From contig JAZNAQ010000022.1 in the NCBI GenBank assembly GCA_045586595.1, forward strand, positions 1,605 through 65,604: DNA of 64,000 nt, written 5' to 3'. The position numbers were made by a program, and so were the translations under genes. How positions within the stretch are numbered: position 1 is the stretch's first letter; each line of letters starts with the position of its first letter. Source of the stretch: Eubacteriales bacterium. GTDB taxonomy: Bacteria; Bacillota; Clostridia; Oscillospirales; JAAYXM01. Under the pieces are notes generated by a model. It was not told the DNA's origin, did not search any database, and was given only the letters and a program-made list of their open reading frames with translations. Positions 1 to 64,000 of the stretch are shown here, one piece after another.

Positions 1-1134
1 CTTGCCTGTTTCTACATCGGTAAACGCCTCGTTCTGGACATCGCCACCAGCTACAACTTCAATAATCGGAAGGTTAAACTTCTTTGCAAAGTCCCAGTCA
101 CGTGTGTCGTGTGCCGGAACTGCCATAATTGCACCTGTTCCGTATGACATAAGAACATAGTCTGAAATAAATATAGGTATTTCTTTTCCGTTCACGGGGT
201 TTATTGCAGAAACACCGTCTATTTTTGCGCCTGTTTTCTCTTTAGCAAGCTCTGTACGCTCAAAGTCGGACTTTTTGGATGAAGTTTCAACATATGCCTT
301 TACTTCATCATAGTTTCTGATAAGGTCTTTCCACTTCTCTACATACGGGTGCTCCGGCGAGATAACCATATATGTAGCACCAAAGAGCGTATCCGGGCGA
401 GTTGTATACACGCGAAGAGTATCGTCTGCAGTTGTCTTGAACTCAACCTCTGCCCCTGTAGACTTACCTATCCAGTTCTTTTGCTGAATTTTTACGCGCT
501 CAATAAAATCAACGTCGTCAAGGTCTTCAATAAGGCGCTCTGCATACTCGGTAATCTTGAGCATCCACTGGCTCTTCTCTTTACGAACAACTTCGCTGCT
601 GCAACGCTCGCAAACACCGTTTACTACCTCTTCGTTTGCAAGAACACACTTACATGATGTACACCAGTTGACCGGCATCTGCATCTTATATGCAAGGCCC
701 TTTTCAAACAGCTTTAAGAATATCCACTGTGTCCACTTAAAATAGCTCGGGTCGGTTGTGTTTATCTCGCGGTCCCAGTCGATGGAGTATCCGAGAGACT
801 GAAGCTGAGATTTAAAAAACGCTATGTTCTTCTCAGTAACCTCGGCAGGATGAATTTTATTTTTAATAGCAAAGTTTTCAGTCGGAAGGCCGAATGCGTC
901 CCACCCCATCGGGAATAGGACATTGTAGCCGTCCATACGGCGCTTTCTTGATACAACGTCAAGCGCAGTATACGGACGTGCGTGGCCTACATGCAAGCCA
1001 TTGCCGGACGGATAAGGAAACTCGACAAGTGCATAAAACTTTTCCTTGTCGCCGCCGTTCTCGGCATGGAAAACCTTTTTCTCCTCCCAACGTTTTTGCC
1101 ATTTCTTTTCGATTAAACCAAAATCATACTTCAT
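1..1134 (-). CDS. leuS: Leucyl-tRNA synthetase, N-terminal part (gene runs off the window start)
   Basis: Absent from the ORF track because there is no stop in the window. Hand translation from ATG at 1134-1132: [58 protein letters not shown]. This carries the class I HIGH-region signature typical of LeuS. Confidence 0.85.
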
Positions 1135-1149
1135 TTTATATAACCCCTT

Positions 1150-1512
1150 TTATTCACTCAGCATGTCATCAACCGGTACGGGTATAGCATCCGCCCAGAC
1201 GCGGTCAAGCTGATAAAAACTTCTGCCATCTTGTGTGAAAATATGGATAATAATGCTTCCATAGTCCATAAGCACCCATGTTCCGCCATGGCCTTCGATG
1301 TGGTGCGGAGCAATCCCCGCCTCATCAAACTTCTGCTCAACAGCCTCTTTAAGTGTGTTGACATGAGTGTTTGAATTACCGGTGCAAATTATAAAATACT
1401 CTGCAAGGGTTGTTATTTCTTCAATCCTAAGTACGTTTATGTCTGCGGCAATTTTATCGTCGAGAGCACGCACTGCAAGCTTAACCTGTTCGTTTATATT
1501 CATCGCATTCAC
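1150..1512 (-). CDS. rsfS: Ribosome silencing factor RsfS (iojap family)
   Basis: 120 aa. The ...ICTGNSNTHV...WVLMDYGSIIIHIF motif pattern matches RsfS, and it sits in the conserved nadD-yqeK-rsfS neighbourhood. Confidence 0.85.
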   Translation of the reverse strand: MNAMNINEQVKLAVRALDDKIAADINVLRIEEITTLAEYFIICTGNSNTHVNTLKEAVEQKFDEAGIAPHHIEGHGGTWVLMDYGSIIIHIFTQDGRSFYQLDRVWADAIPVPVDDMLSE

Positions 1513-2534
1513 CTCTTTTGTTTTTGAAACAGATTGAGTTCCTCAATCTGGGTTGTATACGGATTATAATACTCGTTTATAAGAGCAAGGACTTCCTCCT
1601 CATTCGGGAAATAGTATGACAAGCTGTCGTAATAATCTGCATATCCCGGAAGCGTATGCATATTTACATCTGTCTCAAGATTCATTGTAAGCATCTGCTT
1701 GCCGAGCCAGATTTCATTCCCGAGAGAAAGATCCGTCTCAATATTGTCGAGAATAATCTCGGCAAGTTCGGGTATTCTCGAAAAAGTCGTAGGGGTAAGC
1801 ATCTTTTTTATAAGTGCCTCAACAAAAGTATGCTGTACCTTTATTCTGCCAAGGTCGCCATCCACATAGGTTGCACGGTAGCGCATAAACCCCATCGAAT
1901 CATATCCGTCAAGTGTTTGCAAACCTTTTTTAATATTAATTGTAAGGTCCTGAGCAGGGTCTTTATAATACATATCTATCGGAACATCAACCTCTACCCC
2001 GCCGATTGCGTCGATAAAATCAACAAAACCTTCGACCGAAACAAGAACATGTTTATCCGGACGTATGCCCGTTATACTCTCGACCTCGTCATAAAGGGCG
2101 TATATGTCCCCACCCGACGAAGCATATGCTGCATTTATCTTTTTTGTGGTGCGAGATACGTTTACTATTGTATCGCGCGGGATACTGAGTATGTTCATAT
2201 TTTTATTTGCCGTATCGAACATAGCAAGCATAATGGTGTCTGTGCTCCGGCTTGCCGCATCTTTACCTACAACAAGCACCGTAAACACGCCTTCTCGGTG
2301 GCGCAGGTCAATAGTCGGTACTTTTTCATCGCGAATAACGCTGCCCCTGTATTGAGAGCTTGCACTCGACACTGCCGGAGGCTTTACGCGGTTTATCGCC
2401 ACCGCCGCGGCAACCATAACAACTGCCGCTATCACAAGAATAATTGATATTATATATTTAGCCTTGTTGCTGATAGCATATCTTTTCTTCATCTTCAGTA
2501 TTTTTATCCTTTCAGCCGCGCTCCGATATTTCAA
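1509..2534 (-). CDS. LytR-CpsA-Psr (LCP) family cell-envelope phosphotransferase
   Basis: 341 aa with an N-terminal TM helix and LCP-like motifs (TDTIMLA, LSIPRDT, KINAAY). The start may be the internal MKKRY (about 2495), which would remove the overlap with yqeK. Confidence 0.75.
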   Translation of the reverse strand: MKYRSAAERIKILKMKKRYAISNKAKYIISIILVIAAVVMVAAAVAINRVKPPAVSSASSQYRGSVIRDEKVPTIDLRHREGVFTVLVVGKDAASRSTDTIMLAMFDTANKNMNILSIPRDTIVNVSRTTKKINAAYASSGGDIYALYDEVESITGIRPDKHVLVSVEGFVDFIDAIGGVEVDVPIDMYYKDPAQDLTINIKKGLQTLDGYDSMGFMRYRATYVDGDLGRIKVQHTFVEALIKKMLTPTTFSRIPELAEIILDNIETDLSLGNEIWLGKQMLTMNLETDVNMHTLPGYADYYDSLSYYFPNEEEVLALINEYYNPYTTQIEELNLFQKQKR

Positions 2535-3072
2535 AGTTACGCGCCTCTATCATGTTGGCGTCAATCTCGCTTCCTCGCGATATAAGAACGCTAAGCGTTG
2601 TATCAAATCCGCGAATAAGCGCAGCAGACAAATCGCTAAATGCAAGAGATCGAATTTCTGAAACGCCGTCAAAGGTACGTCCCTCTTCGGTTAAGTCTGC
2701 AAGCCAGATAACCTTTTCTAAAAGTGTCATACCTCGATGCGCTGTAGTATGCCAGCGTATGGCCCCGCACACAGCCTCAGGCTCATCAAAGCGAGCCCAG
2801 GCTATAATTGCGCCCGAGAAAGCATGAATTATTTTTTCAGAACGCTGAGTTCCGGTCAATATAATACCATGCTCATCCACTAATTGCAACTGCTGCTCAT
2901 ATGGCATTTCCTTTGCTATGTCGTGCAGGTATGCCGCACGGCGGGCAAGGTCTACATCCGCACCCCAGCGTACAGCAAGCTTTTCGGCCATTTTGACACA
3001 GCCCTCGGTATGGAGAAACCGTTTTTCGCTCATAGATGATTTTACATGAGTTATTATGTCTTTTTCTGTCAA
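2512..3072 (-). CDS. yqeK: HD-domain protein YqeK (bis(5'-nucleosyl)-tetraphosphatase type)
   Basis: 186 aa with an HD motif (YLHDIAK). It overlaps the nadD stop by 4 nt, as in the conserved nadD-yqeK pair. Confidence 0.8.
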   Translation of the reverse strand: MTEKDIITHVKSSMSEKRFLHTEGCVKMAEKLAVRWGADVDLARRAAYLHDIAKEMPYEQQLQLVDEHGIILTGTQRSEKIIHAFSGAIIAWARFDEPEAVCGAIRWHTTAHRGMTLLEKVIWLADLTEEGRTFDGVSEIRSLAFSDLSAALIRGFDTTLSVLISRGSEIDANMIEARNFEISERG

Positions 3073-3686
3073 AATCTATCGCTCCCCGAAATTCCGTAAA
3101 GCTTATTTTTGGCTATATAAGCACGCACCTCTTCAGGTAAAAACTCTAAAAAACCGTTGCTGTTTATATCGGGGCGAAGCTCCGACGATGATATTGTAAC
3201 CGCCTCGGTTTCTATTATCCTCGACACTGCACCGTACTTTTCTTTTAATAGTCTGCCGTGTTTTCTAAGAGTTTCTAAATCGTTTTTATCTCTTGGAACC
3301 GCAGCAATATTTACAAGTTCAAAAATAGTCTGCGGCTCACGCCAGCTTTCTATGCTGAGGAACATATCTGTACCCATAACAAGCCACAGATCGTCTTTGG
3401 GCAACTTACTTTTAATCTCTCTTAGTGTATCTACCGTAAAGCTCTTGCCCTCACGTAAGATTTCAATATCGCTTACCTCAGCATCAACAAGCCTTGCGGC
3501 AATCCGCGTCATCTCAAGCCGGTCCTGAGATGACGGTGAGCCTGCCGCCATTTGCTTATGCGGCGGAACTCCCGTAGGTATAAATATAAGTCTGTCAAGC
3601 TCAAGCTCAACTTTTGCAGCGCGTGCTGCATTTATATGCCCCATATGCGGCGGATTGAATGTGCCGCCCATAAGCCCTGTACGCAT
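3069..3686 (-). CDS. nadD: Nicotinate-nucleotide adenylyltransferase
   Basis: 205 aa with the GGTFNPPHMGH nucleotidyltransferase signature. Confidence 0.9.
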   Translation of the reverse strand: MRTGLMGGTFNPPHMGHINAARAAKVELELDRLIFIPTGVPPHKQMAAGSPSSQDRLEMTRIAARLVDAEVSDIEILREGKSFTVDTLREIKSKLPKDDLWLVMGTDMFLSIESWREPQTIFELVNIAAVPRDKNDLETLRKHGRLLKEKYGAVSRIIETEAVTISSSELRPDINSNGFLEFLPEEVRAYIAKNKLYGISGSDRF

Positions 3687-4280
3687 TTACAAAACTTCCT
3701 CAAGCTTTTTTGCCATTATTTCAAGTGATTTTGCGCGGTGGGATATTTCGTTCTTTCTCTCCTGTGACATCTCCGCCATGGTCATACCCTCACTCGGCAC
3801 AAAGAACACAGGGTCATACCCAAAGCCTCCCTCGCCATGCGGAGAACGCAAAATCTCGCCCTCAATCTCTCCACGCGCCGAAAACTCGCGCCCATCAGGG
3901 AATACACATGTTATAACCGAAACAAATCTAGCACTTCTCTCGCCGTGGGAAACATTACTCAAATTATTAAGGAGATACTCATATCTCTCTGTATCATCTT
4001 TACATTTATCTCCGCCGTAACGGGCAGAGTAAACACCCGGTTCGCCATCAAGTGCATCAACCTCAAGGCCTGAATCGTCGGCGATAGCAGGGAGGTTTGA
4101 CACCTGCATTGCCGCAACGGCCTTTATTCGGGAGTTCTCCTCAAAGGTTGTTCCCGTCTCTTCTGCATCTGACTCGATGCCCGCCTCTGCAAGAGAGAGC
4201 GCCTCTATGCCGAACTTATCAAGTATTGCGCCTATCTCACGGAGCTTTTTTTTATTATTTGTGGCTATGATAAATTTCAT
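3687..4280 (-). CDS. rdgB: Non-canonical purine NTP pyrophosphatase (RdgB/HAM1 family)
   Basis: 197 aa. MKFIIATNNKKKLREI..., FGYDPVF and ISHRAKS are typical RdgB/HAM1 motifs. Confidence 0.85.
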   Translation of the reverse strand: MKFIIATNNKKKLREIGAILDKFGIEALSLAEAGIESDAEETGTTFEENSRIKAVAAMQVSNLPAIADDSGLEVDALDGEPGVYSARYGGDKCKDDTERYEYLLNNLSNVSHGERSARFVSVITCVFPDGREFSARGEIEGEILRSPHGEGGFGYDPVFFVPSEGMTMAEMSQERKNEISHRAKSLEIMAKKLEEVL

Positions 4281-4290
4281 TTAAATCACC

Positions 4291-5196
4291 CTATTCAAAC
4301 AGCGCATCAACAAACGACACAGCGTCAAATTCGGTAAGGTCGTCTATCTGTTCACCTACGCCGATATATTTTATGGGTAAGTTCATCTCATCTGCTATTG
4401 AGATTACGATACCGCCCTTTGCGGTACCGTCAAGTTTTGTAAGTATTATACCGGAAAGATTTGTTACCTCATTGAATTTCTTTGCCTGAATAAGTGCGTT
4501 CTGCCCTGTTGTTGCGTCAAGCACAAGGTATGAATCAATAACCGCGTCGGGAAGCTCACGTTCAAGCACTCTGCGGATTTTTGCAAGCTCGTTCATAAGG
4601 TTCTGGTTGTTGTGGAGTCTTCCTGCAGTATCACAAATAAGAACATCAGCCTTCCTTGCTCTTGCGGCATTTGAAGCATCAAACACAACCGCGGCCGGGT
4701 CAGCCCCCTCACCGTGGCGCACAATCTCCGCACCCGAGCGTTTTGCCCATATATCAAGCTGCTCGCCCGCAGCGGCTCTGAATGTGTCGCCTGCGGCAAG
4801 AATTACACGCTTGCCCTCTGATGTAAACTTTGAAGCAAGCTTTCCGATTGAAGTTGTTTTGCCAACACCATTAACGCCAACTATGAGAATGGCACGCTGA
4901 TTTGGCTCATTTACACTTTTATCGTTGCGGTTTAAAATATCAAGGATGATGTGCTTTAGCTCTGCAATTATTTCCTCGTCGGTCTTGAGCTTCTTTTCCT
5001 TAACATTCTCGCGCAAACGCTCGGTTATGTTCATCGCGGTAGAAACACCGAGGTCTGCCATTATGAGAGTTTCTTCAAGCTCGTCGAGCATTTCATCACG
5101 ATTTGAAGAAAATGAACGGATAACATTGCTTATTTGCCCGCCCACTGCATCGCGCGTTTTTGCAAGACCTTTTTTGAATTTATCAAATAATCCCAT
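4291..5196 (-). CDS. ftsY: Signal recognition particle receptor FtsY
   Basis: 301 aa with the SRP GTPase motifs GVNGVGKTTSIGKLA, DTAGR and TKLDGTAKGG. Confidence 0.92.
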   Translation of the reverse strand: MGLFDKFKKGLAKTRDAVGGQISNVIRSFSSNRDEMLDELEETLIMADLGVSTAMNITERLRENVKEKKLKTDEEIIAELKHIILDILNRNDKSVNEPNQRAILIVGVNGVGKTTSIGKLASKFTSEGKRVILAAGDTFRAAAGEQLDIWAKRSGAEIVRHGEGADPAAVVFDASNAARARKADVLICDTAGRLHNNQNLMNELAKIRRVLERELPDAVIDSYLVLDATTGQNALIQAKKFNEVTNLSGIILTKLDGTAKGGIVISIADEMNLPIKYIGVGEQIDDLTEFDAVSFVDALFE

Positions 5197-5222
5197 TTTT
5201 AAACCTCAATTAAACTATATTA

Positions 5223-8200
5223 TTATGTCAGCTTAACTCCCACAGAGCGCTCTACTTCTGAAATGCTTATTGCAAGCATCTTAGATACACCCTTCTCCTG
5301 CATTGTTACACCGTAAAGAGCATCTGCCTCTTCCATTGTTCCTCGACGGTGAGTTATTACGATGAACTGTGTTGTCTCTGCCAGACGGCGTAAATACTCC
5401 GCATACCTTGCGACGTTTACATCGTCAAGCGCAGCCTCGATTTCGTCCAGTACACAGAACGGAGTCGGGCGAATCTTCATTATTGCAAAGTACAGCGCAA
5501 TAGCAACAAGCGCGCGCTCGCCACCAGAAAGAAGCGTTATTGTCTTAAGCGTCTTCCCCGGGGGCTGGACGCGTATTTCTATTCCGCAATTTAAGATGTC
5601 GCCCTCGTCCTCTAAGACGAGTTCTGCCTTACCGCCACCAAATATCTCGGCAAATGTCTCGCCGAAGTTGCGGTTGATTACCTTGAACTGCTCTGCAAAT
5701 ATAGTCTGCATTTCTTCGGTAATCTCAAAAATCATCTTTTCAAGCTCTGCCTTTGCCTTTTCAAGGTCACCACACTGCTTTGTCATAAACTCATAACGCT
5801 CGGATACGCGCTCATATTCTTCTATCGCATTTACGTTGACATCTCCGAGTTTTCTGACTGCGCTCTTAAGCGCTGATATACGCTTTGTGGCCTCAGACAT
5901 AGACTCTATCGGAACAATGTATTTTTCTGCAGTACCCATCGTAAGTTCATACGACTCCCACAGTTTTTCTGTTATCTGCTCCTCCTCGCGAGCGGCAGAC
6001 TCCTTCTTCATTTCAAGGCGTGAGCGCTCACGCTCAAGCTTTAATATATCATCGTTCTTTTCTTTACTTTCTTTATCCTTGCAGCTGCGCTCCGCTTCAA
6101 GATTAATGCGCGCCTCTGCAATATCACAAAGCCTCTGCTCTATGAGTTTTTTCTTCTCGCGGCGTGCTTCTGCCGCCGCCTTCTTCGCCAAAATTTCAGT
6201 TGCGAGTTCGTCATTCTGCTTTTCAATATCGCGGATGGTCTGCTCCTTTGAGGCGCGGTCTCCCGCCATTGCAGATGAAAGCATTTCTATTTCTTCAAGC
6301 GCACGTCGTGCCTCAGAAGACTCAGCAAGGTTTGCCGCAAGGCTTGCCTGAGCGGTCGCCATCTCCTCAGCGAGTTCGGTCTTTTGCGCGGCAAGGGACG
6401 AATTACCTTCAATAAGAGCCTCTTCCTCCTCGCGAAGCGCACTAAGCTCTTTTTCTTTATCTGCGATACACTCGATCGTTGTTTCTTTAACGCGCAGCGA
6501 CTGGCTTTTCTTCGCCGCAAGAGCTGTAAGCTCATCGTTCAATGAGTCTATAAGCTCGTTTAAGTGGCGGTGTAGCGTCTTGTAATGCTCAATTTCCGTC
6601 TCGGCTTTAAGCAGAACGTCCTCGGCATTGCGCTTATCGTTTCTGCAGACCTCCATCTCATACATAAGCGCATTATAGTCGCGCTCAGCTTCTGCCTTTT
6701 CGGTGTTGGTCTTCTCAATCTTTTCACGAAGTGCGACAATGTCGCCCTCGAGCTTCTTTATCTCATTTGTACGGGTAAGTATTCCGGAGGTCTTGTTCGT
6801 ACTACCGCCGGTATACGTACCGCCCGAGTTTATTATCTGCCCGTCAAGCGTGACTATACGGAAGCTGTAGCCGTATTTTTTCGCAACGGCAGACGCGCTG
6901 TTGATGTTATCGCAAACGACTATTTTGCCAAGCAAATAGCGGATTGCAGGCGCAAACTTCTCGTCATAGCCTACAAGGTTTGATGCAAGCCCGACAAATC
7001 CTGCCTGGTTTGAAAGACCCTGTTTATCAAGTTCGCTTCCCTTAACTGTATCAAGCGGCATGAACGTAGCCCTGCCGCCGTCGGTACGTTTTAAGAATGC
7101 GATTGCTTCTTTTGAGTCGCGCTCATCTGAAACTATTATATTCTGAAGTGCCCCGCCGAGAATCGTCTCAATGGCAACTGTGTACTTATCCTCAACTCGT
7201 ATAAGCTGAGAAACCGTACCGTAAATGCCGCCGAGATTGCCTTTATCCTTCGCTTTCATTATATTTTTAACTGCATACGAATACCCCTGCAAGTCGCGCT
7301 CCATCTCACGGAGCATACGAAGCTTATTCTCCATCGACTCAAGGGAAAGCTCAAGCTTTGAGCTCTGCTCGCGGAGCTTTTCAAAGCGCTCACCACGGGA
7401 TTTATACTTCATCTCAAAGCCGTTTAGCATATTATCCGCGCTTGAACACTTTTCCTCGGCTTCTTCGAGGTTTTCTTTAACAAGTGCAAACTTCTGCTTT
7501 GACTCAGAAAGCTCGGCTTCACGAGTGGCAAGCTCTGCCTCTATATCTGTTTTACGGGTATCAAAACCTGCAATCTCCGCATCAGAGGCGGACATTGCTA
7601 TTTTAAGTTTTGCAATATCGTCTTCGCAAATCCTGAAGCGCAGGCGTAAATCGTCAAGCTTTGCCGCCGCGTCATCACTCTTGCCTGAGGCAAGAAGTGC
7701 GGCTTCGCGCAGGCTCTCTATCTTCTCCTCTATGGTGCGGGCATCCGACTCAAGCTCACTCACACGCTTTTCTCGCGCTTTTATCTGTTCGGCAATGCTC
7801 TGTGCACGGTTTGTTTCGTCATTAATTTCTGCGCGGATACGTTCAATATTATGAAGATTGTTGGTGGAGGTAGACTCGAGCGCAGCTATTTCGCTTGCTA
7901 CCTCGTTTATCTCACGCTCTGCCTCACGCTCTTCGTCACGCGCTGCCTGCGCCTGCACATCCTTTTCGCGCATTTTCTCTGCGAGTTCTTCAACCTCTGC
8001 ATAGAGCGAATCGAGCGCAGCTTTAGAGGCAGCAAACTGACTGCATACCACCTCATAATCATTTATGTATTTCTGAGCATTCTCTTTTGCGCGGGCGAGG
8101 TTTTCTGTCCATACACTGACCTCAAGGCCCCGAAGCTCATCATATATTTTTATGTATTCACGGGCCTTTTCCGCCTGATGCTTAAGCGGGCCGACCTGCG

Positions 8201-8798
8201 ACTCAATCTCGGAGAGAATATCGCGAAGGCGGATAAGATTCTCCTCGGTTGAATTGAGCTTGCGCTCAGACTCCTCTTTGCGGTGACGGAACTTTGAAAT
8301 ACCCGATGCCTCTTCAAAAATCTCACGGCGGTCACCGCTCTTTGCAGAGAGAATTTCGTCAATTCTGCCCTGACCGATGATTGAATATCCGTCACGCCCA
8401 AGGCCGGTATCCATAAACATCTCGTTTATGTCGCGAAGCCTTACGGAACTGCGGTTTATATAGTATTCGCTCTCGCCCGAACGGTAAAGACGGCGGGTAA
8501 CCGTAACCTCGTTATACTCACACGGCAAGACGCCGTCGGAATTATCAATCGTGAGCGAAACCTCAGCAAAACCGACAGCACCGCGTTTTTGCGTACCCGC
8601 AAATATAACGTCCTGCATATTACTGCCGCGGAGCGTTTTTGTGGACTGTTCGCCCAAAACCCAGCGCACAGCGTCTGAAATATTAGATTTACCGCTTCCG
8701 TTAGGGCCGACAATGGCAGTTATGCCGTCGTCAAACGAAATAACAGTTTTGTCGGGGAACGATTTAAACCCCTGAAGTTCAAGACTTTTTAAGCGCAA
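5223..8798 (-). CDS. smc: Chromosome partition protein Smc
   Basis: About 1190 aa with Walker A GPNGSGKSN, a long coiled coil, hinge, the LSGGE signature and Walker B. I place the start at TTG 8798-8796 (MRLKSLELQGFKSF), preceded by AAAGGAGGTG. The track ORF's 15 upstream codons run through that RBS. Confidence 0.92.
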   Translation of the reverse strand: MRLKSLELQGFKSFPDKTVISFDDGITAIVGPNGSGKSNISDAVRWVLGEQSTKTLRGSNMQDVIFAGTQKRGAVGFAEVSLTIDNSDGVLPCEYNEVTVTRRLYRSGESEYYINRSSVRLRDINEMFMDTGLGRDGYSIIGQGRIDEILSAKSGDRREIFEEASGISKFRHRKEESERKLNSTEENLIRLRDILSEIESQVGPLKHQAEKAREYIKIYDELRGLEVSVWTENLARAKENAQKYINDYEVVCSQFAASKAALDSLYAEVEELAEKMREKDVQAQAARDEEREAEREINEVASEIAALESTSTNNLHNIERIRAEINDETNRAQSIAEQIKAREKRVSELESDARTIEEKIESLREAALLASGKSDDAAAKLDDLRLRFRICEDDIAKLKIAMSASDAEIAGFDTRKTDIEAELATREAELSESKQKFALVKENLEEAEEKCSSADNMLNGFEMKYKSRGERFEKLREQSSKLELSLESMENKLRMLREMERDLQGYSYAVKNIMKAKDKGNLGGIYGTVSQLIRVEDKYTVAIETILGGALQNIIVSDERDSKEAIAFLKRTDGGRATFMPLDTVKGSELDKQGLSNQAGFVGLASNLVGYDEKFAPAIRYLLGKIVVCDNINSASAVAKKYGYSFRIVTLDGQIINSGGTYTGGSTNKTSGILTRTNEIKKLEGDIVALREKIEKTNTEKAEAERDYNALMYEMEVCRNDKRNAEDVLLKAETEIEHYKTLHRHLNELIDSLNDELTALAAKKSQSLRVKETTIECIADKEKELSALREEEEALIEGNSSLAAQKTELAEEMATAQASLAANLAESSEARRALEEIEMLSSAMAGDRASKEQTIRDIEKQNDELATEILAKKAAAEARREKKKLIEQRLCDIAEARINLEAERSCKDKESKEKNDDILKLERERSRLEMKKESAAREEEQITEKLWESYELTMGTAEKYIVPIESMSEATKRISALKSAVRKLGDVNVNAIEEYERVSERYEFMTKQCGDLEKAKAELEKMIFEITEEMQTIFAEQFKVINRNFGETFAEIFGGGKAELVLEDEGDILNCGIEIRVQPPGKTLKTITLLSGGERALVAIALYFAIMKIRPTPFCVLDEIEAALDDVNVARYAEYLRRLAETTQFIVITHRRGTMEEADALYGVTMQEKGVSKMLAISISEVERSVGVKLT

Positions 8799-8940
8799 AC
8801 AATCCACCTCCTTTTGTTTTTTTGATGTACATATGTATACCAATATATTTTATCAATTTTTATGGCATTTTGCAAGAAATATTTTCTTTATTTATACATA
8901 TTAAATGACCGGAAGAAAAATCGTTCTCCCGGCCATGGTT

Positions 8941-9648
8941 CTACTCTGTTTCAATTGTGAGCCACATAGCGGGTCTTATCCCGACATCTGTGCGGTTCAT
9001 TTCGCGGCCACGGTGGAAGCGTTTGCCGAGGTCGTCTGCGCAGGCTCCGAACATCTCGTCAACAGTGCTCTCACGAAGCCACCACATAACAGCACCATCA
9101 CGGCGAAGTTCTATCCCCTTTGCCTTTGCATATTCCGTCGGAAAAGCTATGGTTTCCTCACGGTATACGGTGTCGGTATCTCTCGGAAAAAATTCGTAAA
9201 TCTCCTCCATGCTGATTAAAAAGACTTTTTCTCTTGTAGGGGGCATTTCAGGAATACCGTAATCGCGCACGGGTGCGTTTTTGTTTACGGTTTCTGCGAT
9301 TCTTGCTTCTTCCTTTTCAGAAAACGCCGAGCTTATAAACTCTGCATTAAGCCACTTGCGGATTGTACTGTTCTCCCATGTAAGGCCGGATTTTATCTCC
9401 TCATTAAAAGGCACACAATCGATAACCTTCTCAGAAAGAACCAAAACTCTGTTCTCCTCCTTAGCAAGAACCTTCCACTCAATCGCTTCCTTGCCGTTTG
9501 CCTCGTCGTTGTCTTGCTCGTATGTACCGAATGTGATAATGTCGCCAACCTCAGCGTCCTTTAATATCTTCCCTGTCTTGTCTCCGCACGCACAAAGCGA
9601 GAGCGCGAGCAGCGCCGCAAGCATTATAGTAACCAGTTTTTTCATCAT
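8941..9648 (-). CDS. Secreted lipoprotein of unknown function (DUF6273-like)
   Basis: 235 aa. Signal peptide plus lipobox (LALSLC-AC). The FGTYEQDN...IEWKVL pattern is recalled from DUF6273-type proteins, from memory only. Confidence 0.55.
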   Translation of the reverse strand: MMKKLVTIMLAALLALSLCACGDKTGKILKDAEVGDIITFGTYEQDNDEANGKEAIEWKVLAKEENRVLVLSEKVIDCVPFNEEIKSGLTWENSTIRKWLNAEFISSAFSEKEEARIAETVNKNAPVRDYGIPEMPPTREKVFLISMEEIYEFFPRDTDTVYREETIAFPTEYAKAKGIELRRDGAVMWWLRESTVDEMFGACADDLGKRFHRGREMNRTDVGIRPAMWLTIETE

Positions 9649-9723
9649 AAACCTCCTTAATTTGTTCGTTTTTTCATATTACCATTTTCTCAAATGTAAA
9701 TCAACTTTTTTATCCTTGGGGGG

Positions 9724-9752
9724 TTTACTTCAACGGCTTTTTTTGGTATAAT
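9724..9752 (+). promoter_or_regulatory. Putative sigma-A promoter of tRNA-Ala
   Basis: TTTACT (9724-9729), 17 nt spacer, then extended -10 TGgTATAAT (-10 hexamer at 9747-9752), about 20 nt upstream of the tRNA 5' end. Confidence 0.5.
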
Positions 9753-9773
9753 GTATTGTGTATTCAAATATAC

Positions 9774-9849
9774 GGGGGCGTAGCTCAGCTGGGAGAGCGC
9801 TGCGTTCGCAACGCAGAGGTCAAGGGTTCGATCCCCTCCGTCTCCACCA
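9774..9849 (+). tRNA. tRNA-Ala (anticodon CGC), CCA encoded
   Basis: Cloverleaf folded by hand: acceptor GGGGGCG/CGTCTCC with the G3:U70 alanine identity pair, D arm GCTC-AGCTGGGA-GAGC, anticodon arm CTGCG-TTCGCAA-CGCAG, T loop TTCGATC, then ACCA. Confidence 0.9.
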
Positions 9850-9911
9850 AACAGATAACGTACCATCCGCAAGGTTGGTGCGTTTTTTGTTTGGTGCCCG
9901 TGACGGTGAGG
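9830..9911 (+). repeat. Direct repeat copy A (tRNA-Ala from G57 to CCA, plus terminator, plus 23 nt)
   Basis: 82 nt repeated at 9981-10062 with a single mismatch (C9898 vs T10049). The period is 151 bp. Confidence 0.95.
9859..9888 (+). terminator. Intrinsic terminator after tRNA-Ala
   Basis: Hairpin CGTACCATCC-GCAA-GGTTGGTGCG followed by TTTTTT. An identical copy lies at 10010-10039. Confidence 0.7.
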
Positions 9912-9980
9912 GAGCGAACAGGACGGCGGCTCGCAAGCCGTAAAAAGGCTGCCGGTGGCAGGCTTTTTAGTCCGCGGGCA
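9912..9980 (+). ncRNA. Conserved structured core element (copy 1), function unknown
   Basis: 69 nt unique spacer between the repeats, homologous to 32571-32635. P1 is GGAC(9921-9924)/GTCC(9970-9973). Inside are hairpin H1 GCGGCT-CGCA-AGCCGT and GC-rich hairpin H2 AAAAAGGCTGCC-GGT-GGCAGGCTTTTT. It then runs into the duplicated tRNA 3' end (9981-10000). Confidence 0.4.
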
Positions 9981-10062
9981 GATCCCCTCCGTCTCCACCA
10001 AACAGATAACGTACCATCCGCAAGGTTGGTGCGTTTTTTGTTTGGTGTCCGTGACGGTGAGG
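9981..10062 (+). repeat. Direct repeat copy B (orphan tRNA-Ala 3' fragment G57-CCA, plus terminator copy)
   Basis: See copy A. There is no tRNA 5' half upstream of it. Confidence 0.95.
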
Positions 10063-10145
10063 AATCTAATATAACTTCTATTGCAAAAAGAGACAATATA
10101 ATGTATACTTAATTAAAAGAAAACACGCAAAACGGAGGAAATCAA

Positions 10146-11369
10146 ATGAAAAAAGTTTTGGGTTTATACACAAAGTCGCCCCTTATTCTTCGCATTGCAA
10201 TCGGCCTTGTAATAGGCATTTGTCTTGGGCTTTGGGTGCCGCAGGCATCATTTGTCACCATTCTCGGTGATGTCTTCGTAGGCGCACTGAAAGCAATCGC
10301 TCCCATCCTCGTATTCGTTCTCGTAATTGCGTCCCTTGCAAGTGCGGGCACCGGCATTGGCAAGCGTTTTGGCACGGTTATCTTTTTCTATATGCTCACA
10401 ACATTTCTTGCAGCAGTTCTTGCCGTTGTTGCAAGCTATGCTTTCCCTGTTTCAATCCCGCTTACCGAGGCTGTCTCTCAGAGTGCCCCGACAGGGCTTG
10501 GTGAGGTGTTCAGAACGCTTCTCGGCAACATGGTTATGAATCCTGTTTCTGCGATAACCTCCGGTAACTACATCGGTATTCTCACATGGTCTGTAATTCT
10601 CGGCCTTGCGCTCCGACGCGGTGCGAGCGACAAGACAAAAGAGGTTCTCTCAGACATTTCCGGTGCAGTTTCAACAGCCGTTGCCTGGGTTATACAGTTT
10701 GCGCCGTTTGGCATTATGGGGCTTGTCTTTTCCTCCGTCAACGAATACGGTCTTGAAATATTTACCGATTACGGAAAGCTTTTGCTTTTGCTTGTCGGTT
10801 GTATGCTGACAATGGCTCTTGTTATAAGCCCGACAGTCGTCGGCATTGCGCTTCGCAAAAACCCTTATCCTCTCGTTTTCCGCTGTCTTAAAGAGTCAGG
10901 GGTAACAGCGTTCTTTACAAGAAGCTCTGCTGCAAACATCCCGGTCAACATGAGCCTATGCGAAAAGCTCGGTTTAGACCGTGAATATTACTCCGTGTCA
11001 ATCCCGCTCGGCGCAACGATAAATATGGACGGAGCGGCAATAACAATAACTATAATGTCGCTTGCGGCGGCGTTCTCTCAAGGTATTGAGGTTAATATTG
11101 TCGTAGCAATACTTCTAAGCTTTATCGCAACTCTCGGCGCGTGCGGAGCATCAGGTGTTGCGGGTGGCTCACTTCTCCTCATCCCTATGGCGTGCTCGCT
11201 TCTCGGTGTCAGCGCGGATGTCGCTATGCAGGTTGTAGGCGTCGGCTTTATAATCGGCGTAGTTCAGGACTCTTTGGAAACTGCTCTCAATTCTTCGGGA
11301 GATGTTCTCTTCTGCGCTGCAGCAGAATACCTTGAATGGAAAAAGCAAGGCAAAGAAATCAATTTTTAA
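10146..11369 (+). CDS. sstT: Serine/threonine:Na+ symporter SstT (DAACS family)
   Basis: 407 aa, polytopic. Long collinear matches to recalled E. coli SstT (FVGALKAIAPILVFVLV, FFTRSSAANIPVNM, YSVSIPLGATINM, CGASGVAGGSLLLIP). Confidence 0.88.
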   Translation: MKKVLGLYTKSPLILRIAIGLVIGICLGLWVPQASFVTILGDVFVGALKAIAPILVFVLVIASLASAGTGIGKRFGTVIFFYMLTTFLAAVLAVVASYAFPVSIPLTEAVSQSAPTGLGEVFRTLLGNMVMNPVSAITSGNYIGILTWSVILGLALRRGASDKTKEVLSDISGAVSTAVAWVIQFAPFGIMGLVFSSVNEYGLEIFTDYGKLLLLLVGCMLTMALVISPTVVGIALRKNPYPLVFRCLKESGVTAFFTRSSAANIPVNMSLCEKLGLDREYYSVSIPLGATINMDGAAITITIMSLAAAFSQGIEVNIVVAILLSFIATLGACGASGVAGGSLLLIPMACSLLGVSADVAMQVVGVGFIIGVVQDSLETALNSSGDVLFCAAAEYLEWKKQGKEINF

Positions 11370-11377
11370 ACACAAGC

Positions 11378-11416
11378 AAAAAATGCTCTGACATATAAAT
11401 GTCAGAGCATTTTTTA
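11378..11416. terminator. Bidirectional terminator between sstT and pyk
   Basis: Perfect hairpin AATGCTCTGACAT-ATAA-ATGTCAGAGCATT flanked by an A-run and a T-run. Confidence 0.8.
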
Positions 11417-11421
11417 TACCC

Positions 11422-12834
11422 TTAAATAACCTCAACCTTAATTGTGTTGGTGTTTCCGGATTTGCCGTTTATAATTCCTCCGGTGAGGACTATTGCATCG
11501 CCCTCTTGAAGCGGCAGATTTTCCTTCGCGGCGCGTCTTGCATGGTAGAACAAAACGTCGGACGAATTAAACTGTTCGCTGAGTACCGGGAGAACACCCC
11601 ACGAAAGCGCAAGCCTATACCAGACCGACTTATTAGTCGCCATACCGATAATATCTGTAGGCGCACGGAAACGCGATACCATTCGTACGGTCATGCCCGA
11701 CATTGAGCTTACAACAATCGCCTTAGCACCGATATCAATAGCCATGCCGCAGGTTGCATGAGAAATTGCGTCGACCTGATTTTTTATTTTAAAATCTCTG
11801 TTCTTGAAGCGTTTTCCGTAGTTGATGTTTTTCTCTGTCTCCTCGACAATCTCAGCCATTGCCTTGACCGTTGCAACCGGATATTTGCCCGCAGCAGTCT
11901 CACCCGAAAGCATTACTGCACTAGTGCCATCATATACGGCATTTGCAACGTCAGAAATCTCAGCACGGGTCGGGCGCGGGTTGTAAATCATCGACTCGAG
12001 CATCTCGGTCGCCGTAATTACACGTTTGCCGAGCAATCGGCATTTTGTAATCAGGTGCTTCTGAATCGCAGGAAGCTCTGCAAACGGAACTTCAACACCG
12101 AGGTCGCCTCGAGCAACCATTATTCCCTCACAAACCTCGCATATTTCTTCGATATTATCAACGCCTGAGCGATTTTCAATCTTTGAGATAACCTCTATTC
12201 CCTCGCCGCCATTTTCTTTAAGGAAATTTTTAAGGTCGAGTATGTCCTGCTTTGATGAAACAAACGAAGCTGCAATAAAGTCTACATCGTTTTTGATGCC
12301 GAAAAGCAAATCTTCCTTATCCTGCTCGCTGAGATATACTGTACTTAGAACCTTGTTCGGGAAGCTCATGCTCTTACGGTTTGAAAGCTCACCGCCTGCA
12401 ATAACATCACAGATAACATCATTACCTTTTATCTCGCAAACCTCAAATATTACAAGCCCGTTGTTTACAAGCACACGGTCGCCGACAGAAAGGTCGTCTG
12501 CAAGGCCCTTGTAGTTTACTGATACCTTTGTTTCGTCTCCTTCAACCTCTTCAGTGGTAAAAATAAACTTCGTACCTGTATCAACATCAACCTTGCCATC
12601 CTTAAAGGTTTTTATTCTGTATTCCGGCCCCTTTGTATCGAGCATAATTGCAATCGGCATATTAAGCTTTTCGCGGACTCTCTTTATCATATCTATCTTT
12701 TCCTGGTGCTCAGAGTGAGTACCATGTGAAAAGTTAAGTCTTGCAACATTAAGCCCTGCGCGGCACATAGCCTCAAAGGTAGCGTCACTTGAGCTGGAAG
12801 GGCCTATTGTTCCGACAATTTTTGTCTTTCTCAT
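11422..12834 (-). CDS. pyk: Pyruvate kinase
   Basis: 470 aa. MRKTKIVGTIGPSS..., NFSHG and MVARGDLGVE are canonical PK motifs. Confidence 0.93.
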   Translation of the reverse strand: MRKTKIVGTIGPSSSSDATFEAMCRAGLNVARLNFSHGTHSEHQEKIDMIKRVREKLNMPIAIMLDTKGPEYRIKTFKDGKVDVDTGTKFIFTTEEVEGDETKVSVNYKGLADDLSVGDRVLVNNGLVIFEVCEIKGNDVICDVIAGGELSNRKSMSFPNKVLSTVYLSEQDKEDLLFGIKNDVDFIAASFVSSKQDILDLKNFLKENGGEGIEVISKIENRSGVDNIEEICEVCEGIMVARGDLGVEVPFAELPAIQKHLITKCRLLGKRVITATEMLESMIYNPRPTRAEISDVANAVYDGTSAVMLSGETAAGKYPVATVKAMAEIVEETEKNINYGKRFKNRDFKIKNQVDAISHATCGMAIDIGAKAIVVSSMSGMTVRMVSRFRAPTDIIGMATNKSVWYRLALSWGVLPVLSEQFNSSDVLFYHARRAAKENLPLQEGDAIVLTGGIINGKSGNTNTIKVEVI

Positions 12835-12934
12835 ATGTAATGCATCTCCTTGACAATCTGAAAAAATTTTCCTAATTTACAGTATATCACAAACATACGA
12901 AAAGTTAAATAGTTAAAAACACTATTTTTTATGC

Positions 12935-12964
12935 AAAAAAGAACTTCCTCACGGAAGTTCTTTT
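12935..12964. terminator. Terminator downstream of the DUF975 gene
   Basis: GAACTTCC-TCAC-GGAAGTTC hairpin flanked by A6 and T4. Confidence 0.65.
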
Positions 12965-12984
12965 AAAAACAAGTTTTAAGCACT

Positions 12985-13575
12985 TTATGCTTTCGGCTTT
13001 ATGCTGTTATAGAAGTTAGCGTATGTAGCCTGCATATACGGCATAATCCAAATATATGCAACACCAAGCGTTATCAAGCCAACAATCCCCCATCCGATAA
13101 AGGAAAGCTCGAGAATAAACAAATCCATCTTATGACCTTCCATCATCTCTTTAGAACGGTTGATAGCCTCTCTGGCAGACATCCCTTTATTCTCGGCAAG
13201 TATGTAATATGCCTGTGAATAGGAAAGTGCTTTTATTATACCCGGAACTATTAGCAGAAGCATCCAAAGAGATAAAAGCACATACATCAACAAAAATGTT
13301 TTTATGGCGCTCCACAAATCGTCATAACCGACAAACGCATCAACAATCTGCGGTTTTTTATCCTCGTTTACTACGGCAAGATAAATCCGTGCAAGGCTCA
13401 GTGAAAACGGTATTACTGCAACTGTGGCTATAAGTGCACCCACATACGGAACTCTCCCAAGTATAAGCGAAGCTGCCCAAGTTATAACATAAATAATGAG
13501 CATAACTGCGAGCAGGTTCCAAATCTTACCCTTAATCTGTTCCTTTGCCAATGACTTGAGCTGTATTCTGTCCAT
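12985..13575 (-). CDS. DUF975-family integral membrane protein
   Basis: 196 aa with 4-5 TM segments. The MDRIQLKSLAKEQIKGKIW N-terminus is typical of DUF975 (from memory). Confidence 0.6.
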   Translation of the reverse strand: MDRIQLKSLAKEQIKGKIWNLLAVMLIIYVITWAASLILGRVPYVGALIATVAVIPFSLSLARIYLAVVNEDKKPQIVDAFVGYDDLWSAIKTFLLMYVLLSLWMLLLIVPGIIKALSYSQAYYILAENKGMSAREAINRSKEMMEGHKMDLFILELSFIGWGIVGLITLGVAYIWIMPYMQATYANFYNSIKPKA

Positions 13576-13648
13576 AAAGCAACCTCCTTAATATTTGGTG
13601 TAATTTTATTATATCAAAATGTTAAGAAATTGTAAATAATGCTTTTCT

Positions 13649-14353
13649 CTATTTGCCCTTTATTATTTTGTTGTACGCAGTCTTTGCGGCAGAGATGTCC
13701 ATATTGCACGCCAACCTCCAGAACTTAGCGGTTCTCGCAGTTATATCAAGCGCATCAAGCACATTTATAACGCCACTGCCCTGCGGGAGGTGAAGGCTCG
13801 GCAAAAGGTTCTGCACAACCTCGCCTTTTTCAACCTCACAGACGGAGTTTTCTTTTGCGCGCTCCAAAAAGCAGATGTCTGTAAGGCGCACTCGCGCGTT
13901 TTTATTTATCTCTTCCTTTCCGCACCACGGTGTACCGTAGGCGTATGCAATACTGTCAAGTATGCGGATAAGGGGCTTATCGCCGTTTATTATCTCGCAC
14001 CGATCCCCGAGAAGCTTAAGCCAGAGTGCCGCGTGGGTTGTTTTTCCCGTACCGCTCTCAGCGCACAGCAAAATACCGTGGTCCTCTGCCGACATCAGCA
14101 CGCCGTGCATCAGAAAGCCATGAAACTCAGAGAGTTTTTCTGCAATCTTGCGATATATGGCAAGCGTTTCAAGATATTCAGGCGGAAATCCCCCCTGCCC
14201 GTCTCTGCCCTGCTCGCGCATAATCTCCTCGTCTGTTGCGCTGACAGAAAAGTTTGCGACTTCATCTGTTATATAGTCGCGACACATATGCCTTATATAT
14301 TCATATTTATTCTCTATACATATTGATATGTCGGCAATTTTTATATTAAACAT
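13649..14353 (-). CDS. HPr-kinase C-terminal-like P-loop protein, function unknown
   Basis: 234 aa. AESGTGKTTHAALWLKLLGDRCEIINGDKPLI resembles the HprK/P P-loop segment (G-D/E-S-G-x-G-K-S/T...DD). It starts 5 nt after the larC stop. Confidence 0.45.
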   Translation of the reverse strand: MFNIKIADISICIENKYEYIRHMCRDYITDEVANFSVSATDEEIMREQGRDGQGGFPPEYLETLAIYRKIAEKLSEFHGFLMHGVLMSAEDHGILLCAESGTGKTTHAALWLKLLGDRCEIINGDKPLIRILDSIAYAYGTPWCGKEEINKNARVRLTDICFLERAKENSVCEVEKGEVVQNLLPSLHLPQGSGVINVLDALDITARTAKFWRLACNMDISAAKTAYNKIIKGK

Positions 14354-14358
14354 GTCTG

Positions 14359-15519
14359 CTATTCCTCCTCGGAAAGCTTTTTTCGCACGTCCGAAATGCT
14401 CATATCGTTTTCATAGGCAATCCTTGAAAGGTCTGAAAACTCATATTTCTCGCGAGTCACACCAAACCCGCGAGATACCTTTTTTCTCACTGTACCAAGG
14501 CTTGTTTTTACTTCTTCAATGTTGCGTGCTAGCGTGCGGCGCGTACATTTTATTTCGCGCACACCCAGCGTTGTTGTATGTTGGAACATAAGCCGTGACA
14601 TTTTTTCTGAGTCACAAGCCCTGCACAGTACACATAGCATGACCCCCGTGCGGGATTTTTTCATTCCTATGTTCTCTGTCCATACATCAAGCGCGCTCTC
14701 ATCTCGCAGAACTTCAGCCGCATATGAAAGCTCTTCACCTGTCATGTCGTCTATATTTGCACGAAGCTCAACCGTGTCGTTGTTCTCGTTTGTTTCTCCA
14801 AGAAGGGCGCGTACACAATTTACGGCATCAAACTCGCGTTTGCCCATGCCATAGCCTATATGAGTCACCGAGAGCGGCGGGAGATTTCCAAACTCCGATA
14901 CAAAGTATTTAAGCAGAGCGACTCCCGTAGGAGTACACAGCTCTCCACGGATTTCCCCGCCGTAAATAGGCACACCTTTAAGGATCTCTGCCGTTGCAGG
15001 TGCGGGTACAGGCAGTATTCCATGCGCGCACTTCACCTGGCCGGACCCAACATGCACGGGCGATGCAACAACCTTATCGGGTGATAGTTTTTTCATAGCA
15101 AGGCTCACCGCCGCAATATCGGCAACGGCATCAAGCATGCCCACCTCATGGAAATGCACCTCGCGGACGTCCACTCCGTGAACACAGCTCTCTGCCGCGG
15201 CGATTATATCATATATTTCTAGGATGTTTTTCTTTATATCCTCTGTTGTATTAAGTGAGGCAACTATACTCTCAATATCATGCATACAATGGCCGTGGTG
15301 GCTGTGCTTATCTTCCATCGCACCATTGACTTTTACAGAGAGTGATTTGCCAATAATCCCTCCGCGCGAAAGCGGCAAAAGCTCTGCCGAAACACCTGGT
15401 ATATTCATTTGGTTCAGCTCTTTTATGAAGCTGTCTTTATCATCAAGCAAGTCAGCAAGAGATGCAGCAAGCATATCACCCGCCGCGCCCATAGCGCAAT
15501 CGAGATATAATATACTCAT
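14359..15519 (-). CDS. larC: Nickel-pincer cofactor biosynthesis protein LarC (nickel insertion)
   Basis: 386 aa. The N-terminus MSILYLDCAMGAAGDMLAASL is typical of LarC/DUF111, and there is a His-rich KHSHHGH segment. Confidence 0.85.
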   Translation of the reverse strand: MSILYLDCAMGAAGDMLAASLADLLDDKDSFIKELNQMNIPGVSAELLPLSRGGIIGKSLSVKVNGAMEDKHSHHGHCMHDIESIVASLNTTEDIKKNILEIYDIIAAAESCVHGVDVREVHFHEVGMLDAVADIAAVSLAMKKLSPDKVVASPVHVGSGQVKCAHGILPVPAPATAEILKGVPIYGGEIRGELCTPTGVALLKYFVSEFGNLPPLSVTHIGYGMGKREFDAVNCVRALLGETNENNDTVELRANIDDMTGEELSYAAEVLRDESALDVWTENIGMKKSRTGVMLCVLCRACDSEKMSRLMFQHTTTLGVREIKCTRRTLARNIEEVKTSLGTVRKKVSRGFGVTREKYEFSDLSRIAYENDMSISDVRKKLSEEE

Positions 15520-16262
15520 TTTCGCACCTCCATATGGTTTATCATACTTGCAAGATACCCCGCACCAAAGCCGTTATCTATATTGACAACCGAAACACCG
15601 CTCGCACAGGAATTCAGCATTGAAAGAAGCGCCGTCATCCCCTCAAATGCCGCGCCGTAACCGACGCTTGTGGGAACAGCGACTACAGGGCAATCGCAAA
15701 GCCCTCCAACCACGCTGGCAAGTGCGCCCTCCATCCCTGCAACAGCAACAATTACGCTCGCGCTCATTATAACATCAAGGTGGTAGAGCAATCTATGAAG
15801 CCCTGCAACCCCGACATCGTATACACGCTCAACCTCGTTGCCGAGAAATTCTGCCGTGAGCGCCGCCTCCTCAGCAACGGGAATATCGCTCGTGCCACCG
15901 CTCAGTATAACTATTTTACCTATTCCGTCAGGCATTTTTTTCTCTCCGCATATACCAAGCCGTGCCGTTTTATAATATGTTATATCCGAAATCTCGTTTG
16001 CCTTCTCAGGAGAAAGGCGCGTTATCAGAACGTTCTTCTCGCCTGACTCATTTAAAGCCTGTACAATTCTATTTATCTGCTCGGCAGTCTTCCCTTCTCC
16101 GTAGATAATCTCACACGCGCCGTTGCGAAGGTGGCGGTGGGTATCTACTTTTGCGAAATCTATATCGGTAAACGGCTCTGATTTGAGCTTAAGCTCTGCA
16201 TCCTTTACGCTCATCTCGCCGTTTTTGACTGCCGACAATATATCAGTCAGAAAGCTTTTCAT
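15516..16262 (-). CDS. larB: Nickel-pincer cofactor biosynthesis protein LarB (NaAD carboxylase/hydrolase)
   Basis: 248 aa with a PurE-like C-terminal half (GGTSDIPVAEEAALTAEFLG...VAGMEGAL). Confidence 0.85.
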   Translation of the reverse strand: MKSFLTDILSAVKNGEMSVKDAELKLKSEPFTDIDFAKVDTHRHLRNGACEIIYGEGKTAEQINRIVQALNESGEKNVLITRLSPEKANEISDITYYKTARLGICGEKKMPDGIGKIVILSGGTSDIPVAEEAALTAEFLGNEVERVYDVGVAGLHRLLYHLDVIMSASVIVAVAGMEGALASVVGGLCDCPVVAVPTSVGYGAAFEGMTALLSMLNSCASGVSVVNIDNGFGAGYLASMINHMEVRK

Positions 16263-17004
16263 CCCGTGCCTCCATATCCAACAACACGAAGCTGTAATAT
16301 TTTTTAAGTTCAGACAGTATTTGTGTTCTGTGCTTTATAAGCCTTTCTACATCGTACGAGCATATTTCAATTCTTGCAGTCTCACCCGAAATTCTTACAC
16401 GAAAATCCGAAAAGCCTAAGCCTCCCAAAAATGCTTCTGCACATTCAACCGCGTTTAGCTTTTCGCAGGTTATCGCCTCTCCTTTGCACACACGCGTTGC
16501 AAGGCATGCGTATGCAGGCTTGTCCCATGTGAACAACCCCTCTTTGCGTGAAAGGTCTCGCACCTCGTCCTTGGTTATTCCGCAAAGCTTTAAGGGCGAC
16601 AGAACCGAAAGCTCGCATAGCGCACGGTATCCAGGGCGGTCAGCCACATCATCCGATGCATTTGTACCGTCACATATTATGTCATAACCATCACTCATTG
16701 CAGTGGCTAAGATTATCTGCATAATACCTCTTTTGCAATAATAGCAGCGCTCTTCGCCGTTTTCTCGTACATTTTCATCGTCGAGTGCAGAAAAATCAAT
16801 GACACACAGATCAACACCCGCATCATTTGCCGCGCGCCTTGCATCTAAAAGCTCAGACTCGGGTTGGAACTCTGTTTTTGCAAAATAAGCGCGAACATCT
16901 GCACCGTACTTTTTGGCCATATGCAGAAGAAGCACCGAATCTGCCCCACCGGAAAGCGCAACCGCTACCTTCTTATGTATTTTAAAAAACTGCTCAAGCG
17001 TCAT
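16243..17004 (-). CDS. larE: ATP-dependent sulfur transferase LarE (PP-loop)
   Basis: 253 aa with PP-loop ALSGGADS. First gene of the overlapping larE-larB-larC set. Confidence 0.8.
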   Translation of the reverse strand: MTLEQFFKIHKKVAVALSGGADSVLLLHMAKKYGADVRAYFAKTEFQPESELLDARRAANDAGVDLCVIDFSALDDENVRENGEERCYYCKRGIMQIILATAMSDGYDIICDGTNASDDVADRPGYRALCELSVLSPLKLCGITKDEVRDLSRKEGLFTWDKPAYACLATRVCKGEAITCEKLNAVECAEAFLGGLGFSDFRVRISGETARIEICSYDVERLIKHRTQILSELKKYYSFVLLDMEARDEKLSD

Positions 17005-17171
17005 TGCTGCACCTACCGAATTCTAATATACTTATTCAATTATATATTATAATATTTTACAATATTTTTTGTCAAGATTAGCGCTTTGAGATATTGACTT
17101 TTCAGAGAAGATATGTTTTAATATTTCATCATATTTTTTTGCTATCCACTTTTGAAAGGGTGATATATAAA

Positions 17172-18152
17172 ATGAAAATAAGAGTAGCCATCGCAGGATA
17201 CGGCAACCTCGGCCGCGGCGTTGAGAGTGCGGTTTCTACCGCGCCCGACATGGAGCTTTGCGCTCTGTTTACAAGGCGTGACCCCGCCTCGGTTAACCCC
17301 GCATCGGGTGTTTCTGTATACTCAATGGACAAAGCCTTAGAGATGAAAGGCGACATCGACGTTCTCATACTCTGCGGAGGAAGCGCAAACGACCTGCCTG
17401 AGCAAACTCCCGAGCTAGCAAAGCACTTTAACGTAATAGACAGCTTTGACACTCACGCAAAAATCCCCGAGCATTTTGAAAAGGTAAACCGTGAAAGTAT
17501 CAATGCCGGTAAAGTAAGCATTATCTCCGTAGGCTGGGACCCGGGTATGTTCTCCTTAAACCGTCTTTACGGCCAGGCCATTCTGCCCGAGGGCAACGAC
17601 TACACCTTCTGGGGCAAAGGCGTAAGCCAGGGACACTCTGATGCTATCAGAAGAATTGACGGTGTTATCGATGCAAGACAGTACACCGTACCTGTCAACG
17701 CAGCACTTGAGAGTGTAAGAGCCGGCGAAAACCCGTCTCTTTCAACACGCGAGAAGCACACACGCGAATGCTTCGTTGTAGCAGAGGAAGGTGCAGACCT
17801 CAAAAGAATTGAGAGCGAAATTGTAAATATGCCCAACTACTTTGCAGATTACGACACAACGGTTCATTTTATAAGCCAAGAGGAGCTTAACCGTGACCAT
17901 GCAGGAATCCCCCACGGTGGCAGAGTTTTCCGCACAGGTACAACAAACGGCGGCAAAAACAAACACGTTATCGAATACAGCCTAAAGCTCGACAGCAACC
18001 CCGAGTTTACCGCAAGCGTTCTCACAGCATACGCAAGAGCAGCATACCGCCTTAATTCAGAAGGGGTATCAGGCGCAAAAACCGTATTTGACATTCCCCC
18101 TGCATATCTCCATCAGGCAACCGGCGAAGAGCTTCGCCGAAACCTTCTCTAA
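17172..18152 (+). CDS. ddh: meso-Diaminopimelate D-dehydrogenase
   Basis: MKIRVAIAGYGNLGRGVE... (Rossmann). About 326 aa from the ATG at 17172, which has an AAAGGGTG RBS. The track ORF's 26-codon extension is hydrophobic junk. Confidence 0.8.
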   Translation: MKIRVAIAGYGNLGRGVESAVSTAPDMELCALFTRRDPASVNPASGVSVYSMDKALEMKGDIDVLILCGGSANDLPEQTPELAKHFNVIDSFDTHAKIPEHFEKVNRESINAGKVSIISVGWDPGMFSLNRLYGQAILPEGNDYTFWGKGVSQGHSDAIRRIDGVIDARQYTVPVNAALESVRAGENPSLSTREKHTRECFVVAEEGADLKRIESEIVNMPNYFADYDTTVHFISQEELNRDHAGIPHGGRVFRTGTTNGGKNKHVIEYSLKLDSNPEFTASVLTAYARAAYRLNSEGVSGAKTVFDIPPAYLHQATGEELRRNLL

Positions 18153-18164
18153 ACCACGACATCT

Positions 18165-18200
18165 CCGGCTCTCCGACAGCTTCGGCGAGCCGGTTTTTTT
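18165..18200 (+). terminator. Intrinsic terminator after ddh
   Basis: CCGGCTC...GAGCCGG hairpin plus T7. Confidence 0.8.
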
Positions 18201-18206
18201 ATGCCA

Positions 18207-18282
18207 AAACACATTAAACGATATTGACAAAAAATACGATATATGCTAATATTATTCTTACTCACATACAAGATATTGTTTT
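18207..18282 (+). promoter_or_regulatory. nrdDG promoter with two copies of a 16-17 nt operator-like motif (possible NrdR boxes)
   Basis: TTGACA (18224-18229), 17 nt spacer, TAATAT (18247-18252). The motif appears as CACATTAAACGATATTG (18210-18226, overlapping the -35) and CACATACAAGATATTG (18263-18278, just downstream of the -10). Confidence 0.35.
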
Positions 18283-18315
18283 ACATATATAATACTAGAA
18301 AAAGGGAGAAAAGAC

Positions 18316-20493
18316 ATGAAGATTATAAAACGCGACGGTTCTGAAGTTGTTTTTGACATCACCAAAATCATAGTCGCTGTCTCTAAAGCAAACGAAACAG
18401 TTGAGGAAAAGGACCGCATGACTCCGATGCAGATTCAGCGCATTGCAGAGAGTGTTGTTCTTGCCTGCGAAAAGCTCGGCCGCTCGCCTGTTGTTGAAGA
18501 GATTCAGGATATGGTAGAAAAACAGATTATGGCACACGGTGCGTTTGAGGTCGCAAAATCATATATAACCTACCGATACACACGCACGCTTGTCCGTCAG
18601 TCAAACACAACAGATGACAAAATACTCAGCCTTATCGAGTGTAACAACGAAGAGGCAAAGCAGGAAAACTCAAACAAAAACCCTGTTATTAACTCAACCC
18701 AGCGCGACTATATGGCGGGCGAGGTTTCGCGCGATATTACAAACAGAATACTCCTCCCGCAGGATATTGTTGACGCGCATAACGACGGTATTATACACTT
18801 TCACGATTCCGACTATTTTGCGCAGCATATGCACAACTGCGACCTTGTAAACCTCGAAGATATGCTCCAGAACGGAACCGTTATCACAGGCACGCTTATT
18901 GAGCGTCCGCACAGCTTCTCGACCGCGTGCAACATCGCAACTCAGATTATAGCTCAGGTTGCTTCAAACCAGTATGGCGGGCAGTCAATTTCGCTTGCTC
19001 ACCTCGCTCCGTTTGTAAACGTAAGCCGTGAGAAAATACGCCGCGATTTAAAGGACGAGACCGAGTCTATCGGCATCAATCTCCCTCAGTCTGATTTTAA
19101 TAAGATTGTTGAAAAACGCCTGCGCGAAGAAATCCGCCGCGGTGTCCAGACTATTCAGTATCAGGTTGTAACACTTCTTACCACAAATGGCCAGGCTCCG
19201 TTTGTAACTGTGTTCATGTATCTCGGTGAGGCAAAAAACGAACAGGAAAAACGCGACCTTGCGCTTATCATCGAGGAGACCCTCGAGCAACGCTATAGAG
19301 GCGTAAAGAACGAAGACGGCGTATGGGTTACCCCTGCCTTCCCGAAGCTTGTATACGTTCTTGAAGAAGACAACATACACGAAGATTCGCAGTATTTCTA
19401 CCTCACAAAGCTCTCCGCAAAGTGTACGGCACGCAGAATGGTTCCTGACTATATCTCAGAAAAAATCATGCTCCGCGACAAGGTTGACAAAAACGGCAAC
19501 GGTCACTGCTACACCTGCATGGGTTGCCGCTCATTCCTCACACCGTATGTTGACCCCGAAACAAACGAACCGAAGTATTACGGACGCTTCAACCAGGGCG
19601 TTGTCACCATTAACCTCGTTGATATTGCCCTTTCATCGGGCGGAAACCTTGACAAGTTCTGGAAGATATTTGACGAAAGGCTCGACCTCTGCTACCGTGC
19701 GCTCATGTGCCGACATAACCGCTTAAAAGGTACGTTATCCGATGCAGCACCGATTTTGTGGCAGTACGGCGCTCTTGCAAGACTTAAAAAGGGCGAATGC
19801 ATAGACAAGCTCCTATATGGCGGCTATTCAACCATTTCGCTCGGCTATGCAGGCCTTTATGAGTGCGTAAAGTATATGACAGGCAAAAGCCACACAGACC
19901 CATCGGCAACACCATTTGCACTTGATGTTATGAAGTATCTTAACAAGGCGACGAAGGCATGGAAAGAAAAAGAGAACATCGACTTCTCACTCTACGGCAC
20001 GCCGATTGAGTCTACAACATACAAATTTGCAAAGTGTCTCCAGCGCAGATTTGGTATAATTGAAGGCGTAACCGACAAGGGCTATATCACAAACAGCTAC
20101 CACGTCCATGTTTCTGAAGAGATTGATGCGTTTGAGAAGCTCCGCTTCGAGTCGCAGTTCCAGACGCTTTCACCCGGTGGCGCAATAAGCTATGTAGAGG
20201 TTCCCAATATGCAGCACAACCTCGACGCCGTGCTTGAGGTCATGAAGTTTATCTATGACAACATCATGTACGCTGAGCTCAACACAAAGAGCGACTATTG
20301 CCAGGTTTGCGGTTGGGACGGCGAAATTGAAATCCGTGAGGATGACGGAAAGCTTGTATGGACATGCCCCAAGTGCGGCAACACCGACCAGGACAAGATG
20401 AACGTCGCACGCCGCACCTGCGGATATATAGGCACACAGTTCTGGAACCAAGGGCGCACACAAGAGATAAAAGAGCGCGTCCTGCACCTTTAA
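18316..20493 (+). CDS. nrdD: Anaerobic ribonucleoside-triphosphate reductase
   Basis: 725 aa with an N-terminal ATP cone, a C-terminal Zn ribbon (CQVCGW...CPKCG) and the glycyl-radical tail RRTCGYIG. Confidence 0.93.
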   Translation: MKIIKRDGSEVVFDITKIIVAVSKANETVEEKDRMTPMQIQRIAESVVLACEKLGRSPVVEEIQDMVEKQIMAHGAFEVAKSYITYRYTRTLVRQSNTTDDKILSLIECNNEEAKQENSNKNPVINSTQRDYMAGEVSRDITNRILLPQDIVDAHNDGIIHFHDSDYFAQHMHNCDLVNLEDMLQNGTVITGTLIERPHSFSTACNIATQIIAQVASNQYGGQSISLAHLAPFVNVSREKIRRDLKDETESIGINLPQSDFNKIVEKRLREEIRRGVQTIQYQVVTLLTTNGQAPFVTVFMYLGEAKNEQEKRDLALIIEETLEQRYRGVKNEDGVWVTPAFPKLVYVLEEDNIHEDSQYFYLTKLSAKCTARRMVPDYISEKIMLRDKVDKNGNGHCYTCMGCRSFLTPYVDPETNEPKYYGRFNQGVVTINLVDIALSSGGNLDKFWKIFDERLDLCYRALMCRHNRLKGTLSDAAPILWQYGALARLKKGECIDKLLYGGYSTISLGYAGLYECVKYMTGKSHTDPSATPFALDVMKYLNKATKAWKEKENIDFSLYGTPIESTTYKFAKCLQRRFGIIEGVTDKGYITNSYHVHVSEEIDAFEKLRFESQFQTLSPGGAISYVEVPNMQHNLDAVLEVMKFIYDNIMYAELNTKSDYCQVCGWDGEIEIREDDGKLVWTCPKCGNTDQDKMNVARRTCGYIGTQFWNQGRTQEIKERVLHL

Positions 20494-20499
20494 TCAGCC

Positions 20500-21018
20500 A
20501 TGCATTACGGTGAAATAAAAAACAACGACATCGCAAACGGAACAGGTGTGCGCGTAACTCTGTTTGTATCAGGTTGCCGCAACGGGTGCAAGAACTGTTT
20601 CCAGCCCCAGACCTGGGCATTTGACTACGGTAAGGAATTTACCGAGGAGACAGAGAAATACATTCTCTCACTTCTCTCCCCGTCGCACATCAGTGGGCTT
20701 ACGCTCCTCGGTGGCGAGCCGTTTGAGCCTGAGAACCAGCGCGAACTGCTCCCTTTTTTAAAGCGAGTGAAGGAAACATTTCCGCAAAAGACCATATGGG
20801 CGTATTCGGGTTTTACCCTTGAAGAGCTTCTTGGCAACAGCCGCGGAAGCTGCGAAGCAACTCGTGAGCTTCTGGGTCTTATAGACGTGCTTGTTGACGG
20901 AAGATATGTTGATGAGTTAAAGGACATTTCGCTCCGATTCCGCGGTTCGTCAAACCAGCGTATCATCGACCTACCTAAATCATTAAATAGCGGAAACATC
21001 ATTTTATGGGATAAATAG
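20500..21018 (+). CDS. nrdG: Anaerobic RNR activating protein (radical SAM)
   Basis: 172 aa with the CxxxCxxC cluster motif (SGCRNGCKNCF). It begins 7 nt after nrdD. Confidence 0.9.
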   Translation: MHYGEIKNNDIANGTGVRVTLFVSGCRNGCKNCFQPQTWAFDYGKEFTEETEKYILSLLSPSHISGLTLLGGEPFEPENQRELLPFLKRVKETFPQKTIWAYSGFTLEELLGNSRGSCEATRELLGLIDVLVDGRYVDELKDISLRFRGSSNQRIIDLPKSLNSGNIILWDK

Positions 21019-21025
21019 CTCTTTG

Positions 21026-21055
21026 GCGCACACGATAAATTCGTGTGCGCTTTTT
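21026..21055 (+). terminator. Intrinsic terminator after nrdG
   Basis: GCGCACACGA-TAAAT-TCGTGTGCGC plus T5. Confidence 0.85.
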
Positions 21056-21123
21056 ATTGATATTTAAGGTCTTCGGTGCTATAATATGCTCATACGAAAG
21101 ACTTTTAAAAGGGAGTTTTCAAT

Positions 21124-21861
21124 ATGCGTGATTATAAAAAAGAGCTCGAAGAAAGAGTTGCTTATATAAAAAAACTTGTTGCAGAAAGCCATGCCGACGG
21201 CATCGTTTTCGGAAACTCCGGCGGTAAGGACTGCGCGCTTGTCGGCATACTATGTAAAATGGCATGTGATAACACTGTCTGCATACAGCTGCCGTGTTTT
21301 TCAAAGCAGAACTTCGGCTCGGATATGGACGATGCGCTCGCAGTTGCAAAAAAGTTTAATATTGCTAACCGCACGTTTGACCTCACCGATGTACGCGCGG
21401 CTATGCTCTCTATGTTTGGCGATGAGGTTTCGCTTAACAACAACGCGCTCGTAAACCTCCCCCCGAGACTGCGAATGACAACGCTCTACACCGTTGCCGC
21501 AGCAGAAAACCGACTTGTTGCGGGAACAGGCAACAGAAGCGAGCGCTATATGGGCTACTTTACAAAGCATGGCGACGGTGCGTGTGACTTCAACCCAATT
21601 TCAGACCTTACCGTAACAGAGGTGTATGAGTTTTTAACATTCCTTGATGCACCCGAATCCGTCATTAAGAAAGCTCCTTCGGCGGGGCTTTATGAAGGGC
21701 AGACAGACGAGGCGGATATGGGAATCAGCTATGCTAAAATCGACGAATATCTGCTCAACGGCACAGCTACCGACTCTGACCTTGAGATAATAAACCGCTA
21801 CCATTCAAGAAGTGAGCACAAACGCCGCCCGACAAATATGTTTTTTGAAGTGAACGACTGA
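21124..21861 (+). CDS. nadE: NH3-dependent NAD+ synthetase
   Basis: 245 aa with a PP-loop variant (GNSGGKDCALV) and the NadE-like RSERYMGYFTKHGDG. Confidence 0.85.
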   Translation: MRDYKKELEERVAYIKKLVAESHADGIVFGNSGGKDCALVGILCKMACDNTVCIQLPCFSKQNFGSDMDDALAVAKKFNIANRTFDLTDVRAAMLSMFGDEVSLNNNALVNLPPRLRMTTLYTVAAAENRLVAGTGNRSERYMGYFTKHGDGACDFNPISDLTVTEVYEFLTFLDAPESVIKKAPSAGLYEGQTDEADMGISYAKIDEYLLNGTATDSDLEIINRYHSRSEHKRRPTNMFFEVND

Positions 21862-21863
21862 TT

Positions 21864-22598
21864 ATGAAGAAAGCACTTTTTACATCATCGGTTATATGCT
21901 TTATTATATCGTCTATTTTCATCTTCTGCCTTATAGGGTATAAGTTTACGGGCTTTCTCATTTTTGTACTCGGCGCGTTCTTTCTCTATCTCGCGTTGAG
22001 TGTGGGGGTTACAAACAAGCGACTTATATTTCTCAGACGGGTTATTGTAGCTTTTGCAACAGTGGGTATTTTATTTACGGCTTGTATGACCTGCATCGTA
22101 ACAAATGATATGGACGGCGATAAAGAGATTGCCTGCGACTATGTTATTGTGCTCGGCGCAGGGCTTGACGGCACTACCCCGTCACTCACGCTTGTTGACC
22201 GCTTGGAGCGTACGCTTGACTACCTGAACCAATTCCCCGAAGCTATCGCAATAGTCAGCGGAGGTATGGGAGACGGCGAGGACATTACCGAAGCAGAAGC
22301 TATGGAACGTTATCTTACCAAACACGGGATTAACTCTTCACGCATAATAAAAGAAGAAAACGCAACAAACACAAACGAAAATCTTCAGTTTTCAAAAAAG
22401 ATAATTGATGAACGTGGCGGAGGAAGTGTCGCAATAGTATCAAGCGACTACCATATTTTCCGTGCAAGGCGTCTTGCAAACAGTCACGGTATTTCGGCAA
22501 CCATGCTCGCGGCAAAATCGTCACTTCCCATACTTCGCTTAAACTACGCTGTCCGCGAGGGTTTTGCACTCATCAAATCTTACGCTCTGTATATATAG
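21864..22598 (+). CDS. YdcF/DUF218-family membrane-anchored protein
   Basis: 244 aa with N-terminal TM helices followed by a DUF218-like core (VIVLGAGL...SGG...VSSDYHIFRA). Confidence 0.7.
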   Translation: MKKALFTSSVICFIISSIFIFCLIGYKFTGFLIFVLGAFFLYLALSVGVTNKRLIFLRRVIVAFATVGILFTACMTCIVTNDMDGDKEIACDYVIVLGAGLDGTTPSLTLVDRLERTLDYLNQFPEAIAIVSGGMGDGEDITEAEAMERYLTKHGINSSRIIKEENATNTNENLQFSKKIIDERGGGSVAIVSSDYHIFRARRLANSHGISATMLAAKSSLPILRLNYAVREGFALIKSYALYI

Positions 22599-22609
22599 GA
22601 GTTGTTTTT

Positions 22610-23542
22610 ATGAATATTAATAAGTCAATAGAGAGCCTTATCGGAAACACACCGATGCTTGAGCTTACAAATCTTATAAAAGAAAGAAATATCCCTTCAA
22701 AAATAATTGCCAAGCTCGAGTACTTTAACCCGACCGGAAGCGTTAAAGACCGCGCCGCATACGGCATGATAATTGATGCAGAAAAAAGCGGAAAGCTCAA
22801 GCCCGGTGCTGTTATCATAGAGCCCACAAGCGGGAACACTGGCATAGGCCTTGCCGCAATAGGTGCAGCTCGCGGGTATCATGTGGTTCTCACTATGCCG
22901 GACACAATGAGCATTGAGCGGCAAACTCTTCTTGCGGCATACGGTGCCGAGCTTGTTCTTACACCCGGTGCCGAAGGCATGAGCGGAGCTATAAAAAAGG
23001 CGCATGAGCTGCATGAGGAAATTGAAGGAAGCTTTATCCCCAACCAGTTTGAAAACCCTGCAAACCCTGCAATTCACGAGCTCACCACTGCAGAGGAGAT
23101 TTGGAATGACACAGACGGAAAGGTTGATATTGTTGTTGCAGGTGTCGGCTCGGGCGGCACTATAAGCGGTATCGGGCGCGCACTTAAGAAAAAAAATCCG
23201 AACATAAAAATTGTAGCGGTTGAGCCGTGTGACTCGCCCGTTCTCTCAGGAGGGCAGGCCGGTAAGCACAAACTCCAGGGCATAGGCGCAGGCTTTATCC
23301 CAGAGGCTCTCGACACCGATATTTACGACGAGATAATAACAATATCCACAGAGGATGCTTACCGCACAGCGCGCGATGTGTGCCGTCTTGACGGAGCTTT
23401 TGTCGGCATAACCTCAGGCGCGGCGATATATGCCGCCGAAATTGCGGCTTCATTGCCCGAAAACAACGGTAAAATGATTGTTGCAATCGCGCCGGATTCG
23501 GGCACTCGGTATTTATCTACGCCGCATTTGTTCTGCGAATAA
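22610..23542 (+). CDS. cysK: Cysteine synthase A (O-acetylserine sulfhydrylase)
   Basis: 310 aa with PLP-fold motifs (NPTGSVKDR, PTSGNTGIGLA, GVGSGGTISG). Confidence 0.92.
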   Translation: MNINKSIESLIGNTPMLELTNLIKERNIPSKIIAKLEYFNPTGSVKDRAAYGMIIDAEKSGKLKPGAVIIEPTSGNTGIGLAAIGAARGYHVVLTMPDTMSIERQTLLAAYGAELVLTPGAEGMSGAIKKAHELHEEIEGSFIPNQFENPANPAIHELTTAEEIWNDTDGKVDIVVAGVGSGGTISGIGRALKKKNPNIKIVAVEPCDSPVLSGGQAGKHKLQGIGAGFIPEALDTDIYDEIITISTEDAYRTARDVCRLDGAFVGITSGAAIYAAEIAASLPENNGKMIVAIAPDSGTRYLSTPHLFCE

Positions 23543-23552
23543 TTCAAACAGC

Positions 23553-23587
23553 AAAAAAGACAGTACAAAACTTGTACTGTCTTTTTT
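23553..23587. terminator. Bidirectional terminator after cysK
   Basis: GACAGTACAA...TTGTACTGTC hairpin flanked by A6 and T6. Confidence 0.8.
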
Positions 23588-23660
23588 ATACTGTTTTACG
23601 ATTTTTAAAAATACTTCCCCAAAACCCTCTCCCATATCAATTTGCGCAGCTGCTAATAAT

Positions 23661-24557
23661 TTAATAATCCTCGCTTATGTAATCAGGCGGAAGAAGAAGT
23701 AACTCGGGATTCTTAACATAGTACTTAAACAACTTTATCGCGGAAGCAAAGTAATACCCGTCACATATACGCTCATCAAGAACAAAACGCATATTGATAA
23801 CATGCTTATGCTCTGTAGAGCCGTCGCGGTTTACAACATTTATCGCTTCTTTTTTGCCTATCGCCATAAACACCGAGGTTGTGCCAAACTCATACAAATG
23901 ATGATATACCGGGTTTAAACCTATAGACCCTACGTTTGTTACATATGCAGAAGAATGAAACGGGCTTACCCTATTTATTATCTTCGGCATAAGGCCGAAC
24001 GAGTCGAGCGAGCGAAGAACCCATACAACAAATTTTTTGAAAAAGCCGGGAAGGAAATTCACAAGCTTGACTATGAAGTCGGTATCGTTGCCCTTGGCTT
24101 GTGCGGCTTCTTCTTCAGCACGTACCTCTGCAAGCGCGGCGTTAAACTTTTCGGTTACATCACGCAAGGTATCAGTAGGCTCGAAATTGGGCATGAGGTT
24201 TCCCTCTTCACCGTCCTCGTGCATGGATTTTTTCACTGTAAGTGAAACCCTGATATAGCTTCTTGAGAAAATCTTTCTACCGCTGACAAATCGGTTTATG
24301 CGCGGGCGCTGGGCAATCGTACGTACCAACGCCGCGATGAAGAAGTGATACATCGAAAGGCCCGGTATGCTCTCGCGGTTTTCTACGATGAACTTGCGAA
24401 GCCCCGATATATCTATCTGTTCTTCAAAGAAAATCTGGCTGTCTAGCCTTGTCCGCATAATGTACGGAATAATCCCGAAAACAGGGTCAATATTTCTAAC
24501 CCTGTAACCATCATATCTGTCGCCAAGTCTGCGCTTGCGCTTGTTATTACCTGTCAT
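23661..24557 (-). CDS. Stand-alone 2-oxoacid dehydrogenase E2-type (CAT-like) acyltransferase domain protein
   Basis: 298 aa with a C-terminal LDERICDGYYFA, which matches the DHRxxDG catalytic motif class. No lipoyl domain. Confidence 0.5.
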   Translation of the reverse strand: MTGNNKRKRRLGDRYDGYRVRNIDPVFGIIPYIMRTRLDSQIFFEEQIDISGLRKFIVENRESIPGLSMYHFFIAALVRTIAQRPRINRFVSGRKIFSRSYIRVSLTVKKSMHEDGEEGNLMPNFEPTDTLRDVTEKFNAALAEVRAEEEAAQAKGNDTDFIVKLVNFLPGFFKKFVVWVLRSLDSFGLMPKIINRVSPFHSSAYVTNVGSIGLNPVYHHLYEFGTTSVFMAIGKKEAINVVNRDGSTEHKHVINMRFVLDERICDGYYFASAIKLFKYYVKNPELLLLPPDYISEDY

Positions 24558-24607
24558 ATTAAACTTTATCCCCTTATTCCCCCAATTTACTATCTATTAT
24601 AACACAA

Positions 24608-25588
24608 TTACTTAACTTTTTCAACCGCAGGCTTCTTTCTTGGAACCGCACTTTTTGCCCTGCGCTTTCTGTGAGCTTTACGCGCCGCTTCTTTTTTTAC
24701 GCGCTTTTCATAAAAGGCTTCTGCACCGCCGCCCGCGGTATATATAACCTTAGATATATTGTATTCTCCGTTTGTTTTGCTTACGGTCATTCTCGCAATA
24801 TAATCGCCATGCTCCGGGCATGAAGCAAGTGTTATATATCTGTCGTTTCTCTCTGCAACCCACTTGCGGATATCTTCGCATATTTTTTTGCATTCAGGGC
24901 ACCTTACGCTTGATGCATCATGTGAGCGGAATATCTCGTGGCGTGTTTTATACCCCGCATACACTTCACAAAACAATGGCTTTGACTCATCAAGTATTGC
25001 GCGCAGACGGTCTGCATGAATAAGCTCAGCTATACCGAGTGCGAGGTCTAACTTTTGTACAACCAGCGCTGTATAGTACGCATCGTTGAGAGCATCATGG
25101 AGCGGCTCTTCGGGTATAATACCAAAGTTTTCCATAGCAGTCGCAAGAGATTTCTGATTATCTCCTGATTTTGTCTGCATATTATATATCGTCTGAACAT
25201 TAAACCATGTATTTATCCATTCCGAATTATCTCCGTACATCTCAATGTTTCGGCGAAGCATTCGTATGTCATCCGGCCCCCATGTAAGAAAAGCAAAATC
25301 ATCGCCACACCATGAGCGAAGCTTTGACATGGCAGCTCGAAACTCCTCGCCTTTTTCGAGGTCCTCCTGATTAATTCCCGTTATCTGGCGCACTTTTCGA
25401 TGAATTAATTTGTAATACTTCGGCTTGACATTCAGCTTGAGCTCATCTGCAATCTGCAAACCCTCTCCGAGCTTTACTGCGCCAATCTGTATTATCTCAC
25501 CATATAGCTTATTGCCGTCACTGTCTGCAACGACATCACGGTTACTTCGCGCCTGATTCCATTCAAGGTCGATTATAATATATGTCAC
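24608..25588 (-). CDS. DEDDh 3'-5' exonuclease domain protein with Cys-rich C-terminal region and basic tail
   Basis: 326 aa. IIIDLEWNQ (Exo I), HDALNDAYY (Exo III, H-x4-D), CPECKK...CPEHG, and a KR-rich C-terminus. Confidence 0.65.
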   Translation of the reverse strand: MTYIIIDLEWNQARSNRDVVADSDGNKLYGEIIQIGAVKLGEGLQIADELKLNVKPKYYKLIHRKVRQITGINQEDLEKGEEFRAAMSKLRSWCGDDFAFLTWGPDDIRMLRRNIEMYGDNSEWINTWFNVQTIYNMQTKSGDNQKSLATAMENFGIIPEEPLHDALNDAYYTALVVQKLDLALGIAELIHADRLRAILDESKPLFCEVYAGYKTRHEIFRSHDASSVRCPECKKICEDIRKWVAERNDRYITLASCPEHGDYIARMTVSKTNGEYNISKVIYTAGGGAEAFYEKRVKKEAARKAHRKRRAKSAVPRKKPAVEKVK

Positions 25589-25726
25589 TTCTCTTACACG
25601 TCCTTTATTATGCTCCCGCTATATTATATATGTATATTGTATTTTCTGCAAGTGGATATTTCGAGCTTTATTGACATTGAATGTAATACAGAATATAATT
25701 TTTATAAAGGCGGTGATTTTCTTAAA

Positions 25727-26422
25727 ATGAAAAACCAAATTAACTGGAAAAGGGCAATAGGTATATTTGTTTTTGCCTCGCTCTTTTTATCAATAGGATA
25801 TTCAATAGCAAAAATTCTGAGTACACCGGAAAGTGTTGCTACTCCGGATGCAAGCACGCATCTCCGCAGTGATTATGTGCTCATGCTCATTCAATGCTGC
25901 CTCGGTCTTCTCGTTATAGGGCTGCCTGCAGCACTTGAGCAAAAGTGGTCATTTGAGATACCAAACTACATGAGTATTCTTTATTTTATCTTTCTGTACT
26001 GTGCCATATACCTTGGCGAGGTTAGGAATTTTTACTATGCAGTTCCGCACTGGGACACTATTCTTCACGCGTTTTCAGGCGCGATGCTAGGCGCATTCGG
26101 CTTCACGCTTGTGAGAATACTTAACGACTCTGAAAAAGTCAATGTCGCATTAAGCCCGCTCTTTATATGCCTGTTTGCTTTCTGCTTTGCGCTTGCAGTA
26201 GGCGCACTGTGGGAGATATATGAATTTACGGGTGATGCACTATTCGGGCTGAATATGCAAAAATTCCGTCTGGCTGACGGAACTGAGCTTGTTGGCCACA
26301 ACGCACTCGGCGATACTATGAAAGACATTATCATTGACGCCATTGGGGCTTTTATCGTCACCCTTGTCGGTTATCTCACACTACTTGGAAAGAAAAGGTA
26401 CAAAGATCATAACAAGAAATAA
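25727..26422 (+). CDS. Integral membrane protein, unknown function
   Basis: About 231 aa from ATG 25727 (RBS AAAGGCGGTGA) with 5-6 TM helices. The upstream part of the track ORF lacks coding character. Confidence 0.5.
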   Translation: MKNQINWKRAIGIFVFASLFLSIGYSIAKILSTPESVATPDASTHLRSDYVLMLIQCCLGLLVIGLPAALEQKWSFEIPNYMSILYFIFLYCAIYLGEVRNFYYAVPHWDTILHAFSGAMLGAFGFTLVRILNDSEKVNVALSPLFICLFAFCFALAVGALWEIYEFTGDALFGLNMQKFRLADGTELVGHNALGDTMKDIIIDAIGAFIVTLVGYLTLLGKKRYKDHNKK

Positions 26423-26459
26423 AAATAAACTCTCAAACTTTAGTTTGGGAGTTTATTTT
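26423..26459. terminator. Bidirectional terminator
   Basis: AAATAAACTCTCAAAC-TTTA-GTTTGGGAGTTTATTT hairpin between convergent genes. Confidence 0.7.
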
Positions 26460-27180
26460 ATTTAATATACTGTTTAAACTCTGAACGGCTTCCCGCAAAT
26501 ACATTCAGGTCTATATATTCTTCTTCGCCGTCATATCCCGGGAGCTTCCCCGTGTGAGTGTATTGCCAGAATGTCCACTCGCGGCCATCAGGCAATGTAG
26601 GTTTCTTTATTATATCACAAATCCAAATATCGCAGTTTTCATATCCCCCCGAAATATACAGAGAATATGCTCTGCGATTTGTATATATAATTGGCATTTC
26701 TCCGTAAGCCGTATACATCTCTGTCACAAGAGCATCCAGTATCTGCCGTACTGATGCTGCACTCGGTGGCTTTGAGCTGTAATCGCCATAAAGCTCAACA
26801 TCAATCACAGGCGGCAAATCTATCATTTCGCGGGGTACCGCAGAAATAAAGTTTTGTGCCTGAGCCTTACCGTCGCTTTCAAAGCTCATGAAGTGGTATG
26901 CGCCCGACGCTATTGCAGTATTCTGTATATTTTCTATATTATCTTCAAAGAAACGGTCGCGATAGCCACTTCCCTCTGTTGCTTTAATAAACGCAAAGTC
27001 TATATCGTTTTTTTCCATTTCATGCCAATCAATATATCCCTGATACGAGGACACATCAACACCGCGCACCGGATACTCCTCCTGTGCACGCCGACTCATA
27101 TAAATTGTTATACAAAACAATGCGAAAGCAACAAATATTGTAACAACCAGTATTCTGAAAAGTGTCTTTCTCTTTTTCAT
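26458..27180 (-). CDS. Membrane-anchored GH25 muramidase (lysozyme)
   Basis: 240 aa with an N-terminal TM anchor. [14 protein letters not shown] and [10 protein letters not shown] are GH25 signatures. Confidence 0.85.
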
Positions 27181-27593
27181 TCGCCGATTATTTTTATAAG
27201 CGCATGCTTTCGGCGCTTTCCGTCAAACTCAAAATAAAAAATTTGCTCCCATGTACCGAAATCAAGCCTTCCGTCAGTTATAGCAACAACAACCTCACGC
27301 CCCATTATAGTGCGCTTTAGGTGTGCATCCCCATTGTCCTCATATCCGTTGTGCATATATCTGCTATATGGCTTTTCCGGTGCAAGCCCCTCAAGCCACA
27401 CCTCAAAATCGTGGTGAAGCCCGCTCTCATCGTCGTTTATAAACACACTTGCCGTTATGTTCATTGCGTTTACAAGAACAAGCCCCTCTTTTACGCCTGA
27501 TTCTCGTACCGCCGCCTCAACCTGCGGGGTTATATTTACAAGCCCGCGCCGTGTAGGTACATTAAAAAACAATTCTTTCCTGTATGATTTCAT
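27177..27593 (-). CDS. yjbQ: YjbQ/UPF0047 family protein (secondary thiamine-phosphate synthase type)
   Basis: 138 aa. ...[18 protein letters not shown]...GDAHLK... is typical of YjbQ. Confidence 0.8.
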
Positions 27594-29080
27594 CGCTGTT
27601 GCACCTCTTTTATAAATCTGTCAAATGCCGCATTTCCCTTGTTGTCTCTAGCGAATACACCTGCACATTTCAAACATTCTTCAAACGCTTTTCCTATTTC
27701 CCGTTTAAATAAGTCTTCAAAACTTTCGTCCGGTTTTTTATTTTTAATTACCCTTGCTGCCCATATTGCGTGCTTTTTTATCTGCTCACACTCAAAAAAA
27801 CTGCTGCCGTTTTCTGCATACTCACACAACAAGTGAAGCTCTTCCTTGAGCCTTGACGGGAGAACCGCAAGGCCCATCGCCTCAATCAGCCCGATATTCT
27901 CACGCTTTATATGATGAAGTTCCTCATGCGGATGATAGCGCCCTAAAGGATGTTCTTCTGTTGTTATATTATTGCGGAGCACAAGGTCAAGCTCATACAC
28001 TTCCCCACGCCTGCGGGCAATGGGTGTTATTGTATTATGAGGCGTATTATCCGTATATGCAAATATATACGCGTTCTCGTCAGTATATTCAAGCCAAGTG
28101 GCGAGTATTCTCTCTGCGAGAGAGCATACTCGTGCTTTATCTTTGCCGCAGATGCGTATAACAGACATCGGCCATTTTACTCTGCCGACTGTAATATCCT
28201 CATATCCCTTTATAGTATACTCTTTTTCAATCGGCGCGCGCTCCATAGCGAACGTGTATCTGCCGCCCTGAAAATGCTCATGTGAGAGAATTGAGCCTCC
28301 GACAATAGGTAGGTCTGCATTTGAGCCTATGAAATAGTGAGGGAATAAATCAATAAACGACACAAGCTTTGAAAATATTTCCTTATCAATCTTCATCGGC
28401 ACATGAGTTCGGTTAAACACTATGCAATGCTCATTATAATACACATAAGGGGAATATTGCAAGCCCCAATACTCCCCACAAATTTCTATCGGTATAATAC
28501 GGTGGTTTTGACGTGCAGGAAAATCGGTGCGACCTGCATATCCCTCACTCTCAGCACACAAAGCACACCTCGGATACACTGCTTGTCCGATTTCTTTAGC
28601 CTTAGCTATTGTGTGCGGGTCCTTTTCGGGTTTTGCAAGATTTATTGTTATATCAAGCTCTCCGTATTCTGTTTTTACCTTCCAGTTCATATCTCGCGCG
28701 ATACGGTAGCGTCGTATATAATCTGTATCCTGTGAAAAATTATAATACCACTGCGTGGCACGCTCTGGCGACTCGAGATACAGTTCACAAAACCTTGATA
28801 TAACCTCTCCCGGGCGCTGGGTAAGTTCACCCATAATTCGTGTATCAAAGAGGTCAAACTCCGTTGTGCTTCGCTCAATAATTTCCTTATCAGCCGCATA
28901 CTCACAAAGCGATGTGAGAATTTCTTCAAGACTCTTTTTTGAACTTTCTTCATTTTTAAAGCCGCTTATTTTCAAAACGTCAATAAGCCTATTTCTTATA
29001 TATGTTTTATCAAGAGGAGAGATTAGCCCCCGCTCCTCTGCATAAGAAACAAGCGCGTTTATATCCGCAAAAACACTCAT
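27590..29080 (-). CDS. galT: UDP-glucose--hexose-1-phosphate uridylyltransferase (type 2 GalT)
   Basis: 496 aa with the SHEHFQGG active-site motif. Overlaps the galE stop by 4 nt. Confidence 0.88.
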
Positions 29081-30066
29081 TTCAAATATCCTTTCGGATG
29101 AGATTTATGCCAACGCCATGCAGAGCTTACAATCTCATCAAGGTCGGCATGCTTTGGCTTCCATGCGAGGATTGTTCTTGCCTTAGAGGATGATGCTACA
29201 AGCCGCGCAGGGTCTCCTGAGCGGCGAGGTGCGAGCACCTCCGGTATAGGATGCCCTGTAACCCGTCGCGCACTTTTTATAACCTCACGGACAGTAAATC
29301 CTACACCATTGCCGAGATTAAATATATCACTCATGCCACCTTTTTGCAGGTATTCTACCGCGAGGATATGGGCTTCAGCAAGGTCTGTTACATGAATATA
29401 ATCACGAACGCACGAACCGTCTTTTGTATCGTAATCATACCCAAAAACAGAGATGGACTCGCGCATACCGCTTGGAACCTGCAAAATAAGTGGTATAAGG
29501 TGTGATTCAGGATTATGCGCCTCGCCGAAATCCCCGCTTTCGTCTGCTCCGCAGGCATTAAAATAGCGAAGAGATATAAACCTTATTCCGTGTGCAGCCT
29601 CCGCCCATCGAAACATTTTTTCCACTGCAAGCTTTGTTTCGCCGTAAGGGTTTGTCGGGCATGTTCTATCACTCTCAAGTATCGGCACGCGCTCGGGCTC
29701 GCCATATACTGCAGCAGTAGATGAGAAGACTATTTTATCAATTCCCGCCTCAATCATGACCTCAAGAAGAGTAACTGTACCCCCGACATTATTGTTGTAA
29801 TACTTAAGAGGGGCTACTACACTCTCTCCCACAAGCGAACAGGCGGCGAAATGAATGACTGCATCAAAGCCTGCACCGATTAGAACAGAACGCAAAAACT
29901 CTCTATCGCGAATATCTCCACAAAAGAATTCTGCCAAATCATGCACCGCTTCACGATAACCGGTTTGCAAATTGTCTATTACGGTTACCTTATGACCTTT
30001 TTCTATCAATTCTTTAACCGTATGCGAGCCTATATATCCGGCACCGCCAAGAACTGCCACTTTCAT
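29077..30066 (-). CDS. galE: UDP-glucose 4-epimerase
   Basis: 329 aa with GGAGYIGSH Rossmann motif and the SSTAAVYG / YGETK catalytic triad context. Confidence 0.92.
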   Translation of the reverse strand: MKVAVLGGAGYIGSHTVKELIEKGHKVTVIDNLQTGYREAVHDLAEFFCGDIRDREFLRSVLIGAGFDAVIHFAACSLVGESVVAPLKYYNNNVGGTVTLLEVMIEAGIDKIVFSSTAAVYGEPERVPILESDRTCPTNPYGETKLAVEKMFRWAEAAHGIRFISLRYFNACGADESGDFGEAHNPESHLIPLILQVPSGMRESISVFGYDYDTKDGSCVRDYIHVTDLAEAHILAVEYLQKGGMSDIFNLGNGVGFTVREVIKSARRVTGHPIPEVLAPRRSGDPARLVASSSKARTILAWKPKHADLDEIVSSAWRWHKSHPKGYLK

Positions 30067-30078
30067 AACCTACACTCC

Positions 30079-31248
30079 TTAAATTATTCTTATGCCGCCA
30101 TCAAAGCGGAATGAAAGCATTTTGCACATATCATCACCTAACATCTTTTGTATTCCAAGCTTAAACATTTCTGTCATTTCACAAGGAACAAACGCTTCGA
30201 GCGTGCCACCGAATCCCCCGCCCTGTATCCTGACCGCACCCCTGCCGCCGAGAATCTCCTCACATACAGCAAGCGCATATGCCATCTCCTGATTTTTAAC
30301 CGCACCCGATACATATATGTTCTGAAGATACTTAAACGACGAATCACCTGACTCTCTAATAAGCTTTAAGAACCCATCAAAGTTGCCGCATTTCAGGCAT
30401 TTTGCCTCCTCTTTTGCACGTCGGCTGTCACGAAAAAAGTGAACTGCCCGCAATGTGGCGCGGTCTCCCACAAGTTTTCTCACCTGTGAAACCCTGTCGT
30501 AAAACTCGCTCTCAGAAACCTCGCCGAGCACTTTTTCCCCAAATACTTCTGCAACTTTTTTCATCTCAGCAGGAATACTTGCATACTCATCTGTAAGACC
30601 TGCATGGTCAGCCCCTGCATCAATTATTGCAAGGTCATATCCGTATTTTTTTATATCACACTCTATCTTTTCGATTTTTGCCGGAGTATGTGAAAAATCA
30701 ATAAAAACAACTCCGCCCACAGCACATGCAAGCTGGTCCATGAGCCCGCCGGGCTTTCCGAAGTATTCGCGCTCTGCATACTGTCCGATTTCGGCAATTT
30801 CTTCCGGGGTTAAATTTGCGTCAAACATATCAGAAAGCGCAGTTGCCATAAGCACCTCAAATGCCGCAGAAGAGGATAACCCTGAGCCGCGAAGTATATC
30901 TGATACTATATACATATCCGCACCGGATAAATTTTTACCTCTCTTTAAAAATCCGGCTGCAATGCCTCTTACTAATGCCTTGGTCGTGTTTCTTTCTGTT
31001 TCTCTCGGTGATAAATCCGAAAGGTCTATATCTATCTGACGGTATCCTTCGCTTTTTACGCTAATAACACGCTTTCCGTTCTTTGCAACAGCTGCTTTCA
31101 TATCAAGGTTAATACTCGCCGCAAGCACACAACCACACTGATGGTCAGTATGGTTTCCGCCAAGCTCAACTCTTCCGGGCGCACCGTAAACACGAATATC
31201 CTCTTTTTCACCAAACACTCTTTTAAAAGAATTTATAAGTTCTTTCAT
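30079..31248 (-). CDS. galK: Galactokinase
   Basis: 389 aa with the GAPGRVELGGNHTDH galactokinase signature and GHMP motif GSGLSSSAA. Confidence 0.92.
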   Translation of the reverse strand: MKELINSFKRVFGEKEDIRVYGAPGRVELGGNHTDHQCGCVLAASINLDMKAAVAKNGKRVISVKSEGYRQIDIDLSDLSPRETERNTTKALVRGIAAGFLKRGKNLSGADMYIVSDILRGSGLSSSAAFEVLMATALSDMFDANLTPEEIAEIGQYAEREYFGKPGGLMDQLACAVGGVVFIDFSHTPAKIEKIECDIKKYGYDLAIIDAGADHAGLTDEYASIPAEMKKVAEVFGEKVLGEVSESEFYDRVSQVRKLVGDRATLRAVHFFRDSRRAKEEAKCLKCGNFDGFLKLIRESGDSSFKYLQNIYVSGAVKNQEMAYALAVCEEILGGRGAVRIQGGGFGGTLEAFVPCEMTEMFKLGIQKMLGDDMCKMLSFRFDGGIRII

Positions 31249-31323
31249 TTTTTCACCGCCAAATAAGTATTATCTCTATATTATCATTCCCTTTTAAACC
31301 AAAAATACGACCAAATATAAAAT

Positions 31324-31358
31324 AAATATCCACCCCACTCATGGGGTGGATATTTATT
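31324..31358 (-). terminator. Terminator after the cupin gene
   Basis: ATATCCACCCC-ACTCAT-GGGGTGGATAT hairpin flanked by T/A runs. Confidence 0.75.
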
Positions 31359-31703
31359 TTACGGTAATATTATTGCAAATATAACAAGTGGCTCGTTTGT
31401 TCTGTTTTCTATTGAATGGGTTTCTCCAGCAGTTGTCCACATTGCATCGCCTTCACCAAGTTCAAAAACCTTTCCGCAATCGGTAACCGTTGCCGTGCCT
31501 TTCATAACAATGTACATCTCACCCTCTTCGCCATGCGGGTGCTCACCTATAGACTCACCGGGGAGAAGCGTTACCTCAGCAAACATATTCGCCTTATCCT
31601 TCAGCTCTCCTTTTTCAAATATGTGCGAAAACTGTAATGCGCCCTTCCCGCCGCGGAGATTTTCGCGGGTTTCACTTCGTCTTTCACTTTTTAATTTAAT
31701 CAT
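31359..31703 (-). CDS. Cupin-domain protein
   Basis: 114 aa with the cupin motif GESIGEHPHGEEGEMYIV...GETHSIEN. Confidence 0.75.
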   Translation of the reverse strand: MIKLKSERRSETRENLRGGKGALQFSHIFEKGELKDKANMFAEVTLLPGESIGEHPHGEEGEMYIVMKGTATVTDCGKVFELGEGDAMWTTAGETHSIENRTNEPLVIFAIILP

Positions 31704-31816
31704 ATGTGTTTCTCAATCCTCTCGCAAAATATATACCCTATTTTACACTATTTATAACATCAAGTCCAGCAAATAATCGCTATAACACTTGAAAAAACAG
31801 ATGTATCTGGTATATA

Positions 31817-32374
31817 ATGTTAGATGAGGTGAAATATATGCCCGGATTTGGTTTTGTCAGAAGTGAGCTTGAGATAAAAACACTCACTCTTCATGTTCTT
31901 GACTATATTAAACTGTCCGTCACGTTTGACGAGCTTATGCGCTGTGTATTCGTTGACGATGCGATAAACTACTTTAAATTTGCCGACTACTTAAACGGGA
32001 TGGTAGAAACCGGCCATGTTGAAATCTGCTCCGACACCGGAGAGGACAGGTATTCTATAACCCCCAAGGGCGTGCGTGACCTTGAGCACATCCGCACCTC
32101 TGTGCCCGGCTCAGTGCTTCGCAAAGCAGAGAAGGCGTGTGACTCTGTCAGAAAAGAGGTTATCCGTAAGAGCCTTGTAAACGTAAAGGTGGTTGAAGAA
32201 AACGGCAAATTCCGCGCGGACTGCTCGCTTTCTGATGATTCGGGCGAAATATTCTCATTTTCAATGACCGCAATGTCGCGGAGTGATGCAAAAAAGCTTA
32301 CCGCTAATTTTTACAAACACGCCGAGCGCATATATAATGAGTTTCTTCGCGCCATGCTCGATACTTCAGATTAA
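31817..32374 (+). CDS. DUF4364-like hypothetical protein
   Basis: 185 aa (or the start is at MPGFGF, 31838). The family assignment is from memory only. Confidence 0.45.
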   Translation: MLDEVKYMPGFGFVRSELEIKTLTLHVLDYIKLSVTFDELMRCVFVDDAINYFKFADYLNGMVETGHVEICSDTGEDRYSITPKGVRDLEHIRTSVPGSVLRKAEKACDSVRKEVIRKSLVNVKVVEENGKFRADCSLSDDSGEIFSFSMTAMSRSDAKKLTANFYKHAERIYNEFLRAMLDTSD

Positions 32375-32390
32375 TTCCTCAAAAAAACTA

Positions 32391-32419
32391 TTGACAAAGC
32401 CTTATATTTTTTGTATAAT
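32391..32419 (+). promoter_or_regulatory. Consensus sigma-A promoter of the CAU tRNA
   Basis: TTGACA (32391-32396), 17 nt spacer, TATAAT (32414-32419), 17 nt upstream of the tRNA 5' end. Confidence 0.75.
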
Positions 32420-32436
32420 ATATAAGCTTAATATTT

Positions 32437-32513
32437 GGGCCTTTAGCTCAGTTGGCTAGAGCTCCCGGCTCATAACCGGATGGTCCTGGGTTCGAGTCCC
32501 CGAAGGCCCACCA
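32437..32513 (+). tRNA. tRNA with anticodon CAU (elongator Met or lysidine-type Ile2; not distinguishable by eye), CCA encoded
   Basis: Acceptor GGGCCTT/AAGGCCC, D arm GCTC-AGTTGGCTA-GAGC, anticodon loop CTCATAA, T loop TTCGAGT, then ACCA. Confidence 0.88.
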
Positions 32514-32522
32514 AAGAAGATA
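32494..32522 (+). repeat. Direct repeat copy A (CAU-tRNA G57 to CCA, plus 9 nt)
   Basis: GAGTCCCCGAAGGCCCACCAAAGAAGATA is repeated exactly at 32636-32664. Confidence 0.95.
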
Positions 32523-32553
32523 ACACCGATTTTTATCGGTGTTATCTTTTTTT
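32517..32553 (+). terminator. Intrinsic terminator after the CAU tRNA
   Basis: AAGATAACACCGAT-TTTT-ATCGGTGTTATCTT plus T5. Confidence 0.85.
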
Positions 32554-32563
32554 GTGGCATCCT

Positions 32564-32635
32564 GAGGTGGACGAGAACAGCACGGCGACTTGTCGTAAAA
32601 AGGGTGCCGGTGGCACGCTTTTTAGTGCGCGGGTA
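32564..32635 (+). ncRNA. Conserved structured core element (copy 2), function unknown
   Basis: Homologous to 9904-9980. Shared blocks are TGA-N-GGTG, AACAG, P1 GCAC(32580-32583)/GTGC(32625-32628), H1 GCGA-CTTG-TCGT, H2 AAAAAGGGTGCC-GGT-GGCACGCTTTTT, and CGCGGG-YA. It is followed by the tRNA 3' duplicate. Confidence 0.4.
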
Positions 32636-32664
32636 GAGTCCCCGAAGGCCCACCAAAGAAGATA
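32636..32664 (+). repeat. Direct repeat copy B (orphan tRNA 3' fragment)
   Basis: Exact 29-nt copy with no tRNA 5' half preceding it. Confidence 0.95.
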
Positions 32665-32702
32665 CCGCACAGGAGATCAAAATTTCCGTGCGGTATCTTC
32701 TT
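32656..32702. terminator. Hairpin terminator after the orphan tRNA 3' fragment (also abuts the stop of the convergent EAL gene)
   Basis: AAGAAGATACCGCAC...GTGCGGTATCTTCTT, a 15-bp stem. Confidence 0.6.
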
Positions 32703-34096
32703 TAGTTTTTGTCATGCTTATATCTTTTCATAAACAGCTCACTCTCTTCAACCGGAAGCGGTTTCGAATAATACCATCCCTGAACATAATCGCAGTCTGA
32801 TTCTGATACAAGTTTGTTTTGTGCTTCGGTCTCAACACCCTCGCAAATCACCTTAATATTCAGATTGTGCGCAAGAGCGATAATGCCGGAGAAGAGGTCT
32901 CTTCCTTTTTTCGTATCCGTCTTAAGAAGAATATCGCGGTCGATTTTGACAACATCAATCGGATAATCGCAAAGATTAACAAGTGAAGTATATCCGCTTC
33001 CGAGGTCATCGAGATAGACATTAAAGCCGAGCGCCTTGCACTTTGCAACATTCTCCGTTGCCAGTTCCCTGTCTTTTTCCATCGCATCTTCGGTAATCTC
33101 AATAACAAGCTTTGACTTGTCAAATTTATAGCTGTTTGCAATCTCTGTAAATCTGTCAATAAAATTCTCTTCTGAGAGCGTAATTCGCGTGAAGTTACAG
33201 GAAATCATAATATCTTTACATTCTGTATCATTCCACTTTTCAAGCTGACGGCAGACAAGCTCAAACATATAAAAATCAAGTTTACTGATGAGGCCCACCG
33301 TTTCCATGTTTTCTATATACATACTCGGTGGAAGTAACCCCTTGTCCACACTATTCCATCTTGAAAGAGCTTCGGCGGATACTATTTTTTTCGTTTTGTT
33401 GTCAACAACAAACTGCAGATACATCTTAAACTCGTTGTTTTCAAAGCCCTTGAGTATATTCTCTGTAATTTGTTTTTCTTGCTGAATCGAACTCATAGAA
33501 TTGGAATCGCAATATACAATCTGTTTTTCGGTACCAAAAATCCTGTTGCAGTTTTTTCTCAGATTAAAAAGCAAAAGCTCACAGTTTAAATCAGATTCTG
33601 AAAGCGGATATACTGCTGCGTAGAACATAAGCTTTCGCCTTCTGTCTTCTGTCTTTCCAAAAGCATTGAGCGCACCCATAAGCTCATTCAGCCTTTTTTT
33701 GGCGTTCTCATCATCCGTCGCACGGAAAGCAAAAGCAAACCCGTTTTCGGTAATTCTTGCGGAGATTTCTTTTTCTTCTGTATGCTCCGTCAAAACAGAT
33801 GCGGCATACTTCAGCACATCCGTAAATGAATTTCCGTCGTGATACGGTCTTAAATAAGTGCTGTCCAAAATAATATACGCAACATGATACGTACTTCTCA
33901 GGATATCACCTATAGTGTACTTGAAATGATACTTAAAAAACTGCAGGTTCCCTATCCCTGTTTCAGTATCCGTCATTTTGCCTGCTTCTTTTTCTTTTTT
34001 TACTTGCCTTATTTTCACGAGCAAAACCGCTATCAAAACGAGCAAAACAGGAACAAGAACAAACCTTATCAAAATTTTATCCATCGGACTGATCAC
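32702..34096 (-). CDS. Membrane-anchored c-di-GMP phosphodiesterase (degenerate GGDEF-like region + EAL)
   Basis: 464 aa with an N-terminal TM helix and EAL motifs (SAEALSRW, DDLGSGYTSL, VKIDRD, EGVE). Confidence 0.8.
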   Translation of the reverse strand: MISPMDKILIRFVLVPVLLVLIAVLLVKIRQVKKEKEAGKMTDTETGIGNLQFFKYHFKYTIGDILRSTYHVAYIILDSTYLRPYHDGNSFTDVLKYAASVLTEHTEEKEISARITENGFAFAFRATDDENAKKRLNELMGALNAFGKTEDRRRKLMFYAAVYPLSESDLNCELLLFNLRKNCNRIFGTEKQIVYCDSNSMSSIQQEKQITENILKGFENNEFKMYLQFVVDNKTKKIVSAEALSRWNSVDKGLLPPSMYIENMETVGLISKLDFYMFELVCRQLEKWNDTECKDIMISCNFTRITLSEENFIDRFTEIANSYKFDKSKLVIEITEDAMEKDRELATENVAKCKALGFNVYLDDLGSGYTSLVNLCDYPIDVVKIDRDILLKTDTKKGRDLFSGIIALAHNLNIKVICEGVETEAQNKLVSESDCDYVQGWYYSKPLPVEESELFMKRYKHDKN

Positions 34097-34160
34097 CTCT
34101 TTTACAGAACATCATATTCCTTTTTATTTATATAAGGTGTACCACAGACAACTGAAAATA

Positions 34161-34208
34161 AAAAACTGCAACAATAAGAAGCCCTATTACGGGCCCTTAT
34201 TATTGCAG
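34161..34208 (-). terminator. Intrinsic terminator after the GGDEF gene
   Basis: On the minus strand, a roughly 18-bp stem CTGCAATAATAAGGGCCC...GGGCTTCTTATTGTTGCAG followed by U5. Confidence 0.75.
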
Positions 34209-34327
34209 CTGGACTGGCATAGTATAAAACCTTAGCCTCTTGGCTTTGCGTCGCCGACTTTCGCCGGTTTTGCCAAATGTTCAATTTTCACCAGTTTATC
34301 ACACTAAAGCATTTTTGTCAAACACTT

Positions 34328-36628
34328 TTAATCTTTTGCAAAAACCCAGAGTGTTTCGTTAACACGCTCTTCTTCGTCGTTTAACTTATATACGCTGAGA
34401 ATAACAATTTCTCCGTTTACCCTCTTATAAGTAATTTTTGGAGTCTTACCTGCCATAAGCTGTTTTCTGATAGCGTCATAATTCAAGAAACTTGCCATAG
34501 ATCTGTGAAAATCGGGATGCACCATGTCACCCACATACGCTTCCAGTAGCTTTGAAAACTGTTCTTCATTTTCTTTATATCCCAGGTATGATGGCATAAG
34601 GATTCTGTATGCTCTATTCGTATCAAGAGAAACACGGTAGATTCCGTTATAATGCTCTTTCAACACAGAAATCATAGTATCAATTTCGCGAATTCCTGTT
34701 TTAGTCTGAACATAGCTGATATCTTCTGTTTCAACCGTACTCTTGTTTTCTTTGTTCTGGTAATACTGAGCCTTTGCTTCATACATTCTTATCTCAGCTT
34801 CTCTTACCATCTCTTCAGTGTCAGTGTTCTGGGTTCTGTAAGATGTACCGATTGCAACATTATAATTCATCGGCTTGAGTCGCTCTACAAGGAGAGATAC
34901 CCCATTTTTAATCAAACTCGCATCGGTTTCTTTTGCGAAAACAAGGAACTCGTCGCCGCCCATACGGTATATGTTGTGCCCATAAAATACTTCTTTTAAT
35001 GTATTTGCGATAAATATCAACATCTCATCGCCTTTGGCATGGCCGTATTTATTGTTTATGAGATGGAGCTCATTTACGTCAATGTAAACACAAGAAAAAT
35101 CTCTCGGTTTTTCGTTGTCAAACTCGTATAAATCCCTCTTATAAACAACGCGGTTGAGCACGCCCGTGAGCGAGTCTGTTGTTGCTGCATGCTCTGTTCT
35201 GTTGAGATGCTTCTTGTTGTAGAGTGCAATAGAGAAGCAAACGGCAATATTCTCTGCAAGAAGTCTTGCAGCTCTGCTCCTTGCCGGATTTATTGTACCG
35301 ATAATGGTGATCTGATTATCCTTGCTTGTTACGGCAGCAAAAGAAGCTTCTCTTATGCCATGAACTTTTAAAAATTCAAAAAATCTCGGGTTAGTTTTTG
35401 AAAGATGCTCATTCGGAACAATGCGCATGACACTGACGGTTGATTCACTTGTCTTTCGAAGCTGCGCTGAATAATGCAAGAGCTCTTCAATAAAATATTT
35501 TCTGTTCTCGCCGACTAAAAGATTATTTTCGTCTGTCGGCAAAACATAATGATAATTTTCTCCGTCAGTATCAAAAAAATATGCCGACTTTGCCCTTGGA
35601 AATTCACAGATCTTACGGAGTGCTTCTGTTATATTATTCTGCTGCTGATTTATCTCGAGAAGAGTTTTTCTCACATGCGAAGCACAGATAGTTACAGCAT
35701 TCCTCCGTCTTTCGTCAGCCATAACAATCAGCACATACAACACCATTACAACAGCCATCGCAAGGAAGGTGTAAACCAAAACACTTAATATGTTATGCGT
35801 ATCGGCAAAAACCTGTGACTCATATCGAGCAAGCATAATTCCCCAGTTAGAATCCTCTAACGTGGAGTAATGAACATACAAATCCTCTCCCGTAAGTATT
35901 GACTTGAACGAGGAGAATCCTTTATCAGATGTTTTTAACTCTTCATATGTATATCCGTCATTATACTTTCTGTTTTCAAATTGCGATAATTCGCCGGGAG
36001 TTTTGTTGATTGTATCAATAACAAACTTTCCGCTTTCTTTGTCGTACACAAAAAGCTGTGCATCAAGCTCTCTTGCCATTGTTACATACTTCTCACCTAT
36101 TGTTTCAAGCTTTATAACGCCGTACAACATGCCTACTGTCTTTTCGCCAACTTTAATCGGAACAGCGCTTCTTATAATCTCATAATCTTTTCGTGTAAGG
36201 TCAGAAACTCTACCGCTTATATATGCACCTTTACGGGCTTCTTCCTCAAAAGAAATTTTGCCGTTTAAATCCAGCGAGCCCGCTTTTGTAACAAACGTAT
36301 TATCCGGATTCAGAATGCCAATATTCGAGAACAAGCCTATTGGTTCAAATGACGCAAACATCCTGTCATAGTTTTCGCCGTCAGCATACAGCTTTGCAGC
36401 AAAATGCGCCATCGTAACAAGATTTTCTCTGTCAGATTTTATCTGCAGTGTCAAGTCGTCTTTAATCTGCTTTGTCTGAAGATGGAGCATTTCGTATGCC
36501 TCATCTTCAGCCTTTGTATGCAACCAGCTGACCATAGATAAAAATATCGCGCACAACAAAACAACGGTTATAACCGTATAAACAATGTTATTTTGTCTCT
36601 GCTTTCTTTTCCCGTATGTTGCTGCCAT
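34328..36628 (-). CDS. Sensor diguanylate cyclase (TM, extracytoplasmic Cache-like domain, TM, GAF/PAS-like, GGDEF, extra C-terminal domain)
   Basis: 766 aa with an intact RMGGDEF active site. About 190 aa of unassigned domain follow the GGDEF. Confidence 0.8.
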   Translation of the reverse strand: MAATYGKRKQRQNNIVYTVITVVLLCAIFLSMVSWLHTKAEDEAYEMLHLQTKQIKDDLTLQIKSDRENLVTMAHFAAKLYADGENYDRMFASFEPIGLFSNIGILNPDNTFVTKAGSLDLNGKISFEEEARKGAYISGRVSDLTRKDYEIIRSAVPIKVGEKTVGMLYGVIKLETIGEKYVTMARELDAQLFVYDKESGKFVIDTINKTPGELSQFENRKYNDGYTYEELKTSDKGFSSFKSILTGEDLYVHYSTLEDSNWGIMLARYESQVFADTHNILSVLVYTFLAMAVVMVLYVLIVMADERRRNAVTICASHVRKTLLEINQQQNNITEALRKICEFPRAKSAYFFDTDGENYHYVLPTDENNLLVGENRKYFIEELLHYSAQLRKTSESTVSVMRIVPNEHLSKTNPRFFEFLKVHGIREASFAAVTSKDNQITIIGTINPARSRAARLLAENIAVCFSIALYNKKHLNRTEHAATTDSLTGVLNRVVYKRDLYEFDNEKPRDFSCVYIDVNELHLINNKYGHAKGDEMLIFIANTLKEVFYGHNIYRMGGDEFLVFAKETDASLIKNGVSLLVERLKPMNYNVAIGTSYRTQNTDTEEMVREAEIRMYEAKAQYYQNKENKSTVETEDISYVQTKTGIREIDTMISVLKEHYNGIYRVSLDTNRAYRILMPSYLGYKENEEQFSKLLEAYVGDMVHPDFHRSMASFLNYDAIRKQLMAGKTPKITYKRVNGEIVILSVYKLNDEEERVNETLWVFAKD

Positions 36629-36795
36629 TTTGAATATCTTCTTTCATAATTATATATGTATAGCTCTGTTTTTTATATTATACCACTAATTCTTACCTAA
36701 AACAACATAAATGTGTTTTAAAGTGCAAGTATTCTCCACAAAACGCATACACCGCACGGGTGTTTTCGCTTCCCATACGGCGTATTTTGAATAAT

Positions 36796-37467
36796 TTATC
36801 CGTGATATTCACCGTTGTACTGGATGAGAGTAACGTCCTCTACGCCCTCAACTGCGCGTATTTTCTCAAGGATGAAGGTGTCGTTGTTCTTGCAGTAAAC
36901 CTCAACTGCCATTTCAACGACATCCTTTCTGACAGTTTTTGATTTTATGAAATACTTCATCTTACCAAACGCGCGAAGGATGTTGTCCCCTGCCTCGTCT
37001 GTAACGTAATGTATAACCGCTATGTAGATTCTGCCTTTAAGCTGATGCTTGTTGAATATTATGATAATCAATACCATAACTGCGGCAGCCACAAGCACCA
37101 AAAGGTACATATTTGCACCTGAAGCAATGCCTGATGTTATTGCCCAGAACAGGTAAAGAAGGTCAAGCGGGTCTTTTACCGCAGTTCGGAAACGGACAAT
37201 TGAAAGCGCACCAACCATACCGAGCGATATTACGATGTTTGTACTTATGGCAAGAGTTATTACCGCGGTCATAATCGTCATACCAATAAGCGTTACGGCA
37301 AAGCTTCTTGAATAAATAACACCTGTATAGAACTTCTGATAGGTCAGGTATATAACCGAGCCGATTATAATTGCGGTAACGAGTCCGAGCGCAATGTTTG
37401 TCAGACTCAGCCCGTCAAATGCGCCTGATTCAAGTATTGATTTTTTAATAACGTCTTGAATGCTCAT
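36796..37467 (-). CDS. DUF4956-family membrane protein
   Basis: 223 aa with 4 TM helices and a cytoplasmic C-terminal domain. The SIVRFRTAVKDPLDL motif is typical of the family that accompanies VTC/CotH genes. Confidence 0.7.
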   Translation of the reverse strand: MSIQDVIKKSILESGAFDGLSLTNIALGLVTAIIIGSVIYLTYQKFYTGVIYSRSFAVTLIGMTIMTAVITLAISTNIVISLGMVGALSIVRFRTAVKDPLDLLYLFWAITSGIASGANMYLLVLVAAAVMVLIIIIFNKHQLKGRIYIAVIHYVTDEAGDNILRAFGKMKYFIKSKTVRKDVVEMAVEVYCKNNDTFILEKIRAVEGVEDVTLIQYNGEYHG

Positions 37468-37481
37468 ATTTCTATCTCCCC

Positions 37482-38204
37482 TTAATTATCATACCAGTAT
37501 TTTGTAAAAGCGTTCATATATTCGGTTTTCTCGTAGCAAAGAACATATTTTGATACCGCTGTGAACTCCGAACCTCTATCAGGCAGTATCTCGCGAACAC
37601 CCTGCGGAAGAAACTCCGTAAATTTCACTTCCATAACACATTTCCCCGGTTCAAGCACCGGAAGGGTCGGAAGGGTTGAATCAAATATATCAAAGCTCCC
37701 GACAGCCGCCCGAACATCCATATCAAAAGTTATTCTGACCGTACCCTCATCAGCAATCCACGGCTCACGATCATAGTCAACGGTCACCCTCGGGCGCATA
37801 ACATTAGATACACACTCAAAATAAAACTCTCTTAAGAGGGGCTTATCACTCTGAAGCAGAAAATCATAATGTCCATCTAAAATTTTATAAACTTCATCTC
37901 GTGAAAGGCTCGCCGCTTCTTTGAAAATGTAGCTTCCGTATTTTTTCTTTCGTTCTAATTTTATGCTTGAATCAGAGCAGTTGTATATGCGGATGCGGTA
38001 TTTTTTTCGTTGAAGAAAACCACCCTCTTTTTCTTCATAAGCCGTATTGTAGTAATCGTCAAAATAAAGACTTCGTATCATATATCCGCCGTTTTTCGCG
38101 TGTTTATCAAGTTCGAGATACGGTGAAAGCCTTTTGCAGATTACCTCTTTTTGTGCAGTATCAATAAGATACTTCCACTCGTTTCTGTATCTCTCAGCCT
38201 TCAT
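37482..38204 (-). CDS. VTC-domain (polyphosphate polymerase-like, CYTH-type) protein
   Basis: About 240 aa from ATG 38204 (RBS GGAGGA 6 nt upstream, inside the cotH 3' end). YRNEWKY...RSLYFD...RKKYRIRIY are typical of bacterial VTC-domain proteins. Confidence 0.72.
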   Translation of the reverse strand: MKAERYRNEWKYLIDTAQKEVICKRLSPYLELDKHAKNGGYMIRSLYFDDYYNTAYEEKEGGFLQRKKYRIRIYNCSDSSIKLERKKKYGSYIFKEAASLSRDEVYKILDGHYDFLLQSDKPLLREFYFECVSNVMRPRVTVDYDREPWIADEGTVRITFDMDVRAAVGSFDIFDSTLPTLPVLEPGKCVMEVKFTEFLPQGVREILPDRGSEFTAVSKYVLCYEKTEYMNAFTKYWYDN

Positions 38205-39960
38205 ATATATCCTCCACGACGTTGCCGCGAGCATCTATATAGAAGCACTTCGTACCGTACTTTTTAGCACCGTCAACATAATAATAGTCAAAAGCTGTCT
38301 GAGTGTATCCGCTTTTGTTTGTTGCGGTTACCTTTATGAAGTACTGCCCCTGTGGAAGCATATTTATTTCGGTGATAGGAAGTGATACATCCTGCTTGTT
38401 AAGGATGAGATTGCTGAAATTAAAGTCCCTTGCGACCTGTATATCGTATGTGATTTGCTCGGCATCAAAGTCAAACGCGCTCTGGCTTGAAATGATAAGT
38501 TTGTCACCATTCTTTCTCGGCACATCTATATAAAACGGCATAGGTTTTTCAAATGATGCCTTGTACAGTTTGTGGTTCAGTTCAATTTCCGAGGACAAAC
38601 CGTTCACAACCCTGTCATACTGCCCGGAGGTGAGCGGTATGTGGAGAATGTCAGGATAAGAATAAACATACGGTTTTACTATGGCCGCATATCTCTTTGC
38701 AATACTATCTACTTTCTCTTTTGACAGGTAGTTTGTTTTAAGGTCGCTTATTGCATCGTCAAGAGCCTTCCTAAATTTTTCGCTCTTGAGCGCTCTCTGA
38801 AACAGCACGTTACCCCAGTAGTTACTGACGCCCGTTTCCCACTCTGCATAAGAGACCCTGTTCTGCTCAGAATACTCTGTTTTATTCAGCATGCCGTCGT
38901 TATCCCATGATATAAAATACCATTTATCAAGGTTTAACGGGCTGTATATGTATACATTTCGGCTCTGCGTGTCGGCATTACCCGTAAGGATATGGAATGC
39001 CATCCAATAGCTTAGGTTCTCGATGTCGAAATGCTTGTCGAGGATCTCTTCAATAGGCTTTGAAAAATCGTTTACATCCTCAAGCATTTTAATGAGCTTT
39101 TCGTGGTTATCGTTACCTTTTGTTTCTATGAGCTCTTCAAATGCCGCCTCGTTAAATGTCGGGTCCTCCTTCATTTTTATTACATCTTCGTATCTGTAAA
39201 ACTCAAACACATTTATTTTATAAAGGTGTCCGTTTGCATCAAGGCCGTGCGCCTTCAGCGCTTTTTTGTTAAGCTGTTCAACAAAAGTATAGATGCCGTA
39301 ATCGGTAAATTCGTTGTTTCCGCCGACAGTAGTATCCTTTACATACAGATGAACAAATTTCGTACGGAGTGCCATCATCTGCGGAACTCCGGCAATAAGG
39401 TCATATGCCATCTTGTTGCGGAACCTGAGCCCCTCGTTGATGTGCTTATTCAAAGGAATAGAGGTATTCCCCATCCACATTCCTTTGTTGTCCTTAAGGC
39501 TTATCTTATAGTTTTTTACAGACTGACGGCTTGACGTCTGACCGCGGATCTGTATCGTGCAGTTTGGTGAAACCTGACCATAACCGAGTTTTCCGGGAAG
39601 CGGACCTGACTCATCGCCAATCTGCAAAAGTCCCTCAACCTTGTATCTTTCAACGCCCATATCCTCATAGTCGAATACGGAATATGTATTTATCTCGCTC
39701 CAGGTATGGTTTGTTTTTTCGCCTTCGTTGCCTCCTGAAACGGTAAGATACATTGTTACAACGTCTTCGGGTTTATCAACTGTATATAAATCCTTTTTAT
39801 CGCGGAGCTTATATTTTTCATTGTATTCCAAATCAGGCACATAAACACTCTCAGGTGCTTGGGACTCCGTTTCTTCCTCCTGCGGCAAAAAGACAGCGCA
39901 GCCCGACAAAAGGATACTCAATATAGTCAGCAAAGAGATAATTTTTAATGTGTTTTTCAT
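38194..39960 (-). CDS. CotH-family atypical kinase, predicted lipoprotein
   Basis: 588 aa with a lipobox (LLSGC-AV). CotH-like core plus a C-terminal beta-rich (Ig/FN3-like) domain. Its ATG overlaps the pelG TGA (ATGA). Confidence 0.72.
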   Translation of the reverse strand: MKNTLKIISLLTILSILLSGCAVFLPQEEETESQAPESVYVPDLEYNEKYKLRDKKDLYTVDKPEDVVTMYLTVSGGNEGEKTNHTWSEINTYSVFDYEDMGVERYKVEGLLQIGDESGPLPGKLGYGQVSPNCTIQIRGQTSSRQSVKNYKISLKDNKGMWMGNTSIPLNKHINEGLRFRNKMAYDLIAGVPQMMALRTKFVHLYVKDTTVGGNNEFTDYGIYTFVEQLNKKALKAHGLDANGHLYKINVFEFYRYEDVIKMKEDPTFNEAAFEELIETKGNDNHEKLIKMLEDVNDFSKPIEEILDKHFDIENLSYWMAFHILTGNADTQSRNVYIYSPLNLDKWYFISWDNDGMLNKTEYSEQNRVSYAEWETGVSNYWGNVLFQRALKSEKFRKALDDAISDLKTNYLSKEKVDSIAKRYAAIVKPYVYSYPDILHIPLTSGQYDRVVNGLSSEIELNHKLYKASFEKPMPFYIDVPRKNGDKLIISSQSAFDFDAEQITYDIQVARDFNFSNLILNKQDVSLPITEINMLPQGQYFIKVTATNKSGYTQTAFDYYYVDGAKKYGTKCFYIDARGNVVEDIYEG

Positions 39961-41417
39961 TTCTTATCCGCCTCCAGCTTATCTTCAAGAAATACCTTCA
40001 TTTTTCGGAACACTCCCGACTTGTCCTCATTCACAAGCGGTTGAACCGCAAGTATATAGTAAGGCAAGCGTTTTGTGAAATAATCAAGCCTTACAATCGC
40101 CGTTATCACGAAAATCATCGATGCTATTAAAAACCCGAACCCGTAATAAACCTGTGGCAAAAACAGAGATATCACGGAAAGAACAACAGAGCCTGCCGCA
40201 AAAAGCCCCGTTGCAAAAAAAGCACCTTTATAGTCGGTAAAATACAAAAGCATAAGCATCGTCATATTTCCGATGGCGTAAAGCCCGTATCCTACGCACA
40301 GAGTTCTGAAATACCCTCTCATCATTTCGTTGAACCCGAGAGGCAAAATATCAAGCAAGAATCCGCCAGCCGCTATGAACAGCGCTGTACACAAAAGCTG
40401 TTTTATTGCAGTATAGAGCATTTCTGTTTTCAGTGTATCAAGCATTTCTTTTTCTGCCTGAAGAATATCTTTTACAGTGCCCTTATCGTTGTATAGGCTA
40501 TAATGATTTCTATACTTCCCATAAAAATTAACCTCAACCGATACAACAAAGTTTACGGTTGTGATAAGCGTAGTCATAAAAGCAAGAAGTGCAGGAACAT
40601 CGTGTTCCGGAGCACCGTAGAAAAGCCCTTGCACCTTTATGCCTATATCAGAAAACCACATTATCACAAGGTGCGAAAACATTCCGATATTCACAAAAAA
40701 ACCCGACAGTGCAAGATACAAATATTCATCTACCCATTCAAGGAAAACAAATGCGCCGACATCTGATTTTGGAAAATATTTGTGAAGAAGTACTAAATTC
40801 CATATGACCATAACGCCATATCCTACTGTTATGGAAAGAAGAAGCATTTCTATTACATATGTTTTAAAAGCAAACGTCAAAACAAAACCGAGAACAAATA
40901 TCACAAGTATCGCAACAAAATACGAAAGAAAGATTCCTCTATAATCCTTTATGGCTGTGAGATAGCTCATGGCATTCCATACTACTATCATCTCGTTGAA
41001 GAATATAAACATAAGCGCACAGCATAAAAGGTTTGCGCCCGAGAATGCAAGAAACGCCGTCCACAGTACGCTTCCAATTGTCATCATGAGCGCACTGCTT
41101 CCCCAGAACGACGGAAGCACTGCACTCTTTTTTTCTTCATAGAGCATATCTGCGGTAAATCTGGTTATTGTCATTGAGAAGAAGGACGTAACAATAATTG
41201 ACGCGAGTAGCGTATAGGTTATCATGCATATAAGAAGTTCTCTCGACTGGGTTTCTATCCCTGCCCTTTTGCACAAAAACATTATGCCGAGCAACAGAAT
41301 AACACCAAGAAGCATTGGTCCTGAACAAATAACTGTAGCATAACCGTATGCCTTAGCCGAATTGAGTATTCCCTTTTTTTGAAAGAGCTTCTTAAGTTCA
41401 AACCCTATGCCTGCCAA
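39957..41417 (-). CDS. pelG: Pel exopolysaccharide export/polymerisation membrane protein PelG
   Basis: 486 aa, about 12 TM helices. The MAGIGFELKKL N-terminus is characteristic of PelG. Confidence 0.8.
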   Translation of the reverse strand: MAGIGFELKKLFQKKGILNSAKAYGYATVICSGPMLLGVILLLGIMFLCKRAGIETQSRELLICMITYTLLASIIVTSFFSMTITRFTADMLYEEKKSAVLPSFWGSSALMMTIGSVLWTAFLAFSGANLLCCALMFIFFNEMIVVWNAMSYLTAIKDYRGIFLSYFVAILVIFVLGFVLTFAFKTYVIEMLLLSITVGYGVMVIWNLVLLHKYFPKSDVGAFVFLEWVDEYLYLALSGFFVNIGMFSHLVIMWFSDIGIKVQGLFYGAPEHDVPALLAFMTTLITTVNFVVSVEVNFYGKYRNHYSLYNDKGTVKDILQAEKEMLDTLKTEMLYTAIKQLLCTALFIAAGGFLLDILPLGFNEMMRGYFRTLCVGYGLYAIGNMTMLMLLYFTDYKGAFFATGLFAAGSVVLSVISLFLPQVYYGFGFLIASMIFVITAIVRLDYFTKRLPYYILAVQPLVNEDKSGVFRKMKVFLEDKLEADKK

Positions 41418-42835
41418 CCTTCTTCTACCTCCTTGTAAAGATTTCTGTATTTGCCAAGCATTATCGCATATCGGTAATACTCATATGCTCTCTTTTTGGC
41501 AATTTCTCCCATTTTGAGTCTCAACTGTCTCGACTCACACATAACTTCCATTCGGTCAGCGAGCTTTTCTCTCTGCATAGGCGGAACGCAATATCCCGCT
41601 ACACCGAAAGTGTCTTCAGGGCTTCCTTCCAGTAGTTCCCTGCAACAACCGACATCGGTGGTTACGCACGGCCTTCCTGCGGCAAACGACTCGAGCACAG
41701 ACAGCGGCTGACCTTCAGAAATACTCGTAAGTATTGTAAAGTCAAGCTTTTCAAAATATTTGACAACATCAACTCTTCCCGGCATTATGACCTTGTCATC
41801 TATACCCAGCTGTGTAATCAGATCTCTGCATTCTGCCGCATATTCCTCGTCGTCCACGCCACCCATTATGTGCAATCTGACGTTATCCATTCGGGTAGAC
41901 AGCTCAAAAAAGGAATAGATCATCGTTTTGATATCCTTGATCGGCGCAAATCTGACAACTGCCCCGATATCAACATATCCGTCATCTTCTTTTAGCGGTA
42001 TGTCGCAGAATCGCTCATAGCTTATGCCGTTTTCTATAACATAGCATTTAGTCTCATCACAGCCCATTTCCACCTGCGTTGCCTTGGCACGCGTAAAAAG
42101 TGATGTAACACGAAACGCACGGCCATATATAAGGTCAGAAAGCATATAAAAGAATTTAACCCACTGACCTTTAAATGCCTTCTCAACCCATTTTGCTCTT
42201 ATTATTTCCTCTTCTCTTTCTCGGGTATATATGCCGTGTTCGGTCAAGAGAACAGGTTTTTTCTTGGCATATCCGCCAAGGCTTGCGAGCAACCCGCCGT
42301 ACCCGGTTGAAATAGCGTGATAGCAGTCCGCCTCAGGCACCTCTGCGCCCATAAGATACAAAACGGGCAAAAGTCTTGAGCGCACCGAATGGAACGCATC
42401 TGAAAAAGCGGTGTATGGAAACTCCGCTTTACATATTTCTATGAGAGTTTTCAAAAAGTGTTCACTCTTCAAATAGCTCATCGGGTTTATTTTCTTTGTA
42501 TGGTACATATTAAAGAGCAAATCCCAGTCGGGTTTGTCAGAAAAAACGAGTCGTCTGAGAGCCTCGTTTTCCTTTTCTGAAAAGGTATGGTTAAATACCT
42601 TGTTAGGTTTAACCTTCAGGGCATCATCAAGAAATACCTGACGCACTTCCACAACATTTTCGGGAAGCTTATATGCAAACTTGTCCTTATCCTCGGATTT
42701 TGCGCCGATAACCCAAAGAACAAATTCGTGTTCGGGCATCTCCGTTATATATTGGTGTGCCCAGGTGGACACGCCGCCGTTTATAAAAGGGTAACACCCT
42801 TCAAGAACCATACAAATTCTCATCGTTTTCACCAA
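41405..42835 (-). CDS. pelF: Pel glycosyltransferase PelF (GT4)
   Basis: 476 aa. EGCYPFINGGVSTW at the N-terminus and the GT4 E-x7-E region (SISEGQPLSVLESFAAGRP). Confidence 0.8.
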   Translation of the reverse strand: MVKTMRICMVLEGCYPFINGGVSTWAHQYITEMPEHEFVLWVIGAKSEDKDKFAYKLPENVVEVRQVFLDDALKVKPNKVFNHTFSEKENEALRRLVFSDKPDWDLLFNMYHTKKINPMSYLKSEHFLKTLIEICKAEFPYTAFSDAFHSVRSRLLPVLYLMGAEVPEADCYHAISTGYGGLLASLGGYAKKKPVLLTEHGIYTREREEEIIRAKWVEKAFKGQWVKFFYMLSDLIYGRAFRVTSLFTRAKATQVEMGCDETKCYVIENGISYERFCDIPLKEDDGYVDIGAVVRFAPIKDIKTMIYSFFELSTRMDNVRLHIMGGVDDEEYAAECRDLITQLGIDDKVIMPGRVDVVKYFEKLDFTILTSISEGQPLSVLESFAAGRPCVTTDVGCCRELLEGSPEDTFGVAGYCVPPMQREKLADRMEVMCESRQLRLKMGEIAKKRAYEYYRYAIMLGKYRNLYKEVEEGWQA

Positions 42836-42838
42836 ACA

Positions 42839-44689
42839 CTACTTCAGATTAATTGTTACCGTTTCTTCTTCCGCACAGAGCAGATATAAGTTTCCCGTAA
42901 GATGAGAAAAACTTCCGCCTTCTACGCTTTCATATTCACCTTCATTGAAGCGGACAAAGAAGTATCCCTCATCATAAAAATTGCCGATTTTAAGCACGAG
43001 TTTGTCTTCTGTGTGCTCCTTTTCTACAGTAATTGCCGCATATCTCTGCACCGCCGCAGAAGTTTCAGAGCCTGTGAAGTTTCTGATTGTCGGCGCCGAT
43101 GTGTAGAGATAGTTTAGATATTTATCAAAGCTTACAGAAAGACTTCTCCAACCCTTTTCCGCCCCTCGCTCTGGGTCAAGCGCATCGTCAGGGTGTGTAA
43201 AGTGGCTGTTTACAAAGTGCATATTAAGCTCAGACACAAGTGCAAGCTCCATAAACGGGGTAAGCTCGCAGCTTGATATAATTCGCGGCTGATACACTCT
43301 GCCGTCGGGCAGAACGTCAAACTCCTGTGTACATCCGAATTTAAAATCGCCGTCCGGGAAATATATCCCCGATATCGTCTTTATGTGTGGATATGTACTG
43401 AACAAAAACTCTTCGCCAACCTTGGACATAATGTTTGATGGCGGAACATATAGCGACACATCAACACCGGGAAAAAGCCTTTCGCAAAGGTCTACAAGCG
43501 AGTCAAACGCACTTTTCATTGCCCACTTACTTTCCCACGTTTTATAGTCGTACAGATCTCCATAATCACATTCGCTCATACAGAGAGGCTGATGGTTATA
43601 TCCGTGGTATCCAACCTCGCCGCCCTGTCGGAGAAGCATATTTCCAAAGTTCAAAAACGTGCCCTCGTCAGGCTCTGACGGGGTTGTTCCGTCAACATTG
43701 TCATCATATCCCGTAATCGCAAGTCCCGTGTATTTTATACCGTACTTATCTGCGAAGTCCATCATTGCAGGCCACCAGATGTTGACGTAAAAATCTCTTG
43801 TTGTCGCCCCGAAATCACGCATTATATACTCATTACTGCCCTGCGGAATCTGCGACGGAAAGTCGTCGAGATAGAAGGTTGATGCATTTATAACCGGATA
43901 AACGGATATATCATCGAGCAAGCTGAAGGATGCAGCATAGAATCCGCGCGTAACCTTTTCACAAAGGCCTAAGTTATTTACAACAAACTTACCTTCTCCG
44001 TGTTTTGTTTCCCATATAAGCGGGGTGCGGCTTTCATTGTCAATCCATGCATGAACTTTCGCTCTCTGTTCATCAAGTCGAACCTCCCAAACTGAATCGT
44101 ATCCGTCCTCAACAACAAAGCCTCTGCCGCCACCAACCATAAATCCATCTTCAATATATATGCTTTCAAGATGTGCATTTTCCCACGATGCTTCCATGAT
44201 ACCGAGTGAGCTTTCAAGCACAGATACATATATATCTCTCTGAAGTGTAAGCGCAAACAAAACTTTTCCGCCAGCATACACCCAATCACTCAGGCTAATA
44301 ATATTTTCTCCTATCGGAGACAAACTGCCCAAGAGAATGACTACCTTATCATACTTTGACAAGTCCGGAAATGCACATTTTGACAAATCAGCGATGTCAT
44401 ATCCCACTTTCATATCCGACAGGATTAGAGGAAATTCATCAAGGGCTTCTTTGCTTTCAGGCTGACTCGTGTCGCACAGAACAAGTGTGTTTTTGGCAAG
44501 CGTCTCATTTGCCTGCCTCTTGGTAACAATATTCGAAGTTTCTAAAAGCTGAAGGTCGGGCTTGTTATAATTATATTGAATTCCGCTTCGCTCAACAAAA
44601 AGAACTACTGCCATAAGCGCAAACATCAAGATAACTACAAGCATGCCGTTATATCTGAATTTTAAAAATCTTTCTTTCAATCTTTCCAA
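42839..44689 (-). CDS. PelA-like polysaccharide deacetylase-type protein (DUF2194-like), membrane anchored
   Basis: 616 aa with an N-terminal TM helix and CE4-like motifs (YLDDFP, GYHGYNH). It sits between pelE-like and pelF, as in Gram-positive pel operons. Confidence 0.5.
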   Translation of the reverse strand: MERLKERFLKFRYNGMLVVILMFALMAVVLFVERSGIQYNYNKPDLQLLETSNIVTKRQANETLAKNTLVLCDTSQPESKEALDEFPLILSDMKVGYDIADLSKCAFPDLSKYDKVVILLGSLSPIGENIISLSDWVYAGGKVLFALTLQRDIYVSVLESSLGIMEASWENAHLESIYIEDGFMVGGGRGFVVEDGYDSVWEVRLDEQRAKVHAWIDNESRTPLIWETKHGEGKFVVNNLGLCEKVTRGFYAASFSLLDDISVYPVINASTFYLDDFPSQIPQGSNEYIMRDFGATTRDFYVNIWWPAMMDFADKYGIKYTGLAITGYDDNVDGTTPSEPDEGTFLNFGNMLLRQGGEVGYHGYNHQPLCMSECDYGDLYDYKTWESKWAMKSAFDSLVDLCERLFPGVDVSLYVPPSNIMSKVGEEFLFSTYPHIKTISGIYFPDGDFKFGCTQEFDVLPDGRVYQPRIISSCELTPFMELALVSELNMHFVNSHFTHPDDALDPERGAEKGWRSLSVSFDKYLNYLYTSAPTIRNFTGSETSAAVQRYAAITVEKEHTEDKLVLKIGNFYDEGYFFVRFNEGEYESVEGGSFSHLTGNLYLLCAEEETVTINLK

Positions 44690-45564
44690 AATGCTATAGC
44701 CTCCTTCACTCGTCTGGAAACAAACATTTTCTTGGACTGTATGTCAGAAATAAGCGCTTTTATTTTATCGGCCTGCTTAAGCTGAGAATAGTATTTAAGC
44801 TTAAGCAAAATGATTTCTTCATAATCTCCGTATCGCTCATCTGCCTCTGCAAGTATCTTGCCTGCAATACTGTAATTCCCAAGTGCAAACTCATTTTCGA
44901 AGTAATGCATGTAGTCTTCAAATGTTTTTACGTATCCAAGCTTTTTTGAAATGAGCTGCGAATATAGGTTTCTGTTCATAACCTCAACCTGACCGGAGAG
45001 AAGCTTCTGCTCAAGCACCTCCCATAAAAAGTCGCAGTAGCTGGAAAGAACATTGATATCATCGGGGTTTTCTTCATATTGCTTGCTGAATCTTTGAAGG
45101 GCTTCATCGTTTTCATTTGAGATTTCAACCATTGCCGTAACAGCATAATGAACAACCTCAGGGTCCTCGTTGTTTCCCGCTTTTTGCAGAAATTCAACAT
45201 ATTCCGCCGGATTATCGTTAAGAACATCCATTATTATCTCGCGGCGGACTTTGGGGGAGTTTATAATAAGAGCTTCTTCGATTGCCACAAGCGAGTCATC
45301 GTTTTTCTTTTCTTCAACTGCTATACCCTTGTAAAGTGCAGAATCAAGTTTCATCTTCTGCACCCCTACCGCTATCGTGTCGTCTTTTTCAAACACTACC
45401 TGGAAATGAAGAAACATAACCGCCATAAATCCCCAGAAAGGAAGGCATAGCACCACAAAAAACATATATTTATGGACTTTTAGAAACTTAAACCGAGTAC
45501 CAAGGAACGTAAAAATGCATAAAAGGATATGTATGAAAATCAAAACAGCAGCCAAATAATTCAT
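44677..45564 (-). CDS. PelE-like membrane-anchored helical-repeat protein
   Basis: 295 aa with 2 N-terminal TM helices and a TPR-like helical region. Assignment rests mainly on position between pelD and the pelA-like gene. Confidence 0.45.
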   Translation of the reverse strand: MNYLAAVLIFIHILLCIFTFLGTRFKFLKVHKYMFFVVLCLPFWGFMAVMFLHFQVVFEKDDTIAVGVQKMKLDSALYKGIAVEEKKNDDSLVAIEEALIINSPKVRREIIMDVLNDNPAEYVEFLQKAGNNEDPEVVHYAVTAMVEISNENDEALQRFSKQYEENPDDINVLSSYCDFLWEVLEQKLLSGQVEVMNRNLYSQLISKKLGYVKTFEDYMHYFENEFALGNYSIAGKILAEADERYGDYEEIILLKLKYYSQLKQADKIKALISDIQSKKMFVSRRVKEAIAFWKD

Positions 45565-45578
45565 ACATACCCCTCCTT

Positions 45579-48359
45579 TTATCTTATATTTATTTCTATA
45601 TCAAGACCTTCAAACCTTGGCAGAATATACTGCAAATCGCTCTTGGTCGCTTGCGACAAAAGAATCCCGAGCTTCCCGTCTTCAACCTCGCCCTGAATAT
45701 CATTTGCGCGGATTTTGCCGGCCAGCATCGCATCGACTTCCTGATATGAGTGCCCTTTTGCATCAACTTCTATAAACTCGTATGTAAACACTTTTCGCTC
45801 TGCCATACTCTTGAAGTTTGTGTGAATCTTATCAAACTCTTCTCTGTTCAGAATATGAGTATCTCGTATGTACTGACTTTCATATAAATGCTGGTTATAG
45901 TCATACGCTCTGAGAAGTGATATCTCAACGAGATCGCGCAGTATCTTAAACAGGTTTACATAGTAAAGCGAATTCTGCTCCGGCTTCACATGCCATATAA
46001 AGATCAAAAGCTCAAGCTTTTCTCGTCGCCACACGCCTGCCGCATACATTGGCAAATTCGGCAGAAATTCTGTATTTCTCCAGATTTCGTCCTTTTTAAT
46101 CTTGTCAAGAATCGGCTTGTATGTATCAAGAGATATCGATCTTGAAACCTCGCTCAATATATCTCTTGACGCTACCTCAAGCCTCCCGAACGCGCTCTTT
46201 TCGTTTATTGAATACACGCTCAGGCACTTGTTTTCAAGTGTATCCTCGAATGTATCCATAATCTTGAGGTAAAGCCTGTGCGGTTCAACTGTATCCAATT
46301 GTCTCGTAACATCAAATATTTTGCCAAAGCTGTCTTTTGAACCTATAATCTGCTTCTTAAGATCACGCTTTTCACCGAATGTATCCTGATAAAGTTCACG
46401 CGTAAACTCAAGCTTTTCTTCGAGAAGACCAATCTGTTCATTCCCGAATTTTATTTTATCATCCTTGGCAAGACGGATATATCCCGAAACCGCTCCAACG
46501 AGAAAGTAATAAACAAACGCAAACCAGTTTGACGGCTCGTAGAATATGGTAAGCCAGCTTGTTCCGGAAAGAACCTTTGCAACAAACCAAGCAACCGACG
46601 AAAGACCTGCCGCCATAAGTCCCGAATAAAGGCCGTGAACAGTTGCAACTATCACAATAAACGCCATTCTGAAATCAACGATCGCAAAAATTACCGACGA
46701 ACCTGTTGCCAAATTCAAAAGCTCTGTTACAATGAACATAAGCGCAATCTCTACGGCCTTTATGACAGGAGTATGCTCGCTCATCCATTTTTTTACTTTG
46801 CTCCTAAAGTCTGTGGCTTTGATGTTTTTTGCAACAAGATAGTTTTCATATTCCTCTTCAAGGTCATCTATAATTGATATTCTTGAAAACCAACCGTATT
46901 CGTTCCGAAGGGCAGTGTTTTTCATTTCCAGTAGCGCGCCTTCATCTTCGCCTGTAAACTTAACATAAAGGCCAGGCCAAAAGCCAGAGATTCGTTTCAT
47001 TACATCTCCAAATGTAATGTTGAACTCATCCCCTACATTAAGAGTTCCTACTCCCTCCTGCCAGTTCTCGATGAAACGAGCAACCAAAACCGAAACATCG
47101 TGCATCGAAATAAAGATTGCTCTTGAGCCTTCAATCTCCTTTAATGTAACAATTCCCGTTTCCATTTCTGAGAAAATGCCATTCAAAAAGTCGCCCTCAA
47201 GTATTCCGCTGTATAGATGAGGAATTCTCACTATCTTTATGTCAACACCAAAATGCTTCGTGTAAAATTCACACAAATTTTCCTTTGACAGTGTAATTAC
47301 ACTTATATCCTTTTTATTTGAGTACGCACCGTCAAGGGATGAGAAATATATAACTTTTGCGCCTTTCTGATATTTCGCAGTGTAGCTTAAAACTTCTCTC
47401 AGTTTTTCTGTGTCAGGCTCTGCTTTCGAGCGATATGTAAGCTCTCTTGCAAAAAAAAGCACAATGTCAAAATCGTATGTTTCAAATATTCTTTCATAAG
47501 GAATTTGTTTTCCGTTATACACCTTAACTCTGCCCTTGGATTTGAGATGTGTTTCACCGGCAATAATGATGTTGTTGTTCTCAAAAGTGTCTTCAATAAA
47601 TTTTTCCGTAATGTATCCGGTGTTTCCTATGAGCAGGATTCGTTTTGTTACAAGTGTGTTCGGTTCTGTAACGATTCTGTTTTTATTGGCAAGCTGCTCT
47701 CTTATTTCCAAAAGGTCGTTGTTGTTGACAACGTTAAGCAAGCACTCAACAAGAAAATCATCAAACACGCCACTCATGCCGTTCGCAATCATTTCTATTG
47801 CAACATCCTGTGAGAAAGCGTCTTTATAGCTTCTTGTGCTTGTGAGTGCATCAAAAGAGTCCGCTATCGAAACAACGCGCGCAGAGATGGGAATTTCTTC
47901 ACCTCTTAAGCCGTTGGGATATCCTGTTCCGTCTATTCTCTCGTGGTGGTATTTTGCAATATCCTTTGCATGTTTTATGATTTGCTCATCAATGCCCGAT
48001 GATATTTCATCAATCATCTCATGCCCTAAAACAGTGTGCTTTTTGACTATATCATACTCTATCGGAGAAAGCTTTCCCGGAAAATTAAGGATACTTTCAG
48101 GTATTCTACTCTTTCCTATATCATGAAGCGAGGATGCTATGGATATAAATCTTATGTCTTCTTCTGACAATGAGTACTTATCCGTTACGTTATTAAGCTC
48201 ACGAAGCATAAGCTCAGTGAGCATTCTGACGTGATAAATATGAAATCCCGCTTCACCGTTTAACATCTCAGGTATATTATCACTTGAAATATCAACTACT
48301 TCGAGATGTTTTTCGTCAGTTTCAGTATTCAGCACAAGAAGAGATTTTACTGATGCCAT
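45579..48359 (-). CDS. pelD: PelD-like c-di-GMP receptor fused to N-terminal HD-GYP and SDR/epimerase-like domains
   Basis: 926 aa. HD-GYP (HDIGK...HHERIDGTGYPNGL), then Rossmann LLIGNTGYIT, then 4 TM helices, then a GAF-like domain. The C-terminal degenerate GGDEF has an intact I-site (RAND, five residues, then EDGKL in place of GGDEF). Confidence 0.6.
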   Translation of the reverse strand: MASVKSLLVLNTETDEKHLEVVDISSDNIPEMLNGEAGFHIYHVRMLTELMLRELNNVTDKYSLSEEDIRFISIASSLHDIGKSRIPESILNFPGKLSPIEYDIVKKHTVLGHEMIDEISSGIDEQIIKHAKDIAKYHHERIDGTGYPNGLRGEEIPISARVVSIADSFDALTSTRSYKDAFSQDVAIEMIANGMSGVFDDFLVECLLNVVNNNDLLEIREQLANKNRIVTEPNTLVTKRILLIGNTGYITEKFIEDTFENNNIIIAGETHLKSKGRVKVYNGKQIPYERIFETYDFDIVLFFARELTYRSKAEPDTEKLREVLSYTAKYQKGAKVIYFSSLDGAYSNKKDISVITLSKENLCEFYTKHFGVDIKIVRIPHLYSGILEGDFLNGIFSEMETGIVTLKEIEGSRAIFISMHDVSVLVARFIENWQEGVGTLNVGDEFNITFGDVMKRISGFWPGLYVKFTGEDEGALLEMKNTALRNEYGWFSRISIIDDLEEEYENYLVAKNIKATDFRSKVKKWMSEHTPVIKAVEIALMFIVTELLNLATGSSVIFAIVDFRMAFIVIVATVHGLYSGLMAAGLSSVAWFVAKVLSGTSWLTIFYEPSNWFAFVYYFLVGAVSGYIRLAKDDKIKFGNEQIGLLEEKLEFTRELYQDTFGEKRDLKKQIIGSKDSFGKIFDVTRQLDTVEPHRLYLKIMDTFEDTLENKCLSVYSINEKSAFGRLEVASRDILSEVSRSISLDTYKPILDKIKKDEIWRNTEFLPNLPMYAAGVWRREKLELLIFIWHVKPEQNSLYYVNLFKILRDLVEISLLRAYDYNQHLYESQYIRDTHILNREEFDKIHTNFKSMAERKVFTYEFIEVDAKGHSYQEVDAMLAGKIRANDIQGEVEDGKLGILLSQATKSDLQYILPRFEGLDIEINIR

Positions 48360-48711
48360 AAAATTTCATCCTCCTTTCACAAAAGTAAAATAATTATATT
48401 TTCGCATTTTAAATTTCATTCTTATTTTATTATATAGCATTATACGCCTTTTTTCAACATTTAAAGTGTATTTGAAAGCAGGCACCTCTGTGAATAATAT
48501 TGCACAAAATATATAAGCGTGAAACAAGGCACTTCTTTTTAGCGGGAAAGCCTTAATTTGTTGGTATATACACTTAAACTTAATTTTAAAACAGCGATTT
48601 TTAGATGTTCGGCGCCTGTTTCATCGGTTTTATCGGCACTTTTCTTTATTTACAAATTTTCTGTTTCATGTTATTATAAAGATATAATTCGACAATAAGG
48701 AGGCCGAGTTT

Positions 48712-49203
48712 ATGGCTTTTTGTACTAAATGCGGAGTCGAGCTCAAAGACGGTTCAAGCTTTTGTCATGCTTGCGGAACTAAAGTCGGAGGCGACGCGCC
48801 TAAATATGACTTTTCCTCATATGTAAATCAATTTACAGGCACAACGGACACAACGGATAAATACGACCCGATAGATATTGCTCAGAACAAAGCAGTCAGC
48901 GTAATCGCATATATATCATGGCTCGTGCTTATCCCTCTTCTCAAAGCAAAAAACTCGCCATTTGCGCGTTTCCACACAAATCAGGGCTTGGTATTATGGC
49001 TTCTGAGCATTGGCTGGAGCGTTGCGCAAGCGGTTATTTCTTTTGTCTTACTCTCAATTTCACATTATCTCAAACCCGTTGTATCACTTCTCAGCCTTAT
49101 GGACATTGTATTTATCGTGCTTATGGTTATAGGAATAGTCAATGCCGCCCAAGGCAAGGCAAAAGAACTCCCTATTATCGGGAAAATAAAGCTTATAAAG
49201 TAG
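48712..49203 (+). CDS. Zinc-ribbon + DUF4870-like membrane protein
   Basis: 163 aa with an N-terminal CTKCG...CHACG ribbon, then a 3-TM region with HTNQGL. Confidence 0.55.
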   Translation: MAFCTKCGVELKDGSSFCHACGTKVGGDAPKYDFSSYVNQFTGTTDTTDKYDPIDIAQNKAVSVIAYISWLVLIPLLKAKNSPFARFHTNQGLVLWLLSIGWSVAQAVISFVLLSISHYLKPVVSLLSLMDIVFIVLMVIGIVNAAQGKAKELPIIGKIKLIK

Positions 49204-49210
49204 ACTATAC

Positions 49211-49246
49211 AAAAGGCTCTGTACTGTGTCGGGTACAGAGCCTTTT
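49211..49246. terminator. Bidirectional terminator (end of the ilvE-oxidoreductase operon)
   Basis: AAAAGGCTCTGTAC-TGTGTCGG-GTACAGAGCCTTTT. Confidence 0.85.
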
Positions 49247-49255
49247 GATTTTGTT

Positions 49256-49789
49256 TTAGTCTTTGTAGTTAATTCCGCAGTTGATTGCCTTTAAGTTTAC
49301 TTCTAAAAGGTTTGCGCGCTTTGCAGAAACAACCTTCTTGAGTGAATCCTCAATATTGTCAGTTCTCATGCCGCTTTCCTTCATGAGCTTACCTGTGATA
49401 ATCATGTTTGCGAGCGTCGGTGCCTCCATAGCCTGTGCAAGCTGTGTTGCTGGGATATAGAACACCTTGACGTCGTCTCTCTTAACCTTGCGCTCGATAA
49501 GAGTTGAGTCAACGATAATCATACCGCCGGGTACAACTGCATCCTCATACTTATCAAGTGACGGAAGGTTCATTGCAACAAGAATATCGGGGTTTGAAAC
49601 AATGGGTGAGCCTACAGGGTCATCAGAGAGGATAACGCTGCAGTTTGCTGTGCCGCCGCGCATCTCCGGACCATAGGACGGAAGCCAGCTGAGCTGTTTT
49701 CCCTCAAGAAGGCCTTTATATGCAAGGAACTTACCCGCGAACAGGATGCCCTGGCCTCCAAAGCCCGCTAAAAGCAACTGTGTTGTCAT
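49256..49789 (-). CDS. 2-oxoacid:ferredoxin oxidoreductase, gamma subunit
   Basis: About 177 aa from [20 protein letters not shown]. That start is 2 nt after the beta stop, so the track ORF's 27-codon extension overlaps the beta subunit. Confidence 0.85.
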
Positions 49790-49791
49790 AA

Positions 49792-50544
49792 TTATGCTTC
49801 CTCCTTCTGTGCGCTCTTGTCTCTGTAAACACCGAGCGGATAGTATGGAATCATCTTCTCGTCTACCCACTTGAGAGCGTCATTCGGAGTCATACCCCAG
49901 TTTGTCGGGCAGGTAGAGACAACCTCGATAAGAGAGAATCCCTTTCCCTCAACCTGATTGCGAAACGCCTTGAGAATTGCCTTACCCGCAGCCTTTACAT
50001 TTTTAACGCTGTTTACTGCAACACGCTCAATATACTCAGGTCCGTCGAGAGTTGAGAGCATTTCGCTGACTCTTATCGGGTAGCCTGCTGTTGTTACATC
50101 ACGCCCGTACGGAGATGTCTGAGTTACCTGGCCGGGGAGTGATGTCGGGGCCATCTGGCCTCCGGTCATACCGTAGATTGCGTTATTTACAAATATAACG
50201 GTAATGTTTTCATTACGAGCTGCTGCGTGGACTGTCTCTGCCATACCGATTGAGGCAAGGTCTCCGTCGCCCTGATATGTAAAGATAACATTCTCAGGGA
50301 AAGCTCGCTTAAGGCCCGTTGCGACAGCCGGAGCACGGCCGTGAGCCGCCTCTACCATATCGCATGAAAAGTAATCATATGCCATAACAGAGCATCCGAC
50401 CGGTGCGACACCGATTGTCTTGCCCTCTACGCCGAGTGCGTCAATCGCCTCAGCAACAAGGCGGTGAATAATGCCGTGGGTGCAGCCCGGGCAGTAGTGA
50501 AGCGGTGCGTCTGTTAAGCTTTTCGGTTTTTCAAATACTACCAT
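49792..50544 (-). CDS. 2-oxoacid:ferredoxin oxidoreductase, beta (TPP-binding) subunit
   Basis: 250 aa with YCPGCTHG and the GDGD TPP motif. Confidence 0.88.
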   Translation of the reverse strand: MVVFEKPKSLTDAPLHYCPGCTHGIIHRLVAEAIDALGVEGKTIGVAPVGCSVMAYDYFSCDMVEAAHGRAPAVATGLKRAFPENVIFTYQGDGDLASIGMAETVHAAARNENITVIFVNNAIYGMTGGQMAPTSLPGQVTQTSPYGRDVTTAGYPIRVSEMLSTLDGPEYIERVAVNSVKNVKAAGKAILKAFRNQVEGKGFSLIEVVSTCPTNWGMTPNDALKWVDEKMIPYYPLGVYRDKSAQKEEA

Positions 50545-51605
50545 TAGTTGCTACCTCCCTTGACTTCTTTAATTTTTTCAAGAACCTGCTCAGGTGACGG
50601 AATCATGCCGCCGACGCGGTTACAGAGATGAACAGGCTTTTTGCAGTCTGTTGCAAGGCGGATGTCTTCAATCATCTGGCCCATTGAAAGCTCAACGCTG
50701 ATAAATGCCTGTACCTTATCTGCAGCCTCAGCAAGCGGTGCCTTCGGGAACGGCCATACGGTAATCGGGCGAATCATACCGACCTTTATACCCTCTTTTC
50801 GTGCTGCAACAACTGCGTTCTTTGCAACACGGGCAGCGATACCGAATGCGACAACACAGTACTCTGCATCATCCATCATAAAGCTTTCGTATCTTGCCTC
50901 TGTCTCTTCTATAAGCTTATATCTCTCATAGCGCTCGATATTCTTCTGCTCGAGCTCTTCAGGCTTTAAGTAGAGCGAGTTTATGATGTTATGCTCGCGC
51001 TTCATATCAGTTCCGGTTACTGCCCACGGCTTATCTGTTGTATTAACGCTTTCTTCAGGAAGCTCAACCGGCTCCATCATCTGCCCCATTGTGCCGTCTG
51101 CAAGAAGCATAGCAGGCATACGATATTTTTCGGCAAGCTCAAACGCAAGAGCTGTCATATCAGCCATTTCCTGAACGGATTCAGGTGTAAGGACTATCAT
51201 GCGATAGTCGCCGTGACCTCCGCCCTTTGTTGACTGGAAGTAGTCTGACTGAGACGGCTGGATGCCGCCGAGACCGGGGCCGCCGCGCTGTACGTTAACG
51301 ATAAGTGCCGGAAGGTCTGCACCTGCAATATAGGAGATACCCTCCTGCTTAAGCGAGATACCGGGGCTTGAGGAGGAGGTCATAACACGCTTGCCTGTAC
51401 CCGCAACTCCGTATACCATATTAATAGCCGAGATTTCACTCTCTGCCTGGAGGAATGTCCCCCCGATTTTCGGCATTCTCTTTGCCATGTATGCCGCAAC
51501 CTCTGTCTGCGGTGTTATCGGATAACCGAAGTAATGGCGACAGCCCGCACGGATAGCGGCTTCTGCGATTGCTTCGTTACCTTTCATCAAAACTTTTTCT
51601 GCCAT
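50544..51605 (-). CDS. 2-oxoacid:ferredoxin oxidoreductase, alpha subunit
   Basis: About 353 aa from MAEKVLMKGNEAIAEAA, with RBS GAGGTG 8 nt upstream. Typical VOR/KOR alpha N-terminus. Confidence 0.88.
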   Translation of the reverse strand: MAEKVLMKGNEAIAEAAIRAGCRHYFGYPITPQTEVAAYMAKRMPKIGGTFLQAESEISAINMVYGVAGTGKRVMTSSSSPGISLKQEGISYIAGADLPALIVNVQRGGPGLGGIQPSQSDYFQSTKGGGHGDYRMIVLTPESVQEMADMTALAFELAEKYRMPAMLLADGTMGQMMEPVELPEESVNTTDKPWAVTGTDMKREHNIINSLYLKPEELEQKNIERYERYKLIEETEARYESFMMDDAEYCVVAFGIAARVAKNAVVAARKEGIKVGMIRPITVWPFPKAPLAEAADKVQAFISVELSMGQMIEDIRLATDCKKPVHLCNRVGGMIPSPEQVLEKIKEVKGGSN

Positions 51606-51617
51606 TTTCCGCACACC

Positions 51618-51824
51618 TCACTTTTCTACCTTGATTACGCAGTCCGGGCACATAGTTGCACAGAATGCGCAAGCGATACATTTCTCCTGGTCGGTTATCT
51701 CCGCCGGAGAATGACCCTTTTTGTTGATTTTGTCTTTTGCAAGACGGATTATCCCCTTCGGACAAGCTGTAACACAAAGGCCACAACCCTTACAAATGTC
51801 CGAGTCGAATGTTACCTTAGCCAT
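51618..51824 (-). CDS. 2-oxoacid:ferredoxin oxidoreductase, delta subunit (2x[4Fe-4S] ferredoxin)
   Basis: 68 aa with two CxxCxxCxxxCP motifs. Confidence 0.88.
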   Translation of the reverse strand: MAKVTFDSDICKGCGLCVTACPKGIIRLAKDKINKKGHSPAEITDQEKCIACAFCATMCPDCVIKVEK

Positions 51825-51845
51825 AATAACACTCCTTTTTCTGTA

Positions 51846-52514
51846 TTAAAATAATTTTTCTTGTAATTTGAGTTTAAAGAAAGACGTATTTTGCGCCTGC
51901 TCGCAAAGATTCTTTTCTGATGTTGTCATAACAACGGGAACGCCGGATATTTCCGCAAGTTCTTCAGCAAATGCCAAGGTGTTCACAACATCGTCGATTG
52001 TCGTCTCGACCCCGATATTGGAGTTATTGACAATCCCCGTAAACGGAATCCCCGATGCTGTTTCTATCTCGCGAAAAACCTCAAGCGCTTCTTTTGCCGT
52101 ACGCGTAAGCGGGCGATAGAAGTTTACAACGAACAGGTTTGCAAAGTCGTTCTCTTCTAAAATATACGGACGGTATCTGCCAAGAGCATACGCACCGCGG
52201 TCATCGCCGCCTATGTCCATAACAACCCGGCGGTCTCTCCTCTGCACAAGGCCATAGACCTCCTGCGGAAGCGAGGGCAAATCTACGCTTGTGTTTGCAA
52301 ACGGTAGCGCAATAACCTCAACACCTGCATCGGTAAGCTCTTTTAAGCTATCCTTTGTGCGGAAATACGGATTTACAATATCAATATCAGCGATACTTAC
52401 GGGAAAACCTTTCTCGCTTAAGTGGAGCGCATAGTTTACCGCGATGTTGGTTTTGCCGCTGCCGTAGTGGCCGCAGAAAAGAGTAACTCTTTTATTTAAA
52501 GCGTGATTGTCCAA
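51846..52514 (-). CDS. MinD/CooC-like P-loop NTPase, function unknown
   Basis: 222 aa with a deviant Walker A (GHYGSGKTN). Embedded between ilvE and the delta subunit, overlapping ilvE by 19 nt. Confidence 0.5.
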   Translation of the reverse strand: MDNHALNKRVTLFCGHYGSGKTNIAVNYALHLSEKGFPVSIADIDIVNPYFRTKDSLKELTDAGVEVIALPFANTSVDLPSLPQEVYGLVQRRDRRVVMDIGGDDRGAYALGRYRPYILEENDFANLFVVNFYRPLTRTAKEALEVFREIETASGIPFTGIVNNSNIGVETTIDDVVNTLAFAEELAEISGVPVVMTTSEKNLCEQAQNTSFFKLKLQEKLF

Positions 52515-53563
52515 TTAAACTTATCCTCACACTTGCCCCACTGAATACCTGTGATGGTGTCATAGAGCTTCTGGCTGACCTCGCCTATTGTGTTGTTATT
52601 GATAAGCATAACATCGTCTTTATAACGAAGCTTACCAACCGGCGAGATTACGGCTGCCGTGCCTGTTCCGAAGCACTCTTCAAGCTTGCCGCTCTTCTGT
52701 GCATTTAAAAGCTCCTCAACGCTTATTTTGCGTTCCTCAACCTCATATCCCCAGGACTTACATACCTCAATTACCGAGTTTCTTGTGATACCCGGCAGAA
52801 TGCTGCCGGAGTGCTCCGGGGTTACGATTTTGCCGTCAATCTTAAAGAAGATGTTCATAGCACCGACTTCTTCGATGTACTTTCTCTCTACACCGTCAAG
52901 CCAGAGAACCTGTGAATAGCCCTCGTCGTGAGCCTTGACCTGAGCCGCAAGAGAAGCTGCGTAGTTACCGCCTGTCTTTGCAAAGCCCATACCGCCCTTG
53001 ACAGCGCGGACATAGTCGTCTTCAATCCAGATACCTACAGGAGCAAGGCCGCTTGCGTAATATGCGCCTGACGGAGAAAGGATGATGATAAAGAGATATG
53101 TCTTTGACGGTGCAACACCGAGGAACTCGTCTGTTGCGATGATAAACGGTCTTATGTAGAGCGATGTGCCGGGGGCTGTGGGTATCCAATCCTCATCAAC
53201 CTTGACAACTGCTTTACATGCCTCTACAAAAAGCTCCTCAGGAAGCTGAGGGATGCAAAGACGCTCGTTTGTGGCGTTTGTTCTCTTTGCGTTCATATCA
53301 GGTCTGAAAAGGCGAGCCTTTCCGTCACGTCCTCTGTATGCCTTAAGGCCTTCAAACATTTCCTGACCGTAGTGGAAAACCATTGCGGACGGGTCGAGAG
53401 AGAGCTTCTCATACGGGACTATTCTCCCGTCGTGCCAGCCTTTTCCCTCGGTATAGTTCATAACAAACATATGGTCTGTAAACACCTTGCCAAAGCCGAG
53501 CTTTGACTCATCTTCTGGTCGCTGTTTAGGATTTGTTGTTTTTGTTATCGGAAAATTATACAT
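52496..53563 (-). CDS. ilvE: Branched-chain amino acid aminotransferase
   Basis: 355 aa, fold-type IV PLP enzyme (long IlvE form) with motifs FEGLKAY, GGNYAASL and GITR. Confidence 0.9.
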   Translation of the reverse strand: MYNFPITKTTNPKQRPEDESKLGFGKVFTDHMFVMNYTEGKGWHDGRIVPYEKLSLDPSAMVFHYGQEMFEGLKAYRGRDGKARLFRPDMNAKRTNATNERLCIPQLPEELFVEACKAVVKVDEDWIPTAPGTSLYIRPFIIATDEFLGVAPSKTYLFIIILSPSGAYYASGLAPVGIWIEDDYVRAVKGGMGFAKTGGNYAASLAAQVKAHDEGYSQVLWLDGVERKYIEEVGAMNIFFKIDGKIVTPEHSGSILPGITRNSVIEVCKSWGYEVEERKISVEELLNAQKSGKLEECFGTGTAAVISPVGKLRYKDDVMLINNNTIGEVSQKLYDTITGIQWGKCEDKFNWTITL

Positions 53564-53588
53564 TTCAAATCTCTCCTTTTTATTTATA

Positions 53589-55877
53589 TCACAGCTTATT
53601 TCTCTGAATCTTTCCGCTTACTGTCTTGGGCAGCTCGTCACGGAATACGACGAGGCGCGGATATTTATACGGAGCTGTATGCTCTTTAACATAGTTCTGA
53701 ATCTCTTTCTTGAGTTCTTCTGTAGGCTCTGTGCCCTTTGTAAGAACGATACTTGCCTTTACTATCTGGCCGCGAACCTCATCAGGTGCTGCAGAAACGC
53801 CACACTCAAGGACGTACGGAAGCTCCATGATAACGCTTTCAATCTCAAACGGCCCGATGCGGTAGCCGGATGACTTGATAACGTCATCAACACGGCCGAC
53901 ATACCAATAGAAGCCGTCCTCATCACGCCATGCGGTATCTCCTGTGTGATAGTATCCGTCGTGGAGAACCTCAAGAGTTTTTTCCTCGTCGCGGTAGTAC
54001 TCAACAAAGAGGCCGCAGGGCTTGCCGTTCTTTACGTTAATTACGATTTCGCCGGTCTCACCGACAGCTACGGGCTCGCCTTTGTCATTTACAAGCTCAA
54101 CATTGTATATCGGAGCAGGCTTACCCATAGAACCAATTTTGTGCGGAGCACCTATCATGTTACCGATAATCATTGTGCTCTCTGTCTGGCCAAAGCCCTC
54201 AATTATCTGAAGGCCTGTTGCCTTTTCAAATTGCTTATAGACCTCGGGGTTTAAAGCCTCGCCCGCTGTTGACATATGCTTGACAGACGAGAAGTCATAC
54301 TGCGAAATATCTTCTTTAACAAGCATACGAAGCATTGTAGGCGGTGCGCAGAAGGTCGTGATGTTATGACGCGCAAACATCGGAAGAATTTCTTTCGCAT
54401 CAAAGCGGTCAAAGTCATAAACGAATATTGCCGCCTCGCAAAGCCACTGGCCGTAGAGCTTACCCCACATAGACTTTGCCCAGCCTGTATCTGAAATTGT
54501 GAAGTGTAGCCCATCAGGGTCAACATTGTGCCAATACTTTGCTGTATGGAAGTGACCGAGCGGATATTTATGGTTGTGTGCCGCAATCTTCGGGTATCCG
54601 GTAGTGCCGGATGTAAAGAACATCAGAAGCAAATCATCGCCGCACGGTGAATCATCGTTTCTTTCAAAGTGTGAGCTGTATAGCGGGTACTCGTCAGCAA
54701 AGCTTCTCCAACCCTCACGCTCGCCACCGACTATAATCTTATGTATAAGCTCAGGGCAGGTCTTTGCCGCCTCATCTACCTGTGCGGTACACTCTCCGTC
54801 TGCCGTGCAGAGGATTGTGTTTACGCCCGCCGCCTGAAAACGATACTCAAAGTCATGAACCTGAAGCTGGTTTGTGGCGGGGATAGCGATTGCGCCGAGC
54901 TTATTAAGACCAATCATAGCATACCAGAATTCGTAATGACGCTTCAGTACGAGCATAACTCTGTCGCCTTTTTTGATACCGAGTGACTTAAAGTAGTTTG
55001 CGCATCTTGCTGATTCACGCTTTACATCCTCAAAAGTAATGCGGCGTTCTACTTTATTCTTGTCGATATGAAGCATCGCAAGCTTATCAGGCTCGCGTTC
55101 TGCCAAAGCATCTACAAGGTCGAAAGCAAAGTTAAAGTTTTCGGTGTTTTTAAACTCAATCTTTGTAGGTGTTCCCTTTTCGTTCTCTTCAACAGAAATA
55201 TACTTACGGTAAATTCTGTCCTTAGTGTCACGCTTGACCTCGCGGGGATCGTCGATAGCTTTTATCGGAGTAAGCTCAGGAATGGGCTCACCTGACGGAT
55301 TCAAAACGATTGCATAGAAAACACAATCACGACCGTTTACGGCAATCATACCGTGTGGGGTATTACTGTCAAAGTAAATGCTGTCACCCGCGCGGAGAAC
55401 CTCGCGGTGCTCGCCTATCTGAACCATAAGCTCGCCCTCAACGACTATGTCACACTCCTGACCATCGTGAGTGGTAAGCTCAATATCGCGGTTTTGCGCG
55501 CTCTCATCATAAGCACATCTGACGTAGAGCGGCTCTGCGATTCTGTTCTGAAAAGCATATGCAAGGTTATAATATGTCATGCCATGAGCATTTGCTATTT
55601 CCTGCCCCAAACCGTTTCTTGTAACCGTAAACGATTTAAGAGTAGGGCTGTAGCCCTCAATAATATCTGTTACGTTAACACGCAATGCAAGCGCGCAACG
55701 GTAAAGGAATGCAAAGTTAAGGTCTTGCTTGCCTTCTTCACACAAAATATACTCTTCAACCGAAACATCGGTCTTTTCGGCCATCTCTGCCGGGGTCAAC
55801 CCCTCAATCTCACGAAGTTCGCGTATACGAGATGCCATCTCTTGAATTTTGTAGTCAAGTCCTGATATAGGTTGCAT
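53589..55877 (-). CDS. XRE-HTH + cupin + medium/short-chain acyl-CoA synthetase (AMP-forming) fusion, paralog 1 (behind the Val T-box)
   Basis: 762 aa from ATG 55877 (MQPISG..., RBS GAAAGGATGG). HTH (LTPAEMAEKTDVSVEEY), cupin (GDSIYFDSNTPHGMIA), then AMP-binding motifs FTSGTTGYPK, YHTGDTAWRDEDGFYWYVGRVDDVIKSSGYRIGPFEIE and SGKIQR. Confidence 0.85.
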   Translation of the reverse strand: MQPISGLDYKIQEMASRIRELREIEGLTPAEMAEKTDVSVEEYILCEEGKQDLNFAFLYRCALALRVNVTDIIEGYSPTLKSFTVTRNGLGQEIANAHGMTYYNLAYAFQNRIAEPLYVRCAYDESAQNRDIELTTHDGQECDIVVEGELMVQIGEHREVLRAGDSIYFDSNTPHGMIAVNGRDCVFYAIVLNPSGEPIPELTPIKAIDDPREVKRDTKDRIYRKYISVEENEKGTPTKIEFKNTENFNFAFDLVDALAEREPDKLAMLHIDKNKVERRITFEDVKRESARCANYFKSLGIKKGDRVMLVLKRHYEFWYAMIGLNKLGAIAIPATNQLQVHDFEYRFQAAGVNTILCTADGECTAQVDEAAKTCPELIHKIIVGGEREGWRSFADEYPLYSSHFERNDDSPCGDDLLLMFFTSGTTGYPKIAAHNHKYPLGHFHTAKYWHNVDPDGLHFTISDTGWAKSMWGKLYGQWLCEAAIFVYDFDRFDAKEILPMFARHNITTFCAPPTMLRMLVKEDISQYDFSSVKHMSTAGEALNPEVYKQFEKATGLQIIEGFGQTESTMIIGNMIGAPHKIGSMGKPAPIYNVELVNDKGEPVAVGETGEIVINVKNGKPCGLFVEYYRDEEKTLEVLHDGYYHTGDTAWRDEDGFYWYVGRVDDVIKSSGYRIGPFEIESVIMELPYVLECGVSAAPDEVRGQIVKASIVLTKGTEPTEELKKEIQNYVKEHTAPYKYPRLVVFRDELPKTVSGKIQRNKL

Positions 55878-55905
55878 AATAAGCCATCCTTTCACGGAAC
55901 GAATT

Positions 55906-56191
55906 AAAAAGCACTCGTCCCAAAGCTGATAATCTTTGAGACGAGTGTCAGAATTTCTAATACACCCGCGGTACCACTCAAATTGCGCTTTACGCGCCAC
56001 TCAGACTCAAACAAGCCGTATGCATTTACGCAGCAGTCACGGAAAGGTTCTACTCGCCTTATATAAGACTTTCTTCCTCTCAGCTCAGAAGCTACAGACA
56101 CAAGTAACAATGCCGATAGTTCACACCCACCACTATCTCTCTGAAGGACTGTACACTCACGCTCTCTTCGTCAACGCCTTTATATTCATTT
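55906..56191 (-). promoter_or_regulatory. T-box riboswitch, specifier GUA (Val)
   Basis: Promoter TTGACA (56226-56221), 17 nt spacer, TATAAT (56203-56198). Stem I has the GA motif UUGACGAAG, AGAGAG bulge and a GGUG distal loop. Specifier loop GUCU-GUA-G-CUUC (codon at plus 56093-56095). CCGUGA F-box. T-box UUUGAGUGGUACCGCGGG (55965-55984). Terminator CACUCGUC...GACGAGUG plus U5 (55906-55947). Confidence 0.85.
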
Positions 56192-56278
56192 GTGGTTATT
56201 ATATATCAGTCAAGGGAATTTGTCAATACCTATTTGTGGCATATTATGAGTTTTTATGCGAGTTTTTGCGATTATCTA

Positions 56279-58546
56279 TCAAAGTTTATTCCTCTGAATT
56301 TTACCGCTTATTGTCTTGGGGAGTTCATCACGGAATACAACAAGGCGCGGGTATTTATACGGCGCTGTATGCTCCTTGACGTAGTTCTGGATTTCTTTCT
56401 TAAGCTCTTCCGTCGGCTCCGTCCCCTTTGTAAGAACAATGCTTGCCTTTACAATCTGACCGCGGAGCTCATCGGGAGCTGCAGAAACGCCGCACTCGAG
56501 AACATACGGAAGCTCCATAATGACACTCTCAATCTCACACGGCCCGATGCGGTAACCGGATGATTTGATAACATCGTCAATTCGGCTGACATACCAGAAA
56601 TAGCCGTCCTCATCACGCCATGCGGTATCTTCTGTGTGGTACATTCCGCCACGCATACACTCTTCCATTTTTTCTTCATCATCAAGATACTGTCTGAAGA
56701 GGCCAACAGGAGTTCCGTTATCAAGGCGTACAACAATTTCACCGACCTCACCATTTGCAACCGGGTTGCCGTCGAGGTCAACAATATCAATATCATACTG
56801 CGGAGATGCCTTGCCCATTGCGCCTACGCGCGGAGTCGTACCATAGAGGTTTGCGATAACAAGGGTTGTTTCTGTTTGGCCGAAGCCCTCCATTATCTTA
56901 AGGCCTGTTGCCTTTTCAAATTGCTTATACACTTCGGGGTTGAGTGCCTCTCCTGCTGTTGTCATATGGTGGATGGAGGAAAGGTCGTATTTTGAAAGGT
57001 CTTCTTTTATGAACATACGAAGCATTGTTGGCGGCGCGCAGAAGGTTGTGATGTTGTATTTTGCAAACATCGGGAGAATTTCGTTTGCAGAAAAGCGGTC
57101 AAAGTCGTAAACGAATACTGCCCCCTCGCAGAGCCATTGGCCATAGAGCTTACCCCAGAGGGATTTGCCCCAGCCTGTGTCAGAGATTGTAAAGTGGAGC
57201 CCATCACGCTCGCAGCAGTGCCAGTATTTTGCAGTCACAAAGTGACCAAGGCCGTATGTGTGCTTATGCTCGACCATTTTCGGGTTACCTGTTGTTCCCG
57301 ACGAGAAGAACATAAGAGCCGCCTCATCGCCGCAGGGGGTATCATCGCTTCTGTCAAAGTGGCTTGAGAACATTGCATATTCGCTGTCAAAATCATGCCA
57401 GCCATCGCGATGACCGCCGACAAGTACAAGAGTTTTTACACTCGGGCATTTCTTTGCTGCAGCCTCTGCGATTGTAGCCGTATCATCATCAGCGGTGCAG
57501 ACAACAGCCTTTACGTTTGCCGCCTCATAGCGGTATACAAAGTCGTGGTCCTTAAGCTGATGTGTTGCAGGGATTGCAACAGCACCGAGCTTATGAAGCG
57601 CAACCATCGCAAACCAGAACTGATAATGGCGCTTGAGAACAAGCATTACGCGGTCACCCTGACCGATGCCGAGTGACTTGAAATAGTTTGCACATCGTGC
57701 CGATTCTTTTCTTATATCATCAAATGTAAAGCGGCGCTCAACCATGTTCTTGTCAACATGGAGCATCGCAAGCTTATCGGGAGTTTTCTTTGCAATTTCG
57801 TCGACAACATCGAAGCCGAAGTTGAATGTATCAGTATTCATAAACTCGATTTTTTCGAGTACGCCCGGCTCGCTCTCTGTACATTTTACAAACTTCTCAC
57901 ACGCGAGCTTTGTTGCCGGACGAAGAGATACAACGCTCTCGCGCACTTCTTCTTCCTTTGCATCCTCTCCAGGGAGAACTACTGCACAGAATACGCAGTC
58001 TTCACCGTTTACAGCTATCATACCGTGCGGTGTGGAGCTGTTATAGTAGATGCTGTCACCCTCGCTTAAAACTTCGGTGTGAGTGCCGACCTGAACCTTG
58101 AGCGAGCCCTTGAGAACGAGGTCAAACTCCTGCCCGCTATGCTTTGTAAGGTGTATCGGCTTATTCTGCTGCTCCTCAGAGTATTCATATCTTACCCAAT
58201 AGGGCTCAGCTATTTTGTTTTTAAACTTCGGGGCAAGGTTTGAAATGCTGATACCCTCCTCTTTAGCCGTCTCCTGCCCCTTGCCCTTACGAGTTACGGT
58301 GTAAGAGGAAAGATGCGCCGTGCGGCCCTCCAAAAGTTCTGTAAGCTCAATACCAAAGGCAAGCGCGCATTTGTGAAGAAACGAGAACGGCATATCCGCC
58401 GCACCGTTTTCGAACTTTTTGTATTCATCAAGTGTTACTTCGGTTTTCTCTGCCATCTGGTTTGCAGTCATACCCATAACCTCACGCATCTCACGGATGC
58501 GGGCTGCAACCTCGCCGAGTTGTGTCATAGTTTTTTCTGTGCTCAT
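56279..58546 (-). CDS. XRE-HTH + cupin + acyl-CoA synthetase (AMP-forming) fusion, paralog 2 (behind the Ile T-box)
   Basis: 755 aa from ATG 58546 (MSTEKT..., RBS AAAGGAG). Same architecture as paralog 1, with the C-terminal ~85 aa nearly identical. Confidence 0.85.
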   Translation of the reverse strand: MSTEKTMTQLGEVAARIREMREVMGMTANQMAEKTEVTLDEYKKFENGAADMPFSFLHKCALAFGIELTELLEGRTAHLSSYTVTRKGKGQETAKEEGISISNLAPKFKNKIAEPYWVRYEYSEEQQNKPIHLTKHSGQEFDLVLKGSLKVQVGTHTEVLSEGDSIYYNSSTPHGMIAVNGEDCVFCAVVLPGEDAKEEEVRESVVSLRPATKLACEKFVKCTESEPGVLEKIEFMNTDTFNFGFDVVDEIAKKTPDKLAMLHVDKNMVERRFTFDDIRKESARCANYFKSLGIGQGDRVMLVLKRHYQFWFAMVALHKLGAVAIPATHQLKDHDFVYRYEAANVKAVVCTADDDTATIAEAAAKKCPSVKTLVLVGGHRDGWHDFDSEYAMFSSHFDRSDDTPCGDEAALMFFSSGTTGNPKMVEHKHTYGLGHFVTAKYWHCCERDGLHFTISDTGWGKSLWGKLYGQWLCEGAVFVYDFDRFSANEILPMFAKYNITTFCAPPTMLRMFIKEDLSKYDLSSIHHMTTAGEALNPEVYKQFEKATGLKIMEGFGQTETTLVIANLYGTTPRVGAMGKASPQYDIDIVDLDGNPVANGEVGEIVVRLDNGTPVGLFRQYLDDEEKMEECMRGGMYHTEDTAWRDEDGYFWYVSRIDDVIKSSGYRIGPCEIESVIMELPYVLECGVSAAPDELRGQIVKASIVLTKGTEPTEELKKEIQNYVKEHTAPYKYPRLVVFRDELPKTISGKIQRNKL

Positions 58547-58597
58547 TGCATTTTCTCCTTTCAAATTAAAAACCTTAAAATTTTTAATTGAATAACA

Positions 58598-58879
58598 AAG
58601 ACTCGTCTCAAAGCTTTTATACTTTGAGACGAGCCGAATAAACTATATCCGATACCCGCGGTACCACTCAAATTGCGCTTTACGCGCCACTCAGGCTCAA
58701 ACAAGCCTTATGCATTAACGCAGCAATCACGGAAAGCGTCTACTCGTCAAATCAAACTTTCGGGCTTCCAGCTCAGAAGTGATAGGCAAAAAACATTTCG
58801 CTACCGGGATTACACCGTCCCCGACTCTCTGTAAGCTACCTTGCTTTTCCGTCTTCGTCATAGCCTTTGCTATTCAATT
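58598..58879 (-). promoter_or_regulatory. T-box riboswitch, specifier AUC (Ile)
   Basis: Promoter TTGACA (58914-58909), 17 nt spacer, TAAACT (58891-58886). Stem I has AUGACGAAG, AGAGAG and a GGUGUAA distal loop. Specifier loop GCCU-AUC-A-CUUC (plus 58781-58783). T-box UUUGAGUGGUACCGCGGG (58655-58674). Terminator GGCUCGUCUCAAAG...CUUUGAGACGAGUC plus U run (58598-58635). Confidence 0.85.
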
Positions 58880-58924
58880 GAATACAGTTTACACCTGTTT
58901 TTTCTCTTTGTCAAGACCTTTTTG

Positions 58925-61384
58925 TTATTTTTTAAGACCAAGAATTTTCTCTGATTCCTCACGCATTTTATATTTAAGAATCTTACCCGCGGCGTTCATT
59001 GGGAACTCATTGACAAACAAGAAATATCTCGGCACCTTATGGCGCGCGATAGACGCGTTTCCGAACTCGCGCATCTCTGCCTCGTCGGAGGTTTCGCCCT
59101 TATGGAGAATAATCCACGCGCAACATTCCTCACCGTAACGCTCATCGGGAACTCCTACAATCTGAACATCTCGTATCTTCGGATTTGTCAGGTAGAACTC
59201 CTCAATTTCACGCGGATAGAGGTTTTCGCCACCGCGGATAATCATGTCCTTAAGTCGGCCTGTTACCTTATAATATCCGTCAGGCGTACGGCAACAAATA
59301 TCACCGGAGTGAAGCCAGCCGTCAGCATCAATAGTCTGTGCTGTTGCGTTGGGCATTTTGTAGTAGCCCTTCATTATGTTAAAGCCTCGCGCAACAAACT
59401 CGCCGCTCTCACCGTCAGGAAGCTCCTCACCCGTTTCAGGATCAATGACCTTACACTCAACACCCGGGAAAGCACTTCCGACAGTCTCGACCCTGTGGTC
59501 GAGGTCTTCATTAACCTCTCCCATGGTACAGCCGGGAGAAGCCTCAGTCTGGCCGTAAACGGAGATAATCTCGCGCATATTCATCTCAACAGAGGCACGG
59601 CGCATAAGGTCAGCAGGGCAGTTTGCTCCCGCCATGATGCCCGTACGCATATATGAAAAATCTGTCTTTTCAAAGTCAGGGTGGTTAAACATTGCGATAA
59701 ACATAGTAGGAACACCGTTAAAGCATGTGATATGCTCATCGTTAACGCACGCAAGTGACGATTTCGGTGAGAAGTACGGCATCGGGCAAAGCGTGCCGCC
59801 GTGAGTCATCATTGACGTCATCGAAAGCACCATTCCGAAGCAGTGGAACATCGGCACCTGAATCATCATTCGATCGGCAGTGGAAAGGTCCATCCTGTCA
59901 CCGATTGTCTTGCCGTTGTTTACAATATTTCTGTGTGTGAGCATAACGCCCTTCGGGAAACCGGTTGTACCTGAGGTGTATTGCATATTACATACATCGT
60001 CAGGCTTTACCATTGATGCACGACGGCGTACCTCCTCCTTCGGAACAAGTGCCGCGCGGTCAAGCATCTGCCCCCATGTAAGACAGCCGTGCATAGAGAA
60101 GCCAGCAGTAACAACATTGCGTAAAAACGGCAACTTTTTTGAGTAAAGCGCATCGCCCGGCTTCATATTTTCAAGCTCGGGGCAAAGCTCCTGGATGATT
60201 TCGCGGTAGTTTATATCCTTGCAGTCCTCAATCATAACAAGTGTATGGGTGTCAGACTGCTTTAGCAGATACTCAATCTCGTGGATTTTATATGCTGTAT
60301 TAACTGTTACAAGAACTGCCCCTATTTTAGTTGTTGCCCAGAAGGTTATGAACCACTGAGGAACATTTGTAGCCCATACTGCAACATGGTCGCCCGCTTT
60401 TACGCCGAGCGAAATAAGCGCCGCAGCGCACTCGTCGACATCACGCCGAAACTGTGAATATGTCCTTGTATAGTCGAGCGTAGTATACTTAAACGCATAC
60501 TGGTCAGGATAAGTCTCCGCCATGGTATCAAGCACCTGCGAGAAGGTCTTATCTATAACATCATACTTTTTCCATACAAATGTGCCTGTTCCCGCACGGT
60601 TATAATACAACTTATCATACTCTTTCTTCTCGCGTGAAAGGTTTGCAATATAGTTTGCAAAATGAGTAAGAACGATGTCTGCATCATTTATCTCGTCATT
60701 CCATGCAACCGATACAAAGCCGTCGAAGTTAAGAGACGAAAGTGCGTTTATAAACTCGGTTACAGGAAGAGAGCCTTCACCGATGAGGACGTTTTGTCCG
60801 TCCTTCTTATCGCCGAGGCGTACATACTTAATATATGCGCCAAGGTTTGTAATTGTTTTCTCCGCGCTCTCGCCTGCGCCGAAGTATGTTTCGCGGACAT
60901 TCCATGACGCGCCAACTACTGCAGAAGAAAAGAAATTGATAATATCAATGACATTCTCGGTTGCAGAGAGGTGTCCTGCAGTTTCAAGAAGAATCTGAAT
61001 ATCTGTTTCTTCAGCGCGTTTGATTGCCGGAGCGAGCTTTTTTGAAAGTTCTTCGTTTGACATTTTCTCCTCTATCCTGAGGATAATGCGCTCAACACCG
61101 GCGCTTGAAGCCATATTGACATATTTGAGTATTTCATCTGCGCTTGCATAATCACTTCCTGCATCATGAGGATATACAAGAGCGGATACCTCAAGCCCGC
61201 GATTTACGAGTTTTCTCTTTGCATCGGCCACTCTGTCACTGCGGAGAATGCTGTCGTAGTGCTTCTTTCTTTCACCAAGAGCGTCATAAATCTCAAACCC
61301 CGAATAACCGTAGTCATATGCATAACGACACATATCGAGAAACGACGGGCGGTTTACATTTTTTGTCGAAAAGGTAAGCTTCAT
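58925..61384 (-). CDS. Xylose-isomerase-like TIM-barrel domain fused to a FadD-type AMP-forming acyl-CoA ligase
   Basis: 819 aa from ATG 61384 (MKLTFSTK; RBS GAGGAGGA lies inside the upstream gene's end). The N-terminal ~260 aa are AP-endonuclease-2/sugar-isomerase-like. The C-terminal part carries YTSGTTGFPKGV, YGQTE, GWLHSGD and RGGENLYPREIE. Confidence 0.75.
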   Translation of the reverse strand: MKLTFSTKNVNRPSFLDMCRYAYDYGYSGFEIYDALGERKKHYDSILRSDRVADAKRKLVNRGLEVSALVYPHDAGSDYASADEILKYVNMASSAGVERIILRIEEKMSNEELSKKLAPAIKRAEETDIQILLETAGHLSATENVIDIINFFSSAVVGASWNVRETYFGAGESAEKTITNLGAYIKYVRLGDKKDGQNVLIGEGSLPVTEFINALSSLNFDGFVSVAWNDEINDADIVLTHFANYIANLSREKKEYDKLYYNRAGTGTFVWKKYDVIDKTFSQVLDTMAETYPDQYAFKYTTLDYTRTYSQFRRDVDECAAALISLGVKAGDHVAVWATNVPQWFITFWATTKIGAVLVTVNTAYKIHEIEYLLKQSDTHTLVMIEDCKDINYREIIQELCPELENMKPGDALYSKKLPFLRNVVTAGFSMHGCLTWGQMLDRAALVPKEEVRRRASMVKPDDVCNMQYTSGTTGFPKGVMLTHRNIVNNGKTIGDRMDLSTADRMMIQVPMFHCFGMVLSMTSMMTHGGTLCPMPYFSPKSSLACVNDEHITCFNGVPTMFIAMFNHPDFEKTDFSYMRTGIMAGANCPADLMRRASVEMNMREIISVYGQTEASPGCTMGEVNEDLDHRVETVGSAFPGVECKVIDPETGEELPDGESGEFVARGFNIMKGYYKMPNATAQTIDADGWLHSGDICCRTPDGYYKVTGRLKDMIIRGGENLYPREIEEFYLTNPKIRDVQIVGVPDERYGEECCAWIILHKGETSDEAEMREFGNASIARHKVPRYFLFVNEFPMNAAGKILKYKMREESEKILGLKK

Positions 61385-61385
61385 C

Positions 61386-62774
61386 TTAATCCTCCTCAAA
61401 CACTATCTTATTCAGCGCGTTGATATACGCTCTGATGCTTGCTGCCACAATATCAGTAGAGATTCCGTTGCCGGAATAGAGTTTTCCATCCACGCGAAGC
61501 TTTACAACAGCCGAGCCAAGAGCCTCCTTGCCCTCAGTAACGGCATGGATCTGGAAATCGTCAAGCTCATAGTGATAGCCTATGCACTGTTCTATTGCAC
61601 GAAATGCTGAGTCTACAGCGCCGTCACCCATACTTACGCCGCAGAGAATTTCGTCACCGCACTTGAGCGTAACCTGTGACATGGCACTTGTGAGATTGCC
61701 GCAGTTTGTGGTGTAGCTCTCAAGGTGATATGTTGACGGTGCCTGCATGGCAGAGCTTGCTATAAGTGCCTCAAGCTCCTTCGCGCCGACTGTGCTCTTC
61801 TTCTCGCATACCTGCACAAGAGCACGGTATACATTTCCGTTATCCTCATCGGAAAGGTCATATCCGAGAACCTTTGCAGCCTGTGCAACATCTGAAAGCG
61901 TACTGTCGCAATCAAGAACGATTTTTTTCTTCTCACTTGCAGCATCTGCGCTCTCGTAAGCATCATGATTTATCTTTCGGAGCATCTCATCTACACTTGA
62001 ATGTATCTGGGTAGCTACAATAGAAGTGGATATGCCGAGAGCTTCGCCTCTTGCGCTTATTGCGTCAGAGAGCTCGCCTACAGACAAAACATTCTTTCCT
62101 GCCATCGCACACTTAAGCCCGTCAGCCCCTGCCTTTACCGCAGCAATAGCAGTTGCAACAGCCATATTGATACTGTCGGATACCTGAACATATACCGATG
62201 TGTTTACCTGAGCCTTTATTGCAGCGGTAAGCTCTGCAATCTCCTCAGGAAGTGAAACTCCGGCGTCGTCGCAGATAGTTACGATTCCTGCGCCGCTTGC
62301 CTCAGCCGCTTTAACTGCATTAATAATGAAGTCACGGTCTGCACGAGTTGCATCAAGTGCAACAAATTCGACATCGGGGCAGAATTTCTTTGCCTCGGCT
62401 ACAAGCTCTTCAATCTTTGTAAGCATCTTATCTGCCTTGAGATGATATATATACTCCATCTGCACCGTAGAAGTAGGGAGGGCTACCTGAAGGCGCGGCT
62501 TTGCTGCATCTTTTATACACTCCCATGCGACAGACACCTCGTCTGCCGTAAAGCCGACAGGGAGAGCGACTGCGCTGCTTTTAACGTTTGATGCAATCGT
62601 TTTATAAATAATTGTATCCTCGCGAACATTCTTTATTGGCGCAAGCTCAACAGCATCCGCACCGAGAGAATCTGCACACGCCGCTATAGCTGTTTTCTCT
62701 CTGAAGAGCAGTGAAACCTCACGGTCTTGTGAAAGCTCCTTTAACGTGATGTCAGTAACTAAAATTTTCTTCAT
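61386..62774 (-). CDS. 2-isopropylmalate synthase (LeuA) homolog lacking the catalytic and metal-binding residues but retaining the C-terminal LeuA regulatory domain
   Basis: 462 aa, collinear with recalled B. subtilis LeuA. DTTLRDGEQ is replaced by DITLKELSQ, HCHDD by QVSDS, and GIGERAGN by GKNVLSVG. The C-terminus (TEGKEALGSAVVKL...GISTDIVAASIRAYINALNKI) matches the LeuA_dimer domain. Confidence 0.7.
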   Translation of the reverse strand: MKKILVTDITLKELSQDREVSLLFREKTAIAACADSLGADAVELAPIKNVREDTIIYKTIASNVKSSAVALPVGFTADEVSVAWECIKDAAKPRLQVALPTSTVQMEYIYHLKADKMLTKIEELVAEAKKFCPDVEFVALDATRADRDFIINAVKAAEASGAGIVTICDDAGVSLPEEIAELTAAIKAQVNTSVYVQVSDSINMAVATAIAAVKAGADGLKCAMAGKNVLSVGELSDAISARGEALGISTSIVATQIHSSVDEMLRKINHDAYESADAASEKKKIVLDCDSTLSDVAQAAKVLGYDLSDEDNGNVYRALVQVCEKKSTVGAKELEALIASSAMQAPSTYHLESYTTNCGNLTSAMSQVTLKCGDEILCGVSMGDGAVDSAFRAIEQCIGYHYELDDFQIHAVTEGKEALGSAVVKLRVDGKLYSGNGISTDIVAASIRAYINALNKIVFEED

Positions 62775-62820
62775 AGGTAAAACCCCTTTCTCTGCAATTT
62801 AAATTTTCAGATGTTCGACA

Positions 62821-63127
62821 AAAACGCTTTCATCTCTTTGTTATCCTTTAATAACTCAAAGAGACGAAAGCGTTAAAACTCAAGTATTTAAACCTTTCGC
62901 GGTACCACTCTTTTTCATCCTACGGCGAGGATGCACCTCAGGTGCTGACACACCTTGACTCTGTTACGGGAGCTCCCGTCCGCCCCTACTCTCTTTCAAT
63001 TTCACGGCAGCCGCTCCGTGGTGAGTTCAACGAGGCTAACCCAATGCCTTGCACCAACCGGCATCTCTCTGCGCGGGTATAAGCTTTTCGCATACTATTC
63101 CACATCATCGCGTTTGTTTTCAATTTG
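62821..63127 (-). promoter_or_regulatory. T-box riboswitch, specifier CUC (Leu)
   Basis: Promoter TTGACA (63162-63157), 17 nt spacer, TATAAT (63139-63134). Stem I has GCGAUGAUGUGG, the AGUA S-turn, AGAGAG and a GGUGCAA distal loop. Textbook specifier loop GAA-CUC-A-CCAC (plus 63023-63025). T-box AGAGUGGUACCGCGAAAGG (62896-62912). Terminator AACGCUUUC...GAAAGCGUU plus U4 (62821-62874). Confidence 0.9.
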
Positions 63128-63186
63128 GTAAACATTATATCACTGCATTTTTTGTTTGTCAACAGTTTTCAAAAAATTTTATTAAC

Positions 63187-63633
63187 CTAATTCGCGGCTT
63201 GTGTGTTAGATATTATTTCAATCAGTTTTTCATAAAAGCTATTATCCTGCTCTTTTGTGCGCTTGGGCGGGCCTTTGAGCCTGCCGCCTGCGTTTCTTAT
63301 TTTCTTTGCAGTATGGCGAGCAAGAAGCAGAGCGTCAATATTCTCATTTGTGTACTCAAGCCCATCCTGGTTTATACACACTGCCCCTCGAGAGAGCGCC
63401 ATAGAAGCAAGACCGTAGTCCTGCGTTATCACAACGTCACCTTTCGAAACAAAGTTTACAAGGGCAAAGTCCGCACTGTCTGCTCCCTTAGGAACAACAT
63501 GGGTCTCTGCACCGTTTTTATCAAATATATGTGCGGTATCACAAAATATGTGGCAGTCTTTTTTTAAGCTTTGCGCCGCTTTTATCGCAATATCAACAAC
63601 CGGGCATCCGTCGGCATCTATAAGCACTCGCAC
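63187..63633 (-). CDS. YaiI/YqxD (UPF0178, DUF188) family protein
   Basis: 148 aa with the family-typical MRVLIDADGCPVV N-terminus. Confidence 0.78.
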   Translation of the reverse strand: MRVLIDADGCPVVDIAIKAAQSLKKDCHIFCDTAHIFDKNGAETHVVPKGADSADFALVNFVSKGDVVITQDYGLASMALSRGAVCINQDGLEYTNENIDALLLARHTAKKIRNAGGRLKGPPKRTKEQDNSFYEKLIEIISNTQAAN

Positions 63634-63755
63634 ACCATCACCACCTTTATTTTATTGTATCATAAAAATAAATATAAAACAAAATTTTTATACTGAATAA
63701 AAAACCATTTAGTATAGATACTAAATCCGACTACTAAATTTTTGGAGGAATTTAT

Positions 63756-64000
63756 ATGAGACCCAAAGACCTTATAGATACACAGGATTTTTCAAAGCCC
63801 GAAATACTCCATATTATAAATATCGGGCTTGCACTCAAAAAGTGTATCAAAAACGGCTATTACCCGCCAATTCTCAGAAACAAAACGCTGGGCATGATTT
63901 TCCAGCAGAGTTCAACACGTACAAGAGTTTCGTTTGAAACCGCTATGGAGCAGCTTGGCGGTCATGCTCAGTATCTCGCACCGGGCCAGATTCAGCTTGG
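63756..64000 (+). CDS. Carbamoyltransferase (ornithine/putrescine carbamoyltransferase-like), N-terminal part, runs off the window
   Basis: Hand translation from ATG 63756 (RBS GGAGGA): [29 protein letters not shown]...[19 protein letters not shown]. It contains the S-T-R-T-R carbamoyl-phosphate binding motif. Confidence 0.7.

Follow-up and report, generated by a model that had tools for sequence, protein, structure and literature searches.

Rumen bacteria reportedly form branched-chain amino acids by reductive carboxylation of isoacids, a route described by Allison and co-workers in the 1960s-80s in which the acid is converted to an acyl-CoA, then to a 2-oxo acid by a ferredoxin-dependent OFOR, and then to the amino acid. 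That work was physiological and isotopic and dealt with classical isolates; as far as we found, it assigned no gene cluster, dedicated ligases or regulation. The carboxylation of isovalerate to leucine by rumen microbes is also cited in PMC7356843.

Class I transcriptional T-boxes of Firmicutes branched-chain amino acid genes (RF00230; for example the Bacillus subtilis ilv-leu Leu T-box, ileS, valS and leuS) combine a K-turn Stem I, a specifier followed by a purine, an AG bulge, a distal loop, a T-box with a UGGN bulge, and a competing terminator and antiterminator. CUC, AUC and GUA are the usual specifiers for branched-chain amino acids. Tandem and internal T-boxes also occur: some Bacillus trp operons have two T-boxes, and gltX-cysE-cysS has an internal one; to our knowledge, the tandem examples repeat one specificity inside one leader. 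T-box surveys list aminoacyl-tRNA synthetases, de novo biosynthesis genes and transporters as target categories (PMC2494555, PMC3766115), and the text and supplements covered make no mention of CoA ligases or ferredoxin oxidoreductases.

The locus described here lies on the minus strand of a 64,000-nucleotide stretch of DNA, referred to as the window. Its T-boxes share these class I elements, but the regulated genes are acyl-CoA ligases, with a 2-ketoisovalerate:ferredoxin oxidoreductase (VOR) and a branched-chain amino acid aminotransferase (BCAT) downstream. As with tandem T-boxes, more than one T-box lies on one transcription path, but here there are three specificities, each with its own promoter and enzyme gene, arranged head to tail. 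The predicted chemistry is that of the Allison pathway and the habitat is alike, nearly all of 80 related loci being rumen or hindgut MAGs, although the carriers are uncultured Oscillospirales-type Clostridia. A limited literature search found no earlier description of such an array, in keeping with the original prediction, which knew of none.

Three T-box leaders in series

The minus-strand order is leader 1, pseudo-LeuA, LigL; leader 2, LigI; leader 3, LigV; and then BCAT, a P-loop protein and VOR. The promoters and leaders are as follows.

63134 to 63162, minus strand: promoter P1 of the Leu leader, TTGACA-17-TATAAT, 12/12 matches, with a TG extension
62817 to 63117, minus strand: T-box leader 1, with the Leu specifier CUC at 63025-63023; Rfam RF00230 107 bits, Stem-I model R1 63.6 bits; Stem I with an AGUA/GAA S-turn, GAGUGGUACCGCG, and, ahead of a U-run, a terminator at about 62874-62822
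58886 to 58914, minus strand: promoter P2 of the Ile leader, TTGACA-17-TAAACT, 10/12 matches
58595 to 58870, minus strand: T-box leader 2, with the Ile specifier AUC at 58783-58781 and a terminator at 58635-58600; scores of 79.8 bits with Rfam (E 1.5e-16) and 72.1 bits with R1
56198 to 56226, minus strand: promoter P3 of the Val leader, TTGACA-17-TATAAT, 12/12 matches
55906 to 56183, minus strand: T-box leader 3, with the Val specifier GUA at 56095-56093 and a terminator at 55947-55912; scores of 79.6 bits with Rfam (E 1.7e-16) and 81.4 bits with R1

The original prediction had placed three T-boxes on this strand with these specifiers, and alignment to RF00230 confirms each at the same positions. 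Each lies behind its own promoter. It had also proposed an RF00230 search, which gave a divided result. All three leaders have a significant match on the minus strand (62857-63117, 58622-58870 and 55934-56183), but only leader 1 passes the gathering score of 93 bits. Leaders 2 and 3 fall under it, with full-length matches far beyond chance. Their lower scores are probably explained by a missing S-turn: the AGUA/GAA S-turn present in leader 1 is absent from the specifier loops of leaders 2 and 3 and of essentially all their orthologues, and the resulting compact loop sets these leaders apart from other class I T-boxes.

The remaining anatomy agrees with what had been read from the window. In the covariance-model alignment the specifiers CUC, AUC and GUA are followed by A, A and G, respectively, a purine in every case. 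All three leaders have GC..UGA / GAGC K-turn flanks, the CAGAGAG bulge, a GGUG distal loop, the conserved T-box sequence and a terminator with a U-run. The T-box bulge is UGGU throughout, which would match an A73 discriminator and so implies this base in the predicted cognate tRNAs. Neither the window nor 60 related loci contain a tRNA-Leu, tRNA-Ile or tRNA-Val gene. Minimum-energy folds contain terminator hairpins of 14-17 or more pairs with U-runs (-34, -37.1 and -29.4 kcal/mol for leaders 1 to 3; z -4.6 for leader 1), and in the covariance-model alignments the antiterminator 3' strand falls within the terminator 5' arms.

These features recur in a comparison set of 80 related loci or genomes from Clostridia MAGs, nearly all of rumen or gut origin. 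Model R1 identifies 159 elements in the window and the 80 loci. Across 148 distinct sequences, pairing in the modelled Stem I helices is kept at 99.3%, double changes occur in 12 of 12 pairs, and none of 500 shuffles matches this. Among 154 T-box motifs across the loci, 153 are accompanied by a partner strand for the antiterminator, and for 141 there is a U-run terminator with a stem of 8 bp or more. An equivalent promoter lies 35-55 nt upstream of Stem I in 27 of 32 orthologous Leu leaders, and such a promoter precedes 111 of the 115 leaders of the Ile- and Val-type ligases.

The genes behind the leaders

Each leader fronts an AMP-binding acyl-CoA ligase gene and the Leu unit is headed by a degenerate LeuA, both as originally predicted.

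61386 to 62774, minus strand: pseudo-LeuA, 462 aa; HMGL-like TIM barrel with a degenerate active site and an intact LeuA_dimer regulatory domain (Pfam)
58925 to 61384, minus strand: LigL, a fusion of a xylose-isomerase-like TIM barrel with an ANL acyl-CoA ligase from the PRK12583/FadD3-like clade
56279 to 58546, minus strand: LigI, 755 aa from ATG 58546; HTH(XRE)-cupin N-domain and Macs/MbcS-type short branched-chain acyl-CoA synthetase, Gly466 at the pocket position
53589 to 55877, minus strand: LigV, a LigI paralogue, 64% identical, Ala at the pocket position

Pseudo-LeuA shares the TIM-barrel fold and C-terminal LeuA_dimer domain of 2-isopropylmalate synthase LeuA. Alignment to the LeuA structure 3ewb shows that, unlike LeuA, it has lost the metal ligands (RDGEQ reads KELSQ and HxH reads Q.S) and that it carries a deletion of the GxGERxGN motif. 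No orthologue among 41 retains the metal Asp and the two His, and all 41 share the GxGERxGN deletion. The best LeuA score is 256 against a cut-off of 532, and every NCBIfam LeuA equivalog model scores far below its cut-off. Judged by these losses, pseudo-LeuA is a LeuA homologue that is catalytically dead. The TIM-barrel-ligase fusion always accompanies it, and in the window the two are translationally coupled: the LigL ATG lies 1 nt past the pseudo-LeuA stop, and the LigL ribosome-binding site lies within the pseudo-LeuA gene. From the Leu specifier alone we infer that LigL is an isovalerate-CoA ligase, the most tentative of the three substrate predictions; we found no close characterised relative of this protein.

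The predicted substrates of LigI and LigV are 2-methylbutyrate and isobutyrate, respectively. Both catalytic domains are closely related to MacsMa of Methanosarcina acetivorans and MbcS of Staphylococcus aureus, enzymes characterised on these two acids, and the known substrates match the Ile and Val specifiers. LigI has its best PDB match in MacsMa (3ETC, E 8e-183) over the whole catalytic domain, a fully conserved domain with about 60% identity to a working synthetase. MacsMa prefers 2-methylbutyrate (PMC10455477). MbcS is the top NCBIfam model for both proteins, although its equivalog NF047394 scores 434 for LigI and 443 for LigV, well under the cut-off of 850. MbcS accepts 2-methylbutyrate and isobutyrate, whereas isovalerate is hardly activated (PMC10026030); the use of another ligase family downstream of the Leu switch fits this. 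In contrast to MacsMa and MbcS, LigI and LigV bear a 235-residue HTH-cupin N-domain, are paralogues that differ from each other at one pocket residue, and are T-box-controlled neighbors of VOR and BCAT, whereas MbcS supplies lipid primers.

When 123 ligases are clustered into two groups, the grouping follows the specifiers in all cases but one. Ten positions separate LigI from LigV, and nine of these lie in the N-domain. The only one in the catalytic domain is position 466 (Gly in 69/69 LigI, Ala in 37/38 LigV), which aligns with the acetate-pocket residue Val310 of Acs; the smaller residue accompanies the larger C5 substrate. In an alignment to an Acs fragment, G562 corresponds to W414, placing Gly where Acs has its pocket Trp. 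This Trp-to-Gly replacement is stated for Macs in PMC10455477.

In about 80 genomes the pairing of specifier and gene never varies. Across 150 aligned Stem I sequences, the specifier column contains only ATC, GTA/GTC and CTC/CTG, plus one odd case, and within each gene class it varies only between synonymous codons. It tracks the downstream gene in 147 of 147 cases: AUC precedes the Ile-type ligase (69/69), GUA or GUC the Val-type ligase (46/46), and CUC or CUG pseudo-LeuA followed by LigL (32/32). The original prediction had named a different codon in the specifier loop as a ground for refutation; its assignment is upheld by this comparison, and the leader-ligase pairing that it proposed to look for in relatives is found in many rumen and gut Clostridia. 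The conservation itself went beyond that prediction and marks the arrangement as more than a one-off.

Downstream genes and the wiring of the locus

The genes from 53563 to 49256 give the array its metabolic meaning. They lie beyond the original prediction, which ended at 55906.

52496 to 53563, minus strand: BCAT (IlvE type II), 25 nt after LigV
51846 to 52514, minus strand: conserved MinD/Mrp-like P-loop NTPase with a GxxGSGKT motif
51618 to 51824, minus strand: VOR delta, a 68-aa 2x[4Fe-4S] ferredoxin with two CxxCxxCxxxCP motifs read from the translation
50544 to 51614, minus strand: VOR alpha (VorB); NCBIfam PRK07119 564.6 bits against a cut-off of 399, Pfam POR_N and PFOR_II
49792 to 50544, minus strand: VOR beta, TPP-binding; Pfam TPP_enzyme_C, NCBIfam PorB/KorB-type matches below cut-offs
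49256 to 49870, minus strand: VOR gamma; NCBIfam 2-oxoacid:ferredoxin oxidoreductase gamma over residues 28-202, below cut-off; true start probably about 27 codons into the ORF
49210 to 49247, no strand assigned: 16-bp palindromic hairpin with T-runs on both sides, the likely end of the transcription unit

All four VOR subunits are thus present. BCAT passes its NCBIfam cut-offs (PRK13357, 514.5 against 307; TIGR01123, 432.6 against 250). Four related loci have an ELFV Leu/Val dehydrogenase in its place, and no locus has both, a swap that fits conversion of a 2-oxo acid to an amino acid as the final step. The P-loop NTPase lies between ligase and VOR in nearly all loci, and the gene order ligase(s)-orf222-VOR-BCAT is kept in 49. 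The arrangement is widespread, with hundreds of matches, and is not unique to the present genome.

The units follow one another without intervening terminators, including between the LigL stop and P2, so that transcripts from an upstream promoter run into the next T-box. VOR and BCAT, which all three units would share, sit downstream of the Val switch, an odd wiring for a three-way pathway. With these genes behind the Val terminator, starvation for Leu or Ile only would induce the ligase alone, unless basal read-through or other gene copies suffice.

Predicted function and competing explanations

The cluster probably makes Leu, Ile and Val from isovalerate, 2-methylbutyrate and isobutyrate, with activation of each acid gated by its own amino-acid-specific T-box. 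Each leader would be transcribed from its own promoter. Uncharged cognate tRNA (Leu-GAG, Ile-GAU or Val-UAC) is predicted to pair with the Stem I specifier codon and, through its free NCCA end, with the UGGU bulge; this would stabilize the antiterminator and allow RNA polymerase to enter the ligase gene, whereas charged tRNA would leave the terminator to form. The induced ligase would spend ATP to make the acyl-CoA, which the shared ferredoxin-dependent VOR would reductively carboxylate to the 2-oxo acid; from this the shared aminotransferase, or in some relatives a Leu/Val dehydrogenase, would form the amino acid. VOR being reversible, we infer the anabolic direction of flux from the regulatory logic.

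That logic also bears on two readings in which VOR and BCAT work oxidatively. The acyl-CoA products could serve both fates, and the ligases might instead supply FabH with branched acyl-CoA primers for the branched-chain fatty acids of the membrane, the T-boxes sensing scarcity of branched-chain amino acids since these normally provide the primers. The leading NCBIfam model for LigI and LigV, MbcS, has just this proven role in branched-chain lipid priming (PMC10026030, PMC11167679). We nevertheless consider such salvage unlikely: a T-box senses tRNA charging and hence translation demand, an oxidative VOR and BCAT induced by starvation would consume the scarce amino acid, fab genes are absent from the conserved cluster, and the exchange of BCAT for a dehydrogenase points to interconversion of 2-oxo acids and amino acids as the conserved function. 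Stickland-like catabolism, with BCAT and VOR oxidizing branched-chain amino acids to acyl-CoAs and the ligases reversed or recycling acids, is very improbable. VOR and BCAT are the standard oxidative route of amino-acid fermenters and OFOR enzymes are reversible, but AMP-forming ligases are effectively irreversible towards acyl-CoA, and fermenters gain ATP via ADP-forming synthetases or a phosphotransacylase/kinase route (e.g. PMC3942289). Catabolism needs no three substrate-specific ligases, and induction by uncharged tRNA would start degradation just when the amino acid is short.

Two further readings concern individual components. LigI and LigV could be chiefly BirA-type transcription factors, adenylating enzyme and repressor in one, with T-boxes merely tuning the level of the regulator. 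Their N-domain matches XRE HTH and Cupin_2, a model of it resembles the HTH_3 regulator 1y9q, most positions separating the paralogues fall within it, and a weak AATTGAA motif recurs close to promoters. However, HppE, an enzyme without DNA binding, has the same fold, the putative operator motif occurs in only 18 of 115 leaders, and the catalytic domain is fully conserved and close in sequence to that of a working synthetase. A chiefly regulatory role is quite improbable, and it would be compatible with the main explanation, not an alternative to it. The sub-threshold Rfam scores and missing S-turn of leaders 2 and 3 would suit decaying or non-functional relics, leaving the Leu leader to work as an ordinary leuA T-box, leuA being a common T-box target (PMC2494555, PMC2700814). 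This is scarcely credible, and the conservation data already contradict it: orthologous ligases in 69 and 46 genomes have kept such a leader in front of them, with its promoter, specifier, T-box sequence and terminator, all modelled helices carry compensatory changes, and the supposed leuA is a pseudoenzyme in all 41 orthologues examined.

We therefore favor T-box-gated synthesis of the three amino acids from their branched acids. Most likely, a gut or rumen bacterium with this cluster rebuilds each branched-chain amino acid from its branched short-chain fatty acid under shortage.

T-box leaders and gene order in the window

Three T-box leaders lie in series on the minus strand, with the specifiers CUC (Leu, leader 1), AUC (Ile, leader 2) and GUA (Val, leader 3). 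The AMP-forming acyl-CoA ligases behind them are called LigL, LigI and LigV, respectively. An Rfam search of the whole window returned leader 1 as the sole T-box over the curated threshold (RF00230, 62857-63117, minus strand, 107 bits). A permissive Rfam scan of 55500-63400 gave full-length T-box matches for leader 2 (58622-58870, minus strand, 79.8 bits, E = 1.5e-16) and leader 3 (55934-56183, minus strand, 79.6 bits, E = 1.7e-16). Both are under the T-box gathering score of 93 yet far from chance; all three regions in which the original prediction placed a leader match the covariance model. When the model alignment is read against the sequence, the specifier position holds CUC at 63025-63023, AUC at 58783-58781 and GUA at 56095-56093, the same triplets at the same positions as first proposed, followed by A, A and G, respectively. 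K-turn flanks (GC..UGA and GAGC), the CAGAGAG bulge, the GGUG distal loop and GAGUGGUACCGCG are present in all three leaders. A terminator hairpin is the minimum-energy fold of the 3' part of leaders 1 to 3 (-34, -37.1 and -29.4 kcal/mol), and the 5' arm of each includes the antiterminator strand, as paired in the Rfam alignment. The Rfam matches, shared motifs, promoters and terminator folds together bear out the claim of three leaders. Promoters and long hairpins located by consensus scan are listed below with the genes, which were identified from Pfam and NCBIfam models.

Features of the cluster (window coordinates; genes and sites in minus-strand order)
63162-63134, minus strand: promoter of leader 1, TTGACA-17-TATAAT
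Behind leader 1, minus strand: pseudo-LeuA, 462-aa LeuA homologue with HMGL-like and LeuA_dimer domains
After pseudo-LeuA, minus strand: LigL, xylose-isomerase-like TIM barrel fused to an AMP-binding ligase
58914-58886, minus strand: promoter of leader 2, TTGACA-17-TAAACT
58635-58600, minus strand: long terminator hairpin of leader 2
56279-58546, minus strand: LigI, fusion of XRE-type HTH, cupin and AMP-binding ligase
56226-56198, minus strand: promoter of leader 3, TTGACA-17-TATAAT
55947-55912, minus strand: long terminator hairpin of leader 3
53589-55877, minus strand: LigV, LigI paralogue, 64% identical
After LigV, minus strand: branched-chain aminotransferase (BCAT), over the NCBIfam cut-off
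51846-52514, minus strand: P-loop NTPase (GxxGSGKT), 222 aa, weak MinD/Mrp/CFD1 similarity
After the P-loop gene, minus strand: ferredoxin, 68 aa, two [4Fe-4S] clusters
After the ferredoxin, minus strand: alpha, beta and gamma subunits of 2-ketoisovalerate:ferredoxin oxidoreductase (VOR); alpha scores 564.6 with the VorB model (cut-off 399)
49247-49210: palindromic terminator, likely end of the transcription unit

The array of one leader per branched-chain amino acid was confirmed, with its extent redrawn: the span originally predicted ended before BCAT, the P-loop gene, the ferredoxin and the VOR genes, into which the cluster continues past LigV. The consensus scan found no terminator-like site between LigL and promoter 2 or between LigI and promoter 3, and the gap from LigV to BCAT is only 25 nt; we therefore treat 63162-49210 as one nested transcription system. 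Its wiring is odd in that the shared VOR and BCAT genes of the window lie behind the Val terminator, so a transcript begun at the Leu or Ile promoter can reach them only through the switches that follow. If only Leu or only Ile were scarce, the ligase alone would rise, barring sufficient basal read-through or other copies of VOR and BCAT.

Elsewhere in the window, a c-di-GMP-I riboswitch aptamer lies at 34201-34284 on the minus strand (RF01051, 62.5 bits, gathering score 35), and a 926-aa protein at 45579-48359 matches c-di-GMP phosphodiesterase-type response regulators.

Conservation of the leaders and their neighbourhood

One genome per bacterial species was scanned with an alignment of the HTH-cupin-ligases (LigI and LigV), which gave at least 600 matches, and the best 80 loci were kept. 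Nearly all of these best 80 come from metagenome-assembled Clostridia of the rumen or hindgut, and carriers among them include Oscillospiraceae, Acutalibacteraceae, Christensenellaceae, Ruminococcus and Faecousia. The arrangement is widespread and is thus a family-level finding, not a peculiarity of the window.

A Stem I covariance model built from 51 leaders produced 159 matches in the window and the best 80 of the at least 600 loci. In an alignment of 150 of them, the bases modelled as partners can pair in 99.3% of cases and double (compensatory) changes occur in 12 of 12 pairs, values reached by none of 500 shuffles. The specifier column of these 150 reads ATC in 69, GTA in 42, CTC in 23, CTG in 10, GTC in 5 and an odd triplet in 1. 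The gene after each leader was classified independently by its best match to the window proteins. In the window and the best 80 of the at least 600 loci, ATC precedes a LigI-type gene (69/69), GTA or GTC a LigV-type gene (46/46), and CTC or CTG pseudo-LeuA with LigL (32/32). Specifier changes inside a gene class involve synonymous codons only, as expected if the triplet is read as a codon. Two-group average-linkage clustering of 123 ligases reproduces the split between ATC and GTA/GTC with one exception.

The remaining leader elements are also conserved. A promoter-like site precedes Stem I by 35-55 nt in 111 of the 115 HTH-cupin-ligase leaders and in 27 of the 32 Leu leaders. Among 154 T-box motifs across the loci, an antiterminator partner strand is present for 153, and 141 have a terminator with a U-run and a stem of 8 or more pairs. 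From the pairing, the promoters and the antiterminator/terminator conservation across loci, leaders 2 and 3 are conserved and in all likelihood functional, and a reading of the two as relics is very unlikely. The AGUA/GAA S-turn of the specifier loop is absent from their class, which probably costs them Rfam score. Cognate tRNA genes were found neither in the window nor in 60 related loci.

Two loci depart from the common pattern. In L046, whose genome has lost LigV, a T-box leader (12348-12451) stands directly before the P-loop, VOR and BCAT genes; its specifier column holds GCA (TGC one base earlier), with no purine next in the standard register. This leader may be a Val leader in decay or one turned to another target. 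L023, a contig binned as Sphaerochaetaceae, carries the cluster in full, with Ile T-box, HTH-cupin-ligase, BCAT and VOR. To our knowledge Spirochaetota is not a phylum known for T-boxes, and the cluster reflects either horizontal transfer or mis-binning.

One or more ligases are followed by the P-loop and VOR genes in 49 loci among the best 80 of the at least 600. BCAT lies within the cluster in 40 of the 49, and an amino acid dehydrogenase of the Glu/Leu/Phe/Val type replaces it in four loci (L057, L058, L063 and L076); no locus has both. This non-orthologous replacement points to conversion of 2-oxo acid to amino acid as the conserved last step. In nearly all related loci the P-loop gene keeps its place after the last ligase and ahead of the VOR genes, and its product may be an Fe-S maturation factor for VOR. 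An omega-amidase-like carbon-nitrogen hydrolase occurs in seven loci, directly beside BCAT in L023, L026, L070 and L075, one gene from it in L069 and several genes away in L041; the seventh is L071.

The Leu module (pseudo-LeuA and LigL) is mobile relative to the rest of the cluster. Its position may be upstream and in series, the arrangement of the window (for example L001, L006, L008, L028), divergent (for example L038 to L066) or downstream of BCAT (for example L014, L021, L030, L040, L078, L080), and it has its own Leu T-box wherever an adjoining Stem I element was called. An Amidohydro_2 gene is present in 17 loci, directly after LigL in L001, L006, L024, L050 and L052.

The ligases and their partner domains

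The catalytic domain of LigI matches PDB 3ETC (E = 8e-183), a Methanosarcina acetivorans synthetase that prefers 2-methylbutyrate as substrate (PMC10455477). For LigI as well as LigV the highest-ranking NCBIfam model is MbcS, and purified MbcS is active on 2-methylbutyrate and isobutyrate and poor on isovalerate (PMC10026030). This substrate pattern fits the cluster, which has two MbcS/Macs-type ligases behind the Ile and Val switches and a ligase of another clade behind the Leu switch (LigL, PRK12583/FadD3-like, 24% identity).

Only 10 positions discriminate LigI from LigV, when these are defined as at least 90% conserved within each paralogue group and different between groups. Nine lie in the HTH-cupin N-domain, and the sole catalytic discriminator is residue 466 (GW[G/A]KS). 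All 69 Ile-type enzymes have Gly at this position, and 37 of the 38 Val-type enzymes have Ala. We aligned LigI with what we take to be a fragment of E. coli/Salmonella acetyl-CoA synthetase, the numbering of which is self-consistent with the published pocket residues V310, T311, V386 and W414; in it, V310 stands opposite residue 466 and W414 opposite G562. The smaller side chain, Gly, occurs in the enzyme assigned the larger C5 acid, which is the expected direction, and we infer that residue 466 may act in substrate specificity. Over their C-terminal 95 residues, LigI and LigV share 98% identity as protein and 85% as DNA, with 66% DNA identity elsewhere. Recent gene conversion between units 2 and 3 is ruled out since the C-terminal DNA is only 85% identical, and the figures indicate that this subdomain is under strong purifying selection.

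The gene before LigL had been described as a dead LeuA, a description that its orthologues support. In an alignment with the Listeria LeuA structure 3ewb, RDGEQ is replaced by KELSQ and HxH by Q.S. Among 41 orthologues from related loci, none keeps the metal-binding Asp or either His, and all 41 have a deletion of GxGERxGN; what they do keep is the DATR motif and the regulatory domain at the C-terminus. Pseudo-LeuA scores far under the cut-offs of all NCBIfam LeuA equivalog models. Its gene invariably precedes LigL, and in the window its stop lies 1 nt ahead of the LigL start, with the LigL ribosome-binding site inside the pseudo-LeuA gene. The protein is a predicted conserved pseudoenzyme and probably a partner of LigL.

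The structure model of the HTH-cupin N-domain has a pLDDT of 62.8 and contains a disordered stretch (81-120) that holds five of the discriminating residues. Foldseek searches with this model returned generic HTH_3-cupin/HppE architectures only, and no ligand clue came from the matches. Of the 115 HTH-cupin-ligase leaders, 18 have the sequence AATTGAA(TA) after the -10 element and ahead of Stem I, as does 1 of the 32 Leu leaders (best 80 of at least 600 loci), and a perfect 12-nt palindrome, ATTCAATTGAAT, occupies this interval in leader 2 (58883-58872, minus strand). With 18 of 115 leaders, the motif is too weak for a conserved operator of the HTH domain; these sites are possible, though weak, candidate operators. 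In Bacteroidales of a plasmid collection, the cupin protein and the ligase are encoded by two adjacent separate genes without T-box or VOR, and the cupin-ligase partnership is therefore older than its T-box control. In Parabacteroides distasonis (NZ_OY725757.1, L081, 9004-11226), a cupin-domain gene adjoins an AMP-binding ligase next to proB/proA; this ligase is 46% identical to LigI, and neither VOR nor BCAT is nearby.

Proposed direction and meaning of the pathway

On the best-supported reading, the cluster salvages isovalerate, 2-methylbutyrate and isobutyrate (the isoacids) to make Leu, Ile and Val. Each isoacid would be activated to its acyl-CoA by a substrate-specific, ATP-consuming ligase, carboxylated reductively by VOR at the expense of ferredoxin, and transaminated to the amino acid. 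The ligase step would be switched on or off according to whether the cognate tRNA is uncharged or charged, with induction on starvation. The rumen and hindgut habitat of the carriers fits isoacid salvage, and a rumen precedent, the formation of leucine by carboxylation of isovalerate, is cited in a passage of PMC7356843.

Two points speak for an anabolic and against a fermentative direction: induction on starvation, and the fact that AMP-forming ligases are nearly irreversible. The acyl-CoAs may have a second use as lipid primers, the role of MbcS, which leaves co-transcription with VOR and BCAT unexplained.

The T-box mechanism itself is well understood, and the genes known to be under its control encode aminoacyl-tRNA synthetases, enzymes of de novo biosynthesis and transporters. 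Control of acyl-CoA ligases by T-boxes, each branched-chain amino acid having a switch of its own and the whole being wired to VOR and BCAT, appears undescribed. No description of T-box-controlled acyl-CoA ligases or VOR was found in the literature searched, which included two open T-box regulon surveys with their supplements and covered part of the T-box literature, so an earlier mention is possible; the result is consistent with the original view that no such array had been described.

Further leads are a natural one-residue (Gly/Ala) switch of pocket specificity, a conserved LeuA pseudoenzyme and a regulator-like domain fused to an enzyme. We tentatively propose, while holding it rather unlikely, that each ligase has a second, protein-level sensor of the end product: the HTH-cupin domain in LigI and LigV, and for LigL pseudo-LeuA, which keeps its leucine-binding regulatory domain and would dock on the TIM-barrel N-domain. 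If so, the committed ATP-consuming step would be doubly controlled, by tRNA charging and by free amino acid or 2-oxo acid, with the second layer acting allosterically or via DNA binding. The cluster would then also comprise all the genes, none of them assigned before, of the classical rumen route that leads from isoacids to branched-chain amino acids.

That rumen bacteria turn isoacids into branched-chain amino acids has been known physiologically for about 60 years, the original papers being those of Allison. The subject has a practical side: isoacids are fed to ruminants as additives and are required by many fibre-degrading Clostridia. The specifier codons would serve as internal substrate labels for three otherwise anonymous "AMP-binding proteins" and tie them to VOR and BCAT, which yields a testable gene-level model for this conversion.

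Follow-up and report, generated by a model that had tools for sequence, protein, structure and literature searches.

Ancient tandem valine and isoleucine T-box leaders with 3′ hairpins probably homogenised by short gene conversion

Introduction

How can two neighbouring riboswitch leaders be nearly identical in their 3′ part and strongly diverged in the part that reads the tRNA? The question is raised by a locus in a 64,000-nucleotide stretch of DNA from a Eubacteriales bacterium (assembly GCA_045586595.1, contig JAZNAQ010000022.1), here called the window, in which two paralogous genes in tandem are each preceded by a T-box leader, one with a valine and the other with an isoleucine specifier codon. 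A first-pass annotation, made by a model from the letters of the sequence, had described the pair as a duplicated riboswitch-plus-ligase cassette in which the tRNA-recognition module was re-specified, a rare visible snapshot of changing T-box specificity. We report here that the pair is ancient and present in many genomes, and that the likeness of the 3′ parts is probably the joint product of constraint and of recurrent exchange of short tracts between the leaders. All coordinates are window positions and all features lie on the minus strand.

Results

The Val leader (Stem I to terminator, 55912–56183) and the Ile leader (58600–58870) match the T-box family of Rfam, RF00230, with 79.6 bits (E = 2.5e-16, model positions 1–219; 76 orthologous leaders) and 79.8 bits (E = 2.3e-16; 59 orthologous leaders), respectively. 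Both scores are below the family's gathering score of 93 bits, a shortfall that consists of insertions (in Stem II and as an extra hairpin) and not of absent elements; the covariance model (CM) matches of both leaders span the full model, with E of about 2e-16. In both Stem I regions the RF00230 alignment places an AG bulge, a distal loop and a GA/K-turn at the base, and the platform elements UGACGAAG, CAGAGAG and GGUGGGUGUGA match conserved positions of the model and are kept in the family consensus. The model's specifier position is occupied by GUA in the Val leader (56093–56095, followed by G at 56092) and by AUC in the Ile leader (58781–58783, followed by A at 58780), the same codons as had been called in the first-pass annotation. 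Promoter-like sites with a 17-nt spacer and a putative promoter function lie at 56198–56226 for the Val leader (TTGACA and TATAAT, 12 of 12 consensus positions) and at 58886–58914 for the Ile leader (TTGACA and TAAACT, 10 of 12).

The 3′ part of the leaders contains a 94-nt block (55965–56058 in the Val leader, with its counterpart at 58655–58748 in the Ile leader), which runs from the 3′ strand of Stem II through Stem IIA, hairpin 1 and Stem III to the T-box sequence. In the Val leader, the Stem IIA hairpin (56021–56035) carries the F-box (GCGUAAA) in its loop, hairpin 1 (56003–56018) is of the type GGCUU-GUUUG-AGUCU, Stem III (55985–55997) reads GCGC-GUAAA-GCGC, and the T-box sequence AAUUUGAGUGGUACCGCGGG (55965–55984), at least 99% conserved among 135 leaders, contains the UGGU ACC bulge. 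Local folds of both leaders predict an antiterminator, whose 7-nt bulge reads UGGUACC, and a stronger terminator that excludes it. The predicted antiterminator of the Val leader (55934–55984, −14.4 kcal/mol), which has the T-box sequence as its 5′ strand, shares a strand with the terminator (55912–55947), a 14-bp stem of −22.3 kcal/mol (z = −6.1) followed by CUUUUU; in the Ile leader the terminator (58600–58635), a 15-bp stem of −25.0 kcal/mol with a U-rich tail, likewise has a strand in common with the antiterminator. When the whole Val leader was folded by minimum free energy (MFE), z was about 0 and the T-box architecture was absent from the global fold, and structure was judged from covariation and local folds together with the CM alignment. 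Long-range pairing of the F-box region with the T-box sequence, as proposed by RNAalifold, involves invariant columns without covariation and was rejected as structure. Judging from the elements described above, both leaders are T-box riboswitches with a predicted response to tRNA. A third T-box (62857–63117; 107 bits, above the Rfam cut-off) carries a Leu codon, CUC, at 63025–63023 and lies 5′ of a LeuA-like gene and a TIM-barrel/AMP-binding gene.

The gene behind the Val leader (53589–55877) encodes a protein of 762 amino acids and the gene behind the Ile leader (56279–58546) one of 755, both with the architecture HTH_XRE, cupin_2, AMP-binding and AMP-binding_C in Pfam, including PF00501 and PF13193, and with 64% amino-acid identity to each other. 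The top NCBIfam match of both enzymes is MbcS (NF047394; 442.8 and 434.1 bits, below the equivalog cut-off of 850), which acts selectively on 2-methylbutyrate and isobutyrate (PMC10026030), and the best PDB match of the Val-type enzyme is 3ETC (E = 7e-191, residues 244–760). These matches identify the products of the T-box-controlled genes as predicted HTH-cupin/MbcS-like short branched-chain acyl-CoA synthetase fusions and not as tRNA synthetases, so that the term "ligase" of the first-pass annotation holds in the sense of a CoA ligase and not in that of an aminoacyl-tRNA synthetase. From the specifier codons and the gene neighbourhood, the Val-type enzyme most likely activates isobutyrate and the Ile-type enzyme 2-methylbutyrate. 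The downstream genes (49256–53563) encode IlvE (52496–53563), a P-loop protein (51846–52514), VorB (50544–51614) and the beta (49792–50544) and gamma (49256–49870) subunits of Vor, with IlvE and VorB passing their NCBIfam cut-offs; their order is kept in most of 80 related loci (the best 80 of more than 558), across which the linkage to Vor and IlvE is also maintained. The locus looks like a salvage route that would convert branched-chain fatty acids to amino acids; the Vor, IlvE and synthetase genes could be running in the catabolic direction instead.

Compared without gaps as reverse complements, the two blocks show 7 mismatches over 94 positions (92.6% identity), the number previously counted by hand. 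In the global alignment of the whole Val and Ile cassettes, which are 64.7% identical overall, divergence is not uniform: identity in 60-nt segments peaks clearly at 0.90–0.95 over the block, against 0.43–0.62 in Stem I and 0.37–0.65 in the adjacent 5′ coding region, with other coding patches also reaching 0.85–0.92. The first-pass annotation was therefore right that the block is more conserved than the coding DNA beside it and that the tRNA-recognition half is the differing part (Stem I shows about 53% identity), and its view of the units as duplicated riboswitch-plus-enzyme cassettes agrees with their common leader family, their common four domains and the identity of their proteins. Synonymous sites between the Val-type and Ile-type genes are saturated (pS 0.68 overall, at or near saturation along most of the gene), so that the resemblance within the block far exceeds that of neutral DNA. 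It includes most of a 41-nt identical run (56004–55964, equal to 58694–58654), the longest in the 2.7-kb cassette alignment, which is flanked by type-specific sites and is probably the latest conversion tract. The near-identity ends inside the antiterminator, and for this reason the upper antiterminator helix, the loop and the terminator differ between the leaders.

The age of the pair was assessed in a survey of the best 80 of the more than 558 related loci, from species-level genomes of ruminant and gut Clostridia that are mostly metagenome-assembled (MAGs), which yielded 135 leaders (76 Val-type and 59 Ile-type). The tandem Ile-type/Val-type pair is present in 56 of these 80 genomes. The specifier is ATC in all 59 Ile-type leaders and GTA in 71 of the 76 Val-type leaders, the other 5 having GTC, and the codon agrees with the type of the downstream enzyme in 135 of 135 cases. 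GUC, AUC and the Leu codon CUC are told apart by their first base alone. In Stem I, all 135 leaders have a same-type orthologue as their nearest neighbour, and consequently the two leaders of the window are not sisters in this region. The tandem T-box pair is thus old and widely conserved, and the specifier changed specificity at some point in the history of the cassette.

A recent duplication of the cassette, with fast re-specification of Stem I and a 3′ block that has merely not diverged so far, would explain why the cassettes are clearly paralogous and why the block is their most similar segment. It is contradicted by the saturation of silent sites throughout the genes, by the persistence of both types as orthologous lineages with fixed codons in 56 genomes, by Stem I neighbours that are always orthologues, and by variable hairpins that agree within the window yet differ from those of its nearest relatives; we consider its probability close to negligible. 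The proposed snapshot of re-specification fails on the saturated silent sites, the spread of the pair and the fixation of codons by type, and of the proposal that the two leaders are sister sequences the paralogy of the cassettes stands and sisterhood in Stem I does not.

Constraint is evident within the block, where 46 of the 94 columns are at least 90% conserved across the family (135 leaders) and the F-box region and T-box sequence reach 85–99%. Purifying selection alone, acting with no exchange between the copies, might then be thought to keep the whole block alike, the more so as identical constraint on both leaders would also yield zero paralogue signal. The other 48 columns, however, vary freely among species with compensatory changes, and they are 85% identical between the two leaders of the window compared with 49 ± 10% in cross-genome Val–Ile pairs, which is a signature of concerted evolution and cannot be reconciled with the earlier reading of the near-identity as a leftover of the duplication. 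Over the block columns, none of 3080 cross-genome Val–Ile pairs reaches 0.926 (maximum 0.904).

The variation in these columns preserves structure. Among 44 leaders, 93.7% of cells in the hairpin helices are paired compared with 79.8% in shuffles, compensatory changes are found in 11 of 14 helix pairs, and 25–48% is obtained in slid controls. Stem IIA shows changes on both sides in 4 of 4 pairs (44 leaders), hairpin 1 has 98% of its cells paired with compensatory changes in 5 of 6 pairs, and Stem III also covaries; both of the latter lie inside the homogenised segment. The helices that separate the F-box from the T-box sequence are therefore real and free to vary.

Exchange between the leaders leaves its trace in the same hairpins. 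The paralogue-type signal is 0.05–0.32 across Stem I and Stem II and 0.00–0.01 over 56041–55965. Excess identity of Val and Ile leaders within genomes, of 0.09–0.17, occurs only in 56026–55980 (0.15–0.17 in hairpin 1), and it is at most 0.03 in the variable columns of Stem I, the internal control for effects of base composition. Identity over the whole block is 0.751 within genomes and 0.687 between them (Wilcoxon p = 5e-8), and the average over the hairpin segment is 0.75 within a genome compared with 0.62, a modest effect. In this segment, cross-genome Val–Ile identity follows Val–Val and Ile–Ile identity at all divergence levels save the closest, and the nearest neighbour is of the same type for 87 of the 135 leaders and the own genome's paralogue for 13. 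The two leaders of a genome agree over the whole of one hairpin in 4 of 56 pairs and over the whole of the other in 3 of 56, compared with 9 of 3080 and 0 of 3080 cross-genome pairs; not one of 10,000 permutations attained the within-genome counts. Moreover, seven loci (L054, L010, L005, L057, L040, L014 and the window) have genome-specific helix sequences and indels common to both of their leaders. Such shared variants, together with the unequal identity within and across genomes where purifying selection alone predicts equal values, make that explanation unlikely.

The window is the most extreme case among the genomes, owing to its 41-nt identical run, and its two leaders are identical in Stem III, where its nearest genomes (L001 and L042) are different and retain distinct versions in their two leaders. 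Many genomes, for example L038, L076 and L015, show no within-genome excess, and conversion would therefore be episodic.

The two leaders could also be kept matched with no exchange of DNA if a genome-specific protein or RNA partner read the hairpins, and such co-adaptation would limit within-genome similarity to particular structural elements. We know of no sequence-specific hairpin-reading factor for T-boxes. The Leu T-box of the window has a hairpin layout like that of the Val and Ile leaders but different helix sequences, and this speaks against a sequence requirement common to the whole genome; covariation in the helices is of the ordinary kind that preserves structure, and the common loop lengths and indels at L054 and L010 follow more simply from copying. 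We regard co-adaptation as very improbable, more so than selection alone. The within-genome match of the hairpins instead probably reflects repeated gene conversion over short tracts, restricted to the portion of the leader that plays no part in setting specificity.

Comparison with the nearest genomes, L001 and L042, suggests that the tract of the window ran from the Val to the Ile leader, with uncertain polarity. Ile-type leaders with GGCGCGAAAGCGC are found in other loci, which weakens this reading. A metagenome scan with an Ile-leader-specific 23-mer gave 0 matches; a second scan, based on a gapped pattern, recovered 43 loci, of which none came nearer to the leaders of the window than about 0.9. 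The candidate anchoring motifs are about 20 nt long, the lower limit for RecA-type exchange. At the protein level, the type signal is 0.02–0.27 over most of the length and approximately zero in the C-terminal 100 residues or so; a recent conversion of this C-terminus, which is 97% identical, was rejected because the silent sites there are near saturation.

Discussion

We propose, with a probability of roughly 0.7, that the locus combines ancient tandem T-box units, constraint, and recurrent short gene conversion in the 3′ hairpins. The leaders would have been duplicated together with their genes, long before the divergence of the sampled Oscillospiraceae and Acutalibacteraceae species, and Stem I and Stem II would have formed separate orthologous lineages since. 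The 3′ part may be viewed as two layers, one in which constraint keeps the F-box/Stem IIA region and the T-box sequence near-invariant, and one in which the hairpins (56018–55985 in the window) have probably been overwritten repeatedly from leader to leader by tracts of roughly 40–80 nt, which were probably anchored on the flanking invariant motifs. Selection would purge those conversions that extend into the specifier domain. The 92.6% identity of the block in the window would then be due to an unusually fresh tract, that of the 41 identical nucleotides.

Each of the two units would be transcribed from its own promoter. Under valine starvation, uncharged tRNA-Val would pair with the GUA of Stem I in the Val leader and, through its free CCA end, with the UGGU bulge; the antiterminator (55984–55934) would then be favoured over the terminator (55947–55912), and the Val-type HTH-cupin/acyl-CoA synthetase would be transcribed. 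The Ile leader is predicted to switch in a like manner with tRNA-Ile on AUC. The Val-type and Ile-type enzymes would convert isobutyrate and 2-methylbutyrate to their CoA thioesters, from which reductive carboxylation by VorABC and transamination by IlvE would give valine and isoleucine, and the Leu T-box unit may provide an equivalent route for isovalerate. In its broadest form the proposal is that short conversion tracts have, like a natural series of module-swap chimeras, repeatedly exchanged the specificity-neutral Stem III region among neighbouring Val, Ile and sometimes Leu leaders, and that the codons GUA/GUC, AUC and CUC label three acyl-CoA synthetases that could not be annotated otherwise as activators of isobutyrate, 2-methylbutyrate and isovalerate in a fatty-acid-to-amino-acid route of gut and rumen Clostridia controlled by tRNA charging; to this we would give even odds.

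The interest of the locus lies in the evolutionary pattern and in the regulated genes rather than in the T-box itself. Similarity of a regulatory RNA beside saturated coding DNA need not mean a recent event, as constraint and local conversion can explain it. If conversion stops at the edge of the tRNA-decoding domain, as we propose, the boundary of concerted evolution maps the modularity of the riboswitch, and the data suggest that the 3′ platform of T-boxes can be exchanged across amino-acid specificities, in contrast to Stem I and Stem II. With the 3′ part homogenised, trees of whole T-box leaders would give a false picture, a possible contribution to the unreliable trees noted before (PMC2494555). 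The specifier codons also offer a testable annotation for the widespread HTH-cupin/acyl-CoA synthetase fusions (more than 558 relatives), and tie them to a requirement for branched-chain volatile fatty acids that has long been known in fibre-degrading rumen bacteria yet is poorly defined genetically.

Compared with known systems, both leaders have all elements of the T-box family RF00230 (Stem I, Stem II, Stem IIA/F-box, Stem III, a T-box sequence with UGGN bulge, and antiterminator/terminator), and differ from its typical members in the Stem II insertion and in an additional, covarying hairpin that separates Stem IIA from Stem III. Their targets are also unlike those of typical T-boxes, being acyl-CoA synthetase fusions in place of aminoacyl-tRNA synthetases, classical biosynthesis operons or transporters. 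That a T-box can be duplicated along with its gene and then acquire a new specificity has been described as a mode of T-box evolution (Wels et al. 2008, modes ii and iv; PMC2494555), and the same work noted that specificity is not visible in the overall leader sequence and that leader trees are unreliable. The present locus resembles these modes in its duplicated leader-gene unit with different specifiers matched to diverged paralogues, and departs from them in that the halves of the leader differ in history, the specificity half being orthologous and the 3′ half homogenised; the term gene conversion has 0 occurrences in that paper (PMC2494555). In the limited collection of literature that we searched, we found no report of gene conversion in T-boxes or riboswitches, nor any linking T-box control to Vor, to this pathway or to fused synthetases.

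Duplicated tuf genes and rRNA operons are bacterial paralogues in concerted evolution by gene conversion. As in these, the paralogous leader segments are closer within than between genomes, with bounded tracts and episodic exchange; unlike in these, the tracts would be tens of nucleotides long, lie in a non-coding regulatory RNA, end at the boundary of a functional module and adjoin coding DNA that is saturated at silent sites.

The enzymes share the two-domain AMP-forming acyl-CoA synthetase core of MbcS from Staphylococcus aureus and of 3ETC from Methanosarcina acetivorans, and the preferred acids of MbcS, 2-methylbutyrate and isobutyrate, correspond to isoleucine and valine. They differ from both in an N-terminal HTH_XRE and cupin extension of about 240 amino acids, and from MbcS in being two specialised paralogues in place of one enzyme, with a proposed role in amino-acid salvage rather than in fatty-acid priming. 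That rumen bacteria make branched-chain amino acids from branched-chain volatile fatty acids by reductive carboxylation is classical physiology. Leucine is formed in this way from isovalerate (PMC7356843). The locus resembles this route in the clustering of acid activation, the VorABC 2-oxoacid:ferredoxin oxidoreductase and a branched-chain aminotransferase, a likeness known here from the genes.

Results

Scanning the window against Rfam at the curated threshold returned a single T-box, at 62857-63117 (107 bits), whose specifier in the model alignment is CUC (Leu; 63025-63023). A permissive scan of 52000-64000 added two full-length matches, both under the gathering score of 93: the Val leader (55934-56183, 79.6 bits, E 2.5e-16; specifier GUA at 56095-56093) and the Ile leader (58622-58870, 79.8 bits, E 2.3e-16; specifier AUC at 58783-58781). 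These features all lie on the minus strand, as do promoter-like sites at 56226-56198 for the Val leader (TTGACA-17-TATAAT) and 58914-58886 for the Ile leader (TTGACA-17-TAAACT). Both leaders have a strong terminator with a U-rich tail. Folded in isolation, the T-box sequence and the next 30 nt of either leader give the canonical antiterminator with its 7-nt UGGUACC bulge (-14.4 kcal/mol), which the terminators overlap and exceed in stability (-22.3 kcal/mol for Val, -25.0 kcal/mol for Ile). The two leaders are predicted to be ordinary T-boxes mechanistically that carry one additional hairpin and score under the Rfam threshold. The window also contains a c-di-GMP-I riboswitch aptamer at 34201-34284 on the minus strand (62.5 bits, cut-off 35).

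The first-pass annotation held that 94 nt of the Val and Ile leaders (55965-56058 and 58655-58748) differ at only seven positions and form a shared decision module, more conserved than the coding DNA beside it. Comparing the reverse complements gives the same count with no gaps. The two cassettes align at 64.7% identity over their whole length, with a peak of 0.90-0.95 in this block against 0.43-0.62 in Stem I and 0.37-0.65 at the gene starts. The longest identical run in the entire 2.7-kb alignment, 41 nt (56004-55964 = 58694-58654), falls inside the block. Near-identity nevertheless stops within the antiterminator, the upper helix, loop and terminator all differing between the leaders, and what they share is therefore the sensing half and not the switch itself. 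Two coding runs are identical between the paralogues, 54210-54239 = 56900-56929 (30 nt) and 53912-53940 = 56602-56630 (29 nt), encoding YKQFEKATGL and DTAWRDEDG motifs, with silent sites saturated elsewhere in the genes; they may reflect codon bias or additional small conversion events.

For the orthologue survey, one genome per species was scanned; more than 558 relatives were found, of which the best 80 loci were retained. Most come from metagenome-assembled genomes (as nearly all comparison genomes are) of gut Clostridia of ruminants and humans, among them Oscillospiraceae and Acutalibacteraceae. Leaders were sought with a profile derived from the window's own pair, protein type was assigned by closeness to the window Val-type or Ile-type protein, and the codon was read off the leader alignment. 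Tandem leaders occur in most of these best 80 of more than 558 loci, both types being present in 56 genomes. The specifier is GTA in 71 and GTC in five of the 76 Val-type leaders, and ATC in 59/59 Ile-type leaders. Gene order is conserved with some rearrangements (Ile-type, Val-type, P-loop, VorB, Vor beta, Vor gamma, IlvE, LeuA-like, TIM-barrel synthetase). Synonymous differences between the window's two genes are saturated (pS 0.68 overall, dS incalculable in many windows of the comparison). Saturated silent sites together with the conserved pair and codons indicate that duplication and codon change are older than the divergence of all surveyed species. The codon matches protein type in 135/135 leaders. 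It is untenable to regard the pair as a rare snapshot of re-specification, as had been proposed.

The GUC-bearing Val-type leaders belong to survey loci L012, L017, L021, L062 and L077. The Val codon GUC, the Ile codon AUC and the Leu codon CUC are the same except in their first base, which would let this leader family move between any two of its three specificities in a single step. In L009, L011, L067 and others, the Val-type unit has no Ile-type unit directly upstream in the 10 kb fetched; they may lack the latter or carry it at another site, and such genomes could be used as outgroups for polarity.

Constraint explains part of the likeness of the block. Across the 135 leaders, 46 of its 94 columns are at least 90% conserved, corresponding to the Stem IIA/F-box region and the T-box sequence, and the remaining 48 vary freely among species. 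In those 48 columns the window leaders are 85% identical, against 49 ± 10% (maximum 81%) for cross-genome Val-Ile pairs, and within-genome pairs average 61%. We mapped the paralogue-type signal, that is the excess of Val-Val and Ile-Ile identity over Val-Ile identity, along the leader alignment; it stays positive across both Stem I and Stem II, is highest at the specifier loop (0.30-0.32) and falls to 0.00-0.01 over 56041 to 55965. Within-genome Val-Ile excess identity reaches 0.09-0.17 in 56026-55980 alone (≤0.03 elsewhere) and is not seen in the variable columns of Stem I, which control internally for composition particular to a genome. In this segment cross-genome Val-Ile identity follows Val-Val and Ile-Ile at all levels of species divergence but the closest, and the within-genome Val-Ile mean, 0.75, equals that of orthologues with 85-90% protein identity. 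Nearest neighbours in the hairpin segment are of the same type in 87/135 leaders and the genome's own paralogue in 13/135; in Stem I they are of the same type in 135/135 and never the own paralogue. We infer that the similarity of the 3' block is constraint in 46 columns plus exchange between copies in the others.

The C-terminal ~100 codons (53589-53900 and 56279-56590) are a separate case. The window paralogues are 97% identical in amino acids there, above cross-genome Val-Ile (0.84-0.89) and Val-Val (0.85-0.90) levels, with silent sites near saturation (pS 0.54-0.68) and zero paralogue-type signal across 52 genomes. Either an ancient conversion or exceptional constraint common to both copies could be responsible.

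Three helices on the minus strand are supported by RNAalifold (135 leaders) and by counting pairs in an alignment of 44 sequences: Stem IIA, whose loop carries the F-box, and the two helices that make up the homogenised segment, one a hairpin at 56018-56003 and the other Stem III (55997-55985). Paired cells amount to 93.7%, against 79.8% in shuffles (the observed value was reached in 0/500) and 25-48% with the partner slid, and 11/14 pairs have changed on both sides; this pairing excess and these changes suggest that stem sequences are free to vary provided that pairing is kept. The same hairpin version, loop lengths and indels included, is often common to both leaders of one genome, clear cases being the window and L054, L010, L005, L057, L040 and L014. 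Whole-hairpin identity is found in 4/56 and 3/56 comparisons within genomes against 9/3080 and 0/3080 across genomes. Variable loops align imperfectly; MAFFT, for example, moves the Stem III register in the window's clade. The window Leu T-box has the same hairpin layout with different stem sequences, which argues against a genome-wide sequence requirement.

Probable exchange between copies is visible in the window itself. The two nearest genomes are L001 and L042, whose proteins are 89-91% identical to those of the window; their Stem III is GGCACGAUAAGUGC in the Ile leaders and GGCGC...GCGC in the Val leaders. The window Ile leader has exactly the Stem III of its own Val leader, GGCGCGUAAAGCGC, and still has the Ile-type terminator region in common with L001 and L042. 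This looks like a short tract copied between leaders within the window's lineage, with a direction that is tentative because Ile-type leaders with GGCGCGAAAGCGC are present in more distant metagenome loci. Exchange may also extend beyond the Val-Ile pair to the Leu unit, because two Leu (CTC) leaders of this family (L041:3501-3753 and L049:6593-6850, minus strand, preceding a LeuA-like gene on the opposite strand) share Stem III with their own genome's Val leader (0.75-0.78 in this segment, against 0.56-0.57 to Ile).

Discussion

The Val and Ile leaders are direct repeats spaced 2.69 kb apart, in which the variable hairpins lie between two stretches of ~20 nt each, the invariant T-box sequence and the conserved F-box region. 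We infer that these could act as homology anchors for short conversion tracts or template switching. Tracts running into Stem I or Stem II would pair the wrong tRNA with the wrong enzyme and be selected against, which would account for the sharp none-to-strong change in paralogue signal near 56041. Conversion appears to be episodic, since many genomes show no within-genome excess whatsoever.

The predicted products of the genes under these leaders are not aminoacyl-tRNA synthetases. The Val-type and Ile-type proteins (762 and 755 aa, 64% identical) both combine HTH_XRE, cupin_2, AMP-binding and AMP-binding_C domains; their top NCBIfam match is MbcS, the S. aureus short branched-chain acyl-CoA synthetase (443 and 434 bits, short of the equivalog cut-off of 850), and their nearest solved structure is 3ETC (E 7e-191). 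MbcS is selective for 2-methylbutyrate and isobutyrate and poor on isovalerate (PMC10026030). HTH_XRE and cupin_2 occupy the N-terminal ~240 aa of both synthetases (53589-55877 and 56279-58546), and most of the 80 loci have the full-length fusion (~750-770 aa). A second regulatory layer is suggested by the joining of an enzyme, itself under a T-box, to what is probably a ligand-sensing transcription factor.

Genes 3' of the two synthetases encode a branched-chain aminotransferase and VorB, each over its curated cut-off, 2-oxoacid:ferredoxin oxidoreductase beta and gamma subunits, and a small P-loop protein (51846-52514, minus strand). The last has weak ParA/Mrp-type (iron-sulfur carrier) matches only, is encoded directly upstream of VorB in nearly all loci that include Vor genes, and may help to mature the Fe-S oxidoreductase. 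Upstream, the Leu T-box is followed on the minus strand by a LeuA-like gene (61386-62774; HMGL-like and LeuA_dimer, under all isopropylmalate-synthase equivalog cut-offs) and by a gene joining a xylose-isomerase-type TIM barrel to an AMP-binding acyl-CoA synthetase (58925-61399). In our reading, with substrates and flux direction drawn from gene content and the classical physiology of rumen bacteria, the locus would convert isobutyrate, 2-methylbutyrate and isovalerate to Val, Ile and Leu through CoA activation, reductive carboxylation and transamination, each entry enzyme being induced when its cognate charged tRNA runs short. The Leu T-box unit may serve this pathway as its branch from isovalerate to Leu, a conversion cited in PMC7356843.

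Neither concerted evolution of riboswitch leaders nor regulation of Vor or branched-chain acyl-CoA synthetases by T-boxes was reported in the literature searched. Wels et al. 2008, who do not mention gene conversion, described T-boxes that were co-duplicated with their genes and then acquired new specificity, and a weak imprint of specificity in overall leader sequence (PMC2494555). The points of interest here are concerted evolution limited to one leader segment, and the regulated pathway.

Follow-up and report, generated by a model that had tools for sequence, protein, structure and literature searches.

What does a xylose-isomerase-like TIM barrel contribute to an acyl-CoA ligase that is under leucine control? 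This question is raised by one gene in the 64,000-nucleotide stretch of a Eubacteriales genome (Oscillospirales; contig JAZNAQ010000022.1), hereafter the window. Since the 1960s, Clostridia of the rumen and gut have been known to use isovalerate, 2-methylbutyrate, and isobutyrate as precursors of leucine, isoleucine, and valine; to our knowledge, the genes for the activation step of these branched acids in such bacteria have not been pinned down. An earlier note, written from the window's sequence alone, proposed that the gene encodes an isovalerate ligase and left the role of its barrel as a puzzle.

The fusion gene and its operon

The fusion protein begins with a xylose-isomerase-like TIM barrel, continues through a conserved linker, and ends in a complete FadD/PRK12583-like acyl-CoA ligase. 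Its gene, on the minus strand, starts with the ATG at 61384, has the ribosome-binding site GAGGAGG 6 nt upstream, and stops at 58925. A TTG at 61399 is merely the mechanical start of the open reading frame, and the ATG with its ribosome-binding site was preferred. The operon comprises the following features.

63134..63162 (-), consensus sigma-70 promoter of the leucine T-box operon, TTGACA-17-TGnTATAAT, 12/12 match
62857..63117 (-), leucine T-box leader, specifier CUC; RF00230 at 107 bits (cut-off 93), full length
61386..62774 (-), LeuA-like pseudoenzyme gene, 462 aa; Pfam, NCBIfam LeuA models below cut-off
58925..61384 (-), TIM-barrel/acyl-CoA-ligase fusion gene, 819 aa; open reading frame and three Pfam domains
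60635..61384 (-), xylose-isomerase-like TIM barrel, residues 1-250; PF01261, AlphaFold2, Foldseek, alignments
60983-60985, 60899-60901, 60818-60820, and 60704-60706 (-), metal-ligand columns E134, N162, R189, and A227, respectively
60560..60634 (-), interdomain linker, residues 251-275, with the fusion-specific motif YYNRAGTGTFVWKKYD; conservation
58925..60559 (-), adenylate-forming acyl-CoA ligase, residues 276-819, FadD/ACSF2/PRK12583-like; PF00501 and PF13193

The domain scan that the earlier note had proposed detected PF01261, PF00501, and PF13193, and every motif it had quoted is found in the 819-aa translation. Its description of a complete adenylate-forming ligase is borne out: PF00501 covers residues 287-675 (E 1.4e-95; 320.7 bits) and PF13193 residues 726-801 (51.4 bits), and the core motifs YTSGTTGFPKG, YGQTE, GD...RLKDMIIRGGENLYP, RLKDMIIRGGENLYPREIE, and the C-terminal AAGK lysine (NAAGKILK) are present. 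With both domains above threshold and the ANL motifs in place (A3 TSGTTGxPKG, A5 GQTE, A8 RxxDxxxxxGxxxxPxExE, and the A10 catalytic Lys), this part belongs to the ANL acyl-CoA synthetases, and its PDB sequence matches are ANL ligases without exception. The best NCBIfam match is NF009233 (PRK12583, "fatty acid CoA ligase family protein") at 664.7 bits, below the cut-off of 832, compared to MbcS for the two downstream paralogs, in agreement with the claim that the fusion ligase represents a different subfamily. The PRK12583 model is itself functionally uncharacterized. Fused relatives with as little as ~30% identity still carry the linker motif; linker pLDDT is low at residues 253-257 (AlphaFold2), and the stand-alone ligase of locus L082 aligns only from residue ~276 of the fusion.

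The fusion is a real protein that is widely conserved in gut bacteria. A genome scan with a 6-sequence alignment yielded at least 582 matching stretches among GTDB species genomes; the best 80 of these related loci were analyzed. An uninterrupted open reading frame of 815-840 aa with the linker motif was present in all 80 of these species genomes, and single-frame fusions of the same architecture and length occur in more than 120 protein clusters (at least 84% identity). This survey of the architecture, also proposed earlier, shows that the fusion is neither chance nor a sequencing frameshift that joined two genes, as the earlier note had allowed. Some low-quality assemblies (L081, L084, L085, and L086) have the barrel and ligase called as separate or overlapping genes, and in L082 they are truly two genes in reversed order. 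These cases could favor an artefact, but such a merger would have had to recur in 80 independent species genomes, and base composition is even across the barrel/ligase junction; we consider it exceedingly improbable.

Leucine control, as previously claimed, rests on a T-box leader that scores well above the cut-off and carries a CUC specifier, followed by A. The leader governs a two-gene operon, the LeuA-like gene and then the fusion gene, and the leucine specificity implies that the operon is switched on with uncharged tRNA-Leu. Of 73 leaders ahead of the LeuA-like gene, 62 contain the T-box motif (61 related loci plus the query window), cmscan adds four more, and the CUC specifier is conserved across diverged loci. 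Specifiers in diverged leaders were read from the cmscan alignments; regular-expression reads in L027 and L061, and a CCC in L008, proved false.

The LeuA-like gene, on which the earlier note did not remark, ends 1 nt before the ATG of the fusion gene. It is directly upstream of the fusion in 78 of the best 80 loci (of at least 582), mostly with a 1-nt gap, the modal value, or a 4-nt overlap. The two genes are co-transcribed and translationally coupled. The encoded protein combines an HMGL-like barrel without catalytic residues and an intact LeuA_dimer regulatory domain (PF08502, 106.6 bits, E 1e-30, positions 4-130 of 131). The catalytic DTTLRDGEQ reads DITLKELSQ and the HxH motif reads V-S-D, and the catalytic Arg/Asp and HxH are absent in all 80 loci (the best of at least 582). 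Every NCBIfam LeuA model falls below its cut-off, the best scoring 256 against 532. The protein thus has the regulatory domain of 2-isopropylmalate synthase but neither its catalytic motifs nor an equivalog-level match. A reversed leucine-degradation (HMG-CoA lyase-like) role was rejected because the same catalytic residues are lacking throughout. One apparent "Rosetta stone" fusing LeuA, barrel, and ligase (P0230) is a chimera with internal deletions, in which LeuA residues 1-116 are joined to barrel residues 171-273 and then to a gapped ligase; it was discounted as evidence.

The barrel and its former metal site

That the N-terminal part is a TIM barrel, as the earlier note had read it, is upheld on three counts. 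Residues 20-231 match PF01261 (AP_endonuc_2) in a Pfam search with an E of 1.7e-13 and 51.3 bits against a cut-off of 31.1. AlphaFold2 with a 121-sequence alignment predicted residues 1-250 confidently (mean pLDDT 92.7); the full-length fusion, modeled from the single sequence, reached a pLDDT of only 36.8. The barrel model matched UlaE, ketose 3-epimerases (DTE), AsbF, IolI, and YcjR in Foldseek with TM values of 0.65-0.73 and probability 1.00.

The description of this barrel as metal-dependent fared differently. The ligand columns were set by alignments to MJ1311, SCO6571, IolI, and AsbF together with family alignments, and the canonical set E-D-H-E reads E134-N162-R189-A227 in the fusion barrel. 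The first Glu, in ILLETAG, is kept, and Asp, His, and the second Glu are lost, so that a check of whether the predicted barrel keeps its metal ligands comes out negative for three of the four. The Glu-Asp-His-Glu set of metal-dependent sugar isomerases, epimerases, and dehydratases is therefore absent. The motif NVRETYF occupies the very spot where the Asp and His ligands would be expected, and the former metal pocket has two conserved arginines (Arg164 and Arg189). Judged by these residues, the barrel of the query lineage is not a metal-dependent isomerase, and the extra metal-dependent isomerization or decarboxylation step raised previously is unlikely here because the ligands have been replaced.

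The replaced site is not drifting. The substituted residues (in WNVR, YVRLGD, and AAWN) are nearly invariant across L001-L059, and a dN/dS of ~0.06 (0.05-0.07) indicates strong purifying selection on the barrel. It changes 3-4 times faster than the ligase in amino acids (34-78% identity compared to 67-95%). No NCBIfam enzyme family matches the fusion barrel, even at an E of 0.01; less diverged relatives still match faintly. That the substituted pocket is so strongly conserved could just as well mean that the barrel has gained a new catalytic activity.

Comparison with relatives places the loss in context. Relatives without the LeuA-like partner retain the full ETNG/WDxHH/VHxKD/SLEW metal site, distant relatives with the partner have E-(D/N)-H-E, and the query clade has E-N-R-A; along these alignments, ligand loss tracks gain of the LeuA-like partner. 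The pairing of barrel and ligase, as fused or adjacent genes, also occurs in L081-L087, whose fetched loci contain no LeuA-like gene, suggesting that the original job of the barrel was not leucine-specific; it may have been catalytic. Neither of the two partner-less loci scanned (L081 and L082) has a T-box, and the partner-less loci share no gene context pointing to an ancestral substrate. L082 is the sole clear two-gene arrangement among the stand-alone candidates checked: the "stand-alone" barrel matches P0298, P0297, and P0361 are really frameshifted or overlapping barrel-ligase genes. Another barrel match, P0378, lies in an unrelated gene context.

Three putative branched-acid ligases and the possible role of the barrel

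The isoleucine T-box opens the next transcription unit after the fusion gene, and the downstream region contains the following features.

58886-58914 (-), promoter-like site of the isoleucine leader
58622..58870 (-), sub-threshold isoleucine T-box leader, specifier AUC; RF00230 at 79.8 bits, E 6e-17
58600-58635 (-), terminator of the isoleucine leader
56279..58564 (-), HTH-cupin-MbcS-like acyl-CoA synthetase 1, isoleucine unit; Pfam, best NCBIfam match MbcS
56198-56226 (-), promoter of the valine leader, 12/12 match
55934..56183 (-), sub-threshold valine T-box leader, specifier GUA; RF00230 at 79.6 bits, E 7e-17
55912-55947 (-), terminator of the valine leader
53589..55877 (-), HTH-cupin-MbcS-like acyl-CoA synthetase 2, valine unit; Pfam, best NCBIfam match MbcS
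52496-53563 (-), class IV (branched-chain) aminotransferase; Pfam
51846-52514 (-), ParA/NUBPL-like P-loop gene; Pfam
50544-51614 (-), 2-oxoacid:ferredoxin oxidoreductase alpha; Pfam
49792-50544 (-), 2-oxoacid:ferredoxin oxidoreductase beta; Pfam
49256-49870 (-), 2-oxoacid:ferredoxin oxidoreductase gamma; Pfam

Three promoter and T-box units, reading leucine, isoleucine, and valine, thus each stand ahead of one ligase. Above-threshold homologs of the isoleucine T-box, with the specifier read, are present in L025, L029, and L062; L070, L073, and L077 have above-threshold T-boxes at the corresponding position. For synthetase 2, a GTG at 56000 was rejected as the start, as it lies inside the T-box; the gene instead begins with the ATG at 55877, and homologs are ~762 aa long. 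The downstream pathway genes together span 49256..53563 (-). At least one of them, or an HTH-cupin-ligase gene, is in the fetched flank of 43 of the 80 best loci (of at least 582), and the oxidoreductase, aminotransferase, and P-loop genes appear again in related loci, their order varying from one to another.

This arrangement strengthens the isovalerate assignment made previously from cluster logic. Rumen microbes make leucine by carboxylating and then aminating isovalerate (PMC7356843), and a route from isovalerate through isovaleryl-CoA and ketoisocaproate to leucine is well supported by the leucine, isoleucine, and valine T-boxes, the aminotransferase, and the oxidoreductase. MbcS uses 2-methylbutyrate and isobutyrate, and isovalerate poorly (PMC10026030), which would explain the use of a different type of ligase on the leucine branch. 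From regulation and gene context, the most likely role of the fusion ligase is the activation of isovalerate for leucine synthesis under leucine shortage. It would convert isovalerate, ATP, and CoA to isovaleryl-CoA, which the oxidoreductase would reductively carboxylate to 4-methyl-2-oxopentanoate, the substrate from which the class IV aminotransferase would form leucine. The MbcS-like ligases would do the same job for the other two acids; we infer that synthetase 1 is a 2-methylbutyrate ligase and synthetase 2 an isobutyrate ligase. No published account of either a TIM/AMP-binding fusion or branched-acid ligases under T-box control turned up in a literature search.

Taken as a whole, the explanation that we prefer, with a probability of about one half, is a leucine-controlled isovalerate ligase whose non-metal barrel is coupled to a LeuA-like sensor. 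The LeuA-like partner is probably the key to the purpose of the barrel. In the weakest steps of this explanation, the barrel would have no catalytic role and would serve for docking or ligand binding, linking the ligase to the LeuA-like protein, and the latter would sense leucine and impose feedback on isovaleryl-CoA formation. An unlikely possibility is that two "dead" barrels, those of the LeuA-like pseudoenzyme and of the metal-less domain, associate in a complex that renders the ligase allosterically responsive to free leucine, with the HTH-cupin domains playing an analogous part on the isoleucine and valine ligases. If true, this would constitute an undescribed form of amino-acid feedback on a scavenging ligase, on top of T-box control.

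Alternatively, the barrel may still be an enzyme, with Glu134, Asn162, Arg164, and Arg189 carrying out a metal-independent or differently metallated step, such as enolization/tautomerization, hydration, or hydrolysis, on a leucine-related acid or thioester, so that the fusion would channel two consecutive reactions. The low dN/dS (0.05-0.07), the near invariance of the replacing residues, the intact catalytic-type site of relatives, and the association of barrel and ligase over wide distances, usually a sign of linked chemistry, are consistent with this. However, three of the four catalytic ligands of the superfamily are gone, the two with side-chain function being now Asn and Arg, the faint enzyme-family matches of less diverged relatives have vanished, and the route from isovalerate to leucine is complete without an extra step; we find this reading doubtful. 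Less probable still is that the ligase activates another acid (isocaproate, 2-hydroxyisocaproate, a straight medium-chain acid, or a dicarboxylate) and that the module serves leucine homeostasis otherwise. Its nearest family, PRK12583, is uncharacterized and matched below cut-off, orthologue-level ligases (52% identity) lie outside any leucine regulon, and no paper on such a ligase was found, but the one-to-one pairing of three ligases with leucine, isoleucine, and valine T-boxes beside the oxidoreductase and aminotransferase, the poor use of isovalerate by MbcS-type enzymes (PMC10026030), and the conserved leucine specifier argue otherwise. Finally, loss of the ligands and rapid amino-acid change would fit an inactivated relic needed for folding, solubility, or oligomerization of the ligase, with no specific ligand or partner and an independent LeuA-like protein. 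The conservation of WNVR, YVRLGD, and AAWN, the link between ligand loss and partner gain, and the translational coupling to a gene directly upstream in 78 of the 80 loci speak against it, making it the least probable of these three.

Significance and relation to known systems

The window and 80 related genomes provide a testable gene set for branched-acid activation, comprising three ligases behind cognate T-boxes, the 2-oxoacid:ferredoxin oxidoreductase, and the transaminase. The leucine branch is an unusual, uncharacterized three-part device of LeuA-like pseudoenzyme, remodeled TIM barrel, and ligase. At least 582 stretches of GTDB species genomes match it, and its pieces carry only the annotations "AMP-binding protein" and "hypothetical protein". 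The barrel series offers a clean natural case of an enzyme domain losing its metal site after recruitment to a new partner. Since branched-chain volatile fatty acids serve as feed supplements, knowing which bacteria carry the module has practical value.

The closest functional comparison is MbcS of Staphylococcus aureus, which uses ATP to ligate CoA to short branched-chain acids scavenged from outside (PMC10026030); the fusion would be its isovalerate equivalent. Among ANL enzymes, the fusion ligase is PRK12583/FadD-like and of a different subfamily from MbcS, and the fragmentary fusion relative P0230 has 22-23% identity to the window's two MbcS-like ligases (BLAST). MbcS lacks an N-terminal barrel, a LeuA-like partner, and a T-box, all of which the fusion system has, and it feeds fatty-acid synthesis, whereas the fusion would feed amino-acid synthesis.

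UlaE (3CQJ), ketose 3-epimerases, IolI (1I60), and AsbF (3DX5) have the fold of the fusion barrel at merely ~15% identity. Unlike these metal-dependent barrels, it is fused to a ligase, has no sugar-metabolism context, and has Asp, His, and the second Glu replaced. In the petrobactin pathway, AsbF, a 3-dehydroshikimate dehydratase of the xylose isomerase fold, makes the acid that the adenylating enzyme AsbC then activates. This pair, whose AsbF is among the structural matches, is a precedent for such a barrel acting just before an adenylate-forming enzyme. In contrast to the fusion, AsbF and AsbC are two distinct polypeptides; AsbF depends on a metal and performs aromatic chemistry, and the fusion locus has no shikimate or siderophore genes.

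Leucine feedback on LeuA, the 2-isopropylmalate synthase, acts via its C-terminal LeuA_dimer regulatory domain. The LeuA-like partner has the same two-domain layout, with LeuA_dimer matched over its full length, but is missing both the Arg/Asp pair of DTTLRDGEQ and the metal-binding HxH, and is annotated "hypothetical protein". The leader resembles those of Firmicutes T-box operons, with the canonical RF00230 architecture, a leucine specifier, and a terminator/antiterminator. The usual targets of such leaders are leuABCD, an aminoacyl-tRNA synthetase, or a transporter, whereas here they are an acid-scavenging ligase and a pseudoenzyme.

A conserved barrel-ligase fusion and its LeuA-like partner

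The fusion joins a TIM barrel (residues ~1-250) to an acyl-CoA ligase, and its true start is immediately behind a LeuA-like gene.

58925-61384, (-): TIM-ligase fusion; true start the ATG at 61384, ORF as listed 58925-61399
61386-62774, (-): LeuA-like gene; HMGL-like barrel and full-length LeuA_dimer domain (Pfam)

A GAGGAGG ribosome-binding site lies within the 3' end of the upstream gene with the fusion ATG 6 nt beyond, and the N-terminus MKL... is common to all fusion homologues. Pfam places PF01261 (xylose isomerase-like TIM barrel) on residues 20-231 (E 1.7e-13, 51.3 bits against a cut-off of 31.1), PF00501 on residues 287-675 (E 1.4e-95) and PF13193 on residues 726-801. The earlier note's reading of the sequence was thus correct according to the Pfam and NCBIfam scans: a TIM barrel and a complete ligase occupy one protein of 819 aa, and this ligase differs in subfamily from the two downstream paralogues, its nearest NCBIfam model being PRK12583 ("fatty acid CoA ligase family"; 664.7 bits, below the cut-off of 832) and theirs methylbutyryl-CoA synthetase MbcS.

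The survey of this architecture across genomes found it conserved. More than 120 clusters at 84-100% identity were retrieved from 5.8 billion proteins. In every one the length is 818-824 aa and the three-domain layout recurs; the sources are Oscillospiraceae, Ruminococcaceae and Clostridia MAGs, and the only name given is "AMP-binding protein". With the barrel alone as query, a profile-free search gave 536 representatives at 50% clustering; the best matches were nearly all fusions, many broken by contig ends, with the linker motif YYN(R/K)AGTGxFVWKK in common, and full-length fusions with barrel identity down to ~30% were among the matches. In GTDB, scanned with one genome per species, the matching stretches number at least 582. 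Of these, the 80 best (loci L001-L080) were inspected; they belong to Acutalibacteraceae, Oscillospiraceae or "Eubacteriales" MAGs, for the most part sampled from the guts of ruminants and other animals, and each carries an uninterrupted TIM-ligase ORF. The protein clusters, together with the unbroken ORF in 80 of 80 loci, rule out an artefactual fusion.

The LeuA-like gene, absent from the earlier note, is an obligate partner of the fusion. It lies directly upstream in 78 of the 80 loci, the other two being cut by a contig end; it ends 1 nt before the fusion ATG in the window, a spacing that is also modal (41 loci), and the genes overlap by 4 nt in seven loci. Its product, annotated as "hypothetical protein", falls below every cut-off of the NCBIfam LeuA, citramalate and homocitrate synthase models. 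Alignment to solved LeuA structures reveals that the substrate/metal motif DTTLRDGEQ has become DITLKELSQ and the HxH metal motif V-S-D, a degeneracy present in all 80 loci. The protein thus appears to be a LeuA-derived pseudoenzyme, in which the leucine-binding regulatory domain is predicted to be the only intact functional part. The family is large: of the candidates scored, 7167 proteins reach E<=1e-10. One fragmentary relative, P0230, was the sole apparent LeuA-TIM fusion protein and was rejected as a deletion chimera.

T-box control and the predicted ligase substrate

Control of the fusion by leucine, as the earlier note proposed, is upheld by a T-box leader above threshold with a CUC specifier. 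Relaxed-threshold search of intergenic regions revealed two further leaders in the window, both missed by the default Rfam scan (threshold 93).

62857-63117, (-): Leu T-box leader; full-length, 107 bits against a cut-off of 93, specifier CUC then A
63134-63162: perfect TTGACA-17-TATAAT promoter, 5' of the Leu T-box
58622-58870, (-): Ile T-box leader; 79.8 bits, E 6e-17, specifier AUC, before the first MbcS-like ligase
56279-58564 and 53589-55877, (-): MbcS-like acyl-CoA synthetases, each with N-terminal XRE-type HTH and cupin domains
55934-56183, (-): Val T-box leader; 79.6 bits, E ~6e-17, specifier GUA, before the second MbcS-like ligase
51846-52514, (-): small ParA/NUBPL-like P-loop NTPase, between aminotransferase and OFOR genes

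The Ile and Val leaders each have their own promoter-like site and terminator hairpin. Of 73 leaders examined before the LeuA-like gene, 62 (61 in related loci, and that of the window) contain a T-box core motif, and cmscan adds four further loci; the specifier is CUC wherever readable, even in loci at 34-38% barrel identity. At the Ile T-box position, above-threshold T-boxes occur in L025, L029 and L062, with AUC read from alignments, and in L070, L073 and L077, counted without a specifier reading. In L060, L075 and L079 a single long run of genes on one strand (HTH-cupin ligase, P-loop protein, OFOR alpha/beta/gamma, branched-chain aminotransferase (BCAT), LeuA-like gene and, last, fusion) has no T-box motif immediately 5' of the LeuA-like gene, and a cmscan of the whole locus found no T-box in L060 and L075. 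Leu-specific control in these three loci therefore appears to be absent or located elsewhere. The L008 leader 5' of the LeuA-like gene is near-identical except for a CCC (Pro) specifier (GAACCCACC vs GAACUCACC), which is explained by either an error in sequencing or a change of one specifier base.

Further genes downstream of the fusion in the window specify a class IV aminotransferase, the P-loop protein and a 2-oxoacid:ferredoxin oxidoreductase (OFOR) with alpha, beta and gamma subunits. Flanks of the LeuA-like/fusion pair in the 80 loci, many of them short contigs, contain an HTH-cupin ligase in 37, the P-loop protein in 24, OFOR in 14 and BCAT in 13, in varying order and orientation. The P-loop NTPase may supply OFOR with Fe-S clusters. 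The HTH-cupin-ligase is itself an unusual architecture, with a DNA-binding/sensor module on an enzyme. For the second of these genes the mechanical start, GTG 56000 (803 aa), falls within the Val T-box leader (55878-56000, (-)), and the true start is almost certainly ATG 55877, for a product of ~762 aa that matches the homologues in length.

A DUF188 (YaiI/YqxD) gene (63187-63633, (-)) adjoins the Leu T-box promoter upstream, as in L001, L002, L015, L016 and L026. A c-di-GMP-I riboswitch (34201-34284, (-); 62.5 bits), and between it and the fusion locus an HD-GYP-type HD domain protein (45579-48359) and a DUF2194/DUF2334 cluster, have no relation to the fusion. A lysine riboswitch in L064 (1206-1379, (-)), located a few kb away from the module, is probably unrelated to it.

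From regulation and gene context we assign the fusion ligase as a probable leucine-starvation-induced isovalerate:CoA ligase, because three ligases match three branched-chain amino-acid T-boxes (Leu, Ile, Val) beside OFOR and BCAT genes. OFOR would convert the acyl-CoAs to 2-oxo acids by reductive carboxylation, with the transaminase then completing the amino acid. The assignment rests also on published work: purified Staphylococcus aureus MbcS activates 2-methylbutyrate and isobutyrate, with isovalerate a poor substrate (PMC10026030), and leucine formation via isovalerate carboxylation and then amination is established physiology in rumen microbes (PMC7356843). The MbcS substrate range agrees with the presence of MbcS-like enzymes in the Ile and Val units, with another ligase type in the Leu unit. 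The isovalerate reading of the earlier note is thereby strengthened, on regulation and context.

A barrel with a remodelled metal site

The barrel fold is secure: an AlphaFold2 model of residues 1-290 (121-sequence alignment) has a mean pLDDT of 92.7, and Foldseek matches L-xylulose-5-P 3-epimerase UlaE, ketose 3-epimerases, AsbF, IolI and YcjR at TM 0.65-0.73 and ~15% identity, with no close solved relative found. The earlier note took the barrel to be metal-dependent, a premise refuted for the window lineage. Sequence and profile alignments to MJ1311, SCO6571, IolI and AsbF set the four ligand columns (Glu-Asp-His-Glu), which in the window read Glu134 (ILLETAG), Asn162 (SWNVRET), Arg189 (YVRLGD) and Ala227 (VSVAWN); the second-shell "DxxH" His position is Glu165. 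The fold is confidently retained but three of the four ligands are not, and the NVRETYF motif quoted in the earlier note is therefore a site of ligand loss. The replacing residues are nearly invariant in L001-L059 (WN[VI]R, YVRLGD, [AV]AWN) and Nei-Gojobori dN/dS is 0.05-0.07 for the barrel vs 0.01-0.04 for the ligase, and both results exclude random decay. At a threshold as loose as E 0.01 the window barrel still has no NCBIfam match; faint matches to fructoselysine 3-epimerase and hydroxypyruvate isomerase persist in relatives that have diverged less.

Seven further loci (L081-L087) have TIM-ligase pairs with no LeuA-like gene in the fetched locus: L081 and L084-L087 are fusions, some frameshifted, and L082 has separate genes, ligase then TIM, with a ligase 52% identical to that of the window. 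An RNA-family scan of L081 and L082 found no T-box. In all seven the canonical site is complete (ETNG / WDxHHPYR / VHxKDS / SLEW); the distant, LeuA-partnered L060-L080 keep E-(D/N)-H-E, with the second-shell His mostly changed to Tyr; and the query clade (the window protein and close relatives) has E-N-R-A. This series indicates that the barrel-ligase association is older than the leucine module, and that the metal site took its new form after barrel and ligase had come next to the LeuA-like protein. The barrel of the early association was probably catalytic.

The barrel pocket now has two conserved arginines. Together with the strong constraint and the tight coupling to the LeuA-like protein, this is most simply explained if the barrel serves as a docking or ligand-binding module joining the ligase to a putative leucine sensor. 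A non-canonical catalytic activity kept by the barrel and a purely structural role are both live alternatives.

Comparison with known systems

Our full-text literature search found no paper describing the TIM-ligase architecture or its regulon. The same type of action can be inferred for the fusion ligase as for MbcS and other short/medium-chain ANL ligases, although its subfamily is a different one. By structure the barrel belongs to PF01261, but it lacks the metal-ligand set that defines the superfamily's enzymes. In petrobactin synthesis the XI-fold barrel AsbF feeds the adenylating enzyme AsbC; this is a precedent for such a barrel before an adenylating enzyme, and nothing else in that system matches the window locus. 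As a T-box, the Leu leader is ordinary, whereas the genes under its control are unusual: a conserved, uncharacterised module of a putative LeuA-like pseudoenzyme and a remodelled TIM barrel-ligase fusion.
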